A stretch of 64,000 nucleotides of DNA from an uncultured Woeseiaceae bacterium (GTDB lineage Bacteria; Pseudomonadota; Gammaproteobacteria; Steroidobacterales; Woeseiaceae): the NCBI GenBank assembly GCA_964275745.1, contig CAXYCT010000017.1, positions 34,171 through 98,170 on the forward strand. Direction: 5' to 3'. Below, one piece after another: positions 1 to 64,000 of the stretch (its first letter is position 1; each line of letters opens with the position of its first letter). The notes under the pieces are model-generated. The model had not been told where the DNA came from. It worked only from the letters and a program-made list of their open reading frames with translations, and did not search any database. The translations under genes were made by a program, and so were the position numbers.

Positions 1-1
1 G

Positions 2-967
2 ATTGTTCAAGTGCCTGATTTACGTCTTCAATCTATTGCAGAGATTGTAAAGCCTGAAAAAATACTACCCGCAACAATGGAATTTGTTGATATTGCTGGT
101 TTGGTTGCAGGTGCATCAAAAGGAGAAGGCCTTGGTAATCAGTTTTTGGCGAATATTAGAGAGACAAACGCAATTGCTCATGTCGTTAGGTGTTTTGATG
201 ATAATGATGTAATTCATGTATCGGGTTCAGTGAATCCAATTGACGATATTTTGACAATCAACACTGAGCTTGCCTTGGCTGACATGGAATCAGTAGGAAA
301 GCAACTTTACAAAGCTGAACGTAATGCAAAAACCAATGAAAAATTTGCAATTCTAAGAAAAGACGCACTAAAGAAAACAAAACATCATCTTGATAAAGGT
401 GAGCCTGTCAGGACGTTAATATTAGATGAAAAAGAAAAAGAAATAATTGATGAGCTTCAATTACTAACTGCTAAACCAGTTATGTATATTGCAAATATGG
501 ATGAGGCGGGGATGCAGGGTAATACTTATCTTGATTCGCTAAAATCTTTAGCAAGAGAAGATGGTGCTGAAGTCGTTGAGGTATGTGCCGCTATTGAAGC
601 TGAAATTGCATTACTTGACGAACAGGATAAAGGTGAGTTTTTATCGGATATGAATCTTACTGAACCAGGTTTAAATCGAGTAATAAGAAGTGGTTATGCT
701 TTATTGGGGTTACAAACCTTTTTTACAGCAGGTCCAAAAGAAGTGCGTGCATGGACTACAAAAATACATGCCACGGCACCTAAAGCTGCTGCAGAAATTC
801 ATACTGACTTTGAAAGAGGATTTATTCGTGCCGAAGTAATCGCTTTCGATGATTATATCGAAAAAAAAGGTGAGCAAGGTGCTAAAGAATCAGGATTATT
901 GCGACTAGAAGGTAAGGAATATATTGTTCAGGAAGGCGATATAATGCATTTTAGATTTAATGTATGA
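2..967 (+). CDS. ychF: Ribosome-binding ATPase YchF, 5'-truncated by the window edge
   Basis: The reading frame is open from nt 2. The translation ...VQVPDLRLQSIAEIV...FVDIAGLVAGASKGEGLGNQFLANIRE... and the C-terminal ...RLEGKEYIVQEGDIMHFRFNV match the YchF/OLA1 family pattern. Confidence 0.9.
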   Translation: MVQVPDLRLQSIAEIVKPEKILPATMEFVDIAGLVAGASKGEGLGNQFLANIRETNAIAHVVRCFDDNDVIHVSGSVNPIDDILTINTELALADMESVGKQLYKAERNAKTNEKFAILRKDALKKTKHHLDKGEPVRTLILDEKEKEIIDELQLLTAKPVMYIANMDEAGMQGNTYLDSLKSLAREDGAEVVEVCAAIEAEIALLDEQDKGEFLSDMNLTEPGLNRVIRSGYALLGLQTFFTAGPKEVRAWTTKIHATAPKAAAEIHTDFERGFIRAEVIAFDDYIEKKGEQGAKESGLLRLEGKEYIVQEGDIMHFRFNV

Positions 968-1001
968 TCTAATTGATGAGTATTATTATCAGCTGAGTAG
1001 C

Positions 1002-1030
1002 TTGACAGATGATTATCATGTACGGACAAT
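1002..1030 (+). promoter_or_regulatory. Candidate sigma70 promoter for the tRNA gene
   Basis: TTGACA (1002-1007), a 17-nt spacer, then GACAAT (1025-1030), followed by a GC-rich CCTCGTC stretch about 28 nt upstream of the tRNA 5' end. Motif match by eye only. Confidence 0.4.
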
Positions 1031-1057
1031 CCTCGTCTAAAATTTAGAAAAATAAAA

Positions 1058-1134
1058 GGTGATGTAGCTCAGGCGGTTAGAGCGGCGCACTCATAACGCG
1101 CAGGTCGGTGGTTCAAGTCCACCCATCACCACCA
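1058..1134 (+). tRNA. tRNA with CAU anticodon (elongator tRNA-Met, or tRNA-Ile2 if C34 is lysidinylated)
   Basis: A 77-nt cloverleaf can be folded by hand: acceptor GGTGATG/CATCACC, D arm GCTC-AGGCGGTTA-GAGC, anticodon arm GCGCA-CTCATAA-CGCGC (with an A31-C39 mismatch), T arm GGTGG-TTCAAGT-CCACC, discriminator A and an encoded CCA. Confidence 0.85.
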
Positions 1135-1147
1135 TTTTATTTTTTTC

Positions 1148-2422
1148 TTATAAAAGATCTCTAATTTTATAGAACATTACCCCTAAAGATAATAAAGGCT
1201 TTTGAATTAAATGAGTGCCTGGTAATGCTATAGGGCGTATATCATTAAATAAATCGAATCTTTTCATCGAGCCTGAGATCGCTTCAGCCATAATTTTTCC
1301 AGCTAAATGTGTCATATTCACACCATGCCCTGAATAACCTTGACTATAAAATACATTCGGGGCTAATTTTCCAAGTTGAGGCACATGGTTGACTGTGACG
1401 CCAATTCTTCCCGTCCATGCGAAGTCAATTTTTACGTTATTTAAGTCTGGGTATATTCGTAACATTTTTTTACGAAGTTCTCTTTTCATATAGTTTTCAT
1501 CATTTCCATGATAATTAAGTCTTGTTCCAAATAACAAGCGCTTATCTCCCGTTAAACGGAAATATTCCAGTATATAATTTGGATCACACACTGCGAGATC
1601 TTGGGGATTAATTTTTTGGATAATCTCGTCTGAAAGTGGCTCTGTAACCATTACAAAACTATTTACAGGAATAATAAAATTACGCATTTTTTTATCTAAT
1701 TGATGATAAGCATTGCCTGCCAGTAATATTGTATTTGCACTAATGCTTCCATTGGCAGTATAAATTTTAGGTTTATTATCTTTATCTATCTTTATAACGG
1801 GAGATTGCTCATAGATCAAAGCACCTAATGATTCTGCAGCTTTTGCTTCACCAATACATAAATTCAGGGAATGCACATGGCCATTACCCATATTTAAGAG
1901 ACTACCTATATATTTATCTGTGCCAATTAGTCCAGCTGTTTCTTCTTTATCTAAAATTGCAGTTTCATGAGGATAGTTGTGATTATGCATATCCTCATGC
2001 CATCCTTTTATGGCTTTGAGGTGTCTTTTTTTGATTGCTATATCTAGAAAACCCCATTTAAGATCACAATCGATATCATATTGTTCAACTCGATTGCGAA
2101 TAATTTCATTACCTTCCCAGCGCATATTCCATATTAAATCTTCATCGTTGGCGTTATATTTTTTCTGCATGATATCATCACCTGAAAAACCACCAATAAT
2201 TTCACCACCATTTCTTCCAGATGCGCCCCAACCAATCTTATTAGCCTCTATTATAGTTACTTTGAAACCTAATTCTGAAAGGTGCAATCCAGCTGAGATG
2301 CCACTAAATCCAGCTCCAATAATACAAATATCTGTAGTTTGATGCCCTTTTAATTCTGGATAATTAGTAACTTCATTAATGCTGGCGGCGTAGTAAGAAT
2401 TTGTATGTTGAAGTGGTTTCAT
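1148..2422 (-). CDS. puuB: FAD-dependent oxidoreductase, gamma-glutamylputrescine oxidoreductase (PuuB)-like
   Basis: The N-terminal ...HTNSYYAASINE..., the dinucleotide fold ICIIGAGFSGISAGLHL, and GASGRNGG, QGYSGHGVNMTHLAG parallel my recollection of E. coli PuuB. The ORF extends to 2440, but the ATG at 2422 avoids overlap with the upstream stop and fits the PuuB N-terminus. Confidence 0.75.
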   Translation of the reverse strand: MKPLQHTNSYYAASINEVTNYPELKGHQTTDICIIGAGFSGISAGLHLSELGFKVTIIEANKIGWGASGRNGGEIIGGFSGDDIMQKKYNANDEDLIWNMRWEGNEIIRNRVEQYDIDCDLKWGFLDIAIKKRHLKAIKGWHEDMHNHNYPHETAILDKEETAGLIGTDKYIGSLLNMGNGHVHSLNLCIGEAKAAESLGALIYEQSPVIKIDKDNKPKIYTANGSISANTILLAGNAYHQLDKKMRNFIIPVNSFVMVTEPLSDEIIQKINPQDLAVCDPNYILEYFRLTGDKRLLFGTRLNYHGNDENYMKRELRKKMLRIYPDLNNVKIDFAWTGRIGVTVNHVPQLGKLAPNVFYSQGYSGHGVNMTHLAGKIMAEAISGSMKRFDLFNDIRPIALPGTHLIQKPLLSLGVMFYKIRDLL

Positions 2423-2429
2423 TACAGAT

Positions 2430-3749
2430 TTAATTAACATTTAATTGATCATTATCATTAAATACACCATTGAGCACTTCTCTTATAATGCGCCTCATTT
2501 CCATTGCATGATGATCTTCATTTCTTTTGTAACCAGTAAACACAGCAACTACATCTCGAGTTGGATTGATTAATAAGCCTTGACCTGCCCAGCCACCCTT
2601 GAAGAAATCATCGTTATCATAAACAAGATCCCATTGATAAACGTTATGTTTAATGTCACTTTCTTCAAAACCAGGAATATTTAAATTTTGGAGTAATTTT
2701 GGGTTACCACCATTTAAAATGAGATTAATATGGGCATCAGAAATTATTTTTTTATCGGAGACTAGTCCATAACTTGGGGTAAAAAGCATACCAAATCTGA
2801 TCATATCCCGCATTTTAGCCATAAAACCTCCATGCATTACTGCAATACCATTTCTTGGGGCTAAAAATGAAGCATCTGCTTCAGCACCAATGTGGTACCA
2901 AATTTCTTTACTTAATGCATCTTGGAATGGCATATTTGTTATTTCTTCAACTAACCAAGCAAGGATAAAAGTATTTAAACCCGAATAAGAGTACTCAGTA
3001 CCAGCTTCAACTTCCCGTTCAATAATCGTTTCTCTAATAAAGTCATAAGGATTATCTTTTGCTAGATCACTACGAAAACCATCACCAATGGACATGGAAT
3101 ATAGGTAGTAACAACTTTCTTTAGAAATGTAATCATCTGAGCAATTGAGACCTGTAGCCATATCAAGAATGTTTCTTATGGATATACCAGCAAAACTAGT
3201 ATCCTTTAAATCACTAATATAGGTTTCAATTGGAAGATTGACATTAATCAAGCCCCGCTCTTCATAGATTCGTATCAAAGTTGCCGGTAAAATTTTTGCT
3301 ACGGACCAATATATAGGCTTTTCGTATTCTTTCATCCTAGGATAGACTTCAAAAATAATTTTACCTTGATGACTGATAACAACACCCATTGCGGTTGACT
3401 CATCGCTGTGCAAATAATCATAAAAACTTAATTGACCTTTTGGTGTGTTGATTTTATAAGACGCTAGATCTTTAGAAAGTTCTTTTTTTAATTCTTTGAC
3501 TGGTCCATTTCGATATACATTTACCGTGGGAAAGATTCGATGCAGATTCTTGAAGTTCCACGCCATATCTGACCCATTCTTAGTCCACCATATATCGCTA
3601 TCAGGTAATTTAGAAAATTGATCTTTTACAGCATCAACTGAAGATGAAGATTCAAATACAGAAGTTGAATAATTAGTTTCTTTGGGTGCTTCGCAGCCAA
3701 TAACTAAAGAAAAAAATACGATCAATGAAAATTTATATTGTTTGGGCAT
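2430..3749 (-). CDS. Serine hydrolase of the beta-lactamase/transpeptidase-like family, probable lipoprotein
   Basis: 439 aa. It has a signal peptide with a lipobox-like LVIGC and an SxxK motif (YWSVAKILP), and the overall pattern resembles class-C beta-lactamase-like esterases/amidases. Confidence 0.6.
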   Translation of the reverse strand: MPKQYKFSLIVFFSLVIGCEAPKETNYSTSVFESSSSVDAVKDQFSKLPDSDIWWTKNGSDMAWNFKNLHRIFPTVNVYRNGPVKELKKELSKDLASYKINTPKGQLSFYDYLHSDESTAMGVVISHQGKIIFEVYPRMKEYEKPIYWSVAKILPATLIRIYEERGLINVNLPIETYISDLKDTSFAGISIRNILDMATGLNCSDDYISKESCYYLYSMSIGDGFRSDLAKDNPYDFIRETIIEREVEAGTEYSYSGLNTFILAWLVEEITNMPFQDALSKEIWYHIGAEADASFLAPRNGIAVMHGGFMAKMRDMIRFGMLFTPSYGLVSDKKIISDAHINLILNGGNPKLLQNLNIPGFEESDIKHNVYQWDLVYDNDDFFKGGWAGQGLLINPTRDVVAVFTGYKRNEDHHAMEMRRIIREVLNGVFNDNDQLNVN

Positions 3750-4132
3750 CGTTTTTTCCTTACAAGTTTAGACCGTGAGCATTATTATCATTTAAAAAAG
3801 CATTTGTTAATTTTATAAACTATCGTAATAGACAATTTAATACAAAAATTGATACCGCAATATGAACCATTACTTAAAAAAAATAAATTTTTTTTTCAAG
3901 CTCATATGACAAAGAAATAAGAGTATAAGTCTTGATAGTCAAGCAAAGTTAATTCATGATTATTTTAAAATTATGAGAAAATAGTGTATTTATATCACGA
4001 ACATTCCATTAGACTTTTGAAAATGGAATAAGGGCATGCGCAATATTTCTGTTTGAACTAAATAGTTATTCTTAAAGCTCTTGATTCTTATCATAAAGAA
4101 TTAAGATTATACAGTGACTCATTGGAAAATTG

Positions 4133-6154
4133 ATGACTGCAACAAAGCAAAAAAAAGAATGTAAAGTCGTTTTTATGCCATCAGGTAAGCGAGGATACTT
4201 TGATAAAGGAACCTCATTATTGGGTGCCGCCAGGCAACTTGGTGTCGATATTGATTCGGTTTGTGGCGGTCGAGCTCTTTGTGGTCGTTGTCAGGTAGAG
4301 GTAACAGAAGGTGACTTTTCTAAGCATAATATTCATTCGTCCTTCGCATCGGTGGAAATAATTACTGAAGCAGAAAATAAATATCATGAAAGAAGAGGCC
4401 TGGATCAAAATAGACGATTAAGCTGTCAAGCCCTACTTATGTCTGATGCTGTTATAGATGTTCCAGCTAGTTCTCAGGTTCATCAACAAGTGATTAGAAA
4501 AAAGCATGAAGCACATGATATTGATATTGACCCAATTATAAAGTCTTATTATGTTCAGGTTGAAGAGCCTGATATGCATAAAAGTGCTGGTGATTTGTTA
4601 CGTCTAATGGATGCTTTAAGCAAAGAATGGGATTTGGAAGCATTAACATGTTCATTAGAAGTGGTTCAATCTCTGCAAAAAGTTTTAAGATTGGGTAAAT
4701 GGAATATTACTGTTGCAGTGAGAGATAACTCTGAAATTATTTCGGTCTGGCCCGGATTTAAAGAGATATTATATGGTGTAGCGATAGATGTTGGTTCTAC
4801 GACTATCGCCGCACATTTATGTGAATTAAGTACAGGCAAAGTGGTTGCAAGTTCAGGTCTGATGAATCCTCAAATTCGATTTGGCGAAGATTTAATGAGT
4901 CGTGTTTCCTATATCATGATGAATGACGGTGGGGAGCGTGATTTAATTAAAGTAGTAAGAGAATCCATCGATAAAATCATTGCTAATCTTGTTAAAGAGC
5001 ACGATATATCTAGCTTAGATATATGTGAAATTACTCTAGTTGGAAATCCTATTATGCACCATCTGGTGCTTGGAATTAATCCAATAGAGCTAGGTGCTGC
5101 GCCATTCGCCCTAGCTACGGATACGAGCACAACCATTAGGGCGTCAAAACTAAATATCAATGTAAATCCTGGGTGTTATGTATATGTTTTACCTTGTGTT
5201 GCAGGGCATGTTGGAGCCGACGCTGCTGGTGTTATTTTAGCTGAAGAGCCTTACGCGAAGGATGAAATTTCTTTGGTCGTAGATATTGGAACAAATGCTG
5301 AGATAATATTAGGAAATAAGGATAGATTACTAGCTGCATCGAGTCCAACAGGGCCTGCTTTTGAAGGAGCGCAGATCAGCTCTGGTCAACGAGCAGCTCC
5401 TGGAGCAATAGAGCGCGCTCGAATAGATCCTGTTTCGCTTGAGCCTAGATTTAAGATTATTGGATGTGATTACTGGTCAGATGAAAAAGAATTCCTAGAG
5501 AATCTTCCAGCGGGAGGTATTACTGGGATTTGCGGGTCAGGGATTATAGAAATTGTAGCTGAATTGTATTTAAGCGGAGTGGTTGATCAAGATGGCAAGA
5601 TCAATGAGAATGCAGCTTCCCGATCCAAAAGAATAATAGAGGATGGTAGAACATACTCATATTTATTACATCAAGGTGATCAAGATATAAAAATCACACA
5701 AAATGATATTAGAGCGATCCAATTAGCAAAAGCGGCATTGTATGCTGGCGTCAAACTTTTAATGGCGCATTTAAAGATAAAAAAAGTCGACCGCATTCGC
5801 CTAGCTGGAGCTTTTGGAACTCACATCGATGTGAAATATGCAATGGCGCTAGGGCTTATTCCAGATTGTGAGTTAGAGCAAGTTTCATCAGCTGGAAATG
5901 CAGCAGGAACAGGCGCAAGAATTACCTTATTGGATAAAAAAAGTAGAGCAAAGTTAGAGCATGAAGTCAGATTAATTGAAAAAATTGAAACTGCGGTTGA
6001 AAAATCTTTTCAAGACGAATTTGTAGCTGCGATGGCACTACCTCATCAGAAAGATGATTTTACTAATTTAGCTACAGTTTTTAATTTACCTGAACGAAGT
6101 AAAAAAGCCTCAGGGATGAACATGAGAAAAAGAAATAGAAGGCGTAAGAGCTAA
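4133..6154 (+). CDS. 2Fe-2S ferredoxin domain + ASKHA (DUF4445) protein, resembling the reductive activator of corrinoid proteins (RACo)
   Basis: The N-terminal plant-type ferredoxin cysteines (CGGRALCGRC...SC) are followed by actin/sugar-kinase-fold motifs (AIDVGSTTIAAHL, VVDIGTNAEI, GICGSG). The ORF track starts at TTG 4130; ATG 4133 is more likely. Confidence 0.7.
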   Translation: MTATKQKKECKVVFMPSGKRGYFDKGTSLLGAARQLGVDIDSVCGGRALCGRCQVEVTEGDFSKHNIHSSFASVEIITEAENKYHERRGLDQNRRLSCQALLMSDAVIDVPASSQVHQQVIRKKHEAHDIDIDPIIKSYYVQVEEPDMHKSAGDLLRLMDALSKEWDLEALTCSLEVVQSLQKVLRLGKWNITVAVRDNSEIISVWPGFKEILYGVAIDVGSTTIAAHLCELSTGKVVASSGLMNPQIRFGEDLMSRVSYIMMNDGGERDLIKVVRESIDKIIANLVKEHDISSLDICEITLVGNPIMHHLVLGINPIELGAAPFALATDTSTTIRASKLNINVNPGCYVYVLPCVAGHVGADAAGVILAEEPYAKDEISLVVDIGTNAEIILGNKDRLLAASSPTGPAFEGAQISSGQRAAPGAIERARIDPVSLEPRFKIIGCDYWSDEKEFLENLPAGGITGICGSGIIEIVAELYLSGVVDQDGKINENAASRSKRIIEDGRTYSYLLHQGDQDIKITQNDIRAIQLAKAALYAGVKLLMAHLKIKKVDRIRLAGAFGTHIDVKYAMALGLIPDCELEQVSSAGNAAGTGARITLLDKKSRAKLEHEVRLIEKIETAVEKSFQDEFVAAMALPHQKDDFTNLATVFNLPERSKKASGMNMRKRNRRRKS

Positions 6155-6266
6155 AATAAGACACAAAGTAAATCAGTTACAACATTTTTTATGTCACTTT
6201 TGTGATAGATAGAAATTGTAAACACTGTTAAATTATTTTAATCGACATCACAAGAAGGAAATAATT

Positions 6267-7175
6267 ATGAAAATTGATTTAGAAGGGCAAGTTGCTATTG
6301 TCACGGGAGCTGGAAGGGGGCTTGGCAGAGCTCATGCAATAGCTCTTGCTGAAAGAGGAGCAAAAGTTATCGTAAATGATCTGGCTACAGAAGGAAGTGT
6401 TTCTGAGAATGCAGAATCTGTTGTGAACGAGATAGCAAATAATGGTGGAGAGGCTCTTGCAAATGGAGCTAATGTAGCTGATTTCGATCAAGTTCAAGCT
6501 ATGATTACACAGGCTATGGATGCATGGGGTCGTATTGATATTTTAGTTAATAATGCTGGCATTCTGAGGGATAAAACTTTCCTCAAGATGACGCCAGAAG
6601 ATATGCGAATGGTTGTCGATGTTCATCTTATGGGCTCAATGTATTGTGCGAAAGCGGTATGGGAAATTATGCGTGAACAAGCATATGGTAGAGTTGTATT
6701 TACCTCATCAAGCTCAGGGCTTTATGGGAATTTTGGCCAGACAAATTATGGAGCGGCAAAGATGGCTATGGTAGGTATGATGAATACACTGCATTTAGAA
6801 GGGATGAAATATAATATTAAAGTTAACTGTCTCGCTCCAGCTGCAGGAACAGAAATGACTAAAGGTTTATTTCCTGAACCTGTTTTTGATTTGTTGTCAC
6901 CCGAAGCTGTCAGTCCTGGTGTTGTGTTTCTCTGCAGTAAGGATGCACCAAGTAGAATAGTTCTGGGCGCTGGTGGTGGAAGTTTTGACATCTTTAAAGG
7001 CTTTGAGACAGTAGGGATAAATTTACTCCCAGATGCATTGACTGCTGAAGGAGTTGCAGAGCACTGGCAAGCCATTTGTGATGAAAAAGGGATGGAGGAA
7101 ACCCAGAGTGGAGCAGAACAAACTCAAAAATTTGCAATACAAGGCGCAACAAAATTAGGCCTTGATTTAAGTTAA
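6267..7175 (+). CDS. SDR-family oxidoreductase (like the MFE-2-type 3-hydroxyacyl-CoA dehydrogenase domain)
   Basis: VTGAGRGLGRAHA (TGxxxGxG), NNAG, the catalytic Y in NYGAAK, and an AAGGAA RBS 7 nt upstream. Confidence 0.8.
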   Translation: MKIDLEGQVAIVTGAGRGLGRAHAIALAERGAKVIVNDLATEGSVSENAESVVNEIANNGGEALANGANVADFDQVQAMITQAMDAWGRIDILVNNAGILRDKTFLKMTPEDMRMVVDVHLMGSMYCAKAVWEIMREQAYGRVVFTSSSSGLYGNFGQTNYGAAKMAMVGMMNTLHLEGMKYNIKVNCLAPAAGTEMTKGLFPEPVFDLLSPEAVSPGVVFLCSKDAPSRIVLGAGGGSFDIFKGFETVGINLLPDALTAEGVAEHWQAICDEKGMEETQSGAEQTQKFAIQGATKLGLDLS

Positions 7176-7214
7176 TATAAAGTGAAAAATTAAAAATAAA
7201 ATTAAGGAAATATT

Positions 7215-8396
7215 ATGCGTGAAGCAGTAATTGTATCAACAGCTCGAACACCGATTGGACGTGCATATCGAGGCGCTTTTAATAATACTGATGCACCAAC
7301 TATGGGTGGACATGCGATTCGACATGCTGTGTCTAGAGCAGGTATTGAATCAGCTGCTGTTGAGGACGTAATAATGGGCTGTGGTATGCAACAAGGTACT
7401 CAAAGTCAAAATGTTGCTAGATTATGTGCTTTATCCGCTGATTTACCTGTAACTACGGCAGGAATGACAATAGATAGGCAGTGCTCTTCTGGCATGATGG
7501 CGATTGCTACTGCATCAAAATCAATAATGGCTGGCGAGCATGACATACTGGTGGCAGGTGGATTGGAATCAATCAGTTTGGTTCAAAATGAACATGCGAA
7601 CATGTATAGAATTATTGATAAAAATCTTACGGCAAAGCATCAGCACATTTATATGCCAATGTTAGATACTGCAGAAGTGGTCGCTAATCGCTATGATATT
7701 AGTAGAGATGACCAAGATGCATATGCCTTGCAGAGTCAACAAAGGACGGCGAAGGCTCAAGATACTGGAAAATATGATGATGAAATTGCACCATTAGCTT
7801 CCAGTATGGGTATTATGGATCGTGAAACTGGTAAAGTTAGTTTCAGGGATGTCATGCTTGAAAAAGACGAAGGTAATCGTCCAGAAACAAATATTGAGGG
7901 TTTAGCGGGGCTTAAAACAGTCAGGGAAGATGGCTTTATAACAGCAGGAAATGCGAGTCAATTATCAGATGGTGCATCCGCTTCAGTATTAATGAGTGCA
8001 GATCTAGCAAAACATAATAATATTGAGCCATTGGGTTATTATCGCTCAACGGCAGTGATGGGATGCAGTCCCGATGAAATGGGGATTGGTCCTGTTTTTG
8101 CAGTGCCAAAACTACTCGAACAAACTGGGCTAAAAATGGAAGATATTGATCTCTGGGAGCTTAATGAAGCGTTTGCTGTTCAAGTTATCTATTGTCGTGA
8201 TCGATTAGGAATTCCCAATGATAAATTAAATGTTAACGGCGGTGCCATATCGATTGGACATCCTTATGGGATGTCTGGGGCAAGAATGGTAGGTCATGCT
8301 CTGATAGAAGGTAAGCGAAGAGGTGCACGTTATGTTGTATGTACTATGTGTATTGGAGGTGGCCAAGGTGCTGCTTCGCTATTTGAGGTTGCATGA
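7215..8396 (+). CDS. Acetyl-CoA C-acyltransferase (thiolase)
   Basis: The active-site Cys context [25 protein letters not shown] and the C-terminal CIGGGQGAA are thiolase hallmarks. Confidence 0.9.
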
Positions 8397-8425
8397 TAAA
8401 TCTTTTTGAGATGATAGGATAAATT

Positions 8426-9409
8426 ATGCGTGCATTGATTTGTAAAAAATACGGTCCACCTAATGATCTCTGTCTTGAATTGATGGACGATCCAGTTCCT
8501 AAAAAAAGTCAATTATTGGTGAACGTGAAAGCTGCTGGAATAAATTTTCCAGATGTATTAGCCATTGAAGGAAAGTACCAAGTTAAAACAGAACCACCAT
8601 TTGTACCTGGAAATGAAGCAGCAGGAATTGTTGAAGCAATTGGAGATGATGTGACTCGGTTTAAGCCTGGAGATCACGTGATAGTCACCAGTAATGGCGG
8701 CGCATTTGCCGAAAAGTGTATTGTTGATGAAAATAAGTCAATTAATTTGATACCAGAATTGAATTTTTCTCAAGGGGCTGGGTTTATGGTCACTTATGGA
8801 ACGAGTTATCATGCTTTGCATCAATCAGCGAATATCCAGAAAGATGAGACATTACTGGTATTGGGGGCAGCAGGTGGAGTGGGTATTACCGCAGTGGAGA
8901 TTGCCAAAGCTAAAGGCGCAAGAGTTATTGCTGCTGCCAGTAGCGATGATAAATTAGCTTTTGCGAGAGAGGCTGGAGCTGATGAACTTATTAATTACTC
9001 AGAAATGCCATTAAAAGAGACAGTAAAAGAATTGACACAAGGGAAAGGTGTCGACGTTGTTTATGATCCGGTGGGTGGCAAATTAGCCGATGAAGCATTA
9101 AGAGCGACTGCTTGGCATGGGAGATACTTAGTCATTGGTTTTGCTTGTGGTGATATTCCAAAATTTCCAGCTAATATATTACTTCTTAAGGAAGCCAGTA
9201 TAATTGGAGTATGGTGGGGAACTTGGGCAGCAAAGAACCCTAAGTTACATTTTCAGAACTTAAAAGAAATTTCATATTTAATAAAAACTGGAAAATTAAG
9301 CCCAAAAATTACAGAGGAATATTCTATTGAGCGTTACCAAGATGCGTTTAAAGTGATCACAGAGAGACGCGCGAAAGGTAAAGTTGTACTTACGATGACT
9401 GGCCATTAA
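8426..9409 (+). CDS. NADPH:quinone oxidoreductase / MDR-family zinc-independent reductase
   Basis: 327 aa, with the GroES-like N-terminus (GINFPD, PFVPGNEAAG) and the Rossmann motif LVLGAAGGVGITAV. Confidence 0.75.
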   Translation: MRALICKKYGPPNDLCLELMDDPVPKKSQLLVNVKAAGINFPDVLAIEGKYQVKTEPPFVPGNEAAGIVEAIGDDVTRFKPGDHVIVTSNGGAFAEKCIVDENKSINLIPELNFSQGAGFMVTYGTSYHALHQSANIQKDETLLVLGAAGGVGITAVEIAKAKGARVIAAASSDDKLAFAREAGADELINYSEMPLKETVKELTQGKGVDVVYDPVGGKLADEALRATAWHGRYLVIGFACGDIPKFPANILLLKEASIIGVWWGTWAAKNPKLHFQNLKEISYLIKTGKLSPKITEEYSIERYQDAFKVITERRAKGKVVLTMTGH

Positions 9410-9424
9410 AAAAAGGAAAGTAGA

Positions 9425-9886
9425 ATGAAATTAGTTGTTCCTGTTGAGGATTTAAATGATTATATTGGCAAAGATATTGGTCATTCAGACTGGTTTTTGA
9501 TTGATCAAGACCGAATCAACAAATTTGCAGAGGTAACAATAGATCATCAATTTATTCATGTTGATGAAGCGCAAGCAAAGAATGGCCCTTTTGGATCAAC
9601 TATTGCTCATGGCTTTCTAACACTTTCAATGCTGACTCACTTAACTGAGTCATGTGGCTTAATACCTCAAAACTCAGTAATGGGTATCAATTATGGATTT
9701 GATAAGGTTCGTTTCTTAATGCCTCTAAAGGTTAATAATCGTATTCGAGCTAGAGTAAAACCTCTATCGGTAGTAGAGAGAAATCCGGGTCAGTGGCTTA
9801 TGAAGTCAGAGGTTACGATAGAGATTGAAAATGAAGAAAAACCTGCATTAGCCTGCGAATGGCTGTCATTAGTTTTTACAAAATAG
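9425..9886 (+). CDS. MaoC-family (R)-specific enoyl-CoA hydratase (hot-dog fold)
   Basis: 153 aa, with DQDRINKFAEVTIDHQFIHVDE...GSTIAHGF typical of MaoC dehydratase domains. It closes the same-strand cluster 4133-9886. Confidence 0.75.
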   Translation: MKLVVPVEDLNDYIGKDIGHSDWFLIDQDRINKFAEVTIDHQFIHVDEAQAKNGPFGSTIAHGFLTLSMLTHLTESCGLIPQNSVMGINYGFDKVRFLMPLKVNNRIRARVKPLSVVERNPGQWLMKSEVTIEIENEEKPALACEWLSLVFTK

Positions 9887-9929
9887 AAACTTTCATCTCA
9901 GATATTAATTCTATGGTTATTTATAATAC

Positions 9930-11591
9930 TTAGATCCAAAATGAGAAATATATATAAATAGCTATCACGAAACTAAGTATCAACCCAGTAGCAAAGATAT
10001 CTTTTCGATCCCAGCTTTCACGAATTACTTTTCTATCCAATGTTTGATAAGTCAGGCCTTGGATGTCATTTTGATTGGGAGCCGATGTCGAGTAAGAAGC
10101 TATACAAATAATAGCGCTACATATAACAAATAGTACACCTGAAAAATACAAGAAGTTAAAGTCACCTATGTAAGCAAGAAGTTCTGGGTTAGCTATTTTT
10201 TCTTTACCAAAAAATGCTTGTATAACCAGTTTCATCATACCTAATAGAAACCCAAGTGAAAGACCCCAGGTCGCTCCTTTGTTATTAATTCTACTGTTAA
10301 ATAATCCAAATAAAAAAACAGCAGTGATCGGAGGAGCAAGATAACTTTGGACGCTTTGTAAGTATTGATATAAACCACCTTTTGATATCAGTGGCATGAT
10401 TGGAATCCATAATAATCCAAGGATAACGACGATTAATGTCGCTATACGTCCGACTTGTATAAGTTTTTTATCGGTAGCGAAAGGTTTTAATTTTTTATAA
10501 ACATCAAATGTGAATAATGTTGCTGTGGAATTAAATAAAGACGATAGTGAACTCATCAGTGCGGCAAGCATACCAGCGACTACAAGTCCACGAAGCCCTT
10601 CAGGTAATAAACTTGCAACCATAGCAGGAAAAACCTGATCACCCATAATGTCGCCATTGTTATCTGTGGAGATTAAGATTAATTCTTTTTCGAAAAGAGC
10701 GGCTCCAATGAGACCTGGAATTAAAAATATTAAAACTGGCCATACTTTCAGGAAGGCGCCCCATAGCGCACCTCTTCTTGCGGTTTTTAGATCTTTTGCA
10801 GCCAGTGTTCGTTGAACAATATATTGATCTGTGCACCAATACCAAATTCCAACAATTGGGGAAGCGATTAATATACCTAACCAAGGAAAATCAGGGTCTG
10901 ATAGAGGCCGCCAAAGAGCATACTGAGCTACATTCTCGCTAGCAAATAATTGTAATTCATTAAATCCACCTAGTTTTTCGAGGCCATAGTAAGTAATGGC
11001 ACAGGACCCAATAATCAGAATAATTGCTTGTAAAGAGTCCGTGAATAAAACTGCACGAAGGCCACCAGCTACGGTATAAATTCCAGTTAATGTGACAGTT
11101 GCAATTGCACCTATCCAGAATGCATTTTCTGGAGATCCAAAGGTGTCTGGTAGTAATGTTTCAAATACTAAAGCGCCAGCATAAACTGTTACTGAAACTT
11201 TCGTTAATACATAAGCGATTAAAGAGACAATTGATAAGATCCAACGCGGTTCTTTACCAAAGCGTTTCTCTAGGAATTCTGGCATGGTGAATACTTTTGA
11301 CTGGTAGTAAAAAGGCACAAAAACCCATGCTAACAATACAACAATCCATGCATGTAGTTCATAATGTGCCATTGCTAGTCCGCTAGATGCGCCTTGTCCA
11401 GCCAATCCAACAATGTGCTCTGATCCAATATTAGATGCAAAAATAGACGCACCAATAGCGAAGAAACCCACATTTCTTCCTGCTAGAAAATAATCAGTAG
11501 ATGTTTTTTGATTTCGGCTAGCATAGTAAACAATACTTATAAGTATAAAAAAGTATAAGCCTATAATCATCCAGTCAAAAGTTGATAACAT
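9930..11591 (-). CDS. Sodium:solute symporter (SSF family, SGLT-like Na+/sugar cotransporter)
   Basis: 553 aa and polytopic. It carries the SSF pattern ...YFLAGRNVGFF...GGLRAVLFTDSLQA... and lies divergent from glucokinase. Confidence 0.8.
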   Translation of the reverse strand: MLSTFDWMIIGLYFFILISIVYYASRNQKTSTDYFLAGRNVGFFAIGASIFASNIGSEHIVGLAGQGASSGLAMAHYELHAWIVVLLAWVFVPFYYQSKVFTMPEFLEKRFGKEPRWILSIVSLIAYVLTKVSVTVYAGALVFETLLPDTFGSPENAFWIGAIATVTLTGIYTVAGGLRAVLFTDSLQAIILIIGSCAITYYGLEKLGGFNELQLFASENVAQYALWRPLSDPDFPWLGILIASPIVGIWYWCTDQYIVQRTLAAKDLKTARRGALWGAFLKVWPVLIFLIPGLIGAALFEKELILISTDNNGDIMGDQVFPAMVASLLPEGLRGLVVAGMLAALMSSLSSLFNSTATLFTFDVYKKLKPFATDKKLIQVGRIATLIVVILGLLWIPIMPLISKGGLYQYLQSVQSYLAPPITAVFLFGLFNSRINNKGATWGLSLGFLLGMMKLVIQAFFGKEKIANPELLAYIGDFNFLYFSGVLFVICSAIICIASYSTSAPNQNDIQGLTYQTLDRKVIRESWDRKDIFATGLILSFVIAIYIYFSFWI

Positions 11592-11711
11592 GTCGTTATA
11601 TTTTCCTTTTATAAAAAACGATTGATATAGTTGGAGAGTGAATCTAGTCGACAGTAAACTTTAGCATTTTTTTTTGAGAAATAAGTAGATGATTGAATGG
11701 GCAATTAAGAT

Positions 11712-12689
11712 ATGAAAAAGACAATCACGTTACTTGGAGATATTGGCGGCACTAATGCACGTTTTGCAATCATAGCAACTGGTGATAATGCTTATTCTAA
11801 CTTCAAGAAACTCCGTTGTGATGACTTTAAAACACTGATTGATGCAATTATCTGTTATTTGAAAGATATTGAAGTAGAAAATATCGAAAGTATATGCATA
11901 GCTATTGCTGCACCAATTTATGAAAAAAAAATAAAAATTGTTAATAATCATTGGTTTGTAGATGAAGATGAACTCTATAAGGTCTTTAATGTTAGCAGTA
12001 TAAATATAATAAATGATTTTGCAGCGATTGCTCATGCGATTGATTCAATTGATAAGTCACATTATCTGGATTTGGGTTCTCAAGAGCCAATAAACATTAA
12101 AAAATTGCAATACAATATTGGTATTGTTGGACCAGGAACAGGGCTGGGGAGCTCGGGTTTAAGAAAACTATCAAATAGACCGATTACTTATGCTGCAGAA
12201 TTGGGTCATGTTGGCTTTGCGCCTCAAAACGAGCTACAAATAGAATTAGTTAAAGTTTTAAAAACCAAATACGACAGAGTTGTAAACGAAACATTCGTTT
12301 CTGGACCAGGTTTGAAAAATATATTTTGGGCTTTGCATGAAATTAAAAGTAAATATTATTCTGAATACTCATCAGAGGAAATTTTTAATCAAATTAATAA
12401 CAATAATCTGGCAAAACAAAGCACAGAAATATTTTTTGAGATGCTTGGGCAAGTCGCTGGTGATTTCGCTCTTGCAATTGGGGCCTTCGATGGTGTTCTG
12501 ATTGCTGGTGATTTGGTTAATAATCACGCTAAACTAATAAAAGAAAGCCAATTTAGATTTGGCTTTGAGAATAAAGATAGTTATCGTGGCTTGATGCAAA
12601 AGATACCCACTTTATTGATTGATGTTTCAGAGGTTGGTTTGTTGGGTATTTATGAATTTCATAAGGCAAAAAAAGTTGAGTGTAATTAA
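11712..12689 (+). CDS. glk: Glucokinase
   Basis: The N-terminal LLGDIGGTNARFAI and GPGTGLG, ELGHVGFAP motifs are characteristic of bacterial Glk. Confidence 0.85.
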   Translation: MKKTITLLGDIGGTNARFAIIATGDNAYSNFKKLRCDDFKTLIDAIICYLKDIEVENIESICIAIAAPIYEKKIKIVNNHWFVDEDELYKVFNVSSINIINDFAAIAHAIDSIDKSHYLDLGSQEPINIKKLQYNIGIVGPGTGLGSSGLRKLSNRPITYAAELGHVGFAPQNELQIELVKVLKTKYDRVVNETFVSGPGLKNIFWALHEIKSKYYSEYSSEEIFNQINNNNLAKQSTEIFFEMLGQVAGDFALAIGAFDGVLIAGDLVNNHAKLIKESQFRFGFENKDSYRGLMQKIPTLLIDVSEVGLLGIYEFHKAKKVECN

Positions 12690-12694
12690 GTTAT

Positions 12695-14251
12695 ATGCAG
12701 ATAATCTTTAGATTTATAATCTTTTCTCTAGTCTTTTTATTTATAGCTTCTTGTGTGAATAAATCATCAAAAGAAATTTCATTTATTGAATTGACGATCT
12801 CTGATATCCAAGAGGCGCTGTTATCCAAAAAGGTCAGTTGCAGAGGTTTGGTGGAGGGTTATCTTAAGCGCATAACAACTTATGATAAAAGCAAAGGAAT
12901 TAATGCTATCACCGTAATTAATTCAAAGGCACTTATTAAAGCTGATCATATCGACCAATTAATAAGTAATGGTGAACAACTGCCTGAATTATTTTGTGTG
13001 CCAATTCTAGTTAAAGATAACTTCGATACTCATGACATGGTAACTACTGGCGGCTCTAAAACACTTTTGGATAATTTTCCTCCTGATGACGCTTTTATGG
13101 TTCGAAAACTTCGTGAAGCAGGTGCGATCATTATTGGTAAAACTAATATGGCAGAATGGGCATTTAGCCCGAGAGAAACTGTCTCTTCATCATTTGGTAG
13201 GACTGCAAATGCTTATAATATTAATTATGTCCCAGCAGGCTCATCAGGAGGGACTGCTTCTGCAGTAGCCGCTAATTTTGCTGCTGCTGGGTTGGGAAGT
13301 GATACTGGAAACTCTATAAGGGGCCCTGCATCACATCTGGCTTTATTTGGAATACGCTCGACAATTGGGCTTACGAGTCGTGACGGAATTATTCCACTCA
13401 TATTTGATCGTGATATAGCTGGCCCACTGACGAGAACAGTTGAGGATGGTGCACGAATATTTAATGTAGTCGCTGGCTATGATTCTGCTGATTCGTTAAC
13501 TATCGCTAATATGAGAGAAGAAAATTATTCAGATTTTCTCAATATTGACGGATTATCTGGAAAGCGTATTGGTATTCTGCGGGCATTAGTGGATCAAGAG
13601 GGTGCTGATGAGGAAATTAAATCTATATTTGCTCAAGCAATACAGGATATGGAGTCTGCTGGTGCAGTTATCGTTGATAATATTAAAATTAGTCGATTTG
13701 CAGAATTACAAAATGAAATTAAATCTTGTGCGAGTTTTCGTTATGACCTGAAGCGTTACCTGAAAACACTAAATTTACCACCATTTCTAGATGTAAAAAG
13801 TTTGCTTGATTCTGGGGAATACGTGGCTGCATCTAAGAATGGTCTGGAGTTTTTTTCACAATTTCCATTAGATTTAAGCCCAGAAGAAAGACCCAATAGT
13901 TGTCAATTATGGCCAAATAATTCTCTTCGTAATGAGCTACTTACTAATACTATCTCAGTTATGGATTCTGCAAATATAGATGTTTTAGTGTATCCGACTT
14001 GGTCTAATCCACCAGCATTGATCGATCAAGCTTCTGAGCAATATAAAGGTGATAATAATCAATTTCTTTCTCCAAGTGCTGGTCTTCCAGCAGTTACTAT
14101 TCCAATGGGTTTTTGGGAGAATAAATTACCTGCTGGATTACAAATACTGGGAAGGCCATATTCAGAAGGATTATTAATAGAAATTGCTTATTCTTACGAG
14201 CAGCTGACTCAGCAACGTCGTCCTCCAGACGGGTTATATTCTATTCCTTAA
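12695..14251 (+). CDS. Amidase (amidase-signature family), probable lipoprotein
   Basis: Lipobox LFIASC; AS-family motifs GGSSGG-type (PAGSSGGTASAVAA) and GSDTGNSIRGPAS. Confidence 0.8.
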   Translation: MQIIFRFIIFSLVFLFIASCVNKSSKEISFIELTISDIQEALLSKKVSCRGLVEGYLKRITTYDKSKGINAITVINSKALIKADHIDQLISNGEQLPELFCVPILVKDNFDTHDMVTTGGSKTLLDNFPPDDAFMVRKLREAGAIIIGKTNMAEWAFSPRETVSSSFGRTANAYNINYVPAGSSGGTASAVAANFAAAGLGSDTGNSIRGPASHLALFGIRSTIGLTSRDGIIPLIFDRDIAGPLTRTVEDGARIFNVVAGYDSADSLTIANMREENYSDFLNIDGLSGKRIGILRALVDQEGADEEIKSIFAQAIQDMESAGAVIVDNIKISRFAELQNEIKSCASFRYDLKRYLKTLNLPPFLDVKSLLDSGEYVAASKNGLEFFSQFPLDLSPEERPNSCQLWPNNSLRNELLTNTISVMDSANIDVLVYPTWSNPPALIDQASEQYKGDNNQFLSPSAGLPAVTIPMGFWENKLPAGLQILGRPYSEGLLIEIAYSYEQLTQQRRPPDGLYSIP

Positions 14252-14259
14252 CGTATAGA

Positions 14260-15996
14260 TTATTTAGCCATCAGTGATACTTTAAACACTCTTGAGTCAC
14301 CACGATCACGCGGGTCTGATGCAGCAATCCAAGATTTATTGTCTTTCATAATTACCTGCACATCACCAAAATCATAACTATGTGGCACAGTTTTATAACC
14401 ATAATCACCCAGTCTAGCAATAACTTCTTTTGGCAAAGGATTGTTTATTGTGAAGCCATTATAAGTAATTTCATCTTCTGGTAATAACTGATGATGAAAT
14501 CTCGTGGCTTTAACTGCCTCATAGGGGCTCATTTTAAAATCAATAATATTCGTAATAACTTGAAAAACACTGGTAAAGATAGTGGAGCCACCTGGAGTAC
14601 CAAGAACCATCTCAACTTTATTGTTCTTTAATATGATTGTTGGCGACATGGAGGAGAGCATTCGCTTCTCGGGCTGTATCTCATTTGCTATATTTCCTAC
14701 GACACCAAATATATTAGGAACGCCAGGTTTAGCACTAAAATCATCCATTTCATTATTCAAAAGAAATCCGGCACCTTCAACAACCACTCCACTGCCATAG
14801 TTCCAGTTGATAGTGTAAGTATTCGATACGGCATTACCCCACTGATCAACGATAGAATAGTGAGTTGTATTAGGTGATTCTATACCAGGACTTACTCCTT
14901 CGAGTGATGAGATACTTTCTGGATTTACTTCCAGAGCACGGCTTGCAATATAATCATCACTTATTAAGGTTGTTATATTAGTGTCAAAAAAGTCAGGATC
15001 ACCAAGATATTCAGCTCGATCAGCAAAAACTCTTTTTTCCATTTCCGCCACCAGATGAATGTATTGAGGCGAATTATGGCCTATGCCATCAAAATGATGC
15101 TTGAGAGAATCTTTCATTTTCAATAATTGAATTACTGCAAAGCCTCCAGAGCTTGGTGGTGGTGAAGAGATGATTTCATATTCACGCCATTTTGCTCTTA
15201 GTGGTTCACGCCATTTCGCTTCATATTTCTCAAGATCCATTTTTGTAATTAAACCATTACTTTTGAGCATTTGTTTTACGATGAGATCAGCTGTTTCACC
15301 ACGATAAAAATCGTCTGCACCAAATTTAGCAATACGTTTAAGGGTTTGAGCGAGCTCTGGTTGCTTGAAATTTTCTTTTACTTTGATGGAGCTAAAGTAA
15401 GTTTTGAAATTTGTTTTATCACCAAACCAATTTAATGAGTTATAAATATCATCCACTAATATTTTTGCTGGCAGAAAACCATCTTCTGCAAGAGATATGG
15501 CTGGTTCAATTAAGTCTTTCCAAGGAAGCTTGCCAAAACGCTGGTGCGCACTCCAAAATCCTGCAACGGTTCCAGGAACACCAACAGCTTGACCGCCAAT
15601 TAATGTTGAGTTTTCAATTACATTGCCATTAAGATCTAGATACATATCTTTATGAGCGGCTAAAGGTGCCTTTTCACGATAATCTAAAAACGCAATTTCA
15701 TTATCCATTTTAATTGTCATGAAACCACCACCACCAATATTTCCAGCATCAATAAATGTTACCGCCAAAGAGAATCCTGCCGCAATGGCAGCATCTACAG
15801 CATTACCTCCTTGATTTAGTATATCTTGACTAATTTTAGCCCCATATTGATCTGGAATAGCAATTGCTGCAATAGCATGAGTTTTAGATTGAGTATTCTC
15901 TTGTGAGCTTATCTGGATTTCTTGATTGATTTTTTCGCTGCATCCATACAGTAGAAAAATAAATACAAACCAAGTGAGATTTTTTTTAATATTCAT
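14260..15996 (-). CDS. ggt: Gamma-glutamyltransferase
   Basis: Signal/lipobox LLYGC, GGGGFM, the autoprocessing/catalytic Thr context PNTTHYSIVD, and TPGGSTI. Confidence 0.9.
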   Translation of the reverse strand: MNIKKNLTWFVFIFLLYGCSEKINQEIQISSQENTQSKTHAIAAIAIPDQYGAKISQDILNQGGNAVDAAIAAGFSLAVTFIDAGNIGGGGFMTIKMDNEIAFLDYREKAPLAAHKDMYLDLNGNVIENSTLIGGQAVGVPGTVAGFWSAHQRFGKLPWKDLIEPAISLAEDGFLPAKILVDDIYNSLNWFGDKTNFKTYFSSIKVKENFKQPELAQTLKRIAKFGADDFYRGETADLIVKQMLKSNGLITKMDLEKYEAKWREPLRAKWREYEIISSPPPSSGGFAVIQLLKMKDSLKHHFDGIGHNSPQYIHLVAEMEKRVFADRAEYLGDPDFFDTNITTLISDDYIASRALEVNPESISSLEGVSPGIESPNTTHYSIVDQWGNAVSNTYTINWNYGSGVVVEGAGFLLNNEMDDFSAKPGVPNIFGVVGNIANEIQPEKRMLSSMSPTIILKNNKVEMVLGTPGGSTIFTSVFQVITNIIDFKMSPYEAVKATRFHHQLLPEDEITYNGFTINNPLPKEVIARLGDYGYKTVPHSYDFGDVQVIMKDNKSWIAASDPRDRGDSRVFKVSLMAK

Positions 15997-16030
15997 TGCT
16001 ATTCACCCAAACTTTAATAATTATATTGTT

Positions 16031-17518
16031 CTATAGAGATATCCATGCAGTTTTTAAGTCGGTGTATTTCTCTAGTGCATGAAGAGATCTATCATGACCA
16101 TTTCCTGATTGTTTCACCCCTCCTAATGGAACGGTTAAATCAGCACCACCATAACAATTAACATGGACAACACCGGCGCGAATTGATCTAACCATCCTGT
16201 GAGCTTTACTGAGGTCAGCTGTCCAAACAGCTGCAGCTAAGCCATAAACGGTTGCATTTGCGATCTTTACTGCTTCAGCTTCATCCTTGCAAGTCAGAAT
16301 ACTTAAGACTGGACCAAAAACTTCTTCCTGAGCTATTTTCATATTATTATTAATGCTGGTGAATACTGTCGGCTCCATATAAAAACCGCCTAATTCTTGA
16401 TTTATTTGCTTGCCACCAGATTTAAGAATGGCACCTTCTGTTATAGCGCTTTTCACATAATTTAGATTTTTATTAAGTTGGTCTTGAGACGCAATTGCAC
16501 CTATATTGGAAGTTAGATTCAAAGGATCCCCGACAATAAGTTTTTTGGATTCACTTATAAGCTTTTCCGTAAATTCATCAGCAATAGATTCTTCAATAAT
16601 TAACCTTGATCCCGCAACACAAACTTGCCCTGAATTTCTGAAGATACCTCCCAAGCTATGTGTTACTGCCTTATCTATATCTTTGGTATCAGCAAATACA
16701 ATATTCGGTGATTTACCACCTAGCTCGAGATAAACTCTTTTTAAGTTAGAGCGGGCTGAGTACTCAAGAATTTTTCTCCCCACTTCGCCCGAGCCAGTGA
16801 AAGCTATGACATCCACATCCATATGCATAGCAAGCGCTTTCCCAGTAATTTCTCCATCTCCAGTTATTACATTGAAAACCCCATCAGGAATACCTGCTTC
16901 AGCAGCAAGTTCTGCTATTCTTAACAATGATAAAGATGCACTTTCAGCGGGTTTAATTACAACGGAGTTACCCGCACACAGTGCTGGACCAAACTTCCAG
17001 GAAGCTATCATTAAGGGGAAATTCCAAGGAATAATGGCACCAATTACACCTATTGGTTCACGGTGAATTAATCCTAGGATATTTTCTGAAGTTGGAGCAA
17101 TTTCACCGTACATTTTATCTATAGTCTCTGCATAGTAACGGATACATGCGGCAGCACTTGATGGTTCAGCCATAATAGCCATATTGATTTCAGTGCCATT
17201 ATCTCTAACACCCAGCACAGCGAGCTCTATTGCATTTAATTCAATTAGTTCGGCAAACTTATTAAGCACTTTTTTTCGTTCTTGAGGCGCTGCTTTTGAC
17301 CAAGACCCACTTTCGAACGATTTTCTTGCCGTTATTACAGCTTTATCGACATCATCTAAGTTTGCATTTGCAATCGAAGTTAAAATTTTTCCATCTATCG
17401 GGCTTATAACCTCAATAGTCTCTGCTGATTGAGCTGGCATCTGTTTACTACCAATAAATAAATTCTGAGCTTTAATCTTTTTATTTCTTAGGGCATCGAT
17501 GTCTTCTTGTTTAATCAT
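16031..17518 (-). CDS. NAD-dependent aldehyde dehydrogenase, PuuC-like
   Basis: The catalytic Glu (YLELGGKSP) and Cys (GQVCVAGSR) are present. The C-terminus KQSGNGHDRSLHALEKYTDLKTAWISL closely follows the E. coli PuuC pattern as I recall it. Confidence 0.85.
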   Translation of the reverse strand: MIKQEDIDALRNKKIKAQNLFIGSKQMPAQSAETIEVISPIDGKILTSIANANLDDVDKAVITARKSFESGSWSKAAPQERKKVLNKFAELIELNAIELAVLGVRDNGTEINMAIMAEPSSAAACIRYYAETIDKMYGEIAPTSENILGLIHREPIGVIGAIIPWNFPLMIASWKFGPALCAGNSVVIKPAESASLSLLRIAELAAEAGIPDGVFNVITGDGEITGKALAMHMDVDVIAFTGSGEVGRKILEYSARSNLKRVYLELGGKSPNIVFADTKDIDKAVTHSLGGIFRNSGQVCVAGSRLIIEESIADEFTEKLISESKKLIVGDPLNLTSNIGAIASQDQLNKNLNYVKSAITEGAILKSGGKQINQELGGFYMEPTVFTSINNNMKIAQEEVFGPVLSILTCKDEAEAVKIANATVYGLAAAVWTADLSKAHRMVRSIRAGVVHVNCYGGADLTVPLGGVKQSGNGHDRSLHALEKYTDLKTAWISL

Positions 17519-17581
17519 ATTTGATCTCTTTTTTTATAAAATGAGTAATTGTTTGATTCAAGAAACTTAAATTATGAGCTT

Positions 17582-18031
17582 CTAGTGACAGGCTTTTCCA
17601 TATTTTTTTAATCGGAAGTAGTTATAAGGAAGTGGCGTCAAGAAACCAGCAACCAGCATTGGTATTACTGTATATAGGGTAATTTTAGCTTGTCCGCCCG
17701 TCATTATATAATCGACAGCATTCATCGCCACTTCCATAGATATCATAGATATTAATGACATTCCAATAGCAGTTTTGAAAGCTATTTTAAGGATCATTTG
17801 TCTTGAGAGAATTATTGTTTCTAAGATGATTGAAGTAATCAGGCCATTCATGATAGCGAGCAACATAATGCCCATAACTGGAAATAAAATACCTGAAAAT
17901 TGAAAAAATAATATTGTACCAAAATCACCAATTGAGCAGCCAATCAAACACCATGTAGTATTTATAGCCGCATTTCTCCATGTATGTTTACAGTTCCAGC
18001 TTATTCCTGGTTGTGGTATATTTTTTTCCAT
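17582..18031 (-). CDS. DUF4396-like integral membrane protein
   Basis: It has about 4 TM segments and a Cys-rich motif WCLIGCSIGDFG. The ORF extends to 18079, but the ATG at 18031 lies just after the upstream stop (18048-18050). Confidence 0.55.
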   Translation of the reverse strand: MEKNIPQPGISWNCKHTWRNAAINTTWCLIGCSIGDFGTILFFQFSGILFPVMGIMLLAIMNGLITSIILETIILSRQMILKIAFKTAIGMSLISMISMEVAMNAVDYIMTGGQAKITLYTVIPMLVAGFLTPLPYNYFRLKKYGKACH

Positions 18032-18047
18032 TAATTTTTTACCTAAT

Positions 18048-19178
18048 TTAGTCAATTTGCCTTCTTTGAGCTCTATCAAAATACATGTCTATTTTATCTT
18101 CATTATACATTTGTCGATAAAATGAATCGGGATCACATTCGTAGGGATAGATTACCGTATCAGGATTTCTAACCCATTTACGACGCCTAATAGGGGGTTT
18201 TTTATAATTATCTGGGTCAATAAGTGTGATCACTCCATATAAGCTGTTTCCATCTTCACTGAGAGTATATATTTCATTCATTTTTGCCTCTTCAGAAATA
18301 GGCTCACCTCTAAAATCTCTCACATTTCCCTCTAAGAGTTGTGTATCGATTATTAGATTATTACCGTCCCATCGACCATTAGAAAATCCCATTGATGAGG
18401 TCGGGTAATATTCTGGTGGATGACGACTATCCTTAAATATTCGTCTAACTTCACTATCGACCTCATATAAAAAACTATACTTATTTTCACTTTCTAGTAT
18501 TTCAAATGGATAAGCTCCCCAAGCAACCATCGCAACAATTCCTGGAGATACGCAGCGAACATTAGGTTGGTCATAGTGATCAAGATAATCTTTGTGCCAT
18601 AATTTGGCTTTATCGGTTAGGTCCATCGAGTATTTTCGAAAATCCATGCCAGGTGCTGGTGTCCAGATTCCAGTCATATCTTGTGGTGCAGGAGGTAGAC
18701 CTGTTTTTTTAGGGGTAACTCTAGTTGCAATCCAATCACCGCCTGGTTCTGGTAACTCAGTTGCCCCTTCAATGGTAAAGGTACCAGTCATTTCAGAATT
18801 CAGGAAGGTACCTGTAAGTCTTCGATTGAAAGAAAAACCAGCTAAATCCCTGCTATCAATAATAATTTCTATGAGATTATCATTGATTTTTACTGGCACA
18901 GGTCCTCCTTCGACATGCCCTAACCATTCCCCATTTAATTTTTTTATAGAGAATTGACCCATTATAGGTGCTTTATTGTCTGAGGGAGCACCAATTATTA
19001 TTGAATTATCAATTTGTGCTTTTTTACCATTAAGCACTATCATCCATTCTCCTTCGATAGGGCTTTTTGCGAGACTAATTGAGGACATTGTAAGAATAAA
19101 GAACAAGAAGTTAAATCCAAATATTGTTTTGAATTTTGTGTGCCCCCAATTATTCATTAGATTTATAAATTGATTCAT
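18048..19178 (-). CDS. Secreted hypothetical protein (376 aa)
   Basis: A long ORF with an N-terminal hydrophobic signal (FLFFILTMSSISLAKS). Its start overlaps the upstream stop by 1 nt. I recognise no family. Confidence 0.6.
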   Translation of the reverse strand: MNQFINLMNNWGHTKFKTIFGFNFLFFILTMSSISLAKSPIEGEWMIVLNGKKAQIDNSIIIGAPSDNKAPIMGQFSIKKLNGEWLGHVEGGPVPVKINDNLIEIIIDSRDLAGFSFNRRLTGTFLNSEMTGTFTIEGATELPEPGGDWIATRVTPKKTGLPPAPQDMTGIWTPAPGMDFRKYSMDLTDKAKLWHKDYLDHYDQPNVRCVSPGIVAMVAWGAYPFEILESENKYSFLYEVDSEVRRIFKDSRHPPEYYPTSSMGFSNGRWDGNNLIIDTQLLEGNVRDFRGEPISEEAKMNEIYTLSEDGNSLYGVITLIDPDNYKKPPIRRRKWVRNPDTVIYPYECDPDSFYRQMYNEDKIDMYFDRAQRRQID

Positions 19179-19585
19179 TATTTTTCACCCAATTCATTTA
19201 ATTCAGGATATTTTTTACCTAAGCTTGAGCCATCTGGTAATTTGATAGAGATTACCGATAAAAGTTTTCTGTTATCTCGACCAGGATGACCAAAGACACT
19301 GACTCTATCACCAACTTGTATAGTTTTTTTAGTCCATCCTTTTCTAACCAAAAGAGAAGGGCTGCTTGTTCTTATATCCCAGCTTTCCACTTTATTATCT
19401 TCATTAATTATATCGATGTAATAACGAACATGTGGATTTCGAAACCATATTTCAGTTATGACACCATTGATAGCTATCGTTTTTTCTGCCGTGAATTCAA
19501 CCGCAAATGAGTGGTGAGCATTAACTGAATTGAAGGCTAGAAAAATCAATGAGGTAATAATTAATTTTTTTACATAAATATGCAT
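19178..19585 (-). CDS. Small secreted protein with a His-His mature N-terminus (DUF6152-like)
   Basis: Signal peptide ...AFNSVNA followed by HHSFAVEF, then an RNPH motif. The ORF track starts at TTG 19597; ATG 19585 is preferred. The family name is from memory and unverified. Confidence 0.55.
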   Translation of the reverse strand: MHIYVKKLIITSLIFLAFNSVNAHHSFAVEFTAEKTIAINGVITEIWFRNPHVRYYIDIINEDNKVESWDIRTSSPSLLVRKGWTKKTIQVGDRVSVFGHPGRDNRKLLSVISIKLPDGSSLGKKYPELNELGEK

Positions 19586-19818
19586 AGTTGTTCTCAAGTA
19601 ATTGATCTGATCGATTATAATGTTAAATGATATTATTTGTTTACGCTATTGATGGCACCATTACCTTATAAACGGCCCTAAAGTATTTAGTGGTTATGTT
19701 ATATTCTCAAACAGTTTAGAAAATATCTATAAATTATCTTAACATTGAATTTTTAGGGCATTAAAGTAATGCAATTTAATTAAATATTATAAAATTAAAT
19801 AGAGGAGTCAAATAGAAG

Positions 19819-20730
19819 ATGAAAAAGATTATTGCATCCTTAATAGTATTCATACCGATATTTGTTTGGGGTGAATCTAATGAAAAAGAAATAAAGTTTT
19901 ATGTTGAAACAAGAATAGATCATGAAATTAAGAAAATGTCGGACGATTTTTTAAATTTAAGACCAATGCTTGGCTTTGACTTTCCTAAAATGTCATTGTC
20001 AGAAGCATATATTTGGCAAGGAGAGATGGCTAAATATCTTGGTGAGAGATATGGCAAGACTGTTGGTTACAAAACTGGAGGTCATAATGTAGGACCAACT
20101 TTTCCTACGTTTCCAGAGGGTGGTATACGTGGTTTAATTCTCGAAAAAATGTTGTTACCTAGTAATTCTAGTATTCGAGTCAACTCTACAGTTCGGGGTT
20201 TTTTGGAAGCAGACTTTGCTTTTCGAGTTAAGGATGATTCCATCAATATGGCTAAAAGTGAATTAGAATTATTGGCAGGGATAGATGCCATCATCCCATT
20301 CGCAGAAATACCTGATCCTTATTATGAGGAAGGAACCAGAACCATAAATGGAACAGTGGTATCAAATATGGGCAGCAGATTTTCTTTCCTAGGTGAACCT
20401 GTAATGATTGCACCAACAGAATCATGGGTAAATAAAATCAATAACTTTAGCTTTGCAGTTCATAATGAAGAAGGCACATTAATTGAGAGCGGTAAAATTA
20501 AAGGGTGGTATAAACCTCTCGAGGTAGTTAAATGGCTTCGAGATCATCTTATATCAAGTGGTATCAAACTAAAGGCAGGAGATATTTTGTCCTTAGGTAA
20601 TATTGGAATCATTAGACAATTACATCAAAATTCTCCAAGAGGTCCAGCTTATAAAAGTAATTCATTTATATTGAGCTATTTTGGTCTTAGTGATGAACCC
20701 ATGACCGTCACTATTAATATTGATCGATGA
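19819..20730 (+). CDS. 2-keto-4-pentenoate hydratase/FAH-fold family protein with a signal peptide
   Basis: VGYKTGG and LEADFAFRV resemble the MhpD/hydratase-decarboxylase motifs. The N-terminal hydrophobic leader is unusual for this family. Confidence 0.5.
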   Translation: MKKIIASLIVFIPIFVWGESNEKEIKFYVETRIDHEIKKMSDDFLNLRPMLGFDFPKMSLSEAYIWQGEMAKYLGERYGKTVGYKTGGHNVGPTFPTFPEGGIRGLILEKMLLPSNSSIRVNSTVRGFLEADFAFRVKDDSINMAKSELELLAGIDAIIPFAEIPDPYYEEGTRTINGTVVSNMGSRFSFLGEPVMIAPTESWVNKINNFSFAVHNEEGTLIESGKIKGWYKPLEVVKWLRDHLISSGIKLKAGDILSLGNIGIIRQLHQNSPRGPAYKSNSFILSYFGLSDEPMTVTINIDR

Positions 20731-21146
20731 AAAATATGAGAATTAATTTTTCTTGGCAAAATAAAGCTTTTTTTATTTCTTTATTATTGATAGCGCTGGA
20801 GGTTTTTGCGCATCATGGTTGGTCTTATTATCAAGATGAAATTTCTATGGATTTGACTGTTTTAGAGCTGCGTCTAAGAAATCCACATGATCGTATAATA
20901 GCAATTGATAAGAATGATCAAAAATGGAATTTATTATTAGCGCCTCCAGCAAGAAATCGACGATTTGGTTTTGATGGAAGCATTATAGAAGTTACTGATG
21001 AAATCGTTATTTTAGGGCAAAAACACATCAATAAAAATGAATTAAAAATTCACTGTATCTATAAAAATAATAATCTAATTTATACCTATCGTTATCCCAA
21101 TGGTCAGACCAGTCATGATTTTATGCGTCTTAAGGGTAATTGTTAG
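20727..21146 (+). CDS. Small secreted protein with a His-His mature N-terminus (paralogue of 19178..19585)
   Basis: Signal peptide ...ALEVFA followed by HHGWSYY, then an RNPH motif. It has an ATGA start/stop overlap with the preceding gene. Confidence 0.55.
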   Translation: MKNMRINFSWQNKAFFISLLLIALEVFAHHGWSYYQDEISMDLTVLELRLRNPHDRIIAIDKNDQKWNLLLAPPARNRRFGFDGSIIEVTDEIVILGQKHINKNELKIHCIYKNNNLIYTYRYPNGQTSHDFMRLKGNC

Positions 21147-21255
21147 AATTAAAAAATGTTATTTAATCGAATATGAAAATATATTTTTTGATTCAACAAA
21201 GATATGTGTATCATTATCAAATAAGAAAGTACCTCATTTTTCCAAGGAGATTCTA

Positions 21256-22413
21256 ATGCGATTCAGAAGCAAGCAAATTCATGCAGGGGTTACACCTGAT
21301 CCAACTACTGGAGCAATCTTGACACCTATATATCAATCCACAACTTTTGTTCAGGAGTCGGTTGATAGTTACTTAGCAAAAGGTTATTCGTATTCCCGTT
21401 CAGGTAACCCAACAGTAAGAGCATTAGAGAAAAAATTAGCTGAATTAGAGGGTGGCTATGATGCCACTTGTTATGGAACAGGCATGTCTGCAGTAAACTG
21501 CACAATGTTGGCGTTTTTAAGCGCCGGGGATCATGCGATTATATCTGATGTAGCTTACGGCGGAACCTATAGGCTGTGTACAAAAGTGTTGAATCGATTT
21601 GGCATAGAATTTACTTTTGCGGATACCTCTAATCCAGAGGATGTTAAGTCGCATGTTAAAGAAAATACTAAGCTTTTTTTAACAGAAACACCCGCCAATC
21701 CAACAATGAAGCTTTCTGATATCGCTGCTATTTCAGAAATAGCTAGATCTGTTAATGCGGTTCATGTGGTTGACAATACCCTAATTACTCCTTGCTATCA
21801 GCGTGCAATTGAACTTGGTGCTGATTTATCATTACATAGCACGACTAAATATTTTGATGGTCATAATGCAACTGTAGGTGGTGCTGTGATCGCTAGGACA
21901 AAAGAATTAGACGCTAAAATTCGCTTCATACAAAATAGCACAGGATCTATTATGTCACCTATGGTTGCTTGGCTGACTCTTCAGGGATGCAAAACATTGT
22001 CAGTCAGAATGGAGGCTCAATCAGCCAATGCTCTTGCCATAGCAAGATTTTTAGAGAATCACCCTAAGGTTAAGCAAGTGGCTTATCCTGGTTTAGAGTC
22101 TTTTTCTCAGCACGAACTGGCAAAAAGTCAGGCGTCTGGTTTTGGAGCAATGTTATGGTTTGAGGTTGAGGGTGGCCTCAAAGCTGGTAAGCAATTAATG
22201 GATTCAGTGGAATTATGGACTTTAGCTGAAAATTTGGGATCGGTTGAATCATTAATCACGCATCCTGTAACAATGACTCATGCTGATGTTGATGAAGCTG
22301 AAAGAAAAAGGGTCGGCATTATTGATGGCTTGGTCAGGTTATCAGTCGGTCTTGAAGATGGCGAAGATCTAATAGAAGCTCTTGGTAATGCATTGGATAA
22401 TGTTGGAGTATAA
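21256..22413 (+). CDS. PLP-dependent transsulfuration enzyme (cystathionine gamma-synthase/beta- or gamma-lyase family)
   Basis: IHAG...TPIYQSTTF, SRSGNPT and the PLP-Lys context HSTTKYFDGHN. The start was chosen at ATG 21256 behind an AAGGAG RBS; the ORF-track extension from 21100 overlaps the previous gene. Confidence 0.85.
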   Translation: MRFRSKQIHAGVTPDPTTGAILTPIYQSTTFVQESVDSYLAKGYSYSRSGNPTVRALEKKLAELEGGYDATCYGTGMSAVNCTMLAFLSAGDHAIISDVAYGGTYRLCTKVLNRFGIEFTFADTSNPEDVKSHVKENTKLFLTETPANPTMKLSDIAAISEIARSVNAVHVVDNTLITPCYQRAIELGADLSLHSTTKYFDGHNATVGGAVIARTKELDAKIRFIQNSTGSIMSPMVAWLTLQGCKTLSVRMEAQSANALAIARFLENHPKVKQVAYPGLESFSQHELAKSQASGFGAMLWFEVEGGLKAGKQLMDSVELWTLAENLGSVESLITHPVTMTHADVDEAERKRVGIIDGLVRLSVGLEDGEDLIEALGNALDNVGV

Positions 22414-22436
22414 AGATAGTGATTAATTTATTGCTA

Positions 22437-23469
22437 TTAAGCTCCCCTAGAGAATCCATGACAGAGGTAAAGTGACACTGTCAAAAGTATCATTGCTGTA
22501 GCTTGGTGTGCTGCAGCCAGTGCAGTTGGTACCAATAATAATAGTGTAGAGATACCCAATACAAATTGTAATACAGTCGTGTGCATTAACGCGTTCACGG
22601 CTTTTTTTAATCTTATGGGAAGTTCTAATTTTCTAGCTTTGAACCAATATAAAGTAATTGAGATGAATGTAACAAGAGTAAGTATTCGGTGACTCAGTTG
22701 AACTGTGACAATATTCTCAAAAAAATTTATCCAAGTTGGTTTTAACGCAAATATAGTTGGTGGTAACCAGTAATCTCCCATCATTGGGTATGTGTTGTAA
22801 ATTTTACCTGCTTTTAAACCTGCTACAAAGCCTCCAGAAACAATGGTAATTATTATCAAAACAGTCAATGCAATCGTCTTAGTTGACCAATTATTTGGTG
22901 TATTTTTTACTGGATAAATAAGAGTTAGTGCAACCCAGAACATAAAACTATAGATTAAAAAAGCCGAAGATAGATGTGCTGTTAATCTATATTGACTTAC
23001 TGCGGGATTGTCTACTAGACCACTTTTGACCATATACCAACCTAGAACACCCTGCATGCCTCCCAAAATGAGCATTAATAAATATTTTGGGAATTCATTT
23101 TTTTTGATGTAACCTTTGGCAAAAAAAATAAACGAAAGGAAAAAAGAAGACCATACCGATTAATCGTCCAAGTAATCTATGTAAATATTCCAACCAGAAG
23201 ATTTGCTTAAAACTATTTACATCCATTGTGAAATTTTTAACAAGAAATTCTGGAGATTGCTGATACATACCAAAAGTTATTTGCCAATCCTCAGCAGTTA
23301 TTGGTGGAATAATACCCAGAATAGGTCGCCAATCGACCATTGATAATCCTGAGCCAGTAAGACGGGTGACACCACCCAAAATGACCATAAAGAAAACCAT
23401 GGCACAGCAGATAAAAAGCCATTTTGCTACTATTAAATTTTCATTTGAGATTTTATTCTCGATAAGCAT
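22437..23469 (-). pseudogene. ctaA: Heme A synthase (COX15/CtaA) interrupted by a 1-nt frameshift
   Basis: The N-terminal ORF (23095..23469: GGVTRLTGSGLSMVDWRPI...FWLEYLHRLLGR) and C-terminal ORF (22437..23075: LGGMQGVLGWYMVKSGL...) together make one 336-aa COX15. Removing one base from the A8 run at 23121-23128 joins them as ...FVYFFAKGYIKKNEFPKYLLMLILGG... Confidence 0.8.
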
Positions 23470-23609
23470 TAAGAATTACCATTTTTTGTGTTTAAACTAA
23501 TTTCTAACTCAGTTCTTGCTGGAGTTAATTTAACATTTATCAACTCTATTTGCCTCGTTTAGGTTCTAAATTAGTTGGTTGTTACACTCATTTACAAGTC
23601 TTGTTGATA

Positions 23610-24077
23610 TCAACTTAGCATTAAATTTTTCAGCGGTAATGATGTAGTATATTTAATTGTCTCCATGCTGAAGCTTGAGCTAACATCATAAAGATCGACT
23701 TTAGAAATCATTTCTTTGTACATTTGGTCGTAACTATCCATATCTGGAACTACTGCTCTAATTAGATAATCAGTATCTCCACTTAAACGATGCACTTCCA
23801 TTATATTTGGATTGACTGAAACCATTTTATGAAATTCTTCGAACCATTTAGCCGTATGTTTGTGAGTTCTAATTGAAGAGTATACCGTTAAATCTAGACC
23901 AATTTTTTTTGGATTCAGAAGTGTTACTTTAGAGCTTATTATTGAATCTTCCTCAAGTGCTTGAATTCTTCTCCAGCAGGATGAGGTGGATAAATTTATT
24001 TGCTTTGCAAGTTCGCTTACTGATAAAGATGAGTCCCTTTGTAGTGCTTCAAGTATTAGTATGTCTTTTTTGTCCAT
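23610..24077 (-). CDS. Lrp/AsnC-family transcriptional regulator
   Basis: 155 aa, with the HTH LSVSELAKQINLSTSSCWRRIQALEE and a C-terminal RAM/AsnC-type domain. It lies divergent from the CDO-like gene. Confidence 0.85.
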   Translation of the reverse strand: MDKKDILILEALQRDSSLSVSELAKQINLSTSSCWRRIQALEEDSIISSKVTLLNPKKIGLDLTVYSSIRTHKHTAKWFEEFHKMVSVNPNIMEVHRLSGDTDYLIRAVVPDMDSYDQMYKEMISKVDLYDVSSSFSMETIKYTTSLPLKNLMLS

Positions 24078-24248
24078 TTTAATCCTTTATTTTAATATTT
24101 GAAAAAATATTTTATATTTATGTATTTAATTGAAAATTATTACTAATTATCTATGTTTTTTTAGTAAAAAAGAAACAATTTTTCAGATAAAATCATATAT
24201 AGTCTTAGTAAGAACAAAATACTATAAACCCTTTACTTTGGAAGAATA

Positions 24249-24829
24249 ATGAATCAAATCGATACTATTGATGCTAAACAACAAATGATCGCTCAAATGG
24301 ATGAAGCGGTTTCAAAAGGCAATTCAGATACAGATATATGTGCCAATGTTATGGCTGTTCTAGAAGAATTTGTGAGACCTGATGTTATTTTGCTCGATCC
24401 ATTATTTCTTGAGCCTAAACCTGAAAGTTATGCAAGAAGGCTCTTTCCATCGAGATCCCGCTGGTAGTTACTCGATTGCAATAATGGTTTGGGGTCAAGG
24501 GCAGGGTACACCGATGCATGATCATGCCGGATTATGGTGTGTCGAGTGTGTGTATAGTGGCAAAAATTAAAGTAGATTCTTATTCAATGCACGGATTGCC
24601 TGAAGATGATGTAGTCAACTTTAAAAAAATGACTTCAGTTGATGCAGGATGTGGAAATGCTGGGAGCCTTATTCCACCATTTGATTATCATACTATTGAA
24701 AATGCTCAGCCCACACCCTCGGTGACAATGCATGTTTATGGAGGTGATATGAACTGGTGTAATATTTATCAACAGAATGACGCAGGCAGATATGCTAAAG
24801 ACAGAAGAGAACTTAGCTTTAGTCAATAG
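24249..24829 (+). pseudogene. Cysteine dioxygenase type I-like cupin, broken by two 1-nt frameshifts
   Basis: Three overlapping ORFs in frames 0/1/2 read through as ...ESYARRLF|HRDPAGSYSIAIMVWGQGQGTPMHDHAGLWCVECVYSGK|IKVDSY...DYHTIENAQPTPSVTMHVYGG. The shifts are at CC 24447-24448 and the A5 run at 24562-24566. Confidence 0.7.
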
Positions 24830-24831
24830 AT

Positions 24832-25501
24832 TTATTTTATGGAGTTAATCATTATTTTTTTAATTTTAAATGTATCCATATAAATCAATCTATCAGATAG
24901 AAAACAAGCTTCCTCCTCATCGTGTGATACGATCAATACAGTTACACCTTTTTCTTTAAAAATCTTTTTTGTCTCGTGATGAAGTTGACTTTTTAAATTT
25001 TGATCTAGAGCGCTAAAAGGCTCGTCCAATAATAGAATGTCTGGACATGGCGCCATGGCCCTTGCAAGAGCGACGCGCTGTTGCTCCCCACCTGAAATTT
25101 CATGTGGAAATTTGTATGCTAATTTATCTACCTCAAATAATCCGAGATAGTTTTTTTGCCACAGTATATTTATTTTTATCTTTTTGAATACCAAAAGATA
25201 CATTATCAAGAACATTAAGATGAGGAAACAATGCTTTATCTTGAACTACTAATCCAATGCATCTTTTTTCTGGCGGCAATATGAAATTCTCATTTGCAAC
25301 AATTTTTCCATTTATCTTGATGGACCCAGATAATTGATCTTCAAGTCCAGCAATAATTCTAAGTAGGGTAGTTTTACCACAACCTGATGGACCTAAAATT
25401 GAAACAATTTCACCACTATTAATAGATAAATTAATATCAATTAAAACATGATCATTTCTCTCATAAGCATAGTATAGGTTTGTAATTTTTAGAGCTGTCA
25501 T
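24832..25501 (-). pseudogene. ABC transporter ATP-binding protein (FbpC-like), broken by a 1-nt frameshift
   Basis: The N-terminal ORF carries Walker A (GPSGCGKTT). The C-terminal ORF carries the signature ISGGEQQRVALARA and Walker B ILLLDEPFSALD. The frames join if one base is removed from the T7 run at 25151-25157 (...KYTVAKKNYLGLFEVDKL...). Confidence 0.8.
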
Positions 25502-25505
25502 ATTG

Positions 25506-27125
25506 CTACTTATCCATTGATCTTGAAGAGCTTATCATTTTAGTGAGTAAAATTATTGGTATTAGACCTACTATCATTATAGCAATCGCTGGAGCAGCTG
25601 CTTGGAACATTCTCTCTTCAGCTGCATAGACGTATGTTGAAACAGCCAAAGTATCAAAATTGAATGGCCTTAAAATTAATGTCGCTGGTAATTCTTTAAC
25701 AACCTCTGATATCACCAGTAATATACTGGTAAGGAAGCTAGTTTTTAGCAATGGAAAATGAACTCTGGAGAGTAAGTTCCAGCCACTCGAATTCAAAGTT
25801 CTAGCTGAATCGTCTAATTGAGAGCTAATCCTATGAAAGCCTGACTCAAAGGTTGAATTAGCTAATGCATATGATTTTATGACATAGGCAAATATCAAAC
25901 CTATTAAACTACCCGTTAAGATAATATCTGTGTTCATGAATATACTGTTATCAACTAACGCGAATAATTGAACAATGCCAACAGCTAAGATTAGCCCAGG
26001 AACAGCATAACCTAGAGACAAAAATGAGCTTAAAAAATTAGAAAATCTATTCTTATTAAAGCGAATAGAAAAGTTAACAATTAAGGCTATTGAGGCACAT
26101 AATATTCCAGCTGTAATAGCTAATAAGATTGAATTTATAGAGGCTTGTATAAATTTTTCATCAAAAAATGCTAAGTTATAACTAACAGCCCATATCGTAA
26201 GTTCTGTAACCGGAAGGACAAAACCTATTAATATAGGTATGAAGCAAATAGAGAATCCAAGAACAGCTTTAATTTTTGTCAGTTTTATTTTTTTTGCAGG
26301 TTTAAAGGTAGAGGCCCCAGAAGTGTAAAGTTCTTTTTTCCTTGATATTTTTTCTAACCAGACAAATGTTGCAACAAAAACTAATAACATTGATGCCAGC
26401 TGCATCGCGGTGGTTAAATCGTACATACCATGCCAAGTTCGAAATACTCCAGTTGTAAATGTCTGAATAGCAAAATGATCAACTGCACCAAAATCAGATA
26501 TTGTTTCCATTATCACCAGCATTAAACCTCCAATAACAGCTGGTCTAATGATTGGTAGTGAAAGTTTATAAAATATTTCAAATTGATTTAAACCCAGCAT
26601 TCTCCCTGCTTCGAGCATGGATCTGGATTGATTCAAAAAGGCTGCTCTAGAAACAAGATAAATATAAGGGTAAAGAGTGAATGAAAAAACAATAATAGCG
26701 CCATAAATATTTCTAATATTTGGAAATAATATAAAACTCTGGTCTAGTGAAAATATTTCTCGAATAAAGTTATTTGCTGTGCCATAGGAATCAAAGAAAC
26801 CTGTAAATGTATAGGCAAGGATATATGGTGGGGTAGCTAATGGGAGTATGAGAGCCCATTCTAAAAATTTTTTACCAAAGAAATCATAGTTTGTGACTAT
26901 CCAGGCAGAAGTAGTTCCAATGAGAAGTGAGATAAAAGAGACACCAATTACTAAATAGAAGGTGTTACCGATGTAATCAATCAATACATAGTTGTAAAGA
27001 TGAGTCCAATTTTCGGAATAGCCACCAAAAAGACTAAATAGCACTATAAGAATAGGCAGCAGAAAAAGAAATAGTATTAAAAAGGGCGATACTGCCCAAA
27101 AGGATGGAATCGAAGGTTTAAACAA
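25506..27125 (-). CDS. Fe(3+) ABC transporter permease (duplicated TMD, FbpB/HitB-like)
   Basis: 539 aa and polytopic, with two internal permease repeats typical of iron(III)-type importers. It is in an operon with the SBP and ATPase. Confidence 0.75.
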   Translation of the reverse strand: MFKPSIPSFWAVSPFLILFLFLLPILIVLFSLFGGYSENWTHLYNYVLIDYIGNTFYLVIGVSFISLLIGTTSAWIVTNYDFFGKKFLEWALILPLATPPYILAYTFTGFFDSYGTANNFIREIFSLDQSFILFPNIRNIYGAIIVFSFTLYPYIYLVSRAAFLNQSRSMLEAGRMLGLNQFEIFYKLSLPIIRPAVIGGLMLVIMETISDFGAVDHFAIQTFTTGVFRTWHGMYDLTTAMQLASMLLVFVATFVWLEKISRKKELYTSGASTFKPAKKIKLTKIKAVLGFSICFIPILIGFVLPVTELTIWAVSYNLAFFDEKFIQASINSILLAITAGILCASIALIVNFSIRFNKNRFSNFLSSFLSLGYAVPGLILAVGIVQLFALVDNSIFMNTDIILTGSLIGLIFAYVIKSYALANSTFESGFHRISSQLDDSARTLNSSGWNLLSRVHFPLLKTSFLTSILLVISEVVKELPATLILRPFNFDTLAVSTYVYAAEERMFQAAAPAIAIMIVGLIPIILLTKMISSSRSMDK

Positions 27126-27185
27126 TCTATTAACTCTCTAGGATAAAGGCCAACTATATCAAAAAAACGAGATAATAGATTTTAT

Positions 27186-28217
27186 CTATTTCCAACCCGC
27201 TCTATCCATAAGCCTAATGGCATCAGGATTATATTTTCCGTAATCAGCTACAGATGTTCTATCCTCTTTAAATCCAGTACCAAAGTTAGCAATAGAAGGG
27301 TGAGGATTAATGCCATTCAAAACTGGATATTCAAATGAAATATTTACCATATATTCCTGAACTTCTTTAGACAGAAGAAACTCTAGAAACTTTGTAGCAT
27401 TCTCACTGTTAGGAGAATTTTTTAATATACCAGCACCACTTATATTTATATGAGCACCACGATTTCCTTGATTTGGGAAATGTATTTTAACTTTTTTAGC
27501 TGCTTGCAACTGGTCATCACCAGATCTACCGGAAAGCATGATTCCAATATAGTAACTATTGGCAATGGCGATATCTGCTTCACCATTTGCAACTGCAACA
27601 ATCTGAGCTCTATCACTTCCTTGTGGGTTTCTTGCAAAATTCTTCACGAAGTCTTTAGCCCATCTTTCGGTTACCTCGATACCATGATTGGAAATTAATG
27701 AAGCAACTAGAGATTGGTTATACATATTGCTAGAGCTTCTAATCGCAATTCTTTCTTTCCATTCTGGGTTTGCTAGATCTTCATATGAGAGATTATTAAT
27801 TTCATTTTCAGATACTTTAGTTGGGTTGTAGTAAATTACTCTAGCTCTTTTTGCTATCGCGACCCACTCATCATTGGGTCCTCTCAGATTTTCAGGAACA
27901 ACAGATTTTATACTTTCAGAATTAATTGATTTGAAATAACCTTCTTTTTGGACCTTCCAGAGATTGCCCGCATCAACAGTAAAGTAGATATCTGCTGGAG
28001 AATTTTGGCCTTCTACTCTCAATCTTTCAATTAAGGCACTGCCATTTCCAGATATAATATTAACCTCAATACCAGTTTCTTTGGTGAACTCTGAATATAA
28101 GGCATCGTCAGAATCATAATGCCTGGATGTGTATACATTGACCTCATCAGCGAATGTATTACTAAATGAGAAAATGACGATATAGAGAGTAGTTATTAGT
28201 TTTTGGATTTTGTTCAT
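27186..28217 (-). CDS. Fe(3+) ABC transporter substrate-binding protein (FbpA/IdiA/FutA-like)
   Basis: A signal peptide, then VNVYTSRHYDSDDALYSEFTKETGIEVNIISG...NSPADIYFTVDAGNLW, the characteristic ferric-binding-protein pattern. Confidence 0.8.
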   Translation of the reverse strand: MNKIQKLITTLYIVIFSFSNTFADEVNVYTSRHYDSDDALYSEFTKETGIEVNIISGNGSALIERLRVEGQNSPADIYFTVDAGNLWKVQKEGYFKSINSESIKSVVPENLRGPNDEWVAIAKRARVIYYNPTKVSENEINNLSYEDLANPEWKERIAIRSSSNMYNQSLVASLISNHGIEVTERWAKDFVKNFARNPQGSDRAQIVAVANGEADIAIANSYYIGIMLSGRSGDDQLQAAKKVKIHFPNQGNRGAHINISGAGILKNSPNSENATKFLEFLLSKEVQEYMVNISFEYPVLNGINPHPSIANFGTGFKEDRTSVADYGKYNPDAIRLMDRAGWK

Positions 28218-28269
28218 AATTTGCTCTTAATCATAGGTTCAAAATTTATTTTGTTTTATTCTACCTAAA

Positions 28270-28284
28270 TGAGAATTATTCTCA
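28270..28284. promoter_or_regulatory. Fur box upstream of the Fe3+ ABC operon
   Basis: Perfect 7-1-7 palindrome TGAGAAT-T-ATTCTCA, against the Fur consensus core TGATAAT-N-ATTATCA. It lies 53-67 nt upstream of the fbpA-like start codon. Confidence 0.65.
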
Positions 28285-28488
28285 ATAATAATAAGTAATA
28301 CTAATGAAATGTTTAATTCCATAAGATTTGCTTGTTATGAAAAAATTTCTTTTCCATATATAAGGAAGCGTTGCTAGAATAGACGCCTAAAAGAATGAGA
28401 TTCTGCCCTTCAAATGCCTTCTTAAATGAGATGGTAAACTGATCCATTTATCTATTGATGCTCAATAATATCATTTAGGAGATTTTAA

Positions 28489-29610
28489 TTGTATTTCAAA
28501 AATATATTTAAAAACGTTGGCTGGTTATTTGGTTTATTACTGGCTTTTAGTGTGTCAATTATTGCCAGTTATGCTGCAGAATGGATTGGGGAGGATGTTT
28601 TAGGTTTCAATCGTTCGCCAATTAGCGACATCATGATGGCAATTATAATTGGTATGATTATTGCTAATACAATCCCCCTAAAGACGACAATACAAAGTGG
28701 CTTAAAATTTTGTGCTAGCACAATACTTCGCATTGGAATAATGTTTTTAGGCATTCGCTTAAGTCTATTTGGTGCGGGAAAGTTTACTCTGGTAGCGCTT
28801 CCATTTGTCATAATCGCAATTATCATCGGCCTAATTACGGTGAGAATGTTAGGTCGCTCGATGAAATTATCACCACAACTAACTGGACTAATCGCTGTTG
28901 GAACCAGTATTTGTGGCGCTACAGCAATCGTAGCAACGGCACCTTTAATCAAGGCTAAGGAAGCTGAAGTTAGTTATGCAATTGCTTGCATAACAATATT
29001 TGGACTAGCTGCTATGTTTTCTTATCCATTTCTGGCTCATTTTTTATTCGCAGATCAACCAGTAATGGCTGGATTATTTCTTGGTACATCTATACATGAG
29101 ACTGCCCAAGTTGCTGGTGCTGGATTAATGTATCAATCGCAATATGATGCTCCTATGGCTTTAGACATCGCGACAGTGACCAAATTAGTGAGAAATCTAT
29201 GCATGATTGCAGTCATTCCTCTAGTCGGTATTCTATATGGACAGCAAGATCAAGTAATGCAATCAAAGGGTAAATGGTCATGGCTTGGAATGATTCCATG
29301 GTTTATTTTTGGTTTTGCCTTTATGTCTGCCATCCGAACAATAGGTGATTTAAGTGAAACTCCTTTTGGGTTGATTAATATAGCCCAATGGAATGAATTA
29401 GTAGGCTTGATTAAATCATTAGCTGAAAAATTACTATTAATTGCAATGTCTGCTGTTGGTTTAACTTCTCTCTTTCGGGGTATGAAGGATATTGGCATTC
29501 GACCTTTTATGCTTGGATTATTTGCAGCCATGTTGATTGGTTTAGTGAGTCTTGGAAGTATTTACTTTTTCGCAGAATTTCTGCTTGAGCTATTTGGTAT
29601 CGACTCATAG
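28489..29610 (+). CDS. YeiH/UPF0324-family membrane protein (putative sulfate exporter family)
   Basis: 373 aa and polytopic. The TTG start at 28489 lies 6 nt after an AGGAGA RBS. The motif pattern (...GTSICGATAIVA...GTSIHETAQV...) is typical of UPF0324. Confidence 0.65.
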   Translation: MYFKNIFKNVGWLFGLLLAFSVSIIASYAAEWIGEDVLGFNRSPISDIMMAIIIGMIIANTIPLKTTIQSGLKFCASTILRIGIMFLGIRLSLFGAGKFTLVALPFVIIAIIIGLITVRMLGRSMKLSPQLTGLIAVGTSICGATAIVATAPLIKAKEAEVSYAIACITIFGLAAMFSYPFLAHFLFADQPVMAGLFLGTSIHETAQVAGAGLMYQSQYDAPMALDIATVTKLVRNLCMIAVIPLVGILYGQQDQVMQSKGKWSWLGMIPWFIFGFAFMSAIRTIGDLSETPFGLINIAQWNELVGLIKSLAEKLLLIAMSAVGLTSLFRGMKDIGIRPFMLGLFAAMLIGLVSLGSIYFFAEFLLELFGIDS

Positions 29611-29931
29611 TAATTTTTTTCTACTACCAGTGAGTGATTATTTCTAAATTCACGTAATGAAAGAATGCGGATTATTATGTCTCTTTTAACTAAATTAGCC
29701 ATAAAAAAAGTTCTGACAAAGATATGATTACTTGTAAATTAAATTAAGCAACCTATTGAAAGTAATAAATTTATTCATATACTTTTTTATTTAATTATTG
29801 ATAAATCACAAAACTTTGACTCGTTAATATCTAGTTCATGGGCTAGTATTTAGCCGTTATTTGAGTTTATAACAGTAAGATATCATGATCGATAGTTGAT
29901 CTTTTTTTTATAGAAGTAATTGAGGTAAAGT

Positions 29932-30144
29932 ATGTCAGGCGAAAAAGTTACAGGAACCGTAAAGTGGTTCAATGATGATAAGGGTTTTGGTTTTGTTGAG
30001 CGAGAAGGTGGTCCGGACGTATTTGTTCACCACAGCTGCATTCAAATGGAAGGATTTAAAACGTTAAAAGAAGGTCAAACAGTAACCATGGAAGTTAGCC
30101 AAGGTGAAAAAGGTCCTCAAGCAGACTCTGTAGTAGCAGGCTAG
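29932..30144 (+). CDS. cspA: Cold-shock protein (CspA family)
   Basis: [15 protein letters not shown] (RNP1) and DVFVHHS (RNP2). It is 70 aa with a long AT-rich 5' leader. Confidence 0.95.
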
Positions 30145-30170
30145 AGTCACGTTCATAAAATATTGATTAT

Positions 30171-30220
30171 CATCCTGGGGTTAATTCTTAATTCCAGGAT
30201 GTATCAATTTTCGTTTTTTT
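30171..30220 (+). terminator. Putative rho-independent terminator after cspA
   Basis: Hairpin CATCCTGG (30171-30178) / CCAGGATG (30194-30201), followed by a T-rich tract ...TTTTCGTTTTTTT. Confidence 0.5.
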
Positions 30221-30421
30221 ATTGTAATTGCCATCATTGTGCTGATAGTTATTTAATCAATAATAAATCTTAGATGGTGTTTATCTAAAATATTGTTGTG
30301 GATTAATTTTTAAAATCAACATTCTTTAAACTCTTTTTAAAGTTTTCCCGTCAAATAAAATTTTGTGATTATCCATTAATAATGACTTAATATTAAAATA
30401 GATTTTACGGAGGAATTAGTC

Positions 30422-31252
30422 ATGAATATATACTTAAAGTTAACATCACTGTTGTTGATTTTGTTTGTTTTTTCTAGCTGTGAAAATTCCATCTCTGACG
30501 AAGCATTTGTTTTTATTCCCAAAGGATTAGTTGACATTGGTTCAGAGGATGGACTTGATTCTGAAAAACCAGTTAAAAGATATTCAGTCAATTCATTTTA
30601 TTTGGCAGCTCATCCAGTCATGGTTTCAGAGTTTAGAGAATTTATTGATGCCACAAATTATGTAACCGAAGCTGAGAAATACGGTGATTCAGGTGTATTT
30701 TCATTTGAAAATAAGCAATGGTATCTTCAGGAAGGCGCTTACTGGGAGTATCCTGCAGGGCAAAATAAAGATAAAGCAATAGATAACCATCCCGTTACAC
30801 AAGTAAGCTGGAATGATGCTCTTGCATATGCGACCTGGAAAGGAGAGAGATTGCCCACAGCAATAGAGTGGGAGCATGCCGCAAGAAATGGATCTAATAG
30901 TCGAACTAAATACCCATGGGGCGATAATATTAAAGTAAACAGTCAGCACAAAGCTAACGTCTGGCAAGGTGAATTTCCATTTATCAATACCAATGAAGAT
31001 GGTTTCATGATGACATCCTCTGTTAAGCAGTTTCCTGCATCACCAATAGGTCTTTATGATATGGCTGGTAACGTGTGGGAGTGGACGGATTCTGAATACG
31101 AAGAAGGTAACTCCAAATTAATGAAGACCATAAAAGGTGGTTCTTTTTTGTGTGATCCTGATTTTTGTCATGGCTATAGAGTTTCTGCGAGAATGGGAAC
31201 AACTCCCGATACAAGCCTCATGCATACAGGGTTTCGAACAGTTAAAAATTAA
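30422..31252 (+). CDS. Formylglycine-generating enzyme (SUMF1/FGE family), probable lipoprotein
   Basis: Lipobox FSSC, then RLPTAIEWEHAAR, GNVWEWT and GGSFLCDPDFCHGYR. The last retains the two catalytic cysteines seen in human FGE (GGSYMCHRSYCYRYR). Confidence 0.8.
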   Translation: MNIYLKLTSLLLILFVFSSCENSISDEAFVFIPKGLVDIGSEDGLDSEKPVKRYSVNSFYLAAHPVMVSEFREFIDATNYVTEAEKYGDSGVFSFENKQWYLQEGAYWEYPAGQNKDKAIDNHPVTQVSWNDALAYATWKGERLPTAIEWEHAARNGSNSRTKYPWGDNIKVNSQHKANVWQGEFPFINTNEDGFMMTSSVKQFPASPIGLYDMAGNVWEWTDSEYEEGNSKLMKTIKGGSFLCDPDFCHGYRVSARMGTTPDTSLMHTGFRTVKN

Positions 31253-31326
31253 AAAATAAAAGCATATAAAATTCTAATCAATAATATAGCTTTTATTCAT
31301 ATCTGGAATTACAAAGGTGTTTAATC

Positions 31327-31695
31327 ATGAAACTAAGAACAAAATCAAACTCAATCAGATTAAGATTAACTCAATCTGAGGTAGGGCAGATGAGTGCGAA
31401 AAAAATTGTTAAGGAAACCATAATTTTCCCCAACAGCGAAGCTCTTACTTATGAGTTAAAAGTAGTAAATGATGATCGAGATATAACAGCAAATTTCTAC
31501 AAAAGTACAATATCTATAGAGATTCCTGAGAGTGTTATTGATCGATGGTCTGGTTCAGATGAAGTATCAATATTGGGCTCAGTAAAGATAATTGACCAAG
31601 AGGAATTATCCATACTTGTCGAAAAAGATTTTCAATGCTTATCTCCTAGGGATGAGGATGAAACAGATATGTTTCCCAATCCAGATGATAGTTAA
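31327..31695 (+). CDS. Hypothetical protein (122 aa)
   Basis: An ORF with a plausible RBS. The N-terminus MKLRTKSNSIRLRLTQSEV resembles a small conserved family I recall as DUF7009 (unverified). Confidence 0.5.
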   Translation: MKLRTKSNSIRLRLTQSEVGQMSAKKIVKETIIFPNSEALTYELKVVNDDRDITANFYKSTISIEIPESVIDRWSGSDEVSILGSVKIIDQEELSILVEKDFQCLSPRDEDETDMFPNPDDS

Positions 31696-31728
31696 ATAAA
31701 ATATACAATAATTAAAACGAGATCTAAT

Positions 31729-32334
31729 ATGACTTGGATTAAGACAGTTAAATTTGAAGAAGCGATCGGTGAAGTTAAGGAGTTATATCAGCGAATAAAG
31801 GGCCCTAATGATAATGTTGATAATATTATGATGGCACATAGTTTGAGGCCTCACTCAATGGTGGGGCATATGGCGCTTTATAAAAATGTTATTCATCATC
31901 CTCGCAATACATTGCCAAAATGGTTGTTAGAAGCAATAGGTGTTTGTGTGAGCAGCATTAATAATTGTGATTATTGCCTTGAGCATCATTACGAAGGAAT
32001 GCGAAAGCTCTTAAATGATGAAGAAAGATCAAAAAATATTCGTATCGCATTGGTGCGATGTAAGGCTGAAGAAGTATTCGAGGGTATTGAGCTGGCTGCA
32101 ATTATGTATTCAGTTAAATTAACTTTAACACCAGAAAAAATTTCATTAAATGACATTGAAGGACTCAGAGAAACTGGTCTTGACGATGGGCAAATTCTTG
32201 AAATTAATCAAGTGGCAGCATATTTCGCCTACGCAAATCGAATGGTTTTGGGTTTGGGGGTGAATGAAGATGGGGATATTATTGGGCTCTCTCCCAATGA
32301 TAGCGATGATATCGATAATTGGAGTCATTCCTAA
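31729..32334 (+). CDS. Carboxymuconolactone decarboxylase/AhpD-like peroxidase-related protein
   Basis: CxxC motif in the context NNCDYCLEHH, at about 200 aa, typical of the CMD-domain 'peroxidase-related enzyme' family. Confidence 0.65.
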   Translation: MTWIKTVKFEEAIGEVKELYQRIKGPNDNVDNIMMAHSLRPHSMVGHMALYKNVIHHPRNTLPKWLLEAIGVCVSSINNCDYCLEHHYEGMRKLLNDEERSKNIRIALVRCKAEEVFEGIELAAIMYSVKLTLTPEKISLNDIEGLRETGLDDGQILEINQVAAYFAYANRMVLGLGVNEDGDIIGLSPNDSDDIDNWSHS

Positions 32335-32366
32335 TTTACAACTTATCGATTTTTCAAGAGTAATTG

Positions 32367-34295
32367 ATGAGTAAAATACTTTGGCAGCCCAACGATAGTA
32401 GTCTCAGAAGCTCTGCAATGTATCGATTTATGTGCATGCATGGGTATGATAATTATAATGATCTTCATCATTGGTCAATTACTGAGCGTGAGAAATTTTG
32501 GATTAGCATTATTAATTTTTGTGGTATCCGCTTTTCTAAACCATATAAATATGCGTTAACAGAAAATGATGGTATGGCATCTGCAAAATGGTTTTCTGGT
32601 GGAGAATTAAATTTTGCTGAACATTTGCTCAAGAATAATGGAAATCAACCTGCCATCATTTTTCGGGGAGAAAAAGGTCTTAGATCTGAGTTGAGCTTCG
32701 ATGAATTGAGAAATCAAGTTGCCTCAGTAGCCAAATATCTCAAAGAAATAGGGTTAAAGAAGAACGATTGTGTTGCTGCTTTTTTACCAAATTGTCCTGA
32801 AGCAATTATTGCGATGTTAGCTTGCAGCAGTTTGGGTATCATTTGGTCCTCATGTTCTCCAGATTTTGGACTAGAAGGTGTAGTGGATCGATTTGGTCAA
32901 ATATCTCCAAAATTATTAATTACTGCCAATGCTTATTTATACAATGGTCAGCAATATGAATCATTAACATTGGTAAGTAAGATTGTTAAAAGAATACCTA
33001 GTATTCAAAGCACCTTGTTGGTTTGTTTTATTGATGATGATACGGAGATAAATTTTAGTGTTGATGAGACTTTATGGGATGATGTTATTAGTGTCAAAGC
33101 AGATCTAGAGTTTATTGCATTACCCTTTGACCATCCTTTATATATTTTATATTCATCAGGAACAACAGGTGCCCCTAAATGTATTGTACATGGTGCGGGT
33201 GGGACCCTAATACAGCATATGAAAGAGCATATTCTGCATTACGATATTAACTCAAATGATCGTTTGTTTTACTATACTACCTGCGGTTGGATGATGTGGA
33301 ATTGGATGGTTAGTGGATTAGCAGCTGGTGCGACTCTTGTTATTTATGATGGCTCACCTTTTTATGAGGAAGGCAGAATATTATGGAGATTAGCTGAAGA
33401 AGAAAAAATATCTGTTTTTGGAGTGAGTGCGAAATATATCTCAGCTCAGGAAAAAGCAAAAATAAAACCAAGTCTGGAATATAATCTAGATTCATTAAGA
33501 ACTCTTCTATCTACAGGATCACCTTTAGCACCCCAAGGCTTTGATTATGTGTATAAAAATGTGTCAAATGATCTGCAACTATCATCAATCTCTGGTGGTA
33601 CTGATATTATCTCATGTTTTGTTTCTGGTAACCCAATCTTACCAGTGAGAAGAGGAGAATTGCAGTGTCTGGGGCTTGGCATGTCTGTTGAAATATTCAA
33701 TGATTCTGGGCAATCAGTGATTGAGAAGAGTGGGGAGTTAGTTTGCTCTAGAGCAGCACCATGCATGCCTATATATTTCTGGAATGACGCCAATAAAGAG
33801 AAGTATCATGCGGCATATTATGAAAAGTATCCTGGTATATGGTGCCAAGGTGATTATGCAGTTATGACTGCATCAAATGGTATGATTATTCATGGTAGGT
33901 CTGACACGGTATTGAATCCTGGAGGGGTTCGTATTGGGACGGCAGATATATATCGTCAAGTTGAAAAACTTGAGGAAGTTGAGGAAAGTATCGTCGTGGG
34001 TCAGAGCTGGAATTATGATGTGAGAATTATTCTATTCGTAGTATTAAAAGATGGTTTGATTTTAGATAAACAGCTTAAATTATCTATATGTAATGTTATT
34101 AGAAAGAATACGACGCCTAGACATGTGCCTGAGAAAATCATTCAGATTAAAGAAATACCTAGAACACGAAGTGGAAAACTTGTTGAACTCTCTGTTAGAA
34201 GTGTTATACACGGAGAAGAGGTAAAAAATAAAGAAGCACTTGCAAACCCTGAATCATTAGAAAATTTCAGGGACTTATTAGAGCTGCAGAGTTGA
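32367..34295 (+). CDS. Acetoacetate-CoA ligase (acetoacetyl-CoA synthetase)
   Basis: About 640 aa, with the AMP-binding motif YSSGTTGAPKCIVH and N-terminal ILWQP...F... plus C-terminal ...IPRTRSGK patterns typical of AacS. ATG 32367 is preferred to TTG 32364. Confidence 0.8.
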   Translation: MSKILWQPNDSSLRSSAMYRFMCMHGYDNYNDLHHWSITEREKFWISIINFCGIRFSKPYKYALTENDGMASAKWFSGGELNFAEHLLKNNGNQPAIIFRGEKGLRSELSFDELRNQVASVAKYLKEIGLKKNDCVAAFLPNCPEAIIAMLACSSLGIIWSSCSPDFGLEGVVDRFGQISPKLLITANAYLYNGQQYESLTLVSKIVKRIPSIQSTLLVCFIDDDTEINFSVDETLWDDVISVKADLEFIALPFDHPLYILYSSGTTGAPKCIVHGAGGTLIQHMKEHILHYDINSNDRLFYYTTCGWMMWNWMVSGLAAGATLVIYDGSPFYEEGRILWRLAEEEKISVFGVSAKYISAQEKAKIKPSLEYNLDSLRTLLSTGSPLAPQGFDYVYKNVSNDLQLSSISGGTDIISCFVSGNPILPVRRGELQCLGLGMSVEIFNDSGQSVIEKSGELVCSRAAPCMPIYFWNDANKEKYHAAYYEKYPGIWCQGDYAVMTASNGMIIHGRSDTVLNPGGVRIGTADIYRQVEKLEEVEESIVVGQSWNYDVRIILFVVLKDGLILDKQLKLSICNVIRKNTTPRHVPEKIIQIKEIPRTRSGKLVELSVRSVIHGEEVKNKEALANPESLENFRDLLELQS

Positions 34296-34297
34296 TA

Positions 34298-34813
34298 ATG
34301 ATGAAAAATAAATTAGACAAACTATATACTACTCAAGGGAAAGTAATTCCTGAGTGGATCGATATCAATGGTCATATGAATGTTGCTTATTATCTAAGAG
34401 CTTTTGATTTAGCTGTTGATAAACAATGGATTCAATTAGGAATGACGCAAGAATATATAGAGGTTGAGAAATTTTCGACTTTTTCTGTTGAGTGTCATAT
34501 CACCTATCAAAAAGAAATGAAGCTAGATGAAGAATTTATAATCGAATCGTCGATATTGGCCTATGATGAAAAACGAATTCATCTTTTTCAAACTATGCTA
34601 AATGCAAATAATAAAGAAATTACAGCAACGGCAGAATGGATGATTTTACATATAAATATGCGAACTCGAAAAGTCGCTCCATGGTCAGACAAAATTCTGG
34701 AATCAATAGAAAAAATGGTTTCAAATCAGGTAATTGCTAATTGGCCAAAAGAAGCTGGCAAAAAGATGGGTATCAAAATACCACTTTATTCTTTATTGGA
34801 CGAAGAGAATTAA
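34298..34813 (+). CDS. Acyl-CoA thioesterase (4HBT-type hot-dog fold)
   Basis: About 170 aa, with the DINGHMNVAYYLRAFD pattern. It follows the ligase stop (34293-34295) directly. The exact start is uncertain (ATG 34298 or 34301; the ORF opens at TTG 34292). Confidence 0.6.
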   Translation: MMKNKLDKLYTTQGKVIPEWIDINGHMNVAYYLRAFDLAVDKQWIQLGMTQEYIEVEKFSTFSVECHITYQKEMKLDEEFIIESSILAYDEKRIHLFQTMLNANNKEITATAEWMILHINMRTRKVAPWSDKILESIEKMVSNQVIANWPKEAGKKMGIKIPLYSLLDEEN

Positions 34814-36219
34814 GAATTACTCTTTATCTTTATCGGAAGTTTTATTTTAATCTCGAAATTATCTTTTGATGTAATGGCTTGTATTGTTCCCTTATTTAAT
34901 TCAATACCCTGTTTGGCAATGGCCAGCCCAAGACCAGAACCACTCTCATTTTCTTTTGTGTCTAATTGCTTTGATCGGTGAAAGGGTTCGAATATTTTTT
35001 CGCTATCTGATTGATTGACGCCTGAGCCATTATCGATCACTGATATTTGAATAATTTCTCTCTCTTTTGTTATTTCAAATAAGATGTCAGCACTGTTTGG
35101 TCCATATTTCACTGCATTACGTAAAATATTTTCTAGTGCACTTTTAAGAATAGATTCGTAACCAAAAAAATCTATACCAGGTATTGTCTTGAGAATTATT
35201 TTGTTATTTATTACTGAATTATTTTTGAATTCAAAATTAATATTTTCAATAACCTCATTTGCTAGTTCATTAAGGTTCATATATTTTTGAGGCTCATTTT
35301 TTGAGGCATCTAAACTAGAATATTTTAAGATACTACCAATTAACTCATCCAAAATAGTAATTTCTTTTTTGATTCGAAGGTATTCGATTTCACCATCGAT
35401 ATTTTTTTGATGAGCAATATCTAGCGCAACTAGCATTCTTGCCAGAGGAGAGCGAAGTTCATGCGAGATATTCCGAAGTAATTCTTCCGCCTGTTCTTCA
35501 TATTGAGATAATTTTCCGGACATTCTATTTATGTCACGAGCTAGGCTACCAATTTCATCTTTTCGATCACTTACCGATTCTGATACTTTAGTTAAGAAGT
35601 TACCACCAGCAATTGAGCGAGTTGCGTGTTTAAAATGCCTTATAGGCTTGGTTATGGCGCGTGAGAGTATATATGAGACTGAAATACTCAATAACATGAC
35701 ACAGATAAAAATTAACCAACGCATATTGTCATTAAATAAACCCTCCAAGGAGGTATTTTTTGGAAAAAAGTATAATTCAAAAATCTTTTTGTCTGGTCCA
35801 ATAAGAACAGATATTGAGTTTGCAGGTCTTAAATTATCTGGAATAATAAGATTTCTTCGCTCAGATTTTGTCCTTTTTAATTTTGGATTATGATGAGAGA
35901 GTTCAAAATGATTTTGCCAATTAACAATTCTTCTGGGAACCTTTCTTCCCAAAATATCTTCTTTGTTGTTATTCAGAAGAAATATTCTGAGTGGATATTG
36001 ATCTCTGTTATCAATATTTTTTAACCAAATTTTTAAGCCAGAGTATCCTTGTGTATTTAATATTTCTCCTGCTCTGATAACAGTCTCATCGATTTCAAAA
36101 TTAGTATAAATTTGTTCCATACGTTGATGATAGTAATAACCAGCCAAAGCCGCAAAGGTCATGGTGACAATAATTATCAACCAAAATGACGCAAAAATTC
36201 GAATAAATATATTTTTCAT
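34810..36219 (-). CDS. Sensor histidine kinase, CpxA-like
   Basis: It has two TM segments flanking a periplasmic region, a HAMP region, the H-box SHELRSPLARM, the N-box LRNAVKY and the G-boxes DNGSGV/GSGLGLAIAK. Confidence 0.85.
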   Translation of the reverse strand: MKNIFIRIFASFWLIIIVTMTFAALAGYYYHQRMEQIYTNFEIDETVIRAGEILNTQGYSGLKIWLKNIDNRDQYPLRIFLLNNNKEDILGRKVPRRIVNWQNHFELSHHNPKLKRTKSERRNLIIPDNLRPANSISVLIGPDKKIFELYFFPKNTSLEGLFNDNMRWLIFICVMLLSISVSYILSRAITKPIRHFKHATRSIAGGNFLTKVSESVSDRKDEIGSLARDINRMSGKLSQYEEQAEELLRNISHELRSPLARMLVALDIAHQKNIDGEIEYLRIKKEITILDELIGSILKYSSLDASKNEPQKYMNLNELANEVIENINFEFKNNSVINNKIILKTIPGIDFFGYESILKSALENILRNAVKYGPNSADILFEITKEREIIQISVIDNGSGVNQSDSEKIFEPFHRSKQLDTKENESGSGLGLAIAKQGIELNKGTIQAITSKDNFEIKIKLPIKIKSNS

Positions 36220-36227
36220 AGTTTAAA

Positions 36228-36935
36228 TTATTGATCGCCTATTAAGGCGTACCCAACTCCTCTTTGGCTATAGATAATGTCTTTTATTGCACCTAGTTTT
36301 TTAAGTTTTGTCCTTATATTGCTTATATGAGTATCAATACTTCTGTCGTAAGGAACGAATGAGCGCCCTAATGCATATTCACTTAATTCATCTTTATCCA
36401 CTGTATTACCTTGATTTATGGTAAGACAGGACAGTATTTCAAATTCTGTCCCAGTTAGTGTTAAGTTTAGATTATTGTATTTTGCTTGACGTGATTTTGC
36501 TGACAATTCAATCAGACCATAAGAGATATGATCTTGCTTGACATATTGTGATGAACGTCGAAGGATTGCTTTAATTCTTGCTAATAACTCTGGTGTACTA
36601 AAAGGTTTAGGAAGATAATCGTCAGCTCCAAGCTCAAGACCTAATATGCGATCTTTTTCTTCACCACTGGCCGTGAGCATTATTATAGGGATCGGATTAT
36701 CTTTTCTGATCTCTTTTAAGGTTGTTAATCCTGATATCCCCGGCAACATGATGTCTAAAATCAATAAATCATAATGGCCTAAAGAGCTAAGTGCATTTTC
36801 TTTGATTAGAGTAATTGCATGTTCACCACTGTGACAAGCCTCAACGTCTAATTGATATTGCGATAGAAAATCTTGCAATAATTCGCAAAGTTTTTTGTCA
36901 TCATCAATTAAAAGAATACTTTTTTTGCTGCTCAT
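36228..36935 (-). CDS. OmpR-family response regulator, CpxR-like
   Basis: The receiver domain (LLIDDD...LLILDIMLPG...K) plus a winged-helix output (…IDTHISNIRTKL…RGVGYAL). Confidence 0.9.
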   Translation of the reverse strand: MSSKKSILLIDDDKKLCELLQDFLSQYQLDVEACHSGEHAITLIKENALSSLGHYDLLILDIMLPGISGLTTLKEIRKDNPIPIIMLTASGEEKDRILGLELGADDYLPKPFSTPELLARIKAILRRSSQYVKQDHISYGLIELSAKSRQAKYNNLNLTLTGTEFEILSCLTINQGNTVDKDELSEYALGRSFVPYDRSIDTHISNIRTKLKKLGAIKDIIYSQRGVGYALIGDQ

Positions 36936-37108
36936 TATTTATTAAGCCTTAATTTTTTATAATATGTTTATTGTATTTTTGCATGCAAAGTTAATAATTA
37001 TTCTAATCTTTAACAATTCTTGACAATAATAAAAGATAATTGACAGTTATTTTAAGACTAATAAATTACTATTATTTAATAATAACCTTTATTAAGAGTT
37101 GAATAAGC

Positions 37109-37642
37109 ATGATAAATATTAAAATTATACTAATGGTATTAATGATGATGTTTGCATGCACTGTATCTGCAGATGATCCTGAAACTAAAGAAATGTTATG
37201 GGGTGGAAAATTTGAGAAGATATCAAAATTTTTAAATTTAGATTTAGATCAGCAGAAAACCATTAAATCCATAATGTATTCCTTATCTGAGGAAATGGGA
37301 AAGAATAAAGAGAGGTTAACAAGACAAAAGAAAGCTTTGATAAAGCTTGATCCTAATGAGGATGACTATAAGAATAAACTTCTAGAACTATCAAATGAAA
37401 CGACTGTATTGATAAAAGAGCAGATAATGTTGCGAGGTCTATCTCGCGAAAAAATCAATGACGAGCTTGATGCTGATCAGCGTAAACTGCTAGACAAAGT
37501 ATTTACTAATATTGATTCTAAGGAATTAAAAAGAAATAAATTTAAACGAAACAGTGACGAAAAAAAATCTGATCATAATATGAGAAAAATGAATGATAAA
37601 TTAGATCGACGACTGAAAAAAAAGCGACGAGACAAGAGTTAG
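37109..37642 (+). CDS. Periplasmic CpxP/Spy-like protein (tentative)
   Basis: It has a signal peptide, a helical Lys/Glu-rich sequence, two LxxQ-type motifs (DLDQQK, DADQRK) and a basic tail. It is divergent from the CpxRA-like pair, as cpxP is in E. coli. Confidence 0.4.
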   Translation: MINIKIILMVLMMMFACTVSADDPETKEMLWGGKFEKISKFLNLDLDQQKTIKSIMYSLSEEMGKNKERLTRQKKALIKLDPNEDDYKNKLLELSNETTVLIKEQIMLRGLSREKINDELDADQRKLLDKVFTNIDSKELKRNKFKRNSDEKKSDHNMRKMNDKLDRRLKKKRRDKS

Positions 37643-37668
37643 CTGAACTTAATATTTCCTCTATTAAA

Positions 37669-37694
37669 GCGGTCATTTATTGACCGTTTTTTTT
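37669..37694 (+). terminator. Rho-independent terminator
   Basis: Hairpin GCGGTCA-TTTAT-TGACCGT followed by a T8 run. Confidence 0.65.
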
Positions 37695-37854
37695 ATTTAA
37701 ACGTAATAAATTGTATGTATTTATATGGTTACCCTAATAAAGTAAATAAAATAAGGTTATATTTAGTAATAGCTAAGACACCATGAAGTTTTCAAGGGTG
37801 GCAAGGTTTGAATTTAATGTTAATGTAAAACATCAAGAATGACTGGGGATTTTT

Positions 37855-38789
37855 ATGCTGATTCAAAAATATTTTGTTGGTTTAATCTTAATTATATTGT
37901 TGCAAAGTTGTGGAGTGACATACAGCGGTATTGGTGGGGTATGTCTGGTTCTTCAGGTGGTAGCAGCAGCAGTGGCGGTATGTCTGGTTCTTCAGGTGGT
38001 AGCAGCAGCAGTGGCGGTATGTCTGGTTCTTCAGGTGGTAGCAGCAGCAGTGGCGGTATGTCTGGTTCTTCAGGTGGTAGCAGCAGCAGTGGCGGTATGT
38101 CTGGTTCTTCAGGTGGTAGCAGCAGCAGTGGCGGTATGTCTGGTTCTTCAGGTGGTAGCAGCAGCAGTGGCGGTATGTCTGGTTCTTCAGGTGGTAGCAG
38201 CAGCAGTGGCGGTATGTCTGGTTCTTCAGGTGGTAGCAGCAGCAGTGGCGGTATGTCTGGTTCTTCAGGTGGTAGCAGCAGCAGTGGCGGTATGTCTGGT
38301 TCTTCAGGTGGAATTCGTGGTATGGATGGCCGAGGGTCAGGAAACCAACAAAATAGTGGCATGAATTACCCAAGTGAAACAAATGCTGAAAAACAAGCTA
38401 GACTTGAGGGTGATCTCGAGAGATCAGTTGGCGGGCTAGATGAGGTTCTAGGTCAAGAACAAAAAGAGATAGATTCAGTGGGTCGCAACACAGAAGGTTT
38501 TGGTGGAGACTCAAGAAATGGAGGTGGCGTTGGTCTTGGAAAACAGTCATCAGGAGGTGGTCAGAGAGGTGGTGAAGGGGATATTTCCAGCTCAAATGCT
38601 AGCCCAAAAACTGCATCTGTTGGCCAATTGAGTCAGGAGGAAATAGATGCTAGGACACCTGATGATATTCCTGATCTAATCAGTGAAGATATAGTCGCAA
38701 AGCAGTTGCGCGAAGCCGCTCTAACTGAGGGAGATGTAAAACTAAGAGAGCGATTATGGGAAGAGTATAGGAATTACAATCGATTATAA
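37855..38789 (+). CDS. Ser/Gly-repeat lipoprotein, with signal peptide and body out of frame by 1 nt as given
   Basis: The lipoprotein leader MLIQKYFVGLILIILLQSCG is in the frame of 37855. The repeat body (MSGSSGGSSSSGG)x9.5 plus a 160-aa C-terminal region is in the frame of 37839..38789. One C missing at about 37937 relative to the repeat consensus (GTGGCGGT vs GTGGGGT) separates the two. Confidence 0.55.
37941..38311 (+). repeat. Perfect 39-bp tandem repeat, 9.5 copies
   Basis: The unit ATGTCTGGTTCTTCAGGTGGTAGCAGCAGCAGTGGCGGT starts at 37941 + 39k (k = 0..9) with no substitutions. The last copy is truncated after 20 nt. Confidence 0.95.
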
Positions 38790-38823
38790 ATAAGAATAAT
38801 CAAACTATTTTGGTGCATAAAAA

Positions 38824-40044
38824 ATGAAGATTTTTTTTATAATATGTATAACCTTGATTATAACTCCAGCTTGTACGGTTTCGGAGGTTATTGATGCAGA
38901 TAGAACAACTTTGGATATTGCCAGTTTAAATATATCCGAGAACTTATTATTGGATGTTGGTGTGGTTAAATTTGATCCTGGAATCCCAGAAGAAAATGAT
39001 GCTGATAAGACTGGTATTTATGAAGAGATAAGAGAAACAGAGTCTCGATTTTTTCCTTATCACATCAAAGCAACACTTGAAAAAACTGGATATTGGGGCT
39101 CAGTCAGAGTTATCCCCTCAAGAACTGTCATTACAGATGTAATTATTAGTGGAAGGATTATTCGATCAGATGGAGAATATGCTTCTTTGTTAATAAAAGT
39201 CGAGGATATTACCGGTGAAGAGTGGTTTTCTCGAGAATACTCTACACAAACAGGATTAAGGTCATATTCTGAGGGTAGAGATAGGGCTGTAGATCCCTAC
39301 CAAAAGATTTTTAATGATTTTGCAAATGACTTACGTTTTTTCGCCGCTTCATTGCACTCCTCCGACAATAAAAGAATTCAACAGATCTCAGAGCTAATGT
39401 TTTTTACAAATATGGTGCCTTCTGTCTATGAACCATACTTAAGTAATAAAAATAACTTCATTCAACTTGTAAGGCTGCCCCCAGAAAATGATCCAATGGT
39501 AAAAAGACTTCGTGGAATTAGAGAGCGTGATCGATTGGTTGTTGATTCCATCAATGAGCATTATGCTAATTATTATTATGGTGTTGCTTTACCCTATGAA
39601 GGCTGGAGAAAAAAAGCGCGTGAAAACCAAGTTAGTATTAGGGATACGAAGCGGGCTGCGACTGTTAGAGCACTAATAGGTGTAGCTGTTACTGCAGGCT
39701 CGATGAATATGGATACCAGAGATACAAGTCGCTCAAGAAGAAATATAAAAAGAGCCACTCAGAGTGTTGGAATGGACCGTGGAATTAGAACAATAATAGA
39801 GGCTTGGCAGTTAAGACAATCAACAAACTCTTATCGTGCACAAATTGGAGAATTGTCTGAGTCGTTTATCGCTGAGGCAGCACCTTTGGTTATAGAGGTA
39901 GAAGGGCAATCAAGACGATTAACGGGTACTGCCGAATCGCAATACGAGGGCTGGAGAAAGATTTTAAAAGAAATAAATCAACTTGAAACAGAGATTCCTA
40001 GTCTAGAAGTGATTGAAGAGCCTCTTCAAATTAGCGATCAATAG
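38824..40044 (+). CDS. Lipoprotein of unknown function (406 aa)
   Basis: Lipobox LIITPAC. It sits 34 nt after the previous gene. I recognise no family. Confidence 0.65.
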   Translation: MKIFFIICITLIITPACTVSEVIDADRTTLDIASLNISENLLLDVGVVKFDPGIPEENDADKTGIYEEIRETESRFFPYHIKATLEKTGYWGSVRVIPSRTVITDVIISGRIIRSDGEYASLLIKVEDITGEEWFSREYSTQTGLRSYSEGRDRAVDPYQKIFNDFANDLRFFAASLHSSDNKRIQQISELMFFTNMVPSVYEPYLSNKNNFIQLVRLPPENDPMVKRLRGIRERDRLVVDSINEHYANYYYGVALPYEGWRKKARENQVSIRDTKRAATVRALIGVAVTAGSMNMDTRDTSRSRRNIKRATQSVGMDRGIRTIIEAWQLRQSTNSYRAQIGELSESFIAEAAPLVIEVEGQSRRLTGTAESQYEGWRKILKEINQLETEIPSLEVIEEPLQISDQ

Positions 40045-40057
40045 ATAAATAATTGTT

Positions 40058-42307
40058 GTGTCTAAGTTAATTAAAGATTTAGTATTAAATCAACGTTATC
40101 AGCTGGTAAGACGTCTTGGTGAAGGCGGTATGGCGACTGTTTGGCTCGCTTTTGATAAGAAATTAGAGATCCAAGTTGCATTGAAATTTCTCCATAAAAC
40201 CTTACGAGAAAATTTAAATTATCATCGTGCTTTTAAGAGGGAATGGAAGATTGCAAGCCATCTTATTCATCCTAACATTGTTCGTGTTTATGAGTTTTAT
40301 GAGGATCCAGTACGACCATTTTACTCGATGCAATTTATAGATGGACCACCAATATCAATCCTTAGCAAAGATGATCCAAAAAATATTCTTCCCCCAATTA
40401 GTTTGATTGCTGATGCTATAGATTACGCACATTCAAGGGAGGTTATACATGGTGATATAAAACTACATAACATCCTTTTAGATAAAAAAGGGCAACCATT
40501 TTTAATAGATTTTGGTGTGGCTGCTACATTTTCAGAGCTTACATTAACAATGAATCATGAGACCCCTTCTAAAGCTCTGCATTGTAATGAAGATATAAAT
40601 TCATTGGGTAAGTTAATTTACGAAGTTATTTTTGGTATACCTTTATTAAATGATACCAATAATGTTCCTGCTTTTAGTGAGGAGTTAAATGCAGAATTAA
40701 AAGTATTATTAGAGAGAATGATAGTTATCAATTTGGATATAAGAATCTCAGCGAAGGATGTGAAAGATTATCTTGCAGAGATTGGATATTTGGGAGGCAA
40801 CGCCAATCTTAGAAAAATTGATAAGGAAGAGCTTATTCAAGTTAAACCAATTTCAGTTGATGATTTAAAACTTAATTCAAAATTATTAAATGAGGCAGAA
40901 AAAGAAACGAATGGCATCTCAAAAAGAAATTTTTATTCAAGCCTAGGGTTTATTTTAATTTTATTTATGATCGTGATTTTTGTTTTACCAAGCAGTATTA
41001 ACTCGAATAAAAATATTGAGGATGTTACTAAATATGAAACTAATATAACCAAAAATATTGTGACTGAAAGTGATAGTTTAATTAAAAAATCCAGAATAAA
41101 AACAGATGAGACGCTGAGCGAATTGGTAACTTTGATTGATTTTTTGCAAAAAAAAGGCGTCGAAAAATGGGGTGGGCAAGTATATCAAGATATTAAAAAT
41201 AACTACAAAGAAGGAGACTCTTTATACTTGAATGGCAGATATGAATTAGCTCAAAAAAAATATATTGATACTTTGAATGCCTTAAATAGTCTATCCGAAC
41301 AAATGAATGAGATTTTAATGCTAAATCTCAATGCTGGAAAGGAAGCGCTTAAAAATGATAATTTTAATGATGCCATTATGTTTTTTGATATCACAGTGTC
41401 AATATCTCCAGATAACATAGAGTATAGTGACTTCTATAAAAGAGCTTTAAATCTTGAGGAGTTAATTGATCTCACGAGTGAAGGAATAGTGTTAGAAGGT
41501 AAAATGGATTTAAATTTAGCTAGAAAGAGGTATATAGCGGCTCAAGAATTAGATCCAGAAAATGAATTAGTTCGAGAGTTATTGGAAAATATCGAATCTA
41601 AGATTACTCGAAATAAATTTGAAATAAGTATGTCGGAGGGATTCGCAGCTTTAACAAATTATGATTTTCAATCTGCGAGAGCTTTATTTGAATCTGCCAA
41701 AGAAATTGATACTAATTCTATAGAACCATTGGATGCCATGATTCAGTTAGAAGAAAAAGAAAAAGATGTCTCAATTTTATTTCTAGAGGCGGAAAGTAAA
41801 GGTCATGAAGATATCGAGCAGTGGGGTCTCGCGATAGATACATATCAAAAATTGATCGAAATTGATGGCGATTTACAATTTGCCAAAATTGGTTTAATGA
41901 GATCTAAGCGTCGCCAGCAATTCTCTGAGGAAATGCAAAAATATATTGATGACTACGATAGTTTAAGTGACTCAGTAATAATGAAACGAGCCACTAAACT
42001 TCTTTTAGAAGCAGTGAAGTTAGATGATAAACCTCGTCTAAGAGGTCAGATTGCCGAACTTAAGCGATTGTTGAAACGGGCAAATACACCAATAAAAATT
42101 ACAATCATCTCTGACAATATAACTAAAGTTAGGATCTTTAGAGTTAGTGAGCTAGAGGTATTTAATGTTAAGCAATTTTCTCTTCGTCCAGGAAATTATA
42201 TTGCAATTGGCATAAGGGATGGTTATCGAGATGTGCGTGAAGAATTTAGAGTAACACCAGAAATACCAATATCAGTAGTTACCGTTATATGTGAGGAAAA
42301 AGTTTGA
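40058..42307 (+). CDS. Hanks-type Ser/Thr protein kinase with a TM segment and a TPR-like/PEGA-like periplasmic region
   Basis: GTG start. Motifs present: G-loop LGEGGMATVW, VALKF Lys, catalytic HGDIKLHNILL (HRD with R->G), IDFGVAA, and a TM at FYSSLGFILILFMIVIFVLPS. A long helical-repeat region and a C-terminal beta-rich module follow. Confidence 0.75.
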   Translation: MSKLIKDLVLNQRYQLVRRLGEGGMATVWLAFDKKLEIQVALKFLHKTLRENLNYHRAFKREWKIASHLIHPNIVRVYEFYEDPVRPFYSMQFIDGPPISILSKDDPKNILPPISLIADAIDYAHSREVIHGDIKLHNILLDKKGQPFLIDFGVAATFSELTLTMNHETPSKALHCNEDINSLGKLIYEVIFGIPLLNDTNNVPAFSEELNAELKVLLERMIVINLDIRISAKDVKDYLAEIGYLGGNANLRKIDKEELIQVKPISVDDLKLNSKLLNEAEKETNGISKRNFYSSLGFILILFMIVIFVLPSSINSNKNIEDVTKYETNITKNIVTESDSLIKKSRIKTDETLSELVTLIDFLQKKGVEKWGGQVYQDIKNNYKEGDSLYLNGRYELAQKKYIDTLNALNSLSEQMNEILMLNLNAGKEALKNDNFNDAIMFFDITVSISPDNIEYSDFYKRALNLEELIDLTSEGIVLEGKMDLNLARKRYIAAQELDPENELVRELLENIESKITRNKFEISMSEGFAALTNYDFQSARALFESAKEIDTNSIEPLDAMIQLEEKEKDVSILFLEAESKGHEDIEQWGLAIDTYQKLIEIDGDLQFAKIGLMRSKRRQQFSEEMQKYIDDYDSLSDSVIMKRATKLLLEAVKLDDKPRLRGQIAELKRLLKRANTPIKITIISDNITKVRIFRVSELEVFNVKQFSLRPGNYIAIGIRDGYRDVREEFRVTPEIPISVVTVICEEKV

Positions 42308-44733
42308 ATATTTCTCATCTAATTATCAGAAAAGTTGGAAAAGACGATGAACAAATACTGTTAGCTGAGAGCCAATTCAGTATAGGGACTAATGAAGATT
42401 GTGATGTTTTAATTCCAGGCCCAGGAAATACCTCTTTCTTTTCTATATTTGTATTTAACAATGACTTATTTATAGAGAGAGAAGAAAAAATTATTCCAAT
42501 TAAGATAAATGAAACAAACTTAATTGATAAATTGATTCTGTGTGACCAAGATAAAATTGAATTATTTGGAATAGAAATTACTGTTGAATTTAATAATAAT
42601 GAGATTATCTTATTTTTAAATATGAAAAATAGTGATTATCTTACACAGCCTCCAGAATTTATTAACGATGATAGTAATAATTATACTGAAGAAATAGAAG
42701 CGAAAATATTTTCACGCAATACATCTAAATTAGACAATCATGAGTTCAATTTAAATAACAAATGGAAATTTGTTATATCTGCCATATTGATGGTATTAAT
42801 GTTTATTTCATATCTTATCTTTAGTTCATATTCTATAAAATTCAACATTGATCCTCCAGATATAGATTCATTATCTATAGAAGGTACCTGGTTTGAAGTT
42901 CCACTGGGAGATCGTTCTTTGTTAAGATCTGGAACTCATTCTTTACGAATTAAGAAAACAGGTTATTATGACTTGAATCAAACTTTTGTTGTGGGAGAAG
43001 TAGATGATTTGATAGTTCCAGTAATTATGAAGAAGTTACCAGGTATTGTTTCTATCTATACTAATGCAGGATTAAATGCTCAAATTTCGCTTAATGGCTC
43101 ACTAGGGGCAGAGGGCTCATTTGAAGCAAAAGCAATAGAGGCAGGACAATATATTTTAAATATTACCTCAGATCGTTTTTTGCCTTTTTCAGATAAAATA
43201 GAAATTAAAGGGATGAATATCAAACAACATATTTTTGTTGATCTGATTCCCAGATGGGCCAATATAAGTATCGATTCTATACCTTCGGATGCCGTTATTT
43301 ATAGTAAAAATATAAAAATTGGTAACACGCCGGCTAATTTAGAGTTAATGGAGGGCACCCATGATTTATTGATCATTAAACAAGGTTATCAAGCCTTTGA
43401 TGGAAGATTTTCTGTAAAGGCTAATACTAGTCAGACAATAAAATCTATAAATCTAGAACCAGCAAATGCAGAGTTGTCTATCAAGACAATTCCAGTTGGT
43501 GCGAATATTAAAGTGAATGGACGTTATAGAGGTCAATCCCCATTGATTTTATCATTAATGCCTGATGAGGATTATGTCATTGCTTTTTCAAAAAGTGGGT
43601 TTGATGTTACGGAGAGAAAAATATACTTAGATCCAGCTCAACAGCAATCAATAGAGGTTGATTTAACTGCTCGAGTAGGGAAAGTTATTATTTCGGTTAA
43701 CCCACCGGATGCAGACATATATATTGATAATAAAAAACGAGGAAAAGGCAAGTTAGAGATTGAATTACCTACAATGAGTCATGATTTACTGATAAAAAAA
43801 GAGGGTTATGCTCCTTTCATTCGTGAAATACTTCCAAGATTGGATTATTTACAAAATATAGATGTGAAATTACTTACTGAAGATGAGTTTAGATTGAGAG
43901 ATATTCAGTCTTCATTAACAAATTCACAAGGACAAGTATTAAGAAGGATTGAGGCAGGGAAGTTTGTCATGGGAGCATCCCGTCGAGAAATGGGACGACG
44001 GGCTAATGAAGTTATACGAAACGTTGAATTAACTAAGCCATTTTTTATTGGCATTAATGAGGTCACGAATAAAGAATTTTCAAGATTTCGTCGACTTAAC
44101 TCAGCTGCAGCTGATATTCATTCTTCACTCCTAGCAGATAATAATCCAGTAGTACTTGTTAGCTGGTCAGATGCTGTAGAATATTGTAATTGGCTTAGCA
44201 ACCTAGAAGGTTTGGAGCCTGCCTATGTAAAGCGTTTTGAAAAATGGGAAAGGAAAAAAACTGTTTCAAATGGGTACCGATTACCATCTGAAGCCGAATG
44301 GTCATGGTCAATTAGATATCAGACAAAGAATACTACAACTGCTTATCCATGGGGAAGCCGGCTACCTCCAAGACGTAATTATGCCAACCTTGCCGATTTT
44401 TCGGCACGAAATATACTGCCAAATATTCTGCAAAATTATGATGATGGATACGCTTCAACTTCACCGGTGGGATCATTTGGAGCAAACTCACTTGGAATTT
44501 TTGATGGAAGTGGTAATGTTTCAGAGTGGATTAGTGATTATTATTCAATTCCAACTCCTGGAATTACAGAGACTATAATCGATCCAAAAGGACCTGAGTA
44601 TGGAGTACAGCATGTTATTCGAGGTTCGAGCTGGCGTCATTCTAGTGTGACTAAGTTGAGAGGCAGTTTTAGAGATTTTGGAAGTAAAGGACAAATAGAT
44701 ATCGGTTTTAGATTAGCTAGAAATATTAATTAA
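42304..44733 (+). CDS. FHA-like domain / TM / five PEGA-like repeats / FGE(SUMF1)-fold domain protein
   Basis: TTG start overlapping the kinase stop (TTTGA) behind a GAGGA RBS. The N-terminus FSIGTNEDCDVLIPG...ELFGIEITVEF is FHA-like but degenerate, and the TM is WKFVISAILMVLMFISYLIF. The PEGA-like units include e.g. ISIDSIPSDAVIYSKNIKIGNTPANLELMEGTHDLLIIKQGY. The C-terminus carries RLPSEAEWSW, GNVSEWISDYY and RGSSWRH. Confidence 0.7.
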   Translation: MNISHLIIRKVGKDDEQILLAESQFSIGTNEDCDVLIPGPGNTSFFSIFVFNNDLFIEREEKIIPIKINETNLIDKLILCDQDKIELFGIEITVEFNNNEIILFLNMKNSDYLTQPPEFINDDSNNYTEEIEAKIFSRNTSKLDNHEFNLNNKWKFVISAILMVLMFISYLIFSSYSIKFNIDPPDIDSLSIEGTWFEVPLGDRSLLRSGTHSLRIKKTGYYDLNQTFVVGEVDDLIVPVIMKKLPGIVSIYTNAGLNAQISLNGSLGAEGSFEAKAIEAGQYILNITSDRFLPFSDKIEIKGMNIKQHIFVDLIPRWANISIDSIPSDAVIYSKNIKIGNTPANLELMEGTHDLLIIKQGYQAFDGRFSVKANTSQTIKSINLEPANAELSIKTIPVGANIKVNGRYRGQSPLILSLMPDEDYVIAFSKSGFDVTERKIYLDPAQQQSIEVDLTARVGKVIISVNPPDADIYIDNKKRGKGKLEIELPTMSHDLLIKKEGYAPFIREILPRLDYLQNIDVKLLTEDEFRLRDIQSSLTNSQGQVLRRIEAGKFVMGASRREMGRRANEVIRNVELTKPFFIGINEVTNKEFSRFRRLNSAAADIHSSLLADNNPVVLVSWSDAVEYCNWLSNLEGLEPAYVKRFEKWERKKTVSNGYRLPSEAEWSWSIRYQTKNTTTAYPWGSRLPPRRNYANLADFSARNILPNILQNYDDGYASTSPVGSFGANSLGIFDGSGNVSEWISDYYSIPTPGITETIIDPKGPEYGVQHVIRGSSWRHSSVTKLRGSFRDFGSKGQIDIGFRLARNIN

Positions 44734-44746
44734 CAAAATAAAAAAT

Positions 44747-45070
44747 GTGAAAAAAATGAAGTGCAGCATACGTATATATAAAAATATACTATTGATCTTA
44801 ATAGTATTTATATCTATTTCTTCTTCTTTTTCACAGGAAAATAACTCAGTGATTGAAACTTTAGATCCCCTCATGGAGAAAAACGAAAATCAAGATGCAG
44901 ATGCAATCCCAGTTAAAAAACTAGCGTCAAAATCGACTGATAACACTACTGATGAATCAGAAATAGTCTATGATATTGATGATCAATCATATGAAGAAGC
45001 TGATGATGATTTTATACCCTCAGAGGAGATACCAGCTGATGAGCCAATTCCATTTCCAACAAGTATCTAA
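44747..45070 (+). CDS. Small acidic secreted protein (107 aa)
   Basis: A signal peptide (ILLILIVFISISSSFSQ) followed by an Asp/Glu-rich, low-complexity sequence. The start is either GTG 44747 or ATG 44756. Confidence 0.5.
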   Translation: MKKMKCSIRIYKNILLILIVFISISSSFSQENNSVIETLDPLMEKNENQDADAIPVKKLASKSTDNTTDESEIVYDIDDQSYEEADDDFIPSEEIPADEPIPFPTSI

Positions 45071-45121
45071 AGAAAGTTTAATTTAAAATCATATTTATTT
45101 ATCAAATAAAGAGAAATATAG

Positions 45122-45928
45122 ATGAAAAAAAATAATATACCCATTGAATTTGTATACCAACTATTTGCTCTGATTATTGCAATTATTATTGTACATGGCT
45201 ATTACGTCTCAGTAGTGAGGCCAAATGCCAATCAAATAATTCTGGAGCAGAATATAGAAGCAGAGATGAATTCTGATTATATAAGAGAGAGATCCACCTG
45301 GGTCTTGGTTAAAGATTTAGAACAAGAATCATGCTTTGTATTGATGTTTTGGGCGCTCGCAATTATGGGTTTTAAAGCTAATTCTCTTCTAAGGGAGAGG
45401 AAATTACTTGATGAAAATTTAATATCTATAGTGGATGGCATGAAGATTCTTCCAGAAGATACTCGGAATTTGGAGAGACAAATTGAAGTTTTATCTGATA
45501 AACAAAAAGCAATGGTTTTACCAAGAGCTCTACTAAATGCCTTGAGAAGGTTTGGTACTTCGAAAAATATTCAAGATGTGTCTGTGAATACACACACGAT
45601 TTTTGACTCAGAAGCTGAAAGATTGGAGTCAGAGCTTTCGATGATCCGTTATATTTCCTGGGCGATTCCATCAATAGGATTTATAGGTACAGTTAGAGGT
45701 ATTGGTGATGCACTAGGTCAGGCTGATATTGCTGTTCAAGGTGATATCTCAGGAGTAACACAAAGTCTTGGAGTGGCATTTAATTCAACTTTTATTGCAC
45801 TTTTGATTAGTATTTTTTTGATGTTTTTGGTACATCAATTGCAGTTATTACAAGAAAGGCTTGTTTTTGATAGCGAAAATTATGCGAATGACCGACTGAT
45901 TCGACATATGAAAATAGACGTAAATTAA
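45122..45928 (+). CDS. MotA/TolQ/ExbB-family proton-channel protein
   Basis: The N-terminal TM helices and the C-terminal signature AIPSIGFIGTVRGIGDALG...GVAFNSTFIALLISIFLMFLV parallel ExbB/TolQ (…GLFGTVWGI…AL.TTA.GL…). Confidence 0.75.
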   Translation: MKKNNIPIEFVYQLFALIIAIIIVHGYYVSVVRPNANQIILEQNIEAEMNSDYIRERSTWVLVKDLEQESCFVLMFWALAIMGFKANSLLRERKLLDENLISIVDGMKILPEDTRNLERQIEVLSDKQKAMVLPRALLNALRRFGTSKNIQDVSVNTHTIFDSEAERLESELSMIRYISWAIPSIGFIGTVRGIGDALGQADIAVQGDISGVTQSLGVAFNSTFIALLISIFLMFLVHQLQLLQERLVFDSENYANDRLIRHMKIDVN

Positions 45929-45935
45929 AGACTAG

Positions 45936-47312
45936 GTGAAGAAATTGTCATACGCAACCTTATATGTGAATGATGCTAATATAACTCTTTTGGAAGATGG
46001 GAAGATTTTATACTGCCAACCAAGTTGTGTTTGGGTAAAAAATGATGAGATTGAGTTTGGTGCTCAGGCACTTAGTAAATCTCGCATCATGCCGCAAAAT
46101 ATAGATACTCATTATTGGTCAAATCTTTCTACGTTAAAATATACAAGTGATCATAATAAGCACATCTCTTCAGCAGATATTGTAAGTCGAGAGCTCGAGA
46201 TTATAAATTCAATTAAGTCTGATGATTTACCGTTGCTGATCGTCATACCTCCGTATTTAAATAATCAGCAGCTAAGCTTATTTCTTGGTATTGCAAATGA
46301 TTTGGATATAAAAATTTTAGGCTTTATAGAGTCATCAATAGCATCAACACGGCGCGAGTATATTGCTGCTAAGTTAGTACATATTGATCTTCACTTACAT
46401 TGCCTATCTCTATCTCTAATGAGTCAAACCGATAAATTGAGTGCTGATAAAATGTTTATTATCGATGACTGTGGACAGTCTGAATTTGACGCATCTTGGA
46501 TAAAAATGATATCTCAATCTTTTATTAAGCAATGTAGATTTGACCCGCTCTATGCTGCTGAATCTGACCAGCAGATAATTAATAATTTGTCATTCTGGGT
46601 GGCAAAATCAATATCTCAGAAAACTGTCCATCTAGAAATTGAATATGGTAATCAAGTCTATGAAAGTGATATAAATTCATCAGATTTTATTGAAGCGGTT
46701 ATGCCTCTTTATAAACATATTATCAATAAATTAAGAGCCATATTTGAGGCAGAGGATTTACCCGCTATTCAGTTAACAAATTTGATTGCCAAACTTCCTG
46801 GGTTGGCGATTTTAATGAAACAAAAGTTATCAGCTGCAGTTTATGAGAATGATGAAGGTTGTGCTGTCATTGGAGCTTCAGAAAGATTTTCAATTAAGGA
46901 GCAAGAAGATGGTCCTCTAAAAATTATTAAATCATTACCATTGGATCAATCTGCAATTTCGATTAATAAAGTTAATACTGAATCTACTAATAATGATAAA
47001 CCAAGTCACATCTTATTTGAAAATATTGCTTATCCTATAAGTTTGACGCCGATAATGATTGGATCTGATCCCACGCAGACAGATAATATTTTACCAATTT
47101 CATCAAATAAAACAGGTATCTCAAGAGATCATTGTTCGCTATTTGTTAAAAACAACAAATGCATCCTTAATGATTTGAGTCGATATGGAACTTACCTGAA
47201 TAACCAAAGAGTTGAAGGACCGTCAATAGTAAGTGTTGGGGATAAAATTAGAATTGGTTCTCCTGGTATAGAAATAACCTTAATTACAATAAGGAAGGCT
47301 ATTGGCTCGTAG
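45936..47312 (+). CDS. Degenerate Hsp70/actin-fold domain + C-terminal FHA domain protein (cytoplasmic)
   Basis: LLIVIPPYLNNQQLSLFLGIANDLDIKILGFIESSIAST mirrors DnaK's VITVPAYFND.QR...AG..V.RIINEPTAAA. The phosphate motifs are degenerate (LYVNDAN; IDLHLHC). The C-terminal FHA reads IGSDP...ISRDHCSL...NDLSRYGTYLNNQRV. GTG start. Confidence 0.6.
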   Translation: MKKLSYATLYVNDANITLLEDGKILYCQPSCVWVKNDEIEFGAQALSKSRIMPQNIDTHYWSNLSTLKYTSDHNKHISSADIVSRELEIINSIKSDDLPLLIVIPPYLNNQQLSLFLGIANDLDIKILGFIESSIASTRREYIAAKLVHIDLHLHCLSLSLMSQTDKLSADKMFIIDDCGQSEFDASWIKMISQSFIKQCRFDPLYAAESDQQIINNLSFWVAKSISQKTVHLEIEYGNQVYESDINSSDFIEAVMPLYKHIINKLRAIFEAEDLPAIQLTNLIAKLPGLAILMKQKLSAAVYENDEGCAVIGASERFSIKEQEDGPLKIIKSLPLDQSAISINKVNTESTNNDKPSHILFENIAYPISLTPIMIGSDPTQTDNILPISSNKTGISRDHCSLFVKNNKCILNDLSRYGTYLNNQRVEGPSIVSVGDKIRIGSPGIEITLITIRKAIGS

Positions 47313-48396
47313 AAGAAGACAAACTGAAGTATTTAGCTTGTCATTTCTGGATTGCATGTGTTGTGGTTTTGGCGCTGTAATTTTACTTTTTATGATTATA
47401 AATTCACAAATTAAGAATCAAGTTAATGTAGATCAAACATATCCTGAAAATAAAGCTAACCAATTAAAGTTTGATTTATTAGAAACTAAAAAACGCCTTG
47501 TTTTAGCTAAAGATACCTTTAAAGATCTTGATCAACAAAATACTGCTATTGAAAACGAAATCGATCAAATGTTATTGCTATTGAAGCAATTAAAGAGAGA
47601 ACTGGAAGAGGGAAGTCTTGATACGTTAGCCAAAAATGAAAGTATTGAAAAATTAAAATCAGATATTGAAAAATTAGATCAGGAGCGAGAGAGAATGCTC
47701 GCAGTTGCTTCTCGGGTTAAATCTGGTGGGCAAGTCAGGAGCTTCACTGGTGATGGTGATCGCCAGTATCTAACTGGCTTAAAGGTGGGTGGCGAGAGAA
47801 TTTTGTTACTCATCGATACATCAGCCAGCATGCTGGATCGAAAAATAATTAATATTCTTAGACGTAGAAATATGTCGGATGAAGTTAAACTTAGATCTGA
47901 GAAATGGCGACAAGCAGTCTCTAGTATAGATTGGCTTGCCGCCCAATTTCCAAAAGAAAGTCAGTTTCAAATTTATACTTTTAATAATATGACTAAATCT
48001 GTAGTTGCTGATAGTGCTGGTGATTGGGTTGATGTTGGAGATGGAAAAGAACTGGATGATGCTATAAAGACGTTACGCCGAACTATTCCTCAAAATGGAA
48101 CAAATCTTAAAGATGCATTCACAATCATAAATCAATTAAATCCCCGTCCAGATAACGTTATTCTTTTGATAGATAGCTTACCGACTATGAATAAAGCTGA
48201 AACTGACCGAGGTATGATTACAGGTCAAGAACGTCTTAATCTATACTATGAAGCTGAAACTGAAATACCAAGTGGTATACCAATGAATATATTGCTTTAT
48301 CCTATGGAGGGTGATTATAACGCTGCCATTGCTTATTGGTTATTAGCTTACCGAACTGGTGGCTCATTTATGAGTATCAGCAAGGACTGGCCTTAG
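47302..48396 (+). CDS. ExbD/TolR-like TM anchor + coiled coil + vWA domain protein 1
   Basis: TTG start after an AAGGAAGG RBS. The N-terminus is MARRRRQTEVFSLSFLDCMCCGFGAVILLF (basic stretch, then a TM with Asp). A heptad-rich region follows, then a vWA domain with the MIDAS motif LLIDTSASM. Confidence 0.7.
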   Translation: MARRRRQTEVFSLSFLDCMCCGFGAVILLFMIINSQIKNQVNVDQTYPENKANQLKFDLLETKKRLVLAKDTFKDLDQQNTAIENEIDQMLLLLKQLKRELEEGSLDTLAKNESIEKLKSDIEKLDQERERMLAVASRVKSGGQVRSFTGDGDRQYLTGLKVGGERILLLIDTSASMLDRKIINILRRRNMSDEVKLRSEKWRQAVSSIDWLAAQFPKESQFQIYTFNNMTKSVVADSAGDWVDVGDGKELDDAIKTLRRTIPQNGTNLKDAFTIINQLNPRPDNVILLIDSLPTMNKAETDRGMITGQERLNLYYEAETEIPSGIPMNILLYPMEGDYNAAIAYWLLAYRTGGSFMSISKDWP

Positions 48397-48404
48397 GAGA
48401 TGCA

Positions 48405-49391
48405 ATGAGAAAACGAAGAAATATTGAAGCTTTTAGCCTCTCTTTTTTGGATTGCATATGTTGTGGCTTTGGTGCTGTCGTATTGTTGTTGGTTCTAAGT
48501 AAGCTTTATGATCCTAATTTTGTGTCTACAGATGAAGCTTCAGATGAAGTAATTATTTCTTTAGAAGAGCAGTTAAAAAATGCTCAAGATGAGGTAATAA
48601 ATACCATAAATTCTAGAAATAATGTTAAAAAAGAAGTTACTGATAAAAAAGTTAATTTAGATATTCTACAAAATGAATTGAAGAGTGTGAAGGGCAGGTA
48701 TGAGTTAAGTTTATCTGAACCAGAGATGCTTCAGGCGAGTGAGGATAATCTTGAGGAGGCAAAACAGAAAATTTCAGAAGAAATAAAAAGATTACAACCT
48801 AATTATAAAAGAGCAGCAAATGAAGCAATAGGTGGAATTCCTGTCGACAGTGAGTACATTATTTTTGTCATCGATACATCAGGAAGCATGCAATCCAAAT
48901 GGGCATGGGCGGAGAGAAAATTAGGAGAAGTATTAGATGTTTACCCAACAGTAAAGGGTTTACAAATAATGAATGATAATGGCAGTTTTATGTTTCAACA
49001 ATATGGACGTAATTGGCTCCCAGATACCCCTCAACTAAGGCAATCAATAAAGAATACAATGCGTCAATGGGCGCCTTTTAGTGACAGTGATCCTTCTGAT
49101 GGAATTATATATGCCATCCAGTCATTTTGGTCACCAGAAAAAAAGATAAGTATCTATGTTTTTGGTGATGAATTTCAAGGAAACTCTATGGAGAAGGTAT
49201 TAAGAGATATTGATCGAATTAATATTGAGAACGAGGAAGGAGATCGCCTTGTTAGGATTCACGCTGTTGGTTTCCCCTATTCTTTTGGTGGAAGAAGTAT
49301 TCCTCAGAGTTCCCAAAGATTTGCTGGGCTGATGCGACTTTTGTGCGAGAGGAATGGTGGAACGTTCGTGGCGTTAACAAATAATGATTAA
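48405..49391 (+). CDS. ExbD/TolR-like TM anchor + coiled coil + vWA domain protein 2 (paralogue)
   Basis: ATG 48405 after an AGGAGA RBS. The N-terminus is MRKRRNIEAFSLSFLDCICCGFGAVVLLL, followed by a coiled-coil-like region and a vWA domain with the MIDAS motif FVIDTSGSM. The ORF-track start at 48336 overlaps the previous gene. Confidence 0.7.
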   Translation: MRKRRNIEAFSLSFLDCICCGFGAVVLLLVLSKLYDPNFVSTDEASDEVIISLEEQLKNAQDEVINTINSRNNVKKEVTDKKVNLDILQNELKSVKGRYELSLSEPEMLQASEDNLEEAKQKISEEIKRLQPNYKRAANEAIGGIPVDSEYIIFVIDTSGSMQSKWAWAERKLGEVLDVYPTVKGLQIMNDNGSFMFQQYGRNWLPDTPQLRQSIKNTMRQWAPFSDSDPSDGIIYAIQSFWSPEKKISIYVFGDEFQGNSMEKVLRDIDRINIENEEGDRLVRIHAVGFPYSFGGRSIPQSSQRFAGLMRLLCERNGGTFVALTNND

Positions 49392-49399
49392 TAAAAAGT

Positions 49400-49431
49400 A
49401 ACCCCAGCTTATTATGACTGGGGTTTTTTGT
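49400..49431. terminator. Bidirectional rho-independent terminator
   Basis: Hairpin AACCCCAG (49400-49407) / CTGGGGTT (49418-49425) followed by a T run, with an A-rich tract on the 5' side. It lies between convergent genes. Confidence 0.8.
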
Positions 49432-49439
49432 TTCATTTA

Positions 49440-49886
49440 TTATTCTATAATAAATGAGCCTTTCATGATTGCGTAGTGTCCTGGAAATGTACAAAAGTAG
49501 GTATAATTTGTTGAGCTATCTAATGAGCTTAAATCAAATGTTACTGATGACTCTTGCCCTCCACCGATCATGTCAGTAGCAGCGATGATTCTTTCATCAC
49601 TCTCGGGGAGATAGCCTGGAGCTCCAGCTTGCATAGCAGCACCTGTTAGTGGCATCATATTTTCAGTGGTACTTAATACCCAGTTATGACCCATGAATTG
49701 TTGTGGAAGATTACCAACATGTTTCAGAGTAACGGTAAGACTTGTGCAGCCAGAACTAACTTTCATTTCTTTCATATTAAATTGCATTGCATCGTTTGAT
49801 TCAATTACTTGAGTGCAGTCTTGCGCGAACGATATATTTGTTATACTGGATAATAGTAATACTGCAGCAAAATAGGTAAATTTCAT
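49440..49886 (-). CDS. azu: Azurin (blue copper protein)
   Basis: A signal peptide, then CTQVIESNDAMQFN...MGHNWVLS...YFCTFPGHYAIMKG. The Cu ligands His, Cys, His and Met are in the canonical azurin context. ATG 49886 lies behind an AGGAGA RBS. Confidence 0.9.
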   Translation of the reverse strand: MKFTYFAAVLLLSSITNISFAQDCTQVIESNDAMQFNMKEMKVSSGCTSLTVTLKHVGNLPQQFMGHNWVLSTTENMMPLTGAAMQAGAPGYLPESDERIIAATDMIGGGQESSVTFDLSSLDSSTNYTYFCTFPGHYAIMKGSFIIE

Positions 49887-50071
49887 TATATTCTCTCCTG
49901 CCTTGATGTAGGTTAAGGCAATCATTGTTAAGTGAATGTAAAATAAGATAAATTACACAATTAATTATACTTATAATCCAATATATAAATTACTTTTCAG
50001 TTTTTATTAATCTAGATATTTATTTTAAGGTAGTAATAATGAACATATCTTGTTAGCTGTATTATATTACG

Positions 50072-50449
50072 TTGATAAATAGAGAGGCTAGTAGATTGAC
50101 CAAATTAATTGAAAAAAAGTGTAACAACTGCGAAAAGGATGCAGTTGCTTTGAGTTGTGAAGATATTCTTGCATATCTAAAACAAATCAACAAAGAATGG
50201 CTGTTTGATGATACACAAAATATTATTAATAGACGTTTTTATTTTCCTATTTATAGTCAAACTATTGCCTTTGTAAATGCTGTGGCATGGATAGCTGTTA
50301 AGGAGGGTCACCACCCTGAAATGCAAATTGGTTACGGATATTGCGATATTAAATTTACTACGAATGCCATTGCTGCTCTTACAGAAAATGACTTTATTTG
50401 TGCGGCTAAAATTGATCATTTAATTGCTGAGGAATCTGATTATGTATGA
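50072..50449 (+). CDS. phhB: 4a-hydroxytetrahydrobiopterin (pterin-4a-carbinolamine) dehydratase
   Basis: PCD-family motif KEGHHPEM and a length of about 115-125 aa. The start is uncertain (TTG 50072, or TTG 50096 behind AGAGAGG). Confidence 0.75.
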   Translation: MINREASRLTKLIEKKCNNCEKDAVALSCEDILAYLKQINKEWLFDDTQNIINRRFYFPIYSQTIAFVNAVAWIAVKEGHHPEMQIGYGYCDIKFTTNAIAALTENDFICAAKIDHLIAEESDYV

Positions 50450-51413
50450 TTATAAAGAAATCTTGATGGCAGCAGAGCGCTTAAAAGGGGTGATTCAAGA
50501 AACGCCATTATTTGAATCTGCGGAGTTAAACAAGAGAGCTAAAGCAAAAATTTTAATTAAACCTGAAAATCTCCAAAGAACAGGCTCATTCAAAATCAGA
50601 GGTGCCTATAATTTAATGTCCCAATTAAGTGATGCCGAAGCCTCCAGAGGAGTTGTGGCATTTTCGTCAGGAAATCACGCACAAGGTGTCGCTTTAGCAG
50701 GAAGTCTATTGGGCATTGAGACGATTATAGTTATCCCAGAGGATGCACCTAAAGCAAAGATTGAAAATACTAAAAAACTAGGTGGTAATGTAATTTTATA
50801 TAATCGTTATAAAGAAGATCGCGAAGCAATAGCTAAAAATATCGCCTTAGAAAAAAATTCAACCCTCGTTCCCTCTTATGATCACAAAGATATAATTATT
50901 GGCCAAGGAACAATGGGTTTGGAGATTGTGCAGCAGTGTAAGAAAAAAAATATGAATCTAGATCAGGTATTGATTTGTTGTGGTGGAGGAGGTTTGAGTG
51001 CAGGCTCTTCTCTAGCCATTAAGGGTTTCCTTCCTAGAGCTGCTATTTATCTTGTGGAGCCACAATACTTTAATGATACGCAAGAATCTTTTAAAGCCAG
51101 AATGAGGGTTAAAAATAATACTCATGAGAAATCAATTTGTGATGCTTTGCTTGCTGAAACACCTGGCGAACTGACTTTTGCAATTAATAAAGAGTTAGCT
51201 ACAAATATATTGACAGTTTCTGATGCGCAAGTAAAAGATGCCATGCGATTTGCTTTTCTACATTTTAAAATGGTTGTTGAGCCGGGTGGTGCTGTCGCTT
51301 TAGCTGCTATCTTACATAATAAAATCGAACTTGAAGGAAAGGTAACCGCAATAGTTTTGAGTGGTGGTAACGTTGATCGTGAATTATTTGCTGAGATACA
51401 GGGCAGCGGTTGA
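50442..51413 (+). CDS. PLP-dependent serine/threonine dehydratase (fold-type II; threonine ammonia-lyase/serine racemase-like)
   Basis: PLP-Lys motif GSFKIRGA, SSGNHAQG and the glycine loop CCGGGGLSAG. ATG 50442 lies behind GAGGAA and overlaps the phhB stop by 8 nt. Confidence 0.8.
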   Translation: MYDYKEILMAAERLKGVIQETPLFESAELNKRAKAKILIKPENLQRTGSFKIRGAYNLMSQLSDAEASRGVVAFSSGNHAQGVALAGSLLGIETIIVIPEDAPKAKIENTKKLGGNVILYNRYKEDREAIAKNIALEKNSTLVPSYDHKDIIIGQGTMGLEIVQQCKKKNMNLDQVLICCGGGGLSAGSSLAIKGFLPRAAIYLVEPQYFNDTQESFKARMRVKNNTHEKSICDALLAETPGELTFAINKELATNILTVSDAQVKDAMRFAFLHFKMVVEPGGAVALAAILHNKIELEGKVTAIVLSGGNVDRELFAEIQGSG

Positions 51414-51434
51414 TATTTATTTTTTAATTAAACT

Positions 51435-53276
51435 TTAGAACATACCGCTTTTATCAAACTCTTCATCTTTTATTGCATGCCTGTTAGCTATCCATTCGCC
51501 GGTGATCATTTTATCATACGTTTGTCCAGGCCCAACCATAGGATAAACTCCTGCATCAGGATCAATAATCACTTCTAGAAATGCTGGTCCTTCAAAATCA
51601 ATAAACTCTCTCACCATCTCTTTGATATTCTCTTTCTTATCTAATCTTTTGCTATATTCGAAGCCATCGGCTTCAGCTGTTTTAGTGAAATCCTTCCTAT
51701 GTAATGATTTATCGCTTGCTGACATTCTTCCTTTGTAATAGAGTTTTTGCCATTGACGAACCATCCCATCACCGAAATTATTAAGTACCAATACCTTGAC
51801 TGGTAATTTATAGGTGGTAGCAGTCTCTAATTCACCAATATTCATTCGGATACTGGCATCCCCATCAATATCAATTACCAGTCTATTTTTCTGAGCGAAT
51901 TGAGCACCAATTGCGGCAGGCAAGCCAAAGCCCATAGTTCCCATTGATCCAGAAGTTAGCCATAATCTTGGCTCTTTATAATCAAAGTATTGTGCTGCCC
52001 ACATTTGGTGTTGCCCGACACCAGTAGTAATTATAGCGTTGCCACCGGTTAATGAATTTATTTCTTCTATTACTGCGTAAGGCTGAATTAAGTCGCTTTC
52101 TCTATCGTAATTTAATTTGTATATGTCTTTTAGCTCAGCAATATGAGTATGCCATTGTTCTAATGACTGATGGTGCGAGATTTTTTTACCATAAGCAAGA
52201 AGATGATTTAGATCATTTTTTAACTGACCAACATGATGCCAATCAACTTGTTTAACTTTACCAATTTCCGAAATATCTATGTCAAAGTGAGCTATTTTCT
52301 TTGCATTTGGTGCAAATCCACTTGGGTCTCCAGCTACTCTATCATCAAATCTAGCACCAATATTGATTAGAAAATCACAATCATCAACTGCATAATTTGC
52401 AGAAGCTATTCCATGCATACCTAGCATATGTAATGACAATGGTTGGGTAGTATCACTAGCCCCAAGGGCCATCAATGTAGTCACAATTGGAATACCATAG
52501 GCTGATGCAAATGCTTTCATTTCATCACTAGCATTTGCATTAATCACGCCACCACCAGCATAGATTAGCGGTCTCTTTGAGTCTTTAAGTAAGGCGTAAA
52601 ATTTTTCGCAAGCATTTTCCTGAAGAACGTTATTCATCACTGCATCTAATCGATTTCGATATCCAGTTAATGGAAGTGATCCTTCACCATTGAACTTACC
52701 TTCCCAGTTTTGAATATCTTTTGGGATATCTACTACGACAGGTCCGGGTCTCCCCGTTCGAGCTAACTCGAAAGCAGATCGGATAGTTGATTCTAGGAGA
52801 GTTGCATCTGTTACTAAAAAAATATGTTTTGAAACAGCTCCCATAATCGCTGATACTGGCGCTTCTTGAAACGCATCTGTACCAATTGCTGTGGTAGGAA
52901 CTTGACCACAAATTACAACAATTGGAACTGAATCAGCCATACAGTCTCGGATAGGAGTTACAGTATTTGTTGCTCCTGGCCCTGATGTAACCATAACAAC
53001 ACCAACATTTCCACTAGCTCTGGCATACCCAGAGGCCATAAAACCTGCACCCTGTTCATTGGCGGGAACGATCAGAGGCATTGGTTGTGTTCCATCTGCT
53101 TTCTTATGGTCATGATTGAACCTAAAAACTGCATCATAGGTTGGTAGGATTGCACCTCCACTATAACCAAATATAGTATTAACATTTTCATCTGCTAAGA
53201 CTTGAACAATAATATCTGCACCCATCATTGTCTTTCCAGCGAGTGGGTGTTTTTGAGAGTTTTTAGTTGGTTTCAT
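51435..53276 (-). CDS. ilvI: Acetolactate synthase, large (catalytic) subunit
   Basis: 613 aa, with GADIIVQVL...GYSGGAILP at the N-terminus and the ThDP motif GSMGTMGFGLPAAIGA...DIDGDASIRMN. Confidence 0.9.
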   Translation of the reverse strand: MKPTKNSQKHPLAGKTMMGADIIVQVLADENVNTIFGYSGGAILPTYDAVFRFNHDHKKADGTQPMPLIVPANEQGAGFMASGYARASGNVGVVMVTSGPGATNTVTPIRDCMADSVPIVVICGQVPTTAIGTDAFQEAPVSAIMGAVSKHIFLVTDATLLESTIRSAFELARTGRPGPVVVDIPKDIQNWEGKFNGEGSLPLTGYRNRLDAVMNNVLQENACEKFYALLKDSKRPLIYAGGGVINANASDEMKAFASAYGIPIVTTLMALGASDTTQPLSLHMLGMHGIASANYAVDDCDFLINIGARFDDRVAGDPSGFAPNAKKIAHFDIDISEIGKVKQVDWHHVGQLKNDLNHLLAYGKKISHHQSLEQWHTHIAELKDIYKLNYDRESDLIQPYAVIEEINSLTGGNAIITTGVGQHQMWAAQYFDYKEPRLWLTSGSMGTMGFGLPAAIGAQFAQKNRLVIDIDGDASIRMNIGELETATTYKLPVKVLVLNNFGDGMVRQWQKLYYKGRMSASDKSLHRKDFTKTAEADGFEYSKRLDKKENIKEMVREFIDFEGPAFLEVIIDPDAGVYPMVGPGQTYDKMITGEWIANRHAIKDEEFDKSGMF

Positions 53277-53446
53277 TTTATTTATGTTTATTGAATGATT
53301 TCGCTGTCATTTTTACTGAGTGTTTACTATATTTTATTACATTGCAATAGTATTAAAACTAAGAGAACATCGATTATTACCTAATTGGTTTATACTACCA
53401 ATGATTTATTATTTGATTGTATTTTTTCGATTTCAGAGGAATCTTT

Positions 53447-53965
53447 ATGCGTCATGTTATATCAGTGATACTCCAGAATGAAGTTGGTGCTCTAACAAGA
53501 ATGACCGGCTTATTTTCTACGCGTGGTTATAATATTGAATCACTTAACGTAGCTCCTACAGATGATGTTAATTTATCTCGAGTTACACTAGTGATTGAAG
53601 GTTCAGATGAAGCAATTGCGCAACTTAATTCTCAATTATCAAAATTGGTTGATGTTGTAGGTATTAATGATATGACCTTGGGGGCTCATTTTGAACGAGA
53701 ATTATTAATTATTAAAATTAAGCTCAATAAGGATTCCATGGAAGAGTTACTTGCCGTAATAGATAGTTATAGTGCAGAAATTTTAGACGACTCTATGAAC
53801 AGCTTTACTATCCAATTAACTGGCGCTAGAGAAATAATTGATGATTTTGTGGGAAAAATACCTCTACTAGGTGATGTTCATGCACTTGCAAGAAGTGGTA
53901 GCGTTGCAGTCACAAAAGGAGAAATAACTTTATCCTCTTACGCAAACCAGAATTTATCAAGTTAA
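53447..53965 (+). CDS. ilvH: Acetolactate synthase, small (regulatory) subunit
   Basis: ACT-domain N-terminus MRHVISVILQNEVGALTRMTGLFSTRGYNIESLNVAPT. ATG 53447 lies behind an AGAGGA RBS. Confidence 0.9.
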   Translation: MRHVISVILQNEVGALTRMTGLFSTRGYNIESLNVAPTDDVNLSRVTLVIEGSDEAIAQLNSQLSKLVDVVGINDMTLGAHFERELLIIKIKLNKDSMEELLAVIDSYSAEILDDSMNSFTIQLTGAREIIDDFVGKIPLLGDVHALARSGSVAVTKGEITLSSYANQNLSS

Positions 53966-53972
53966 GAATTAC

Positions 53973-55088
53973 ATGCAAAGAGATAGACTTTATGGATTCA
54001 AACGTCTCGTAATTAAAATAGGATCTGCGTTATTAATCGATAAAGACGGCACTTTTAATAAACTTTGGCTTAAAAGTATTGCTGATGAAATTAGTAGGTT
54101 AGTGGAAAATGGCGTTGAAATATTAGTAGTTTCATCAGGTGCTGTGGCGATAGGCTGTAGCGTTATTGACAGAAAAAGGTCACAAATGAGCCTTAATGAA
54201 CTGCAAGCTGCCGCAGCTATGGGGCAAGCTCAATTAGTCATTGAGTGGCAAGAAGCCTTAGAAAAAAATAATGTTAAAGTAGCACAAATATTGCTAACTC
54301 CTGGTGATACAGAAAATCGAAAAAGATTTTTAAATTCTAAAAATACTTTACAGGCACTATTGAAATTGGATGTCATTCCAATTATTAATGAAAATGATAC
54401 TGTAGCCACTGATGAGTTGAGTTATGGCGATAATGATCGCTTGGCTGCTCGTGTAGCTCAGATGGTGATGGCTGATGGCTTGATTCTTTTGTCAGATGTG
54501 GATGGCTTGTATGATAAAGACCCAGCTTTAACTCCTAAAGCAAAGCATATAGGCAGTATTAATTCAGTAACAGATGAAATTCTAAAGATGGCTGGATCTA
54601 GAGAATCAAATTATGGGAGTGGTGGTATGCTTACAAAATTACATGCTGCTAAAATTGCAATGCATGCTGGCTGTACAACAATTATTTCAAATGGAACTCA
54701 AAATAAACCTATTTCAAATCTTATGGATGGTGGTAAATGTTCTATTTTTAAGGCAAAGCAAAGCCCAGGCATGATAAGAAAACAGTGGTTATCAGGCTTT
54801 TTAGATACAAGTGGCACTCTAATTATTGATAAAGGTGCTAAAGAAGCCTTAAATCAAGGGGGGAGTTTGCTACCAGTTGGTTTGACTGAAGTTAGTGGTG
54901 ATTTTGAGCGTGGTGATGTAGTCATCTTGAATGATGAAATAGGCAATGAAATTGGTAAAGGTGTCACCACTTATTCTTCTGTTGAGGCAAGTTTAATTGT
55001 TGGGTGCCGATCTGAGGAAATCCTAAAAAAATTAGGTTACCAAGGTAAGCCAGAGATTATTCATCGAGATGATATGGTGCTTTTTTAA
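53973..55088 (+). CDS. proB: Glutamate 5-kinase
   Basis: The amino-acid-kinase fold (IKIGSALL, VSSGAVA, INENDTVA) plus a C-terminal PUA domain. Confidence 0.9.
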   Translation: MQRDRLYGFKRLVIKIGSALLIDKDGTFNKLWLKSIADEISRLVENGVEILVVSSGAVAIGCSVIDRKRSQMSLNELQAAAAMGQAQLVIEWQEALEKNNVKVAQILLTPGDTENRKRFLNSKNTLQALLKLDVIPIINENDTVATDELSYGDNDRLAARVAQMVMADGLILLSDVDGLYDKDPALTPKAKHIGSINSVTDEILKMAGSRESNYGSGGMLTKLHAAKIAMHAGCTTIISNGTQNKPISNLMDGGKCSIFKAKQSPGMIRKQWLSGFLDTSGTLIIDKGAKEALNQGGSLLPVGLTEVSGDFERGDVVILNDEIGNEIGKGVTTYSSVEASLIVGCRSEEILKKLGYQGKPEIIHRDDMVLF

Positions 55089-55129
55089 GTTTAGGAATAA
55101 TTTAATACTGATTTAAAAATAGGGTATTT

Positions 55130-56398
55130 ATGGCAATCGAAAATATAAGTGATGTAATGAATAAAATGGGTACTTTGGCTAAAGTGGCAGCGAAGAGATT
55201 TGCCCAAACTTCTGAGCTACAAAAAAACCTAGCCATACAGTTAATCTCAGAATCTTTATTAAAAAATACCAAAATGATTTTAGAGGCCAATAAAAAAGAT
55301 GCAGATAATGCAAAGAAAAAAAATATAGCTGCATCAATGCTCGATAGATTACTACTAAATGAAGAGCGAATTTATTTAATGGCTAAAAGTTTAGAAGAAA
55401 TTATAAAAATAAAAGATCCTATCAATCTTATATTAGATGATTGGGTGCGTCCAAATGGATTGAGAATTCAGCGTATATCAGTACCTCTGGGAGTTATTGG
55501 GATCATTTATGAGAGTCGCCCAAATGTTACCGCGGATGCTGCTGCACTATGCATTAAATCAGGGAATTCTGTTATCCTAAGAGGTGGTTCTGAAAGCTTT
55601 GAATCTAATAAAATTATTCATGATTGTTTATCTCAAGCTCTCAAAGATGCAAATCTAGATCCCAATATTGTGCAATTTGTTCCAACCAAAGACAGAGATG
55701 TGGTTGGTTATATGCTCGCTTCAATGCATCGATATCTTGATGTCATCGTACCAAGAGGTGGCAAGAGTCTAGTAAAAAGGGTTCAAGATGAGGCGCGTAT
55801 TCCGGTTATAGGGCATCTTGAAGGTATCTGTCATGTATATGTCCATAAGTCAGCTAATACAAATATATCTAAAGAGGTAATTTTAAATTCAAAAATGCGT
55901 CGTACAGGAATTTGTGGTGCTGCAGAAACAATTTTGATCGATAGAGCAATATCGCCAATATTTCTAAAAGAGCTTATAAGTAATTTAATAGACGCTGGAT
56001 GTGAAGTTAGGGGTGATGAGGAAGTAAGAACTTACTCTCATAGAGTTATACCAAGTAACGATACTGACTGGTCTACTGAATATCTAGATGCCATTATTTC
56101 CTGTAAAATTGTAGAAGATATTAATGAGGCCATGGACCATATTGATAGTTATGGCTCGGGTCATACGGATAGCATTATTGCTGAAGACTCTGAAGCCGTG
56201 ACAACATTTATTAAAAATATAGATAGCGCCATCGTGATGCATAATACATCAACTCAGTTTGCAGACGGAGGCGAATTTGGAATGGGCGCAGAAATTGGTA
56301 TAGCTACTGGCAGAATACATGCCAGAGGTCCGGTGGGAGCAATGCAGTTAACTAGCTATAAATATGTGGTTCATGGTAAGGGCCAAATTAGAAGTTAG
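55130..56398 (+). CDS. proA: Glutamate-5-semialdehyde dehydrogenase
   Basis: 422 aa, with GVIGIIYESRPNVT and the catalytic Cys context RRTGICGAAETIL. It lies downstream of proB. Confidence 0.9.
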   Translation: MAIENISDVMNKMGTLAKVAAKRFAQTSELQKNLAIQLISESLLKNTKMILEANKKDADNAKKKNIAASMLDRLLLNEERIYLMAKSLEEIIKIKDPINLILDDWVRPNGLRIQRISVPLGVIGIIYESRPNVTADAAALCIKSGNSVILRGGSESFESNKIIHDCLSQALKDANLDPNIVQFVPTKDRDVVGYMLASMHRYLDVIVPRGGKSLVKRVQDEARIPVIGHLEGICHVYVHKSANTNISKEVILNSKMRRTGICGAAETILIDRAISPIFLKELISNLIDAGCEVRGDEEVRTYSHRVIPSNDTDWSTEYLDAIISCKIVEDINEAMDHIDSYGSGHTDSIIAEDSEAVTTFIKNIDSAIVMHNTSTQFADGGEFGMGAEIGIATGRIHARGPVGAMQLTSYKYVVHGKGQIRS

Positions 56399-56409
56399 TT
56401 TTAACTTGC

Positions 56410-58638
56410 CTAAGTATTAACTGAATCAATAATCTTATTAAAAAGGCGACTTGGTCGCATTGCTTTTTTTAGTAACTGTTCATCTGGATGATAATAGCCT
56501 CCAAGGTTGATACTTTTTCCTTGAGTTTGATTTAACTCCTGGTTAATTTTTTCCTCATTTGTGGTTAAAGTAATATAAAGCTCAGAGAATTTTTTTTGTA
56601 ATTCTTGATCATCAGATTGTTCAGCAATGGCTTTAGCCCAATAAATCGCCAAATAGAAATGACTGTGACGATTGTCAAGTTCACCCACTTTTCTCGAAGG
56701 AGACTTATTTTTTTCTAAAAACATTGAATTTGCCAGTCCAAGTGCATTGGCAATAATTTCAGCCTTTTTATTCTTAGTTTTTCTTGCAACTTCCTCTAAG
56801 GATACCTTCATAGCCAGAAATTCACCTAATGAATCCCAGCGAAGGTGACCCTCCTCTGTAAACTGAGCAACATGTTTTGGAGCTGATCCACCTGCACCAG
56901 TTTCAAAGAGACCGCCTCCAGCCAGAAGCGGGACAATAGATAGCATTTTTGCACTTGTGCCAAGTTCTAAGATTGGAAATAAGTCAGTTAAATAGTCTCT
57001 CAGAACATTACCAGTTACAGAAATTACACTTTCGCCAGAATGAATTAATTCTAATGTCTTTTTCATGGCCTTGTTAGGAGAAAGGATAGAGATATCTAAT
57101 GCATTGACATCTTCATTAGCTAAACATTCTGATACTTTTTTAATTAATAGGCTGTCATGGGCTCTATTTTTATCCAGCCAAAAAATGGTCGGTAACTGAG
57201 TGATTCTAGCTCTTTCAATAGCTAATTTGACCCAATTTATGATTGCCGCATCTTTTGTTTGGCACATTCGCCATATATCCCCTTTACTAACGATATGCTC
57301 ACTCAAGATTGATTCATTTTCGTCGCTAACTCTAACTGTTCCAGACGAGATGATTTCAAAAGTTTTGTCATGGGAGCCATATTCTTCAGCTTTTTGAGCC
57401 ATTAATCCAATATTTGACACATTTCCCATTGTAGTTACATCAAAAGCACCGTGCTCTCTACAAAATTCAATTACCTCTTGATAGATAGTCGCATAACATT
57501 GGTCCGGTATCAGCGCTTTAGTATCATGTAATTTTCCATCAGATCCCCACATTTTTCCTGATGATCTTATCGCAGCAGGCATCGATGCATCAATGATTAC
57601 GTTACTAGGAATATGTAAATTTGTTATGCCTTTATCTGAATCAACCATTGCTAATGAAGGCTGATCCTTGTAAATATTTGAGAGGTCTTTTTCTATTTCT
57701 AGACGCTGCTCTGCAGGTAAATTTTTGATTTTTGCATAAACATCACCGATGCCATTATTTGCATCCACGCCAAGTTTCTGGAAAAGCTCAACATGTTTTT
57801 CAAAACAATCTGCGTAGTATGAAGTGACCGCATGACCAAAGATTATTGGGTCTGAGATTTTCATCATAGTAGCTTTAAGGTGCAATGATAATAATATATC
57901 TTCTTCTTTGCTGGATTTTATTTCTTTCGCAAAAAATTCTCTAAGCTTATTTATATTCATAGAAGCTGTATCAATAATTTCATTTGATTGAATTGTTAGA
58001 TTATTTTTTAGAATAGAATGCTCACCATTGCTATTTATTAATTCAATTTTTAGAGTACATGAGTTATTTGAGGTAAAAGATTTTTCTGAAGAGTAAAAAT
58101 CGCCCTCTAGCATATGAGCTACATTAGTTTTTGAGGTTTTATTCCAAGCTCCCATTCTATGTGGATTATTTTTTGCAAATGTTTTAACTGCGCTTGCTAC
58201 CCTTCTATCTGAGTTCCCCTCTCTCAATACTGGATTTACAGCACTTCCCAATATTTTTGAGTATTTAATTTTATTTCTTTTTTCATTATCATTCTTGGGG
58301 TTATCTGGGTAGCTTGGAATCACGTAACCTTGGTCTTGTAATTCGATGATGGCGGCTTTTAATTGTGGTATTGATGCACTGATATTGGGTAACTTAACAA
58401 TATTCGCTGAAGCATTTTTTACCAGATTACCAAGTTCATCGAGGTCATTCTTTATTTTTTGAGAGTCAGTTAGATTTTCGGGGAAATTACATAGAATCCT
58501 AGCTGCCAGCGAAATATCACGAGTCTCGATTCTTATATTTGCAGTTTTTGTATATGCTTTTATTATCGGGAGCAATGAATATGTTGCTAATAAAGGGGCT
58601 TCATCTGTTTTGGTGTATATAATTTTGGATACAGTCAT
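56410..58638 (-). CDS. icd: NADP-dependent isocitrate dehydrogenase, monomeric type
   Basis: 742 aa. The N-terminus [22 protein letters not shown] and the overall length are typical of the monomeric IDH family. Confidence 0.9.
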
Positions 58639-58701
58639 ATTTTTTGTCTTTTATATTATTTTCTGAGAATATTCAGAATTTCTTTAGAGATTATTGTTGA
58701 G

Positions 58702-58971
58702 TTATTGGCGTGAAATTTTTTCAATAATTTGAGTAGGATTATCAGTTTTTCTGTAATATCCATGACGGATTTTCATTTTCTCGAATGCTAAATCTCTCTC
58801 ATTTTCATCGTCATACCAATGTTGTTTCGACCAATTTTCTCCCAGAATGTTTCCAAGGGTATCTCCTGATGGAAGAGTAACTTTGATGCCGAAATTTTTC
58901 TTTTCGTTTTTGAGTTTGATGCTTACGTTGTGCTGATGACAAAAATCCATATTATCTCTCTGATAGCTCAA
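58702..58971 (-). CDS. Hypothetical protein (89 aa)
   Basis: ORF only. It has a TTG start (or an internal ATG at codon 8), and I recognise no family. Confidence 0.35.
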   Translation of the reverse strand: MSYQRDNMDFCHQHNVSIKLKNEKKNFGIKVTLPSGDTLGNILGENWSKQHWYDDENERDLAFEKMKIRHGYYRKTDNPTQIIEKISRQ

Positions 58972-59023
58972 AGAAAGGAATTATAGCTTAGATTTTAATC
59001 GCTAATCAAAGAGTGTTGGATTT

Positions 59024-60334
59024 TTATTTAAATAGCTTGATGAATCTTTTTTTAAATTCTTTTGATTGATTGTGCATATAAATCATTAGGATTATGTTTA
59101 AAGCTGACAAGAGGGCGAAGAATTCCAAGATACTTAAGCCTAAACTAAGAGTTGTTATTGCTAAAAGTGAAGCTGATACCATAAAAATTGCATTAAGAAT
59201 GTTATTAGCAGCAATTATTCTAGATAAGTATTTAGTATCGGCATCTTTTTGTATTTTTGCATAGAAAGGCACGCTAAATATTCCACCACAAGCACCAATC
59301 ATAATAAGGTCGAAAATTATACGCCAGTGGCGAGGTTGATCAAAAAAACCCATTACAGTAGTTATTTGAGTATGATTATTACCTGAAGCAGCAAAATATA
59401 AATCCAAAACGAAAACAGTTAACCCCATAGCTCCTATGGGAATAATACCAATTTCTACACGATTTTTAGATAGTTTTTCGCATGCCAATGAGCCAATTCC
59501 AATTCCAATAGCGAAGGTTGCAAGCAATAGAGTTGTTATTGTTTCATTTCCATTGATTGTATTAAGAGTTAGGGCAGGTATTTGTAATGTTACTGCTGAA
59601 GCAAAAAACCAAAACCAAGATATACCAATAATGCACAGAAATACCTCTTTATCCTTTTTACTGTATCTGATGATACGAGATATTTCTGAGAAAATATTCC
59701 AATTTATTTTTAATGTAGGATCGGTTGCTTTAGTTAAAGGTATTTTTCGACTTGATAGATAACCTATTATAGATATGGAGACAAGCCAGATCGCCAGAGG
59801 AAAATCACCAAATTGACTTGAAGAGGCAGCTAATCCGCCTATCACTAGACCCAAAATAATAGCAATATAGGTTCCAGATTCAACCAATGCATTACCGCCA
59901 ATAAGCTCGTCAGTTTTAAGTTTTTGAGGTATATAAGCATATTTTACTGGACCGAATAAAGAGGATTGAAACCCCATTAAAAATAAGATAAAAAGAAGTG
60001 AAGAGTAATTCTGTGTAATTAGTGAGGTAGCTGCGAATAGCATCACCAAGATTTCTAAAAGTTTTATAGAACGAATTAAGAATGATTTTTCAAATTTATC
60101 AGCTAATTGACCCGCGATTGCTGAAAATAAAAAATAAGGCAGTATAAATAAAGCACCAGCAACATTTGCTATTTGACTAGCATTGAGACCAAATATTTCA
60201 ATACCTTTAAAGGTAAGAAGAATGATTAGCCCGTTGCGAAAAATATTATCATTAAAGGCGCCTAAGAATTGTGTGCTGAAAAATGGCGCAAACCGCCTTT
60301 GTTTTAATAATGTAAATTGGTTGAATTTACTCAT
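59024..60334 (-). CDS. MFS transporter, lysophospholipid transporter (LplT)-like
   Basis: 436 aa and polytopic. The N-terminal RRFAPFFSTQFLGAFNDNIFRNGLIILL matches the pattern I recall for LplT/Aas-associated MFS domains. Confidence 0.6.
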   Translation of the reverse strand: MSKFNQFTLLKQRRFAPFFSTQFLGAFNDNIFRNGLIILLTFKGIEIFGLNASQIANVAGALFILPYFLFSAIAGQLADKFEKSFLIRSIKLLEILVMLFAATSLITQNYSSLLFILFLMGFQSSLFGPVKYAYIPQKLKTDELIGGNALVESGTYIAIILGLVIGGLAASSSQFGDFPLAIWLVSISIIGYLSSRKIPLTKATDPTLKINWNIFSEISRIIRYSKKDKEVFLCIIGISWFWFFASAVTLQIPALTLNTINGNETITTLLLATFAIGIGIGSLACEKLSKNRVEIGIIPIGAMGLTVFVLDLYFAASGNNHTQITTVMGFFDQPRHWRIIFDLIMIGACGGIFSVPFYAKIQKDADTKYLSRIIAANNILNAIFMVSASLLAITTLSLGLSILEFFALLSALNIILMIYMHNQSKEFKKRFIKLFK

Positions 60335-60366
60335 AGATGTAATTAACTAATGTTAAAAGATCACTA

Positions 60367-61173
60367 TTAGTTATATTCCAGGATCAGCTCATCTTTTTTG
60401 TAATTTGGGGCAAATATGTCGCTCAATCTGTAGGTTTGGGTATCATCAGAATCTTTCTCATTAGGGTTATTACCCATTCCTGGCTGCATCGGGAGTTGAT
60501 GGGTTTGAGCTGTTAATTTTTGTATAAATGTATTGGCAGCCATGGGTGCAGCATTACCGGTTGCCTTGAATATTTGATCAGGTGTGATGCTTGTTGAGCT
60601 ATAAAAATTAGCGTTACTTCGTCTATCCATAGACAGAGTTGCACCTTCTAAAGAGACACCAACAAATAAACCTCTACTTCTGGAGTACGAGTATATTTCT
60701 GCATTGAATCTTAAATCTGTTGCTGCAGCTGTATGTCTGCCAATTGGACCAGCAGCTATGGATGCATCTGCGCCAAGAGTTAATTTTCCATTGCTAATTC
60801 CATCAACACCCTTGCGCGTTTTGAATACAAGGATACTATCAGTTGATTGAGCGCCAGCTTGAAGTCCTAAACTACCTCCTGTAAGTGTAATAAATGCTGG
60901 ATTGCTCCATGAGTTATCTTCATTACGAATCACGATAATTCCTTTTCCTCTCCTTATTCCTACAATCGCACCTACTTTGAGCACATTTGGAAATACTGCA
61001 ATGGCGTAAGCTCTTGATAGTAAGGCTGGAGGTACAGATTGCTCGGGTATTCGAAGGATTTGATCAATGACATCTGTGGCATCCATAACACGTTTTTCTT
61101 GAGTATTTGCAGCCTGCGTGTGAGTCGACATAATGAATAACGTCATTGTCATAACTATTAATCTTGAAATCAT
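60367..61173 (-). CDS. SYLF (Ysc84/DUF500) lipid-binding domain protein, secreted
   Basis: A signal peptide (…TLFIMSTHTQA), plus GGSLGLQAGAQS and YSYSRSRGLFVGVSLEG motifs. ATG 61173 avoids overlap with the P-II stop. Confidence 0.65.
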   Translation of the reverse strand: MISRLIVMTMTLFIMSTHTQAANTQEKRVMDATDVIDQILRIPEQSVPPALLSRAYAIAVFPNVLKVGAIVGIRRGKGIIVIRNEDNSWSNPAFITLTGGSLGLQAGAQSTDSILVFKTRKGVDGISNGKLTLGADASIAAGPIGRHTAAATDLRFNAEIYSYSRSRGLFVGVSLEGATLSMDRRSNANFYSSTSITPDQIFKATGNAAPMAANTFIQKLTAQTHQLPMQPGMGNNPNEKDSDDTQTYRLSDIFAPNYKKDELILEYN

Positions 61174-61189
61174 TTTATTACCAGATAAT

Positions 61190-61531
<342 letters not shown>

Positions 61532-61658
61532 TTATTCCTGATTTACATTTACGACTGATTATAAGGAGAAATTATGGTAATTACAGCTAAATAGAATGAT
61601 TTTTTATATTCATAATCTATGGCTGAGTTTCGATTTGACTGCTATTATTTGAACTCTT

Positions 61659-62684
61659 ATGGTGAAAATCACTCAAAATAGCTATAACAAGCAAAGCCTT
61701 ATTTATAATGGTGGAGCATTTTGTTATGCATTAATCTCTTATACTCTAGGTTTGTATGGTTTATTTCATATGAATCTAATTATAAATTTTGCTGCAATAC
61801 TCTTGTTATCCCATGGAATGATTATAGCAGCCTACTTGGTTCATGAGTGTGCTCATAACTTAGTTTTTAAGAAAATGCAGCATAATACTTTTTTTGGTAA
61901 GTTCCTGGTTTGGATTTGCGGTGCCTCTTATGGGACATATGAAGACATTAGATATAAACATTTCCGTCATCACGTCGATAATGATGATGTAGTTTGGTTC
62001 GATTATGAGGCTTTTTTTAGGAAACACCCTCGAATATTGAGGTTAACTCAAATTTTAGAATGGTTCTATATTCCAGTGCATGACTTAATAATGCATTTTA
62101 TTATGGTGTTTACTTCGTTTGTCATTCCGCAGAGGCGTAATCAAAGAAAAAGAAATTTACTTGTTATACTGACAAGAGGGTCTTTATTTATAATGCTTAC
62201 AATCTATTACCCACAAGTTGCTTTCTTCTATATATTGGCCTATTTAATAATGATGACAGTGTTGAGATTTATGGATAGTATCCAGCATGATTATAGCTAT
62301 AACCTAACTCTATTCACTAAAGAGAGATCGCCTAGAAAAGGTGATTTCAATTGGGAACAAGAGCATACCTTTAGTAACCCAATATCAATGAATATCCCAT
62401 TTTTAAATTGGGCGACTTTAAATTTTGGTTTTCACAATGCACATCATGCGGATATGTCGATCCCCTGGTATAAACTTCCTGATAAACATAAAGAATTATT
62501 TGGTGAAAATTCAAAACGTCATGTTCCGTTTTTATCGCAATTAAAGATATTTCATAAACAACGTGTCAACCGTATTATTGATAATCACAACGAAGAATCA
62601 CCGACAGGAAATGATTATTTGATTGCAGCGCGCAAAGCAGAAGTATCAGGTGGAAATGCGGCATCATTTTTGACTTCTTTTTAG
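61659..62684 (+). CDS. Membrane fatty acid desaturase family protein
   Basis: Three His boxes: HECAH, HFRHH and HNAHH. TM helices lie between boxes 1-2 and after. Confidence 0.8.
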   Translation: MVKITQNSYNKQSLIYNGGAFCYALISYTLGLYGLFHMNLIINFAAILLLSHGMIIAAYLVHECAHNLVFKKMQHNTFFGKFLVWICGASYGTYEDIRYKHFRHHVDNDDVVWFDYEAFFRKHPRILRLTQILEWFYIPVHDLIMHFIMVFTSFVIPQRRNQRKRNLLVILTRGSLFIMLTIYYPQVAFFYILAYLIMMTVLRFMDSIQHDYSYNLTLFTKERSPRKGDFNWEQEHTFSNPISMNIPFLNWATLNFGFHNAHHADMSIPWYKLPDKHKELFGENSKRHVPFLSQLKIFHKQRVNRIIDNHNEESPTGNDYLIAARKAEVSGGNAASFLTSF

Positions 62685-62703
62685 AGTGTTTAAGGCCAGA
62701 TAA

Positions 62704-63546
62704 TTGCAACAACTTAAAATTTATCAATCACTCTGGGGAATGGAGCAACGTGATCCTGGTAGAGACGAGCCTTCTTTAAGGTATAACTTTAAGAAAGCAA
62801 AAGATGCTGGATATGATGGCTTATGCCTTGATTTGACCGTCGAAGAAATAGACGATTTTAAAGAAGTGCATAATTTGTTTGATGAGTTTAATCTTGGGTG
62901 TATGGTCAATGCTTTCCCTATGCGACCATCCGACATGCAGCCATTAATCAGGGTGGCAAAAAGTCTCAATGCACCGTTAATAAATATCATAAGTGGCGTT
63001 ATGCCTCTTAAGCCAGCTGATGCAGTTCCCTGTGTCAAAAAGTGGTTGGCAGAAGCTAAAGAAAGTGACATTGATATTCTATTTGAAACACATCGTGATG
63101 GCCTGCTTAATGATTTATTTTTCACGTTACAGCTAATGGATTTAGTCCCTGAGATGAGATTATGTGCTGACTTATCACATTTTGTAATTGACAGAGAGCT
63201 AAGATTGCCAGTTCCAGAGCGAGATCGAGCTTTCTTAAATAATGTACTCGAAAGATCAGATTGTTTTCAAGGACGAATTGCAAATCGTGAGCAAATTCAA
63301 ATTCAAATCGATTTTCCTCAGCATAAAGAGTGGGTAAATCAATTTAAAATATGGTGGAGAGATGGAATAAGGATGTGGCGCAAAAGAAATGATTCAAATG
63401 CCATACTTATTTTTTTATGTGAACTTGGCCCAAGACCATATGCTATAACTGACAAAAATCAAGAAGAGTTATCAGATAGATGGGAAGAAGCTTTAATAAT
63501 CAGGAAATGGGTAGAAGATATCTGGATTGAGCTTGAAAACGAATAA
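62704..63546 (+). CDS. Xylose-isomerase-like TIM-barrel protein (sugar phosphate isomerase/epimerase family)
   Basis: 280 aa with a TTG start. The alternating beta/alpha pattern and acidic/His residues (…ETHRD…CADLSHF…) are consistent with AP-endonuclease-2/TIM-barrel family members. Assignment by resemblance only. Confidence 0.45.
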   Translation: MQQLKIYQSLWGMEQRDPGRDEPSLRYNFKKAKDAGYDGLCLDLTVEEIDDFKEVHNLFDEFNLGCMVNAFPMRPSDMQPLIRVAKSLNAPLINIISGVMPLKPADAVPCVKKWLAEAKESDIDILFETHRDGLLNDLFFTLQLMDLVPEMRLCADLSHFVIDRELRLPVPERDRAFLNNVLERSDCFQGRIANREQIQIQIDFPQHKEWVNQFKIWWRDGIRMWRKRNDSNAILIFLCELGPRPYAITDKNQEELSDRWEEALIIRKWVEDIWIELENE

Positions 63547-63569
63547 TTTAATTAGTGAGAGGGTATAAA

Positions 63570-64000
63570 ATGATCGATTTAAAAGATAAGACAGTTTTTA
63601 TTTCCGGAGGAAGTAGAGGTATAGGACTTGCAATTGCAAAGCGTGCTGCTCAAGATGGTGCAAATATAATAATTGCTGCAAAAACAGCAGAACCTCATCC
63701 CACTCTGCCTGGAACTATCTATTCAGCTGCGGAAGAAATTGAAGAAGCGGGTGGAAAAGCGCTACCTTTAATTTGTGATATTCGATCAGATGAGCAAGTC
63801 CATTCAGCTGTTGAGGCTGGAGCAGAAAAATTTGGAGGTATTGATATTTGCATTAACAATGCCAGTGCTATTTCTCTGACACCTACAATGCAAACCCCCA
63901 TGAAGAGATTTGACTTAATGCAGCAGGTTAATACCAGAGGTACTTTTTTAGTATCACAAACTTGTATCCCTTACTTAATGAAATCAAATAATCCACATAT
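63570..64000 (+). CDS. SDR-family oxidoreductase (HSDL2-like), 3'-truncated by the window edge
   Basis: ATG 63570 lies behind a GAGAGGG RBS. The translation MIDLKDKTVFISGGSRGIGLAIAKRAAQDGANIIIAAKT...INNASAI runs to the end of the window. It is not in the ORF track because no stop is reached. Confidence 0.8.
   Translation, partial: MIDLKDKTVFISGGSRGIGLAIAKRAAQDGANIIIAAKTAEPHPTLPGTIYSAAEEIEEAGGKALPLICDIRSDEQVHSAVEAGAEKFGGIDICINNASAISLTPTMQTPMKRFDLMQQVNTRGTFLVSQTCIPYLMKSNNPH

Follow-up and report, generated by a model that had tools for sequence, protein, structure and literature searches.

A co-linear Woeseiaceae gene cluster with a predicted ion-driven trans-envelope motor and cytoplasmic FHA modules

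What kind of device do bacteria build from a MotA/TolQ/ExbB-family channel, vWA proteins, a Ser/Thr kinase and FHA modules when these are encoded side by side? A sequence-only reading of a 64,000-nt stretch of a Woeseiaceae genome (the window) had described nine such genes and interpreted them as a periplasmic machine driven by the proton-motive force (PMF) under phospho-Thr control; its observations are partly confirmed here, and its interpretation is partly supported. We propose, at roughly an even chance, that these genes specify a trans-envelope machine with an ion-driven motor of the TolQ/ExbB type at its centre, in which vWA heads would transmit force and cytoplasmic FHA/phospho-Thr signalling would provide control.

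Gene order, boundaries and genomic setting

The cluster is a co-linear operon between two terminators. Its nine + strand ORFs are separated, in order, by +34, +13, −4, +13, +51, +7, −11 and +8 nt, the final gap presupposing that ORF9 starts at ATG 48405; TTG 48336 was rejected as its start since homologues begin with MRKRR, which fits ATG 48405. Both flanking terminators that had been claimed were found. The upstream intrinsic terminator (37666..37690, + strand), a 10-bp stem followed by a T-run, ends a cpxP-like gene and delimits the operon on its 5' side, and the downstream bidirectional hairpin (49400..49425; A-run 5', T-run 3'; ΔG −14.7, z −3.2) is common to the operon and a convergent azurin gene. 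The positions and spacing of the nine-ORF operon thus stand, with eight of the nine ORFs intact and ORF1 split across frames.

ORF1 (37855..38789, + strand) encodes a lipoprotein with the lipobox LLQSC, a disordered Ser/Gly linker encoded by a 39-nt repeat in 9.7 copies (37934-38311), and conserved helical motifs at the C-terminus, which ends in DDIVAKQLREAA..E.D..LRERLWEEYRNY. The earlier description of ORF1 as one single ORF overlooked that its signal (MLIQKYFVGLILIILLQSC, start 37855) and its repeat and C-terminus (frame of 37839, end 38789) lie in different frames. The break is a 1-nt deletion near 37937 in the window, which has GGTGGGGT at a point where all seven independent same-species assemblies have GGTGGCGGT. 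ORF1 is whole in these assemblies (unbroken in L083-L089), as it is in homologues (L001, L003 and others). ORF2 (38824..40044, + strand) is a 406-aa lipoprotein with an α/β domain (residues ~40-215), a long helical hairpin (224-349) and a small β unit. Domain and profile searches gave no family match for it, and its AF2 model (pLDDT 73.6) bears a weak likeness, below significance, to the TolB N-domain and LptE (Foldseek E 2e-3 to 7e-3). ORF5 (44747..45070, + strand) encodes a small, secreted, acidic and disordered protein with the conserved C-terminal motif F[IV]P[ST]E[EK]I..D..[VI].FP. Many loci have an equivalent small gene in the same position, after ORF4 and before the MotA-like gene.

Seven detectable core genes occur in identical order in 45 of the 47 genome loci whose upstream DNA extends for 9 kb or more, and ORF2 is found in 45 of these 47; this co-occurrence in other genomes, which the sequence-only reading had set as a test, is far above chance. 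Carriers of the conserved order include Woeseiaceae, other Gammaproteobacteria, Acidobacteriota and Desulfobacterota, and a Kiritimatiellia locus with shorter upstream DNA likewise keeps it; Myxococcota also carry the system, and particle- and sediment-associated taxa are represented. A second (type-II) architecture, found in metagenomes, retains just the MotA-like gene, the Hsp70-like/FHA gene and two vWA genes, with a TPR protein and no kinase nearby, so the kinase module is lineage-specific. The MotA-like, Hsp70-like/FHA and two vWA genes are linked in both architectures, the Hsp70-like/FHA gene lying between the MotA-like and vWA genes in every case.

Since the order is identical over several phyla, the gaps are tight or overlapping and the motor genes are linked in both architectures, we regard the genes as one system. 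They could instead be two unrelated neighbours, with the lipoproteins, kinase and PEGA-FGE protein forming one module and the MotA-like, FHA and vWA proteins the other, as type-II loci and L063 have the four-gene motor module without ORF1-4, and the two halves lie on opposite strands in Myxococcales L048. However, the halves are co-linear across phyla in all but two of the loci counted, no terminator between them scores equal to the boundary hairpins, type-II motors are linked to a homologue of the kinase's TPR part, and the motor half supplies an FHA reader to match the kinase, all of which makes such a chance juxtaposition highly unlikely.

The single system appears to belong to the cell envelope, given that 48 related loci have a tenth gene for an OmpA-domain protein or a lipoprotein, that ORF2 shows the TolB-N/LptE-like hint and that a Cpx-like envelope-stress two-component system lies directly upstream. 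As had been suggested, it looks core-like rather than a defence island: the downstream neighbours, a pterin-4a dehydratase and a PALP enzyme, are common to about 25 relatives, base composition resembles the rest of the window except for the GC-rich repeat, there was no match to plasmid copies, and PADLOC returned no defence-specific match beyond generic kinase hits and ZorA at E 0.0014. These observations bear on the reading of the cluster as a Zorya-like anti-phage or conflict system, in which disturbance of the envelope by phage would be detected by the MotA-like motor and relayed by the kinase and FHA proteins. Zorya uses a 5:2 motor, ZorAB. The PADLOC hits do reflect similarity of the kinase to defence-associated kinases, and the conflict systems listed in PMC7159879 repeatedly use vWA, FHA and FGE-fold domains. 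Against this, the cluster has no nuclease, protease, NTPase or other effector domain and no ZorC/D, MoxR or STAND genes, while its conserved chromosomal site, its window-like composition and a MotA-like protein that is 76-94% identical among Woeseiaceae leave a defence role most improbable.

The predicted motor

ORF6 (45122..45928, + strand) encodes a MotA/TolQ/ExbB-family channel subunit (MotA_ExbB 9.3e-14; TolQ 2.8e-6), in agreement with its first assignment, and its alignment has invariant Thr residues in both pore helices, T190 (GFIGTVRGIG) and T223 (AFNSTF). A possible fourth hydrophobic segment at residues 72-90 gives the window protein three or four TM segments. ORF8 (47302..48396, + strand) and ORF9 (48405..49391, + strand) encode two putative transpore-helix proteins, A and B, that are paralogous end to end (hhalign E 3e-58). 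Protein A has a basic N-tail, a TM segment with an invariant D17 (FSLSFLDC), a coiled coil of ~115 residues and a vWA domain with a MIDAS (DTSAS…GT…D), and protein B has D16 in its TM segment, a coiled coil and a vWA-like domain with DTSGS; the N-terminal TM Asp is invariant or near-invariant across homologues of both. The vWA domain of ORF8 falls slightly under the Pfam cutoff in the window protein, but 31 of the 40 members of its family match VWA_2 (best 4.5e-10), and the family profile matches the vWA domain of ITIH4. Of the original description of both proteins as ExbD-like with a vWA domain, the MIDAS-bearing vWA and the coiled coil hold, whereas the ExbD likeness reduces to an N-terminal helix with an invariant Asp: Pfam ExbD matches neither protein, and profile searches found no ExbD, TolR or MotB gene in the cluster. 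The predicted topology is plausible, with single hydrophobic segments and more K/R on the N-terminal side.

We read these proteins as a motor because a MotA_ExbB/TolQ-family subunit with pore Thr residues is accompanied by a paralogous vWA pair with TM Asp residues and by no ExbD, TolR or MotB, and the conserved residues suggest that force transduction is probably PMF-driven. A core of this design has already been predicted: a TolQ-like gene with a heterologous pair of TM-anchored vWA proteins, a conserved Asp and no tolR or exbD was proposed as a new class of force transducer, and models of this 'TPH-vWA' design gave a 5:2 complex containing a ring of Asp and Thr, in a computational study seeded in Idiomarina loihiensis (PMC12204202, Mol Biol Evol 2025, Fig. 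4c-d). Our cluster resembles that class in the TolQ/ExbB gene adjoining two single-pass helix-Asp-vWA proteins, in the absence of tolR, exbD and motB and in the conserved pore Thr, the likeness to the Idiomarina loihiensis seeds being one of described architecture. The published class is carried by Proteobacteria and PVC bacteria, and the carriers found here also include Acidobacteriota, Desulfobacterota and Myxococcota. That study makes no mention in this context of a kinase, an FHA domain or PEGA, and the Hsp70-like/FHA gene, the PEGA/FGE protein and the lipoproteins are likewise absent from it. No description of the accessory genes was found in the literature, and the constant partners (the dead Hsp70-like/FHA protein, the kinase, the PorK-like scaffold and the lipoproteins) appear to be undescribed.

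Kinase, FHA and scaffold partners

ORF7 (45936..47312, + strand) encodes a cytoplasmic domain of Hsp70-NBD fold with degenerate phosphate loops (AF2 pLDDT 89.9; Foldseek E about 1e-16, TM about 0.7) and a C-terminal FHA domain (1.9e-12), so that AF2/Foldseek and the FHA HMM both support the composition first read for it. The FHA domain keeps SRxH and NG, and its canonical Arg is substituted (consensus LGS). ORF3 (40058..42307, + strand) is borne out as a Hanks-type Ser/Thr kinase (Pkinase 1.4e-26) with a hydrophobic segment (TM 296-314), a periplasmic TPR-like region and a C-terminal β domain. The kinase is non-RD (HGD) and retains the K, DFG and N residues, and its TPR signal is weak in the window protein and clear in type-II homologues of the same region. 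ORF4 (42304..44733, + strand) joins a degenerate FHA-like N-domain, a TM segment (156-174), five PEGA-type β-sandwiches and a Cys-less lectin-fold head like that of FGE and PorK/GldK. The PEGA repeats (1e-39 over the whole protein; per fragment, three strong and two under the cutoff) and the Cys-less FGE fold (FGE-sulfatase 9e-42; both catalytic Cys of human FGE substituted) agree with what had been read from the sequence, whereas its "FHA" gives weak profile matches (E 1e-3 to 8e-3) and lacks the pThr-binding GR and SxxH. The linker after this domain carries an invariant SxYxT..P (S110/T114/P117).

The proposed phospho-Thr regulation is not family-wide: type-II loci have the FHA protein without a kinase, and no phosphatase is conserved among the cluster neighbourhoods, so phospho-control may be accessory, or the FHA domain may act independently of phosphorylation. 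One could also invert the relationship and take kinase, FHA and Hsp70-like proteins as the output of a signalling device, with motor and vWA heads as a mechanosensor of the periplasm or cell wall and not a force generator. The sensor-like periplasmic TPR region of ORF3, two FHA-type modules on the cytoplasmic side and the adjoining Cpx-like system would suit such a device; we nevertheless think it quite unlikely, as the cluster holds no conserved transcription factor or other output domain, type-II loci without a kinase still have the motor, FHA protein and vWA pair, and the invariant proton-path residues speak for an energised motor.

Comparison with known machines and a working model

It had been stated that the cluster fits none of Tol-Pal, TonB-ExbBD, MotAB, Zorya or T9SS; this holds, for T6SS also, beyond shared domains, with the qualification that the motor core belongs to the class already predicted (PMC12204202). 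Tol-Pal shares a TolQ-family channel, a dimeric Asp plug, a periplasm-spanning helix and outer-membrane lipoprotein partners, with an OmpA/Pal-like tenth gene in relatives and a faint TolB-N-like fold in ORF2. The window, however, lacks the TolR periplasmic domain, TolA (SHLS helix, TolA-III), the TolB β-propeller and Pal, and adds a distal vWA head on the plug together with cytoplasmic FHA, kinase and Hsp70-like parts. In the T6SS PpkA-Fha1-PppA pathway, an envelope machine is controlled by a Hanks kinase that sits in the membrane and has a periplasmic domain, together with a cytoplasmic FHA protein, and PpkA has a vWA domain; our cluster has no T6SS core genes and no PP2C phosphatase, its FHA domain is fused to an Hsp70-like fold, and its vWA domains sit on the plug. 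T9SS PorLM-PorKN (GldKLMN) pairs a 5:2-type inner-membrane motor with a non-catalytic FGE-fold protein (PorK/GldK). Here, by contrast, HMM searches show no relationship of the motor subunits to PorL/PorM, PorN, Sov and other T9SS genes are absent, and the FGE fold is tethered to the inner membrane via PEGA repeats instead of forming an outer-membrane lipoprotein ring. In the AglR5QS-GltG complex, a TolQR-like motor carries a heterodimeric plug and an FHA-TM side arm (PMC11761067). The resemblance of the cluster to Myxococcus Agl-Glt is one of architecture alone, extending to GltG (compare ORF4), TPR proteins and a vWA gripping element (CglB), whereas the cluster bears its vWA on the plug and not on an outer-membrane adhesin, contains a kinase and an Hsp70-like protein, and lacks the GltA/B/H/K barrels and GltI/AglZ/MglA.

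These parallels raise the prospect of an Agl-Glt/Nfs- or Gld-type apparatus for surface motility, adhesion or polymer transport, in which the motor would move the vWA heads and the PorK/GldK/GldJ-like protein for gliding, particle attachment, or surface-layer export or arrangement. The C-terminus of ORF4 resembles PorK/GldK and GldJ (3.4e-30 and 3.4e-10; PorK/GldK structures about 5e-12), a gliding-type role has been proposed for vWA transducers (PMC12204202), and the particle- and sediment-associated carriers and the Agl-Glt likeness point the same way. Nonetheless, the GldK profile scores 105.7 against a cutoff of 350, with the FGE-fold part alone matching, the vWA heads have their anchor in the inner membrane instead of being exposed at the surface, and no conserved outer-membrane β-barrel, secretin, GldL/M/N, GltA/B/H/K, glycosyltransferase or exporter lies in or beside the cluster, which makes a surface apparatus unlikely.

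For the trans-envelope machine that we favour, homology and the conserved residues suggest a 5:2 motor in which ORF6 would form a membrane pentamer and ORF8 and ORF9 a heterodimeric plug, their Asp-bearing, proton-binding N-terminal helices lying inside the pentamer where ExbD, TolR, MotB or AglQS sit in known motors. Proton flow would rotate or stroke the dimer, and the ~115-residue coiled coils would bring two MIDAS vWA heads across the periplasm to grip a ligand, for which we would guess the acidic motifs conserved at the C-termini of ORF1 and ORF5, both tethered and disordered, and/or the lipoprotein ORF2. ORF4 may serve as a TolA/GltG-like side arm, its cytoplasmic FHA-like domain, single TM segment, five-PEGA stalk and non-catalytic PorK-like lectin head acting as a periplasmic scaffold or as a contact to the cell wall or outer membrane. 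The ORF3 kinase could sense the periplasm through its TPR/β region and phosphorylate Thr, the invariant ORF4 T114 being a candidate; the ORF7 FHA domain would read this mark, and the ATP-dead Hsp70-like body of ORF7 may clamp the motor or serve as its clutch. In diderm bacteria, such a machine would probably maintain the envelope or handle a surface layer.

The putative motor subunits ORF6, ORF8, and ORF9

The MotA/TolQ/ExbB-like protein ORF6 and the vWA pair ORF8 and ORF9 display every feature stated for a motor predicted in 2025 from an Idiomarina loihiensis seed and an AF3 5:2 complex, in which a TolQ-like protein is accompanied by a heterologous pair of transpore-helix vWA (TPH-vWA) proteins and no tolR, exbD, or motB (PMC12204202); the comparison is one of described features. 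The features in common are a MotA/TolQ/ExbB gene without a tolR/exbD/motB partner, an N-terminal single-TM helix that carries an Asp and has neither SHLS nor His, a C-terminal vWA domain in each member of a heterologous pair, and a conserved Thr ring. In ORF6 this ring would be formed by T190 and T223, which are invariant in 26 diverse homologues and probably face the lumen.

The family assignment of ORF6 made in the sequence-only reading is upheld by a MotA_ExbB match at 9.3e-14, alongside TolQ at 2.8e-6 and ExbB at only 1.2e-4, well under cutoff; phmmer against the PDB returned no match. Residues 72-90 form an extra, moderately hydrophobic and highly conserved segment (CFxLMFWAxAIMGxK) after an invariant D.EQE, and the topology, judged from sequence, may therefore be MotA-like with four TM helices instead of TolQ/ExbB-like with three. 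Database entries 94% identical to ORF6 are labelled Woeseiaceae bacterium. Over similar ranges of Woeseiaceae relatives, the MotA-like protein retains ~76-78% identity and the adjacent Hsp70-like/FHA protein ~36-38%, a sharp difference in rate.

ORF8 and ORF9 had been described as ExbD-like anchors fused to vWA domains, and the first half of this description proves weaker than stated. ExbD and MotB HMMs had no match in the nine ORFs or in 40 ORF8-family members, the likeness to ExbD consisting of a basic N-tail and a single TM helix with an invariant Asp (FSLSFLDC). The full helix motif is FSLSFLDCxCCGFGA, without His and without SHLS; D17 of ORF8 is invariant in 40 sequences, and D16 of ORF9 is kept in at least 90% of homologues. 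The vWA calls are borne out at the family level. VWA_2 scores 25.3 bits in the window ORF8 against a cutoff of 27, but is found in 31 of 40 family members (best 4.5e-10), as is VWA_3 in 28 of 40; the family profile matches the vWA domain of ITIH4 at 1.5e-5, and the MIDAS residues (DxSxS, T, and D) are conserved, so that the family-wide assignment is solid. ORF9 is a full-length paralogue of ORF8 (24% identity; hhalign probability 100%, E 3e-58) that keeps DTSGS, and the pair is present in all 47 long loci.

Partner proteins and operon boundaries

The degenerate Hsp70-fold plus FHA architecture proposed for ORF7 is right, since the first ~330 residues resemble Hsp70 nucleotide-binding domains (AF2 model pLDDT 89.9; Foldseek E about 1e-16, TM about 0.7) and both phosphate loops have degenerated (NDA[GN]I for DLGTT, DLxLH for DLGGGT). 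Hsp70 chaperones have this fold in common with ORF7, but they possess intact phosphate-1/2 loops and a substrate-binding domain, in place of which ORF7 carries FHA (1.9e-12; SRxH and NG kept, canonical Arg absent). Entries 100% identical to ORF7, and likewise to the lipoprotein ORF2, occur on dozens of contigs, Tara Oceans assemblies among them.

The kinase ORF3 (Pkinase 1.4e-26) has a non-RD HGD motif and, on direct reading, keeps K43, DFG, and the catalytic Asn; it looks active by sequence. In the PEGA/FGE protein ORF4, PEGA matches at 1e-39 over the whole protein; of the five repeats proposed earlier, three are strong fragment by fragment and two are sub-threshold. Its FGE-sulfatase match (9e-42) lacks Cys at both catalytic positions when aligned to human FGE (CYRYRC opposite vtklrg), as the sequence-only reading had it, and the domain belongs among the non-catalytic lectin-fold modules typified by PorK/PvdO. 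Structures of PorK/GldK are matched at about 5e-12; the GldK model gives 3.4e-30, partially, over the FGE-fold part only and with 105.7 bits against a cutoff of 350. A rival reading takes the cluster for a gliding, adhesion, or surface-assembly machine; this likeness to PorK/GldK speaks for it, and against it the HMMs for GldL, GldM, and GldN had no match in the cluster.

The N-terminal domain of ORF4 had been called FHA-like too confidently. Its FHA profile matches are weak (afadin 1e-3, Ki-67 8e-3), as is its alignment to the ORF7 FHA domain (hhalign E 3e-3, probability 10%), and the phosphate-binding GR and SxxH are missing, with GT and PGPG there. Between this domain and the TM helix, residues 105-120 of ORF4 (window 42304-42753) and its homologues carry an invariant Ser/Thr/Pro motif, E[DG]SAYVTxPPE, whose S110, T114, and P117 mark a candidate phosphosite for the operon kinase.

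Pfam, NCBIfam, and PADLOC gave no match for ORF1, ORF2, or ORF5, and a profile search of the PDB with ORF2 homologues gave none either. The AF2 model of ORF2 (pLDDT 73.6) resembles TolB-N/LptE by Foldseek at sub-threshold values only (E 2e-3 to 7e-3), a fold that we keep as a hint. In the loci of relatives, the position of ORF5 is usually held by a small secreted acidic protein, with a shared C-terminal motif F[IV]P[ST]E[EK]I..D..V.FP.

All nine reading frames lie on the same (+) strand, spanning 37855-49391, in a window that comes from a marine, low-GC (~35%) member of the Woeseiaceae. The junction spacing noted earlier was recovered (+34, +13, −4, +13, +51, +7, −11, and +8 nt), with ATG 48405 taken as the ORF9 start because homologues start with MRKRR. 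Both bounding terminators are also confirmed: an intrinsic terminator upstream at 37666-37690, and a bidirectional hairpin at 49400-49425 with an A-run and a T-run on either side (ΔG −14.7, z −3.2), which terminates both the nine-gene operon and the convergent azurin gene.

ORF1, previously taken as an intact repeat lipoprotein, does have a lipobox and a Ser/Gly repeat but is frame-broken in the window: its lipoprotein signal (…LLQSC, start 37855) does not share a reading frame with the repeat and the conserved C-terminus. The two parts are separated by a 1-nt deletion at 37930-37945 (GGTGGCGGT becomes GGTGGGGT) relative to seven independent same-species assemblies, which read GGTATTGGTGGCGGTATG where the window reads GGTATTGGTGGGGTATG and in which ORF1 is a single intact lipoprotein. 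The break is either an assembly or sequencing error or a genuine pseudogenisation in the window genome. Programmed frameshifting and phase variation were considered and rejected; since the seven assemblies carry one extra base and there is no homopolymer, a deletion or assembly error is the simpler reading. The repeat (37934-38311) consists of 9.7 copies of a 39-nt unit (13 aa, GMSGSSGGSSSSG). Among same-species loci (L083-L089), L089 has 8 copies, the count on a long contig, and short-read assemblies have 1-2, two of them with N-gaps, a contrast of 1-2 with 8-9 among assemblies; these differences probably reflect short-read assembly collapse, with real length variation of the linker as a possible alternative. 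Homologues of ORF1 have in common the lipobox and the terminal motif DDIVA[RK]QLREAA..E.DP.LRE.LW.EYR.Y (DDIVAKQLREAA…WEEYRNY in the window); the Ser/Gly/Pro linker that they also share is long, of low complexity, and quite different in homologues from other genera.

The sequence-only reading described a real system well; it missed the frameshift in ORF1, and two of its labels were over-confident. The profile HMMs that it had proposed as a check support Pkinase, PEGA, FGE, MotA_ExbB, the FHA domain of ORF7, and family-wide vWA, but not ExbD or the FHA label of ORF4.

Two architectures and their relation to known systems

ORF8 represents a distinct family: at E≤1e-3 it matches 1,548 protein clusters (50% identity), and among the top 150 listed most are full length. 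When a single genome of each GTDB species was scanned, relatives turned up in at least 597 species-level genomes. The nine window proteins were mapped onto the 80 closest loci, and gene order was counted in the 47 with at least 9 kb upstream, which cover Woeseiaceae, other Gammaproteobacteria and Pseudomonadales, Acidobacteriota (Marinacidobacterales, uncultured MAG), and Desulfobacterota. ORF2, kinase, PEGA/FGE, MotA-like, Hsp70/FHA, vWA, and vWA follow one order in 45/47, with ORF1 also detectable in 37 of the loci with conserved order, so the genes do co-occur in other genomes. The same order recurs in shorter loci from Vicinamibacteria and Kiritimatiellia, and in a Myxococcales locus the two halves of the cluster are on opposite strands. 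The alternative that two unrelated modules happen to be adjacent fits these conservation data poorly. A tenth gene downstream encodes an OmpA-domain coiled-coil protein in 26 Woeseiaceae-type loci and a lipoprotein in 22 others, neither of which is found in the window; no PP2C phosphatase or other additional family is conserved in the loci of relatives.

A metagenome scan seeded with the most divergent ORF8 relatives revealed a second, kinase-less architecture (type-II; loci L092-L119), which has only the MotA-like, Hsp70/FHA, vWA-A, and vWA-B genes of the window set; the GTDB locus L063 is likewise of this minimal kind. Among the convergent downstream genes of type-II is one for a TPR protein of 565 aa, a homologue of the periplasmic half of ORF3 in which Pfam detects no kinase domain, and upstream are divergent Gly-zipper and DUF4136 lipoproteins; two uncharacterised genes accompany them. 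A universal kinase was dropped as an idea because the apparent ORF3 matches beside type-II motors are TPR proteins that correspond to its periplasmic part only. Since type-II loci keep only these genes, without the kinase, the invariant core consists of the four motor genes and a TPR element, and the motor is never alone but has the ATP-dead Hsp70-fold/FHA protein as its invariant partner. The kinase, the PEGA/FGE arm, and the ORF1, ORF2, and ORF5 proteins are a widespread accessory set.

The cluster behaves as core-like chromosome content, in agreement with the sequence-only reading, because pterin-4a dehydratase and PALP genes downstream are common to Woeseiaceae relatives, no plasmid copies were found (tblastn of ORF8 against 72,556 plasmids), and PADLOC gave only generic kinase matches; given the plasmid result, a mobile origin was dropped. 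Several observations concern the surroundings. Directly upstream of the operon (34810-37642), two − strand genes encode a histidine kinase resembling CpxA (2.7e-63) and a regulator resembling CpxR (8.3e-58), these being best matches below cutoff; there too, in the cpxP position, is a divergent gene for a 177-aa secreted, highly charged helical protein without a family match, and in L001 a gene of the LTXXQ/CpxP family lies about 2 kb upstream. The azurin gene (49440-49925, − strand; TIGR02695, 1.4e-44) converges on the operon terminator and occupies the slot of the tenth gene. The sole tRNA gene of the window is tRNA-Met (CAT) at 1058-1134.

The earlier statement that the combination maps onto none of the systems named holds for those compared here. 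The nine ORFs contain no TolR, TolA (SHLS helix plus TolA-III), TolB β-propeller, or Pal, so that Tol-Pal is approached only by the sub-threshold fold of ORF2 and by the OmpA-domain gene of relatives; they also contain no ExbD or TonB_C. MotB of MotAB/PomAB ends in an OmpA-like peptidoglycan-binding domain, whereas the window plugs end in vWA, and there are no flagellar genes near the cluster. Of Zorya, PADLOC matched only ZorA (E 0.0014), over the shared channel region, and gave nothing for ZorB, ZorC, or ZorD. A Zorya-like defence reading was rejected, since the PADLOC matches are generic, an effector is absent, and synteny is conserved; it fits the conservation data poorly. The motor core, however, was predicted in 2025 (PMC12204202), and the system is thus not categorically new; its conserved partners and two architectures appear unreported. 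The text and supplements of that paper do not discuss Hsp70/FHA, kinase, PEGA/FGE, or lipoprotein genes, and a full-text literature search for the whole domain combination returned only this paper, PMC11761067, and unrelated conflict systems. The Agl-Glt model in PMC11761067, in which AglQ and AglS form a heterodimeric plug within a pentamer of AglR and the motor is predicted to be bound by GltG (FHA–TM–long periplasmic arm), is an architectural precedent for the plug heterodimer and FHA-TM arm proposed for this cluster.

A proposed mechanism and its implications

We propose a model in which an ORF6 pentamer would enclose an ORF8/ORF9 heterodimer driven by proton flow. The single TM segments predicted in the cluster are richer in K/R on their N-terminal flank, and the plug coiled coils of ~115 residues (about 17 nm if fully helical) would carry the vWA heads across the periplasm. 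ORF4 would be a side arm comparable to TolA/GltG, its five PEGA units forming the stalk and its PorK-like domain the head. The kinase ORF3 may phosphorylate Thr to be read by the ORF7 FHA domain, with T114 in the SxYxTxPP linker of ORF4 as a candidate site, and the nucleotide-dead Hsp70-like body of ORF7 could act as scaffold or clutch. More speculatively, the vWA heads might have as ligands the acidic motifs conserved at the C-termini of ORF1 and ORF5. The cluster could alternatively be a purely mechanosensory signalling system. An envelope-maintenance role is favoured, not decisively, on the basis of the OmpA and lipoprotein tenth genes, the faint TolB-N/LptE fold of ORF2, the Cpx-like system upstream, and the core-like behaviour of the cluster.

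It is conceivable, though on balance we consider it doubtful, that these systems form a phylogenetically widespread fourth branch of TolQ/ExbB/MotA-type machines. The rotor/plug itself would then be the force transducer, and its integrin-like vWA heads with MIDAS would hold on to a target in the periplasm or outer membrane, namely short acidic motifs at the C-termini of disordered, tethered proteins. A dedicated 'clutch', the pseudo-Hsp70-FHA protein, would sense Ser/Thr phosphorylation and, from the cytoplasmic side, bring the motor into or out of gear.

To our knowledge, ion-driven 5:2 motors (MotAB, ExbBD, TolQR, PorLM, AglRQS, and ZorAB) are the sole means of delivering energy to the diderm periplasm and outer membrane, and each new client system of these motors has revealed new biology. 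The ORF8 family occurs in lineages that are abundant in the sea and in sediments and of which few members have been cultured, among them Woeseiaceae, Vicinamibacteria, and Desulfobacterota. Our analysis adds to the 2025 prediction an invariant Hsp70-fold/FHA partner, at least two architectures, and a common nine-gene form with a kinase, a PorK-like scaffold carried on PEGA repeats, and tethered proteins whose terminal motifs are conserved, so that candidates for ligand, regulator, and phosphosite are now concrete and testable. If confirmed, these candidates would connect phospho-signalling of a eukaryote-like kind with mechanical work done in the bacterial envelope, and, if the fourth-branch reading is true, Hanks-kinase signalling would for the first time be seen coupled directly to a 5:2 ion motor.

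Follow-up and report, generated by a model that had tools for sequence, protein, structure and literature searches.

Known membrane motors of the 5:2 type, such as MotAB, ExbBD, and TolQR, are mostly homodimeric in the B subunit. Two different B subunits have a precedent in AglQ/AglS, from the Myxococcus gliding motor, and a role of 5:2 motors in defence is known from Zorya. A motor class designated "transpore-helix vWA" has been predicted, with AlphaFold 3 models (PMC12204202, Mol Biol Evol 2025); in the model of this class, the B helices are in the pore with an Asp pair inside a Thr ring, and the vWA genes are predominantly found in heterologous pairs.

The locus described here lies in a 64,000-nucleotide stretch of DNA from an uncultured Woeseiaceae bacterium, referred to as the window. 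An earlier note had proposed that three of its genes encode a stator-like motor with one A and two different B subunits. The assembly proposed for these genes matches the published class; the motor idea is supported but had already been published (PMC12204202) and is not new.

Organization and distribution of the operon

All ORFs and sequence strings quoted in the earlier note were found at the coordinates given there, and its start for B2 (48405) is the true one, the longest ORF, from 48336, not being so. The three genes are the tail of a nine-gene operon with the following features (evidence in parentheses):

37666..37690, terminator-like hairpin upstream of gene 1
37855..38789, + strand, gene 1, lipoprotein whose acidic/helical C-terminal domain is conserved, with a linker of G/S-rich repeats (signal, orthologue)
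38824..40044, + strand, gene 2, conserved lipoprotein of 406 aa (lipobox ...ITPAC, conserved order)
40058..42307, + strand, gene 3, Ser/Thr protein kinase-TM-TPR-like protein (Pfam, TM scan, motifs)
42304..44733, + strand, gene 4, FHA-like-TM-PEGA-FGE-like protein (Pfam, NCBIfam)
44747..45070, + strand, gene 5, small secreted acidic protein (position, C-terminal motif)
45122..45928, + strand, gene 6, A subunit of the MotA/TolQ/ExbB family (Pfam, NCBIfam, TolQ alignment, orthologues, TM scan)
45936..47312, + strand, gene 7 (X), Hsp70-NBD-like plus FHA protein of 458 aa (Pfam, AF2, Foldseek)
47302..48396, + strand, gene 8, B1 (Pfam, homologues' domains, alignments, hhalign, periodicity, TM scan)
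48405..49391, + strand, gene 9, B2 (B2 orthologue alignment, VWA_2 matches, hhalign, periodicity, TM scan)
49400..49425, no strand assigned, G+C-rich hairpin between B2 and a convergent azurin gene (operon 3' end)

The gene order is kept in approximately 50 genomes from several phyla. It was observed in Woeseiaceae, Chromatiales, and Steroidobacteraceae, and in Myxococcota, Spirochaetales, and Deltaproteobacteria MAGs; a reduced version occurs in Verrucomicrobiota. Genes within the block overlap or abut, as at 42304-42307 (genes 3 and 4) and at 47302-47312, where the stop of gene 7 lies over the start of B1, and terminator-like hairpins flank the block. The B genes had been placed directly behind A; they are instead separated from it by gene 7, which the earlier note did not mention, its three genes having been picked from the nine-gene module.

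It is highly improbable that the cluster is a Zorya-type anti-phage defence system in which the MotAB-like unit senses phage perturbation of the envelope. The A subunit gave a weak match to ZorA (E 1.4e-3), the kinase matched the kinase models of PD-T4-6 and mad6, and a defence function of 5:2 motors has its precedent in Zorya itself; however, these PADLOC matches concern generic kinase and MotA domains only. The other six proteins scanned against PADLOC revealed no defence family, four having no match and B1 and B2 weak coiled-coil matches, and no nuclease or other effector gene was detected with Pfam and NCBIfam. Housekeeping genes lie on both sides of the block, and its azurin neighbour is shared by Woeseiaceae loci down to approximately 70% identity; its G+C content is that of the window except for a G-rich repeat stretch at 38-40 kb, and no relatives were found among 2.9 million viral contigs. 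Unlike in Zorya, the long stalk would be periplasmic and carried by the B subunits, not cytoplasmic on A.

The A subunit and the B1/B2 pair

The product of gene 6 (268 aa) belongs to the MotA/TolQ/ExbB family, as had been proposed: residues 140-248 match Pfam PF01618 MotA_ExbB with 51.7 bits (E 9.3e-14; cut-off, 22.9 bits). In a gapless alignment with E. coli TolQ, T190 (codon 45689-45691) corresponds to T145 and T223 (45788-45790) to T178, and both of these pore Thr residues are invariant, together with the surrounding IGFIGTVRGIG and AFNST motifs, in 45 A orthologues. Four TM helices with MotA-type topology are predicted. No ExbD/TolR/MotB-type gene was detected among the nine genes by Pfam and NCBIfam.

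B1 and B2 are paralogous across 315 columns (hhalign probability 99.9, E 3.9e-36) with 28% identity. Each has a basic tail followed by a single TM helix, at residues 11-33 in B1 (47332-47400) and 10-32 in B2 (48432-48500), and the two helices are nearly identical. The helix Asp, Asp17 in B1 (47350-47352) and Asp16 in B2 (48450-48452), is kept in 100 of 101 B1-type representatives and in all 21 B2 orthologues. Family membership of A and conservation of this Asp, on which the earlier note had staked the motor idea, were thus both observed. G22 and G24 are near-invariant, indicating a small-residue face on the helix. The C-x-C-C motif described as common to both helices is conserved in the B2 lineage only; in B1, the third Cys alone is conserved (position 18 is C, V, or I and position 20 is S or C), and some variants have none of these Cys residues. 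Homology of the helix to ExbD/TolR/MotB could not be detected, since a transpore-helix profile matched no ExbD, TolR, MotB, ZorB, or GldM chain in PDB; "ExbD/TolR-like" is therefore a positional and functional analogy. In agreement with the earlier note, Pfam and NCBIfam scans of B1 and B2 found no ExbD or OmpA-type domain.

The helix is followed by a strict heptad repeat of approximately 100 residues, which confirms the coiled coil of the earlier note; in both proteins the periodicity has a sharp peak at 3.5 residues. Hydrophobicity power at period 3.5 was 56 for B1 (approximately residues 40-140, 47419-47721) and 51 for B2 (38-140, 48516-48824), compared with 4-6 for shuffled sequences, and 0 of 2000 shuffles reached the observed values. 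Both proteins end in a vWA domain whose MIDAS is conserved. In B1 (vWA approximately residues 165-364) it consists of D172-x-S174-x-S176 (47815-47829), T267, and D291, all conserved among B1 sequences, and in B2 (approximately 150-328) of D157-T-S-G-S161 (48873-48887), DTSGS being invariant in the 21 orthologues. The window's B1 scored 25.3 bits with VWA_2, just below the Pfam cut-off of 27, and B1 homologues carry precomputed PF13519/PF13768 matches; VWA_2 was matched by 15 of the 21 B2 orthologues.

Both genes are present in every locus extending far enough, and they are ancient, always co-occurring paralogues whose separation predates the divergence of the phyla. This argues against two homodimeric motors, A5:B1-B1 and A5:B2-B2, sharing one A and differing in their vWA heads, with no heteromeric 5:1:1 complex. 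Such an arrangement appears doubtful, although a homodimeric B is usual in MotAB, ExbBD, and TolQR and the near-identical helices would allow either subunit to self-pair. The stalks of B1 and B2 are equal in length and in the same register, as expected of a heterodimeric coiled coil, and AglQ/AglS already combines two different B subunits. Heterologous pairs also predominate among these genes (PMC12204202).

Another reading is that B1 and B2 are membrane-anchored vWA scaffolds (BatA/BatB-like or PpkA-like) in Ser/Thr-kinase envelope sensing, A being separate or working with a B encoded elsewhere. The undetectable helix homology would agree with this, as would two loci in which no A gene adjoins the B pair: L056 retains X, B1, and B2 (Asp included) along with the whole periplasmic module and has no MotA-like gene within 10 kb, and L057 has the B1-B2 pair only. 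The pair therefore does not strictly require an A subunit encoded in cis. The domain set (outer-membrane lipoprotein, FGE-fold, vWA, kinase, FHA) also parallels that of the motor-less TagQR-PpkA-Fha1 pathway. We nevertheless consider this reading unlikely. It is difficult to see why a single-pass helix should bury an invariant Asp if it does not handle ions, even where no A is encoded in cis; no gene of the operon is better conserved than A (57-63% identity across phyla), which adjoins X-B1-B2 in all 45 scorable loci and for which Pfam and NCBIfam revealed no alternative partner among the operon's products; and in the published AF3 models the helices lie within the pore (PMC12204202).

Accessory proteins

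The two lipoproteins (genes 1 and 2) are presumed to be in the outer membrane. Gene 1 is apparently frameshifted in the window, with its lipoprotein signal (MLIQKYFVGLILIILLQSC) in the 37855 frame and its body in the 37839 frame. It contains a tandem repeat (39 nt x 9.7, 37934-38311), the first copy of which lacks one C compared with the repeat consensus; an intact orthologue is present in locus L011 (705-1520), and conservation of the C-terminal part extends to most loci. Gene 2 had no Pfam or NCBIfam match, and its order is kept in loci of several phyla. Its AF2 model has a mean pLDDT of 69, with residues approximately 40-215 at 80-93. For the N-terminal alpha/beta domain, Foldseek showed a weak resemblance to the TolB N-domain and LptE (E approximately 2e-3, low TM-score); the model of the C-terminal half, which is helical, is poor.

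Gene 3 encodes a transmembrane kinase with a periplasmic TPR domain. Its cytoplasmic kinase domain (Pfam Pkinase, E 1.4e-26; VALK, HGD...N, and DFG motifs) is followed by a TM helix (296-314), a TPR-like region, and a C-terminal beta-rich domain. Kinase-less variants keep the periplasmic part alone, with TPR matches in L056, and in both variants examined the kinase domain and the FHA domains are missing jointly. No phosphatase gene and no identified phospho-acceptor for the kinase/FHA layer were found.

The product of gene 4 is an inner-membrane PEGA/FGE-fold protein with a single TM helix (156-174). Pfam matches were FGE-sulfatase (E 9e-42) and PEGA (E 1e-39, three stretches), and the match to NCBIfam GldK/PorK (E 3e-30) was below the model cut-off. 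The N-terminal cytoplasmic domain is only weakly FHA-like, with FHA matched in 3 of 13 orthologues at a best E of 0.0035. The FGE-sulfatase-fold domain lacks the catalytic Cys pair, having RGSSWRHSSVTKLRGSFR compared with GGSFLCDPDFCHGYR in a stand-alone FGE (30422-31252), and is therefore probably a binding module, by analogy with TagR or PorK.

Of 47 loci, 45 have a small gene 5-type ORF between the FGE and A genes, those of Myxococcota, Spirochaetales, and Deltaproteobacteria MAGs among them; the ORF was also found in L055 and L056. Its N-terminus is hydrophobic, with a signal peptide judged by eye in most loci, and its extreme C-terminus is conserved as F[IV]P[ST]xE[IV]..D....[FY]P[TS][DN]I-COOH.

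The gene 7 protein is cytoplasmic, with no TM segment in the TM scan, and carries a C-terminal FHA domain (residues 374-441; Pfam E 1.9e-12). Its AF2 model (mean pLDDT 90.1, pTM 0.87) showed an Hsp70 nucleotide-binding-domain-like (ASKHA) fold at residues approximately 1-350, with Foldseek matches to DnaK/BiP/Hsc70 (E down to 4.5e-17) and TM-scores of 0.65-0.73 (target-normalised; rmsd approximately 4 A) against isolated NBDs. ATP-binding motifs are partly kept, with D13 invariant and HIDLSLH in place of DLGGGT.

Proposed assembly and role

Taken together, we think it fairly probable that the products of the three genes make up the core of a 5:2-type membrane motor driven by ions, within a nine-gene, envelope-spanning, kinase/FHA-linked module. 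A MotA/TolQ-like pentamer would enclose the N-terminal helices of B1 and B2, with D17 and D16 facing the T190/T223 Thr ring and carrying protons; the proposed 5:1:1 stoichiometry is suggested by the strict co-occurrence of B1 and B2. The B1-B2 coiled coil, roughly 15 nm long, would reach into the periplasm and end in two different vWA/MIDAS heads, replacing a peptidoglycan-binding or TonB-coupling domain.

Proton-motive force could then be used to pull or twist whatever partners the MIDAS heads hold in the periplasm or at the outer membrane. The gene 5 product, through its acidic C-terminal peptide, and the lipoproteins are candidates for such partners, as is the FGE-fold domain, by analogy with the binding of TagR by PpkA-vWA. 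On the cytoplasmic side, the kinase/FHA layer may switch the machine on or read its mechanical state through phosphothreonine-dependent docking. The likeliest role predicted is that of a proton-motive-force-driven, phospho-regulated trans-envelope force transducer or sensor, and what is added here to the published class is that its motor belongs to a conserved module of nine genes, envelope-spanning and kinase-linked, of which it would form the core.

Organization and conservation of the nine-gene module

The nine proteins encoded on the plus strand at 37839–49391 were compared by tblastn with 54 genome loci, and the gene order was found to be the same in these loci wherever the contig reached. 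The genes are as follows.

Genes of the module (window positions)
Gene 1: 37855–38789, plus strand, G/S-repeat lipoprotein
Gene 2: 38824–40044, plus strand, lipoprotein
Gene 3: 40058–42307, plus strand, Ser/Thr kinase–TM–TPR protein
Gene 4: 42304–44733, plus strand, FHA-like–TM–PEGA–FGE-fold protein
Gene 5: 44747–45070, plus strand, small secreted protein
Gene 6 (A): 45122–45928, plus strand, MotA/TolQ/ExbB-type subunit, 268 aa
Gene 7 (X): 45936–47312, plus strand, protein encoded between A and B1, 458 aa
Gene 8 (B1): 47302–48396, plus strand, TM helix, coiled coil and vWA, 364 aa
Gene 9 (B2): 48405–49391, plus strand, TM helix, coiled coil and vWA, 328 aa

An earlier note had read 45122–49391 as one channel-type gene followed by two paralogues. 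A, B1 and B2 are indeed present, but the stretch holds four plus-strand ORFs, not three, X having been passed over.

The module was found in Woeseiaceae, Chromatiaceae/Chromatiales and Steroidobacteraceae, as well as in MAGs labelled Myxococcota, Spirochaetales and Deltaproteobacteria. The nearest genome relatives (L001, 91% identity) place the window in a Woeseiaceae gammaproteobacterium of low G+C. A was the most conserved gene (57–63% identity in distant taxa) and X the least (22–28%). Terminator-like hairpins flank the module at 37666–37690 and 49400–49425, and in G+C content it does not depart from the chromosome around it, except for a G-rich repeat stretch at 38–40 kb. Housekeeping genes (azurin, ilvIH, proBA) lie at its flanks, and the azurin neighbour is retained in marine, low-G+C Woeseiaceae loci (L001–L004 and L009–L011). 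A scan of viral contigs detected no relatives.

These surroundings bear on a Zorya-like role in phage defence. The module and ZorA–ZorB have in common a 5:2-type unit that bears a coiled coil of great length. In Zorya this extension is cytoplasmic and belongs to the A subunit, ZorB binds peptidoglycan, and the effectors ZorC/D/E follow; none of these traits was seen here. In PADLOC, ZorA (E = 1.4e-3, with A) was the sole Zorya match and no other Zorya model was matched, so that membership was rejected. As the PADLOC matches were generic ones (the kinase) apart from this weak one, effectors and viral relatives are absent, and the context is that of the core genome, a defence function is highly improbable.

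Directly upstream of the operon, and divergent from it, are genes for a HAMP histidine kinase (34810–36219, minus strand) and an OmpR-type response regulator (36228–36935, minus strand). Next to them, at 37109–37642 (plus strand), lies the gene for a small helical protein that is secreted and very basic, and this gene precedes the operon in locus L011 also. By eye, two L-x-x-Q-type motifs make the protein look CpxP/Spy-like, a likeness that Pfam did not support.

In gene 1, the lipoprotein signal (MLIQKYFVGLILIILLQSC) and the conserved body are in different frames. The gene contains a 39-nt tandem repeat of 9.7 copies (37934–38311, 99% matches) with a G-run at 37936–39; the first copy reads GGTGGGGTATG against the consensus GGTGGCGGTATG and is hence shorter by one base, whereas L011 has an intact orthologue. 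Either the assembly is wrong at this point, or the repeat tract contains a genuine frameshift or phase switch. For gene 2, the AF2 model was confident for the N-domain alone, and the weak resemblance of this modelled domain to LptE and the TolB N-domain (Foldseek E approximately 2e-3, TM-score at most 0.35) is a hint only. The gene 3 kinase (40058–42307) is of the non-RD type (HGD for HRD), with a very short activation segment in which no APE motif could be recognised; the periplasmic part of the protein ends in a beta-rich domain, which occurs also as a separate protein in the kinase-less variants.

Gene 4 encodes an FGE-fold domain (Pfam, E = 9e-42), and its best NCBIfam match was GldK/PorK (residues 612–807, E = 3e-30), which scored 105.7 bits where the cut-off is 350. 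Read against the motif of catalytic FGE enzymes, the domain is without the Cys pair, and its role is probably one of binding. The product of 30422–31252, a lipoprotein-type FGE-sulfatase protein that stands alone (Pfam, E = 6e-63), keeps the GGSFLC...C of catalytic FGEs. The N-terminus of gene 4 was tried as an FHA domain and is called FHA-like only, with matches in 3 of 13 orthologues at E of at least 0.0035 and the canonical GR/SxxH absent.

The gene 5 product has a signal-peptide-like hydrophobic N-terminus and a hypervariable acidic middle. In 45 of 47 loci, from several phyla, it ends in the near-invariant F[IV]P[ST]xE[IV]..D....[FY]P[TS][DN]I-stop. Small proteins of this type were located at the same position in L001–L054 and in the variant loci L055 and L056. 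The stop codon always comes directly after the motif, which suggests that a free C-terminus is recognised by a TPR, MIDAS or similar module.

The A subunit and the paired vWA proteins

The Pfam match of A to PF01618 (MotA_ExbB), at residues 140–248, scored 51.7 bits (E = 9.3e-14) and so lies above the gathering cut-off of 22.9. The pore threonines T145 and T178 of Escherichia coli TolQ fell on T190 and T223 of A in a gap-free phmmer alignment, and the segments IGFIGTVRGIG and AFNST, which include both threonines, were invariant across 45 A orthologues. These results bear out the assignment of A to the MotA/ExbB type, and A resembles the channel subunits of ExbB–ExbD, TolQ–TolR and MotA–MotB in both the domain and the two pore threonines. 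Hydropathy segments were located at 6–24, 72–90 and 219–237; counting an amphipathic helix inside the Pfam domain, A would have the four TM helices of the MotA-type topology, yet its best scores were to the TolQ and ExbB models. Since its scores to the TolQ and ExbB equivalogs (NCBIfam) and to ZorA were weak, A forms a separate clade of the MotA/TolQ/ExbB family.

The longest ORF for B2 begins at 48336. The MRKRR start picked by the earlier note is the one shared by all orthologues, and every peptide string quoted in that note was found in the window. B1 and B2 share 28% identity over the N-terminal half (BLASTP), and profile–profile comparison extended their homology over 315 columns (probability 99.9, E = 3.9e-36). 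Both carry a basic tail and one hydrophobic segment. An exhaustive homologue search yielded 1,548 clusters at 50% identity from metagenomes. In an alignment of 112 full-length sequences, Asp17 of the B1-type helix was present in 100 of 101 informative rows, with F15, L16, C21, G22 and G24 near-invariant, position 18 being C, V or I and position 20 S or C. Among 21 B2 orthologues, the helix Asp was conserved in all 21, LSFLD and two of the three Cys were invariant, and the remaining Cys was kept in at least 90%. The proposed conservation of the membrane Asp was thus confirmed; the C-x-C-C motif ascribed to both helices holds in the B2 lineage and is not shared family-wide, as positions 18 and 20 of B1 show.

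The description of both proteins as ExbD/TolR-like stands for the basic tail, the single TM segment and the conserved Asp, which lies approximately six residues into the membrane and is of the essential type known from ExbD, TolR and MotB. The B helix reads F-L-D-C-M where ExbD has P-F-I-D-V-M. The description fails for sequence homology, no Pfam, NCBIfam or PDB profile match being obtained. A 42-column profile built from 35 B N-termini was searched against the PDB at E ≤10 and gave chance matches alone (E ≥0.47), with no ExbD, TolR, MotB, ZorB or GldM among them, and so does not support homology of the helix to ExbD/TolR/MotB. 'ExbD/TolR-like' thus describes an analogous position and context. 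Pfam and NCBIfam detected no ExbD (PF02472), OmpA-like or TonB-type domain in B1 or B2; as had been noticed from the sequence, a coiled coil and a vWA domain stand in their place. The module thus differs from ExbB–ExbD, TolQ–TolR and MotA–MotB in having two different B subunits without the ExbD fold, plug, OmpA-like domain or TonB/TolA partner.

Over residues approximately 40–140 of both proteins, hydrophobic periodicity was sharp at 3.5 residues, not 3.6, with a power of 56 (B1) and 51 (B2) against 4–6 in shuffles; none of 2000 shuffles reached the observed values. Many PDB coiled-coil chains were matched by both the B1 and B2 profiles. The best or near-best PDB match of both coiled-coil profiles was 8qox_B, a 475-aa 'conserved membrane protein' (E = 0.002). 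An uninterrupted coiled coil of approximately 100 residues would reach approximately 15 nm, at 0.15 nm per residue.

The Pfam VWA_2 model scored near or below its cut-off in B1 and B2 of the window themselves (25.3 bits against 27 for B1). It was matched by 15 of the 21 B2 orthologues, and PF13519/PF13768 are annotated in many B1 homologues. The MIDAS residues of B1 (D172, S174, S176, T267 and D291) were conserved across approximately 110 representatives; in the 21 B2 orthologues DTSGS and GD were invariant, with a conserved S-x-S at the Thr position. Both B proteins therefore carry a vWA domain with MIDAS, as claimed.

A motor class named transpore-helix vWA (TPH-vWA) was predicted in 2025 (Mol Biol Evol, PMC12204202). 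Its vWA genes occur mostly in heterologous pairs, lack the SHLS motif and are found mainly in Proteobacteria and Verrucomicrobia, and AF3 models of an A pentamer around a B dimer were reported (PMC12204202). The window locus shows every feature described: a TolQ/MotA-like gene adjoins two different vWA genes, a tolR, exbD or motB gene is absent from the cluster, the N-terminal helices have the conserved Asp and no SHLS motif or His (absent from both B1 and B2), and the distribution covers Proteobacteria and Verrucomicrobia. The locus was matched to the class by these described features; look-ups of the homologue clusters returned no Idiomarina names, the reference of the class being Idiomarina loihiensis (PMC12204202). 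The motor interpretation of A, B1 and B2 is therefore supported and not new, having already been predicted in that paper, and we consider it probable that the three proteins form a motor core. Two homodimeric motors, one of B1 and one of B2, sharing a common A subunit are an unlikely arrangement.

Protein X, variant loci and a putative kinase–FHA layer

X has an FHA domain at its C-terminus (Pfam, E = 1.9e-12) and no TM segment. Its AF2 model, computed from an alignment of 49 homologues, had a pLDDT of 90.1 and a pTM of 0.87. Among the 50 PDB matches listed by Foldseek, only Hsp70-family (Hsp70/Hsp110) structures were found, with E down to 4.5e-17 and TM-scores of 0.65–0.73 against isolated nucleotide-binding domains. 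As modelled, the N-terminal domain thus has the Hsp70 nucleotide-binding fold; at the sequence level, searches of the PDB with the single sequence and with a profile gave FHA matches only and no Hsp70. The phosphate-1 residue D13 and P288 are invariant and G289 is nearly so. HIDLSLH replaces the glycine-rich phosphate-2 loop DLGGGT, so ATPase activity of X is uncertain. The stop of X overlaps the start of B1, suggesting coupled expression.

Three variant loci were found. L055, from Puniceicoccaceae (Verrucomicrobiota), retains the PEGA–FGE protein, a small protein ending in EMPSDV, A, an X-like protein, B1 and B2; the kinase domain and FHA are absent from this locus. The metagenomic L056 (8084–12197) retains both lipoproteins, the periplasmic part of gene 3, the PEGA–FGE protein, the small protein, X, B1 and B2, and the kinase, the FHA-like domain of the PEGA–FGE protein and the FHA of X are all absent. 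L057 (7736–9768) has the B1–B2 pair only. In L055 and L056 the kinase, the FHA of X and the FHA-like part of the PEGA/FGE protein are thus missing together, whereas approximately 50 loci have both kinase and FHA; their joint absence suggests that these domains are a single layer of regulation that an older core later acquired.

No MotA-like gene was found within 10 kb at L056. The chief reservation about the motor model is that the B pair is not always beside an A gene. The TM Asp is kept in the B pairs of both L056 and L057, and the Cys are lost in the L056 pair and kept in that of L057. Retention of the Asp in a B pair lacking an adjacent A suggests, without proving it, that the A subunit is encoded elsewhere. 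Alternatively, B1 and B2 might be non-motor vWA scaffolds in a kinase sensing complex, a reading to which we give little credence.

Comparison with known systems and proposed mechanism

Ion-driven 5:2 motors power flagella, Ton and Tol transport, gliding, type 9 secretion and Zorya defence. In the gliding motor of Myxococcus xanthus, AglR–AglQ–AglS, one TolQ-like A subunit is combined with two different B subunits in a trans-envelope complex that ends in the vWA protein CglB; AglQ and AglS are ordinary TolR-like proteins, and the vWA is on a separate outer-membrane lipoprotein. The present module likewise has a single TolQ-like A and two different B subunits, but the Glt proteins are absent. 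With PorL/GldL–PorM/GldM of the type 9 secretion system it shares a B subunit with a long periplasmic stalk and an associated FGE-sulfatase-fold protein (the PorK/GldK ring; gene 4 here). The FGE-fold protein here, in contrast, is anchored in the inner membrane and carries PEGA repeats. NCBIfam revealed no homologues of GldL, GldM or GldN and no type 9 secretion genes; with these unmatched and gene 4 at 105.7 bits against 350 for GldK, membership in PorKLMN/GldKLMN was rejected.

The module resembles the TagQRST–PpkA–Fha1–PppA pathway of Pseudomonas aeruginosa in its envelope-spanning set of domains: an outer-membrane lipoprotein, a COG1262 protein, a periplasmic vWA, a transmembrane Ser/Thr kinase and an FHA reader. 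COG1262, to which TagR belongs, is the FGE/SUMF1 family. Here, however, the vWA is on the B subunits and not, as in PpkA, on the kinase, and a MotA-like channel is present. The T6SS threonine-phosphorylation pathway itself was rejected, as T6SS core genes, a PppA/PP2C phosphatase and a TagST-type ABC complex are absent from the nine genes and the flanks examined. TagR of P. aeruginosa is anchored through the lipoprotein TagQ and has as its periplasmic partner the vWA domain of PpkA; by analogy the FGE-fold domain is a candidate ligand for the vWA domains of B1 and B2.

The following mechanism is proposed for the motor reading. In line with the AF3 models published for the class, five A subunits would enclose the B1 and B2 helices, and proton flow through the Asp and Thr sites would make the two parts rotate against each other. 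A heterodimeric coiled coil would carry two distinct MIDAS heads far into the periplasm, where they may hold an acidic ligand, candidates being the gene 5 C-terminal peptide, the gene 4 FGE-fold domain and the lipoproteins. The kinase and FHA domains might gate assembly or report load through phosphothreonine docking, and X is a candidate cytoplasmic partner of the 85-residue loop of A or of the B tails. That the module acts as a force transducer or sensor under kinase control is put forward tentatively. The full picture, an undescribed trans-envelope machine in which a heteromeric 5:1:1 proton motor has MIDAS 'hands' that grip the ...FPxDI-COOH tail of the small secreted protein and/or the FGE-fold domain or lipoproteins close to the outer membrane, its rotation or load being coupled in the cytoplasm to X and the kinase, is more speculative and somewhat doubtful.

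The text of PMC12204202 is confined to the linkage of tolQ and vWA genes, and literature searches for the extended operon gave nothing beyond it; the locus described here has also a coiled-coil stalk, an Hsp70-like/FHA gene, a kinase, a PEGA/FGE-fold protein, lipoproteins and a small protein with a C-terminal motif. The extended conserved module, the co-occurrence of kinase and FHA, and the variant loci are what the present analysis adds.

Each further output module of a 5:2 motor reveals one more way for cells to deliver inner-membrane energy to the outer envelope. The TPH-vWA axle itself ends in metal-dependent adhesion domains, and a peptidoglycan anchor and a TonB/TolA-type adaptor are absent. 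The class is widespread, with more than 1,500 clusters at 50% identity in metagenomes; marine sediment Woeseiaceae are among its carriers. Its conserved companions are concrete candidates for the load, ligand and regulation of the motor, and these partner hypotheses are testable by genetics and multimer modelling. If the full picture holds, the module would serve as a mechanosensor or force transducer that is driven by the motor and controlled through phosphothreonine, with an output unrelated to the Ton, Tol, flagellar, gliding, type 9 secretion and Zorya systems.
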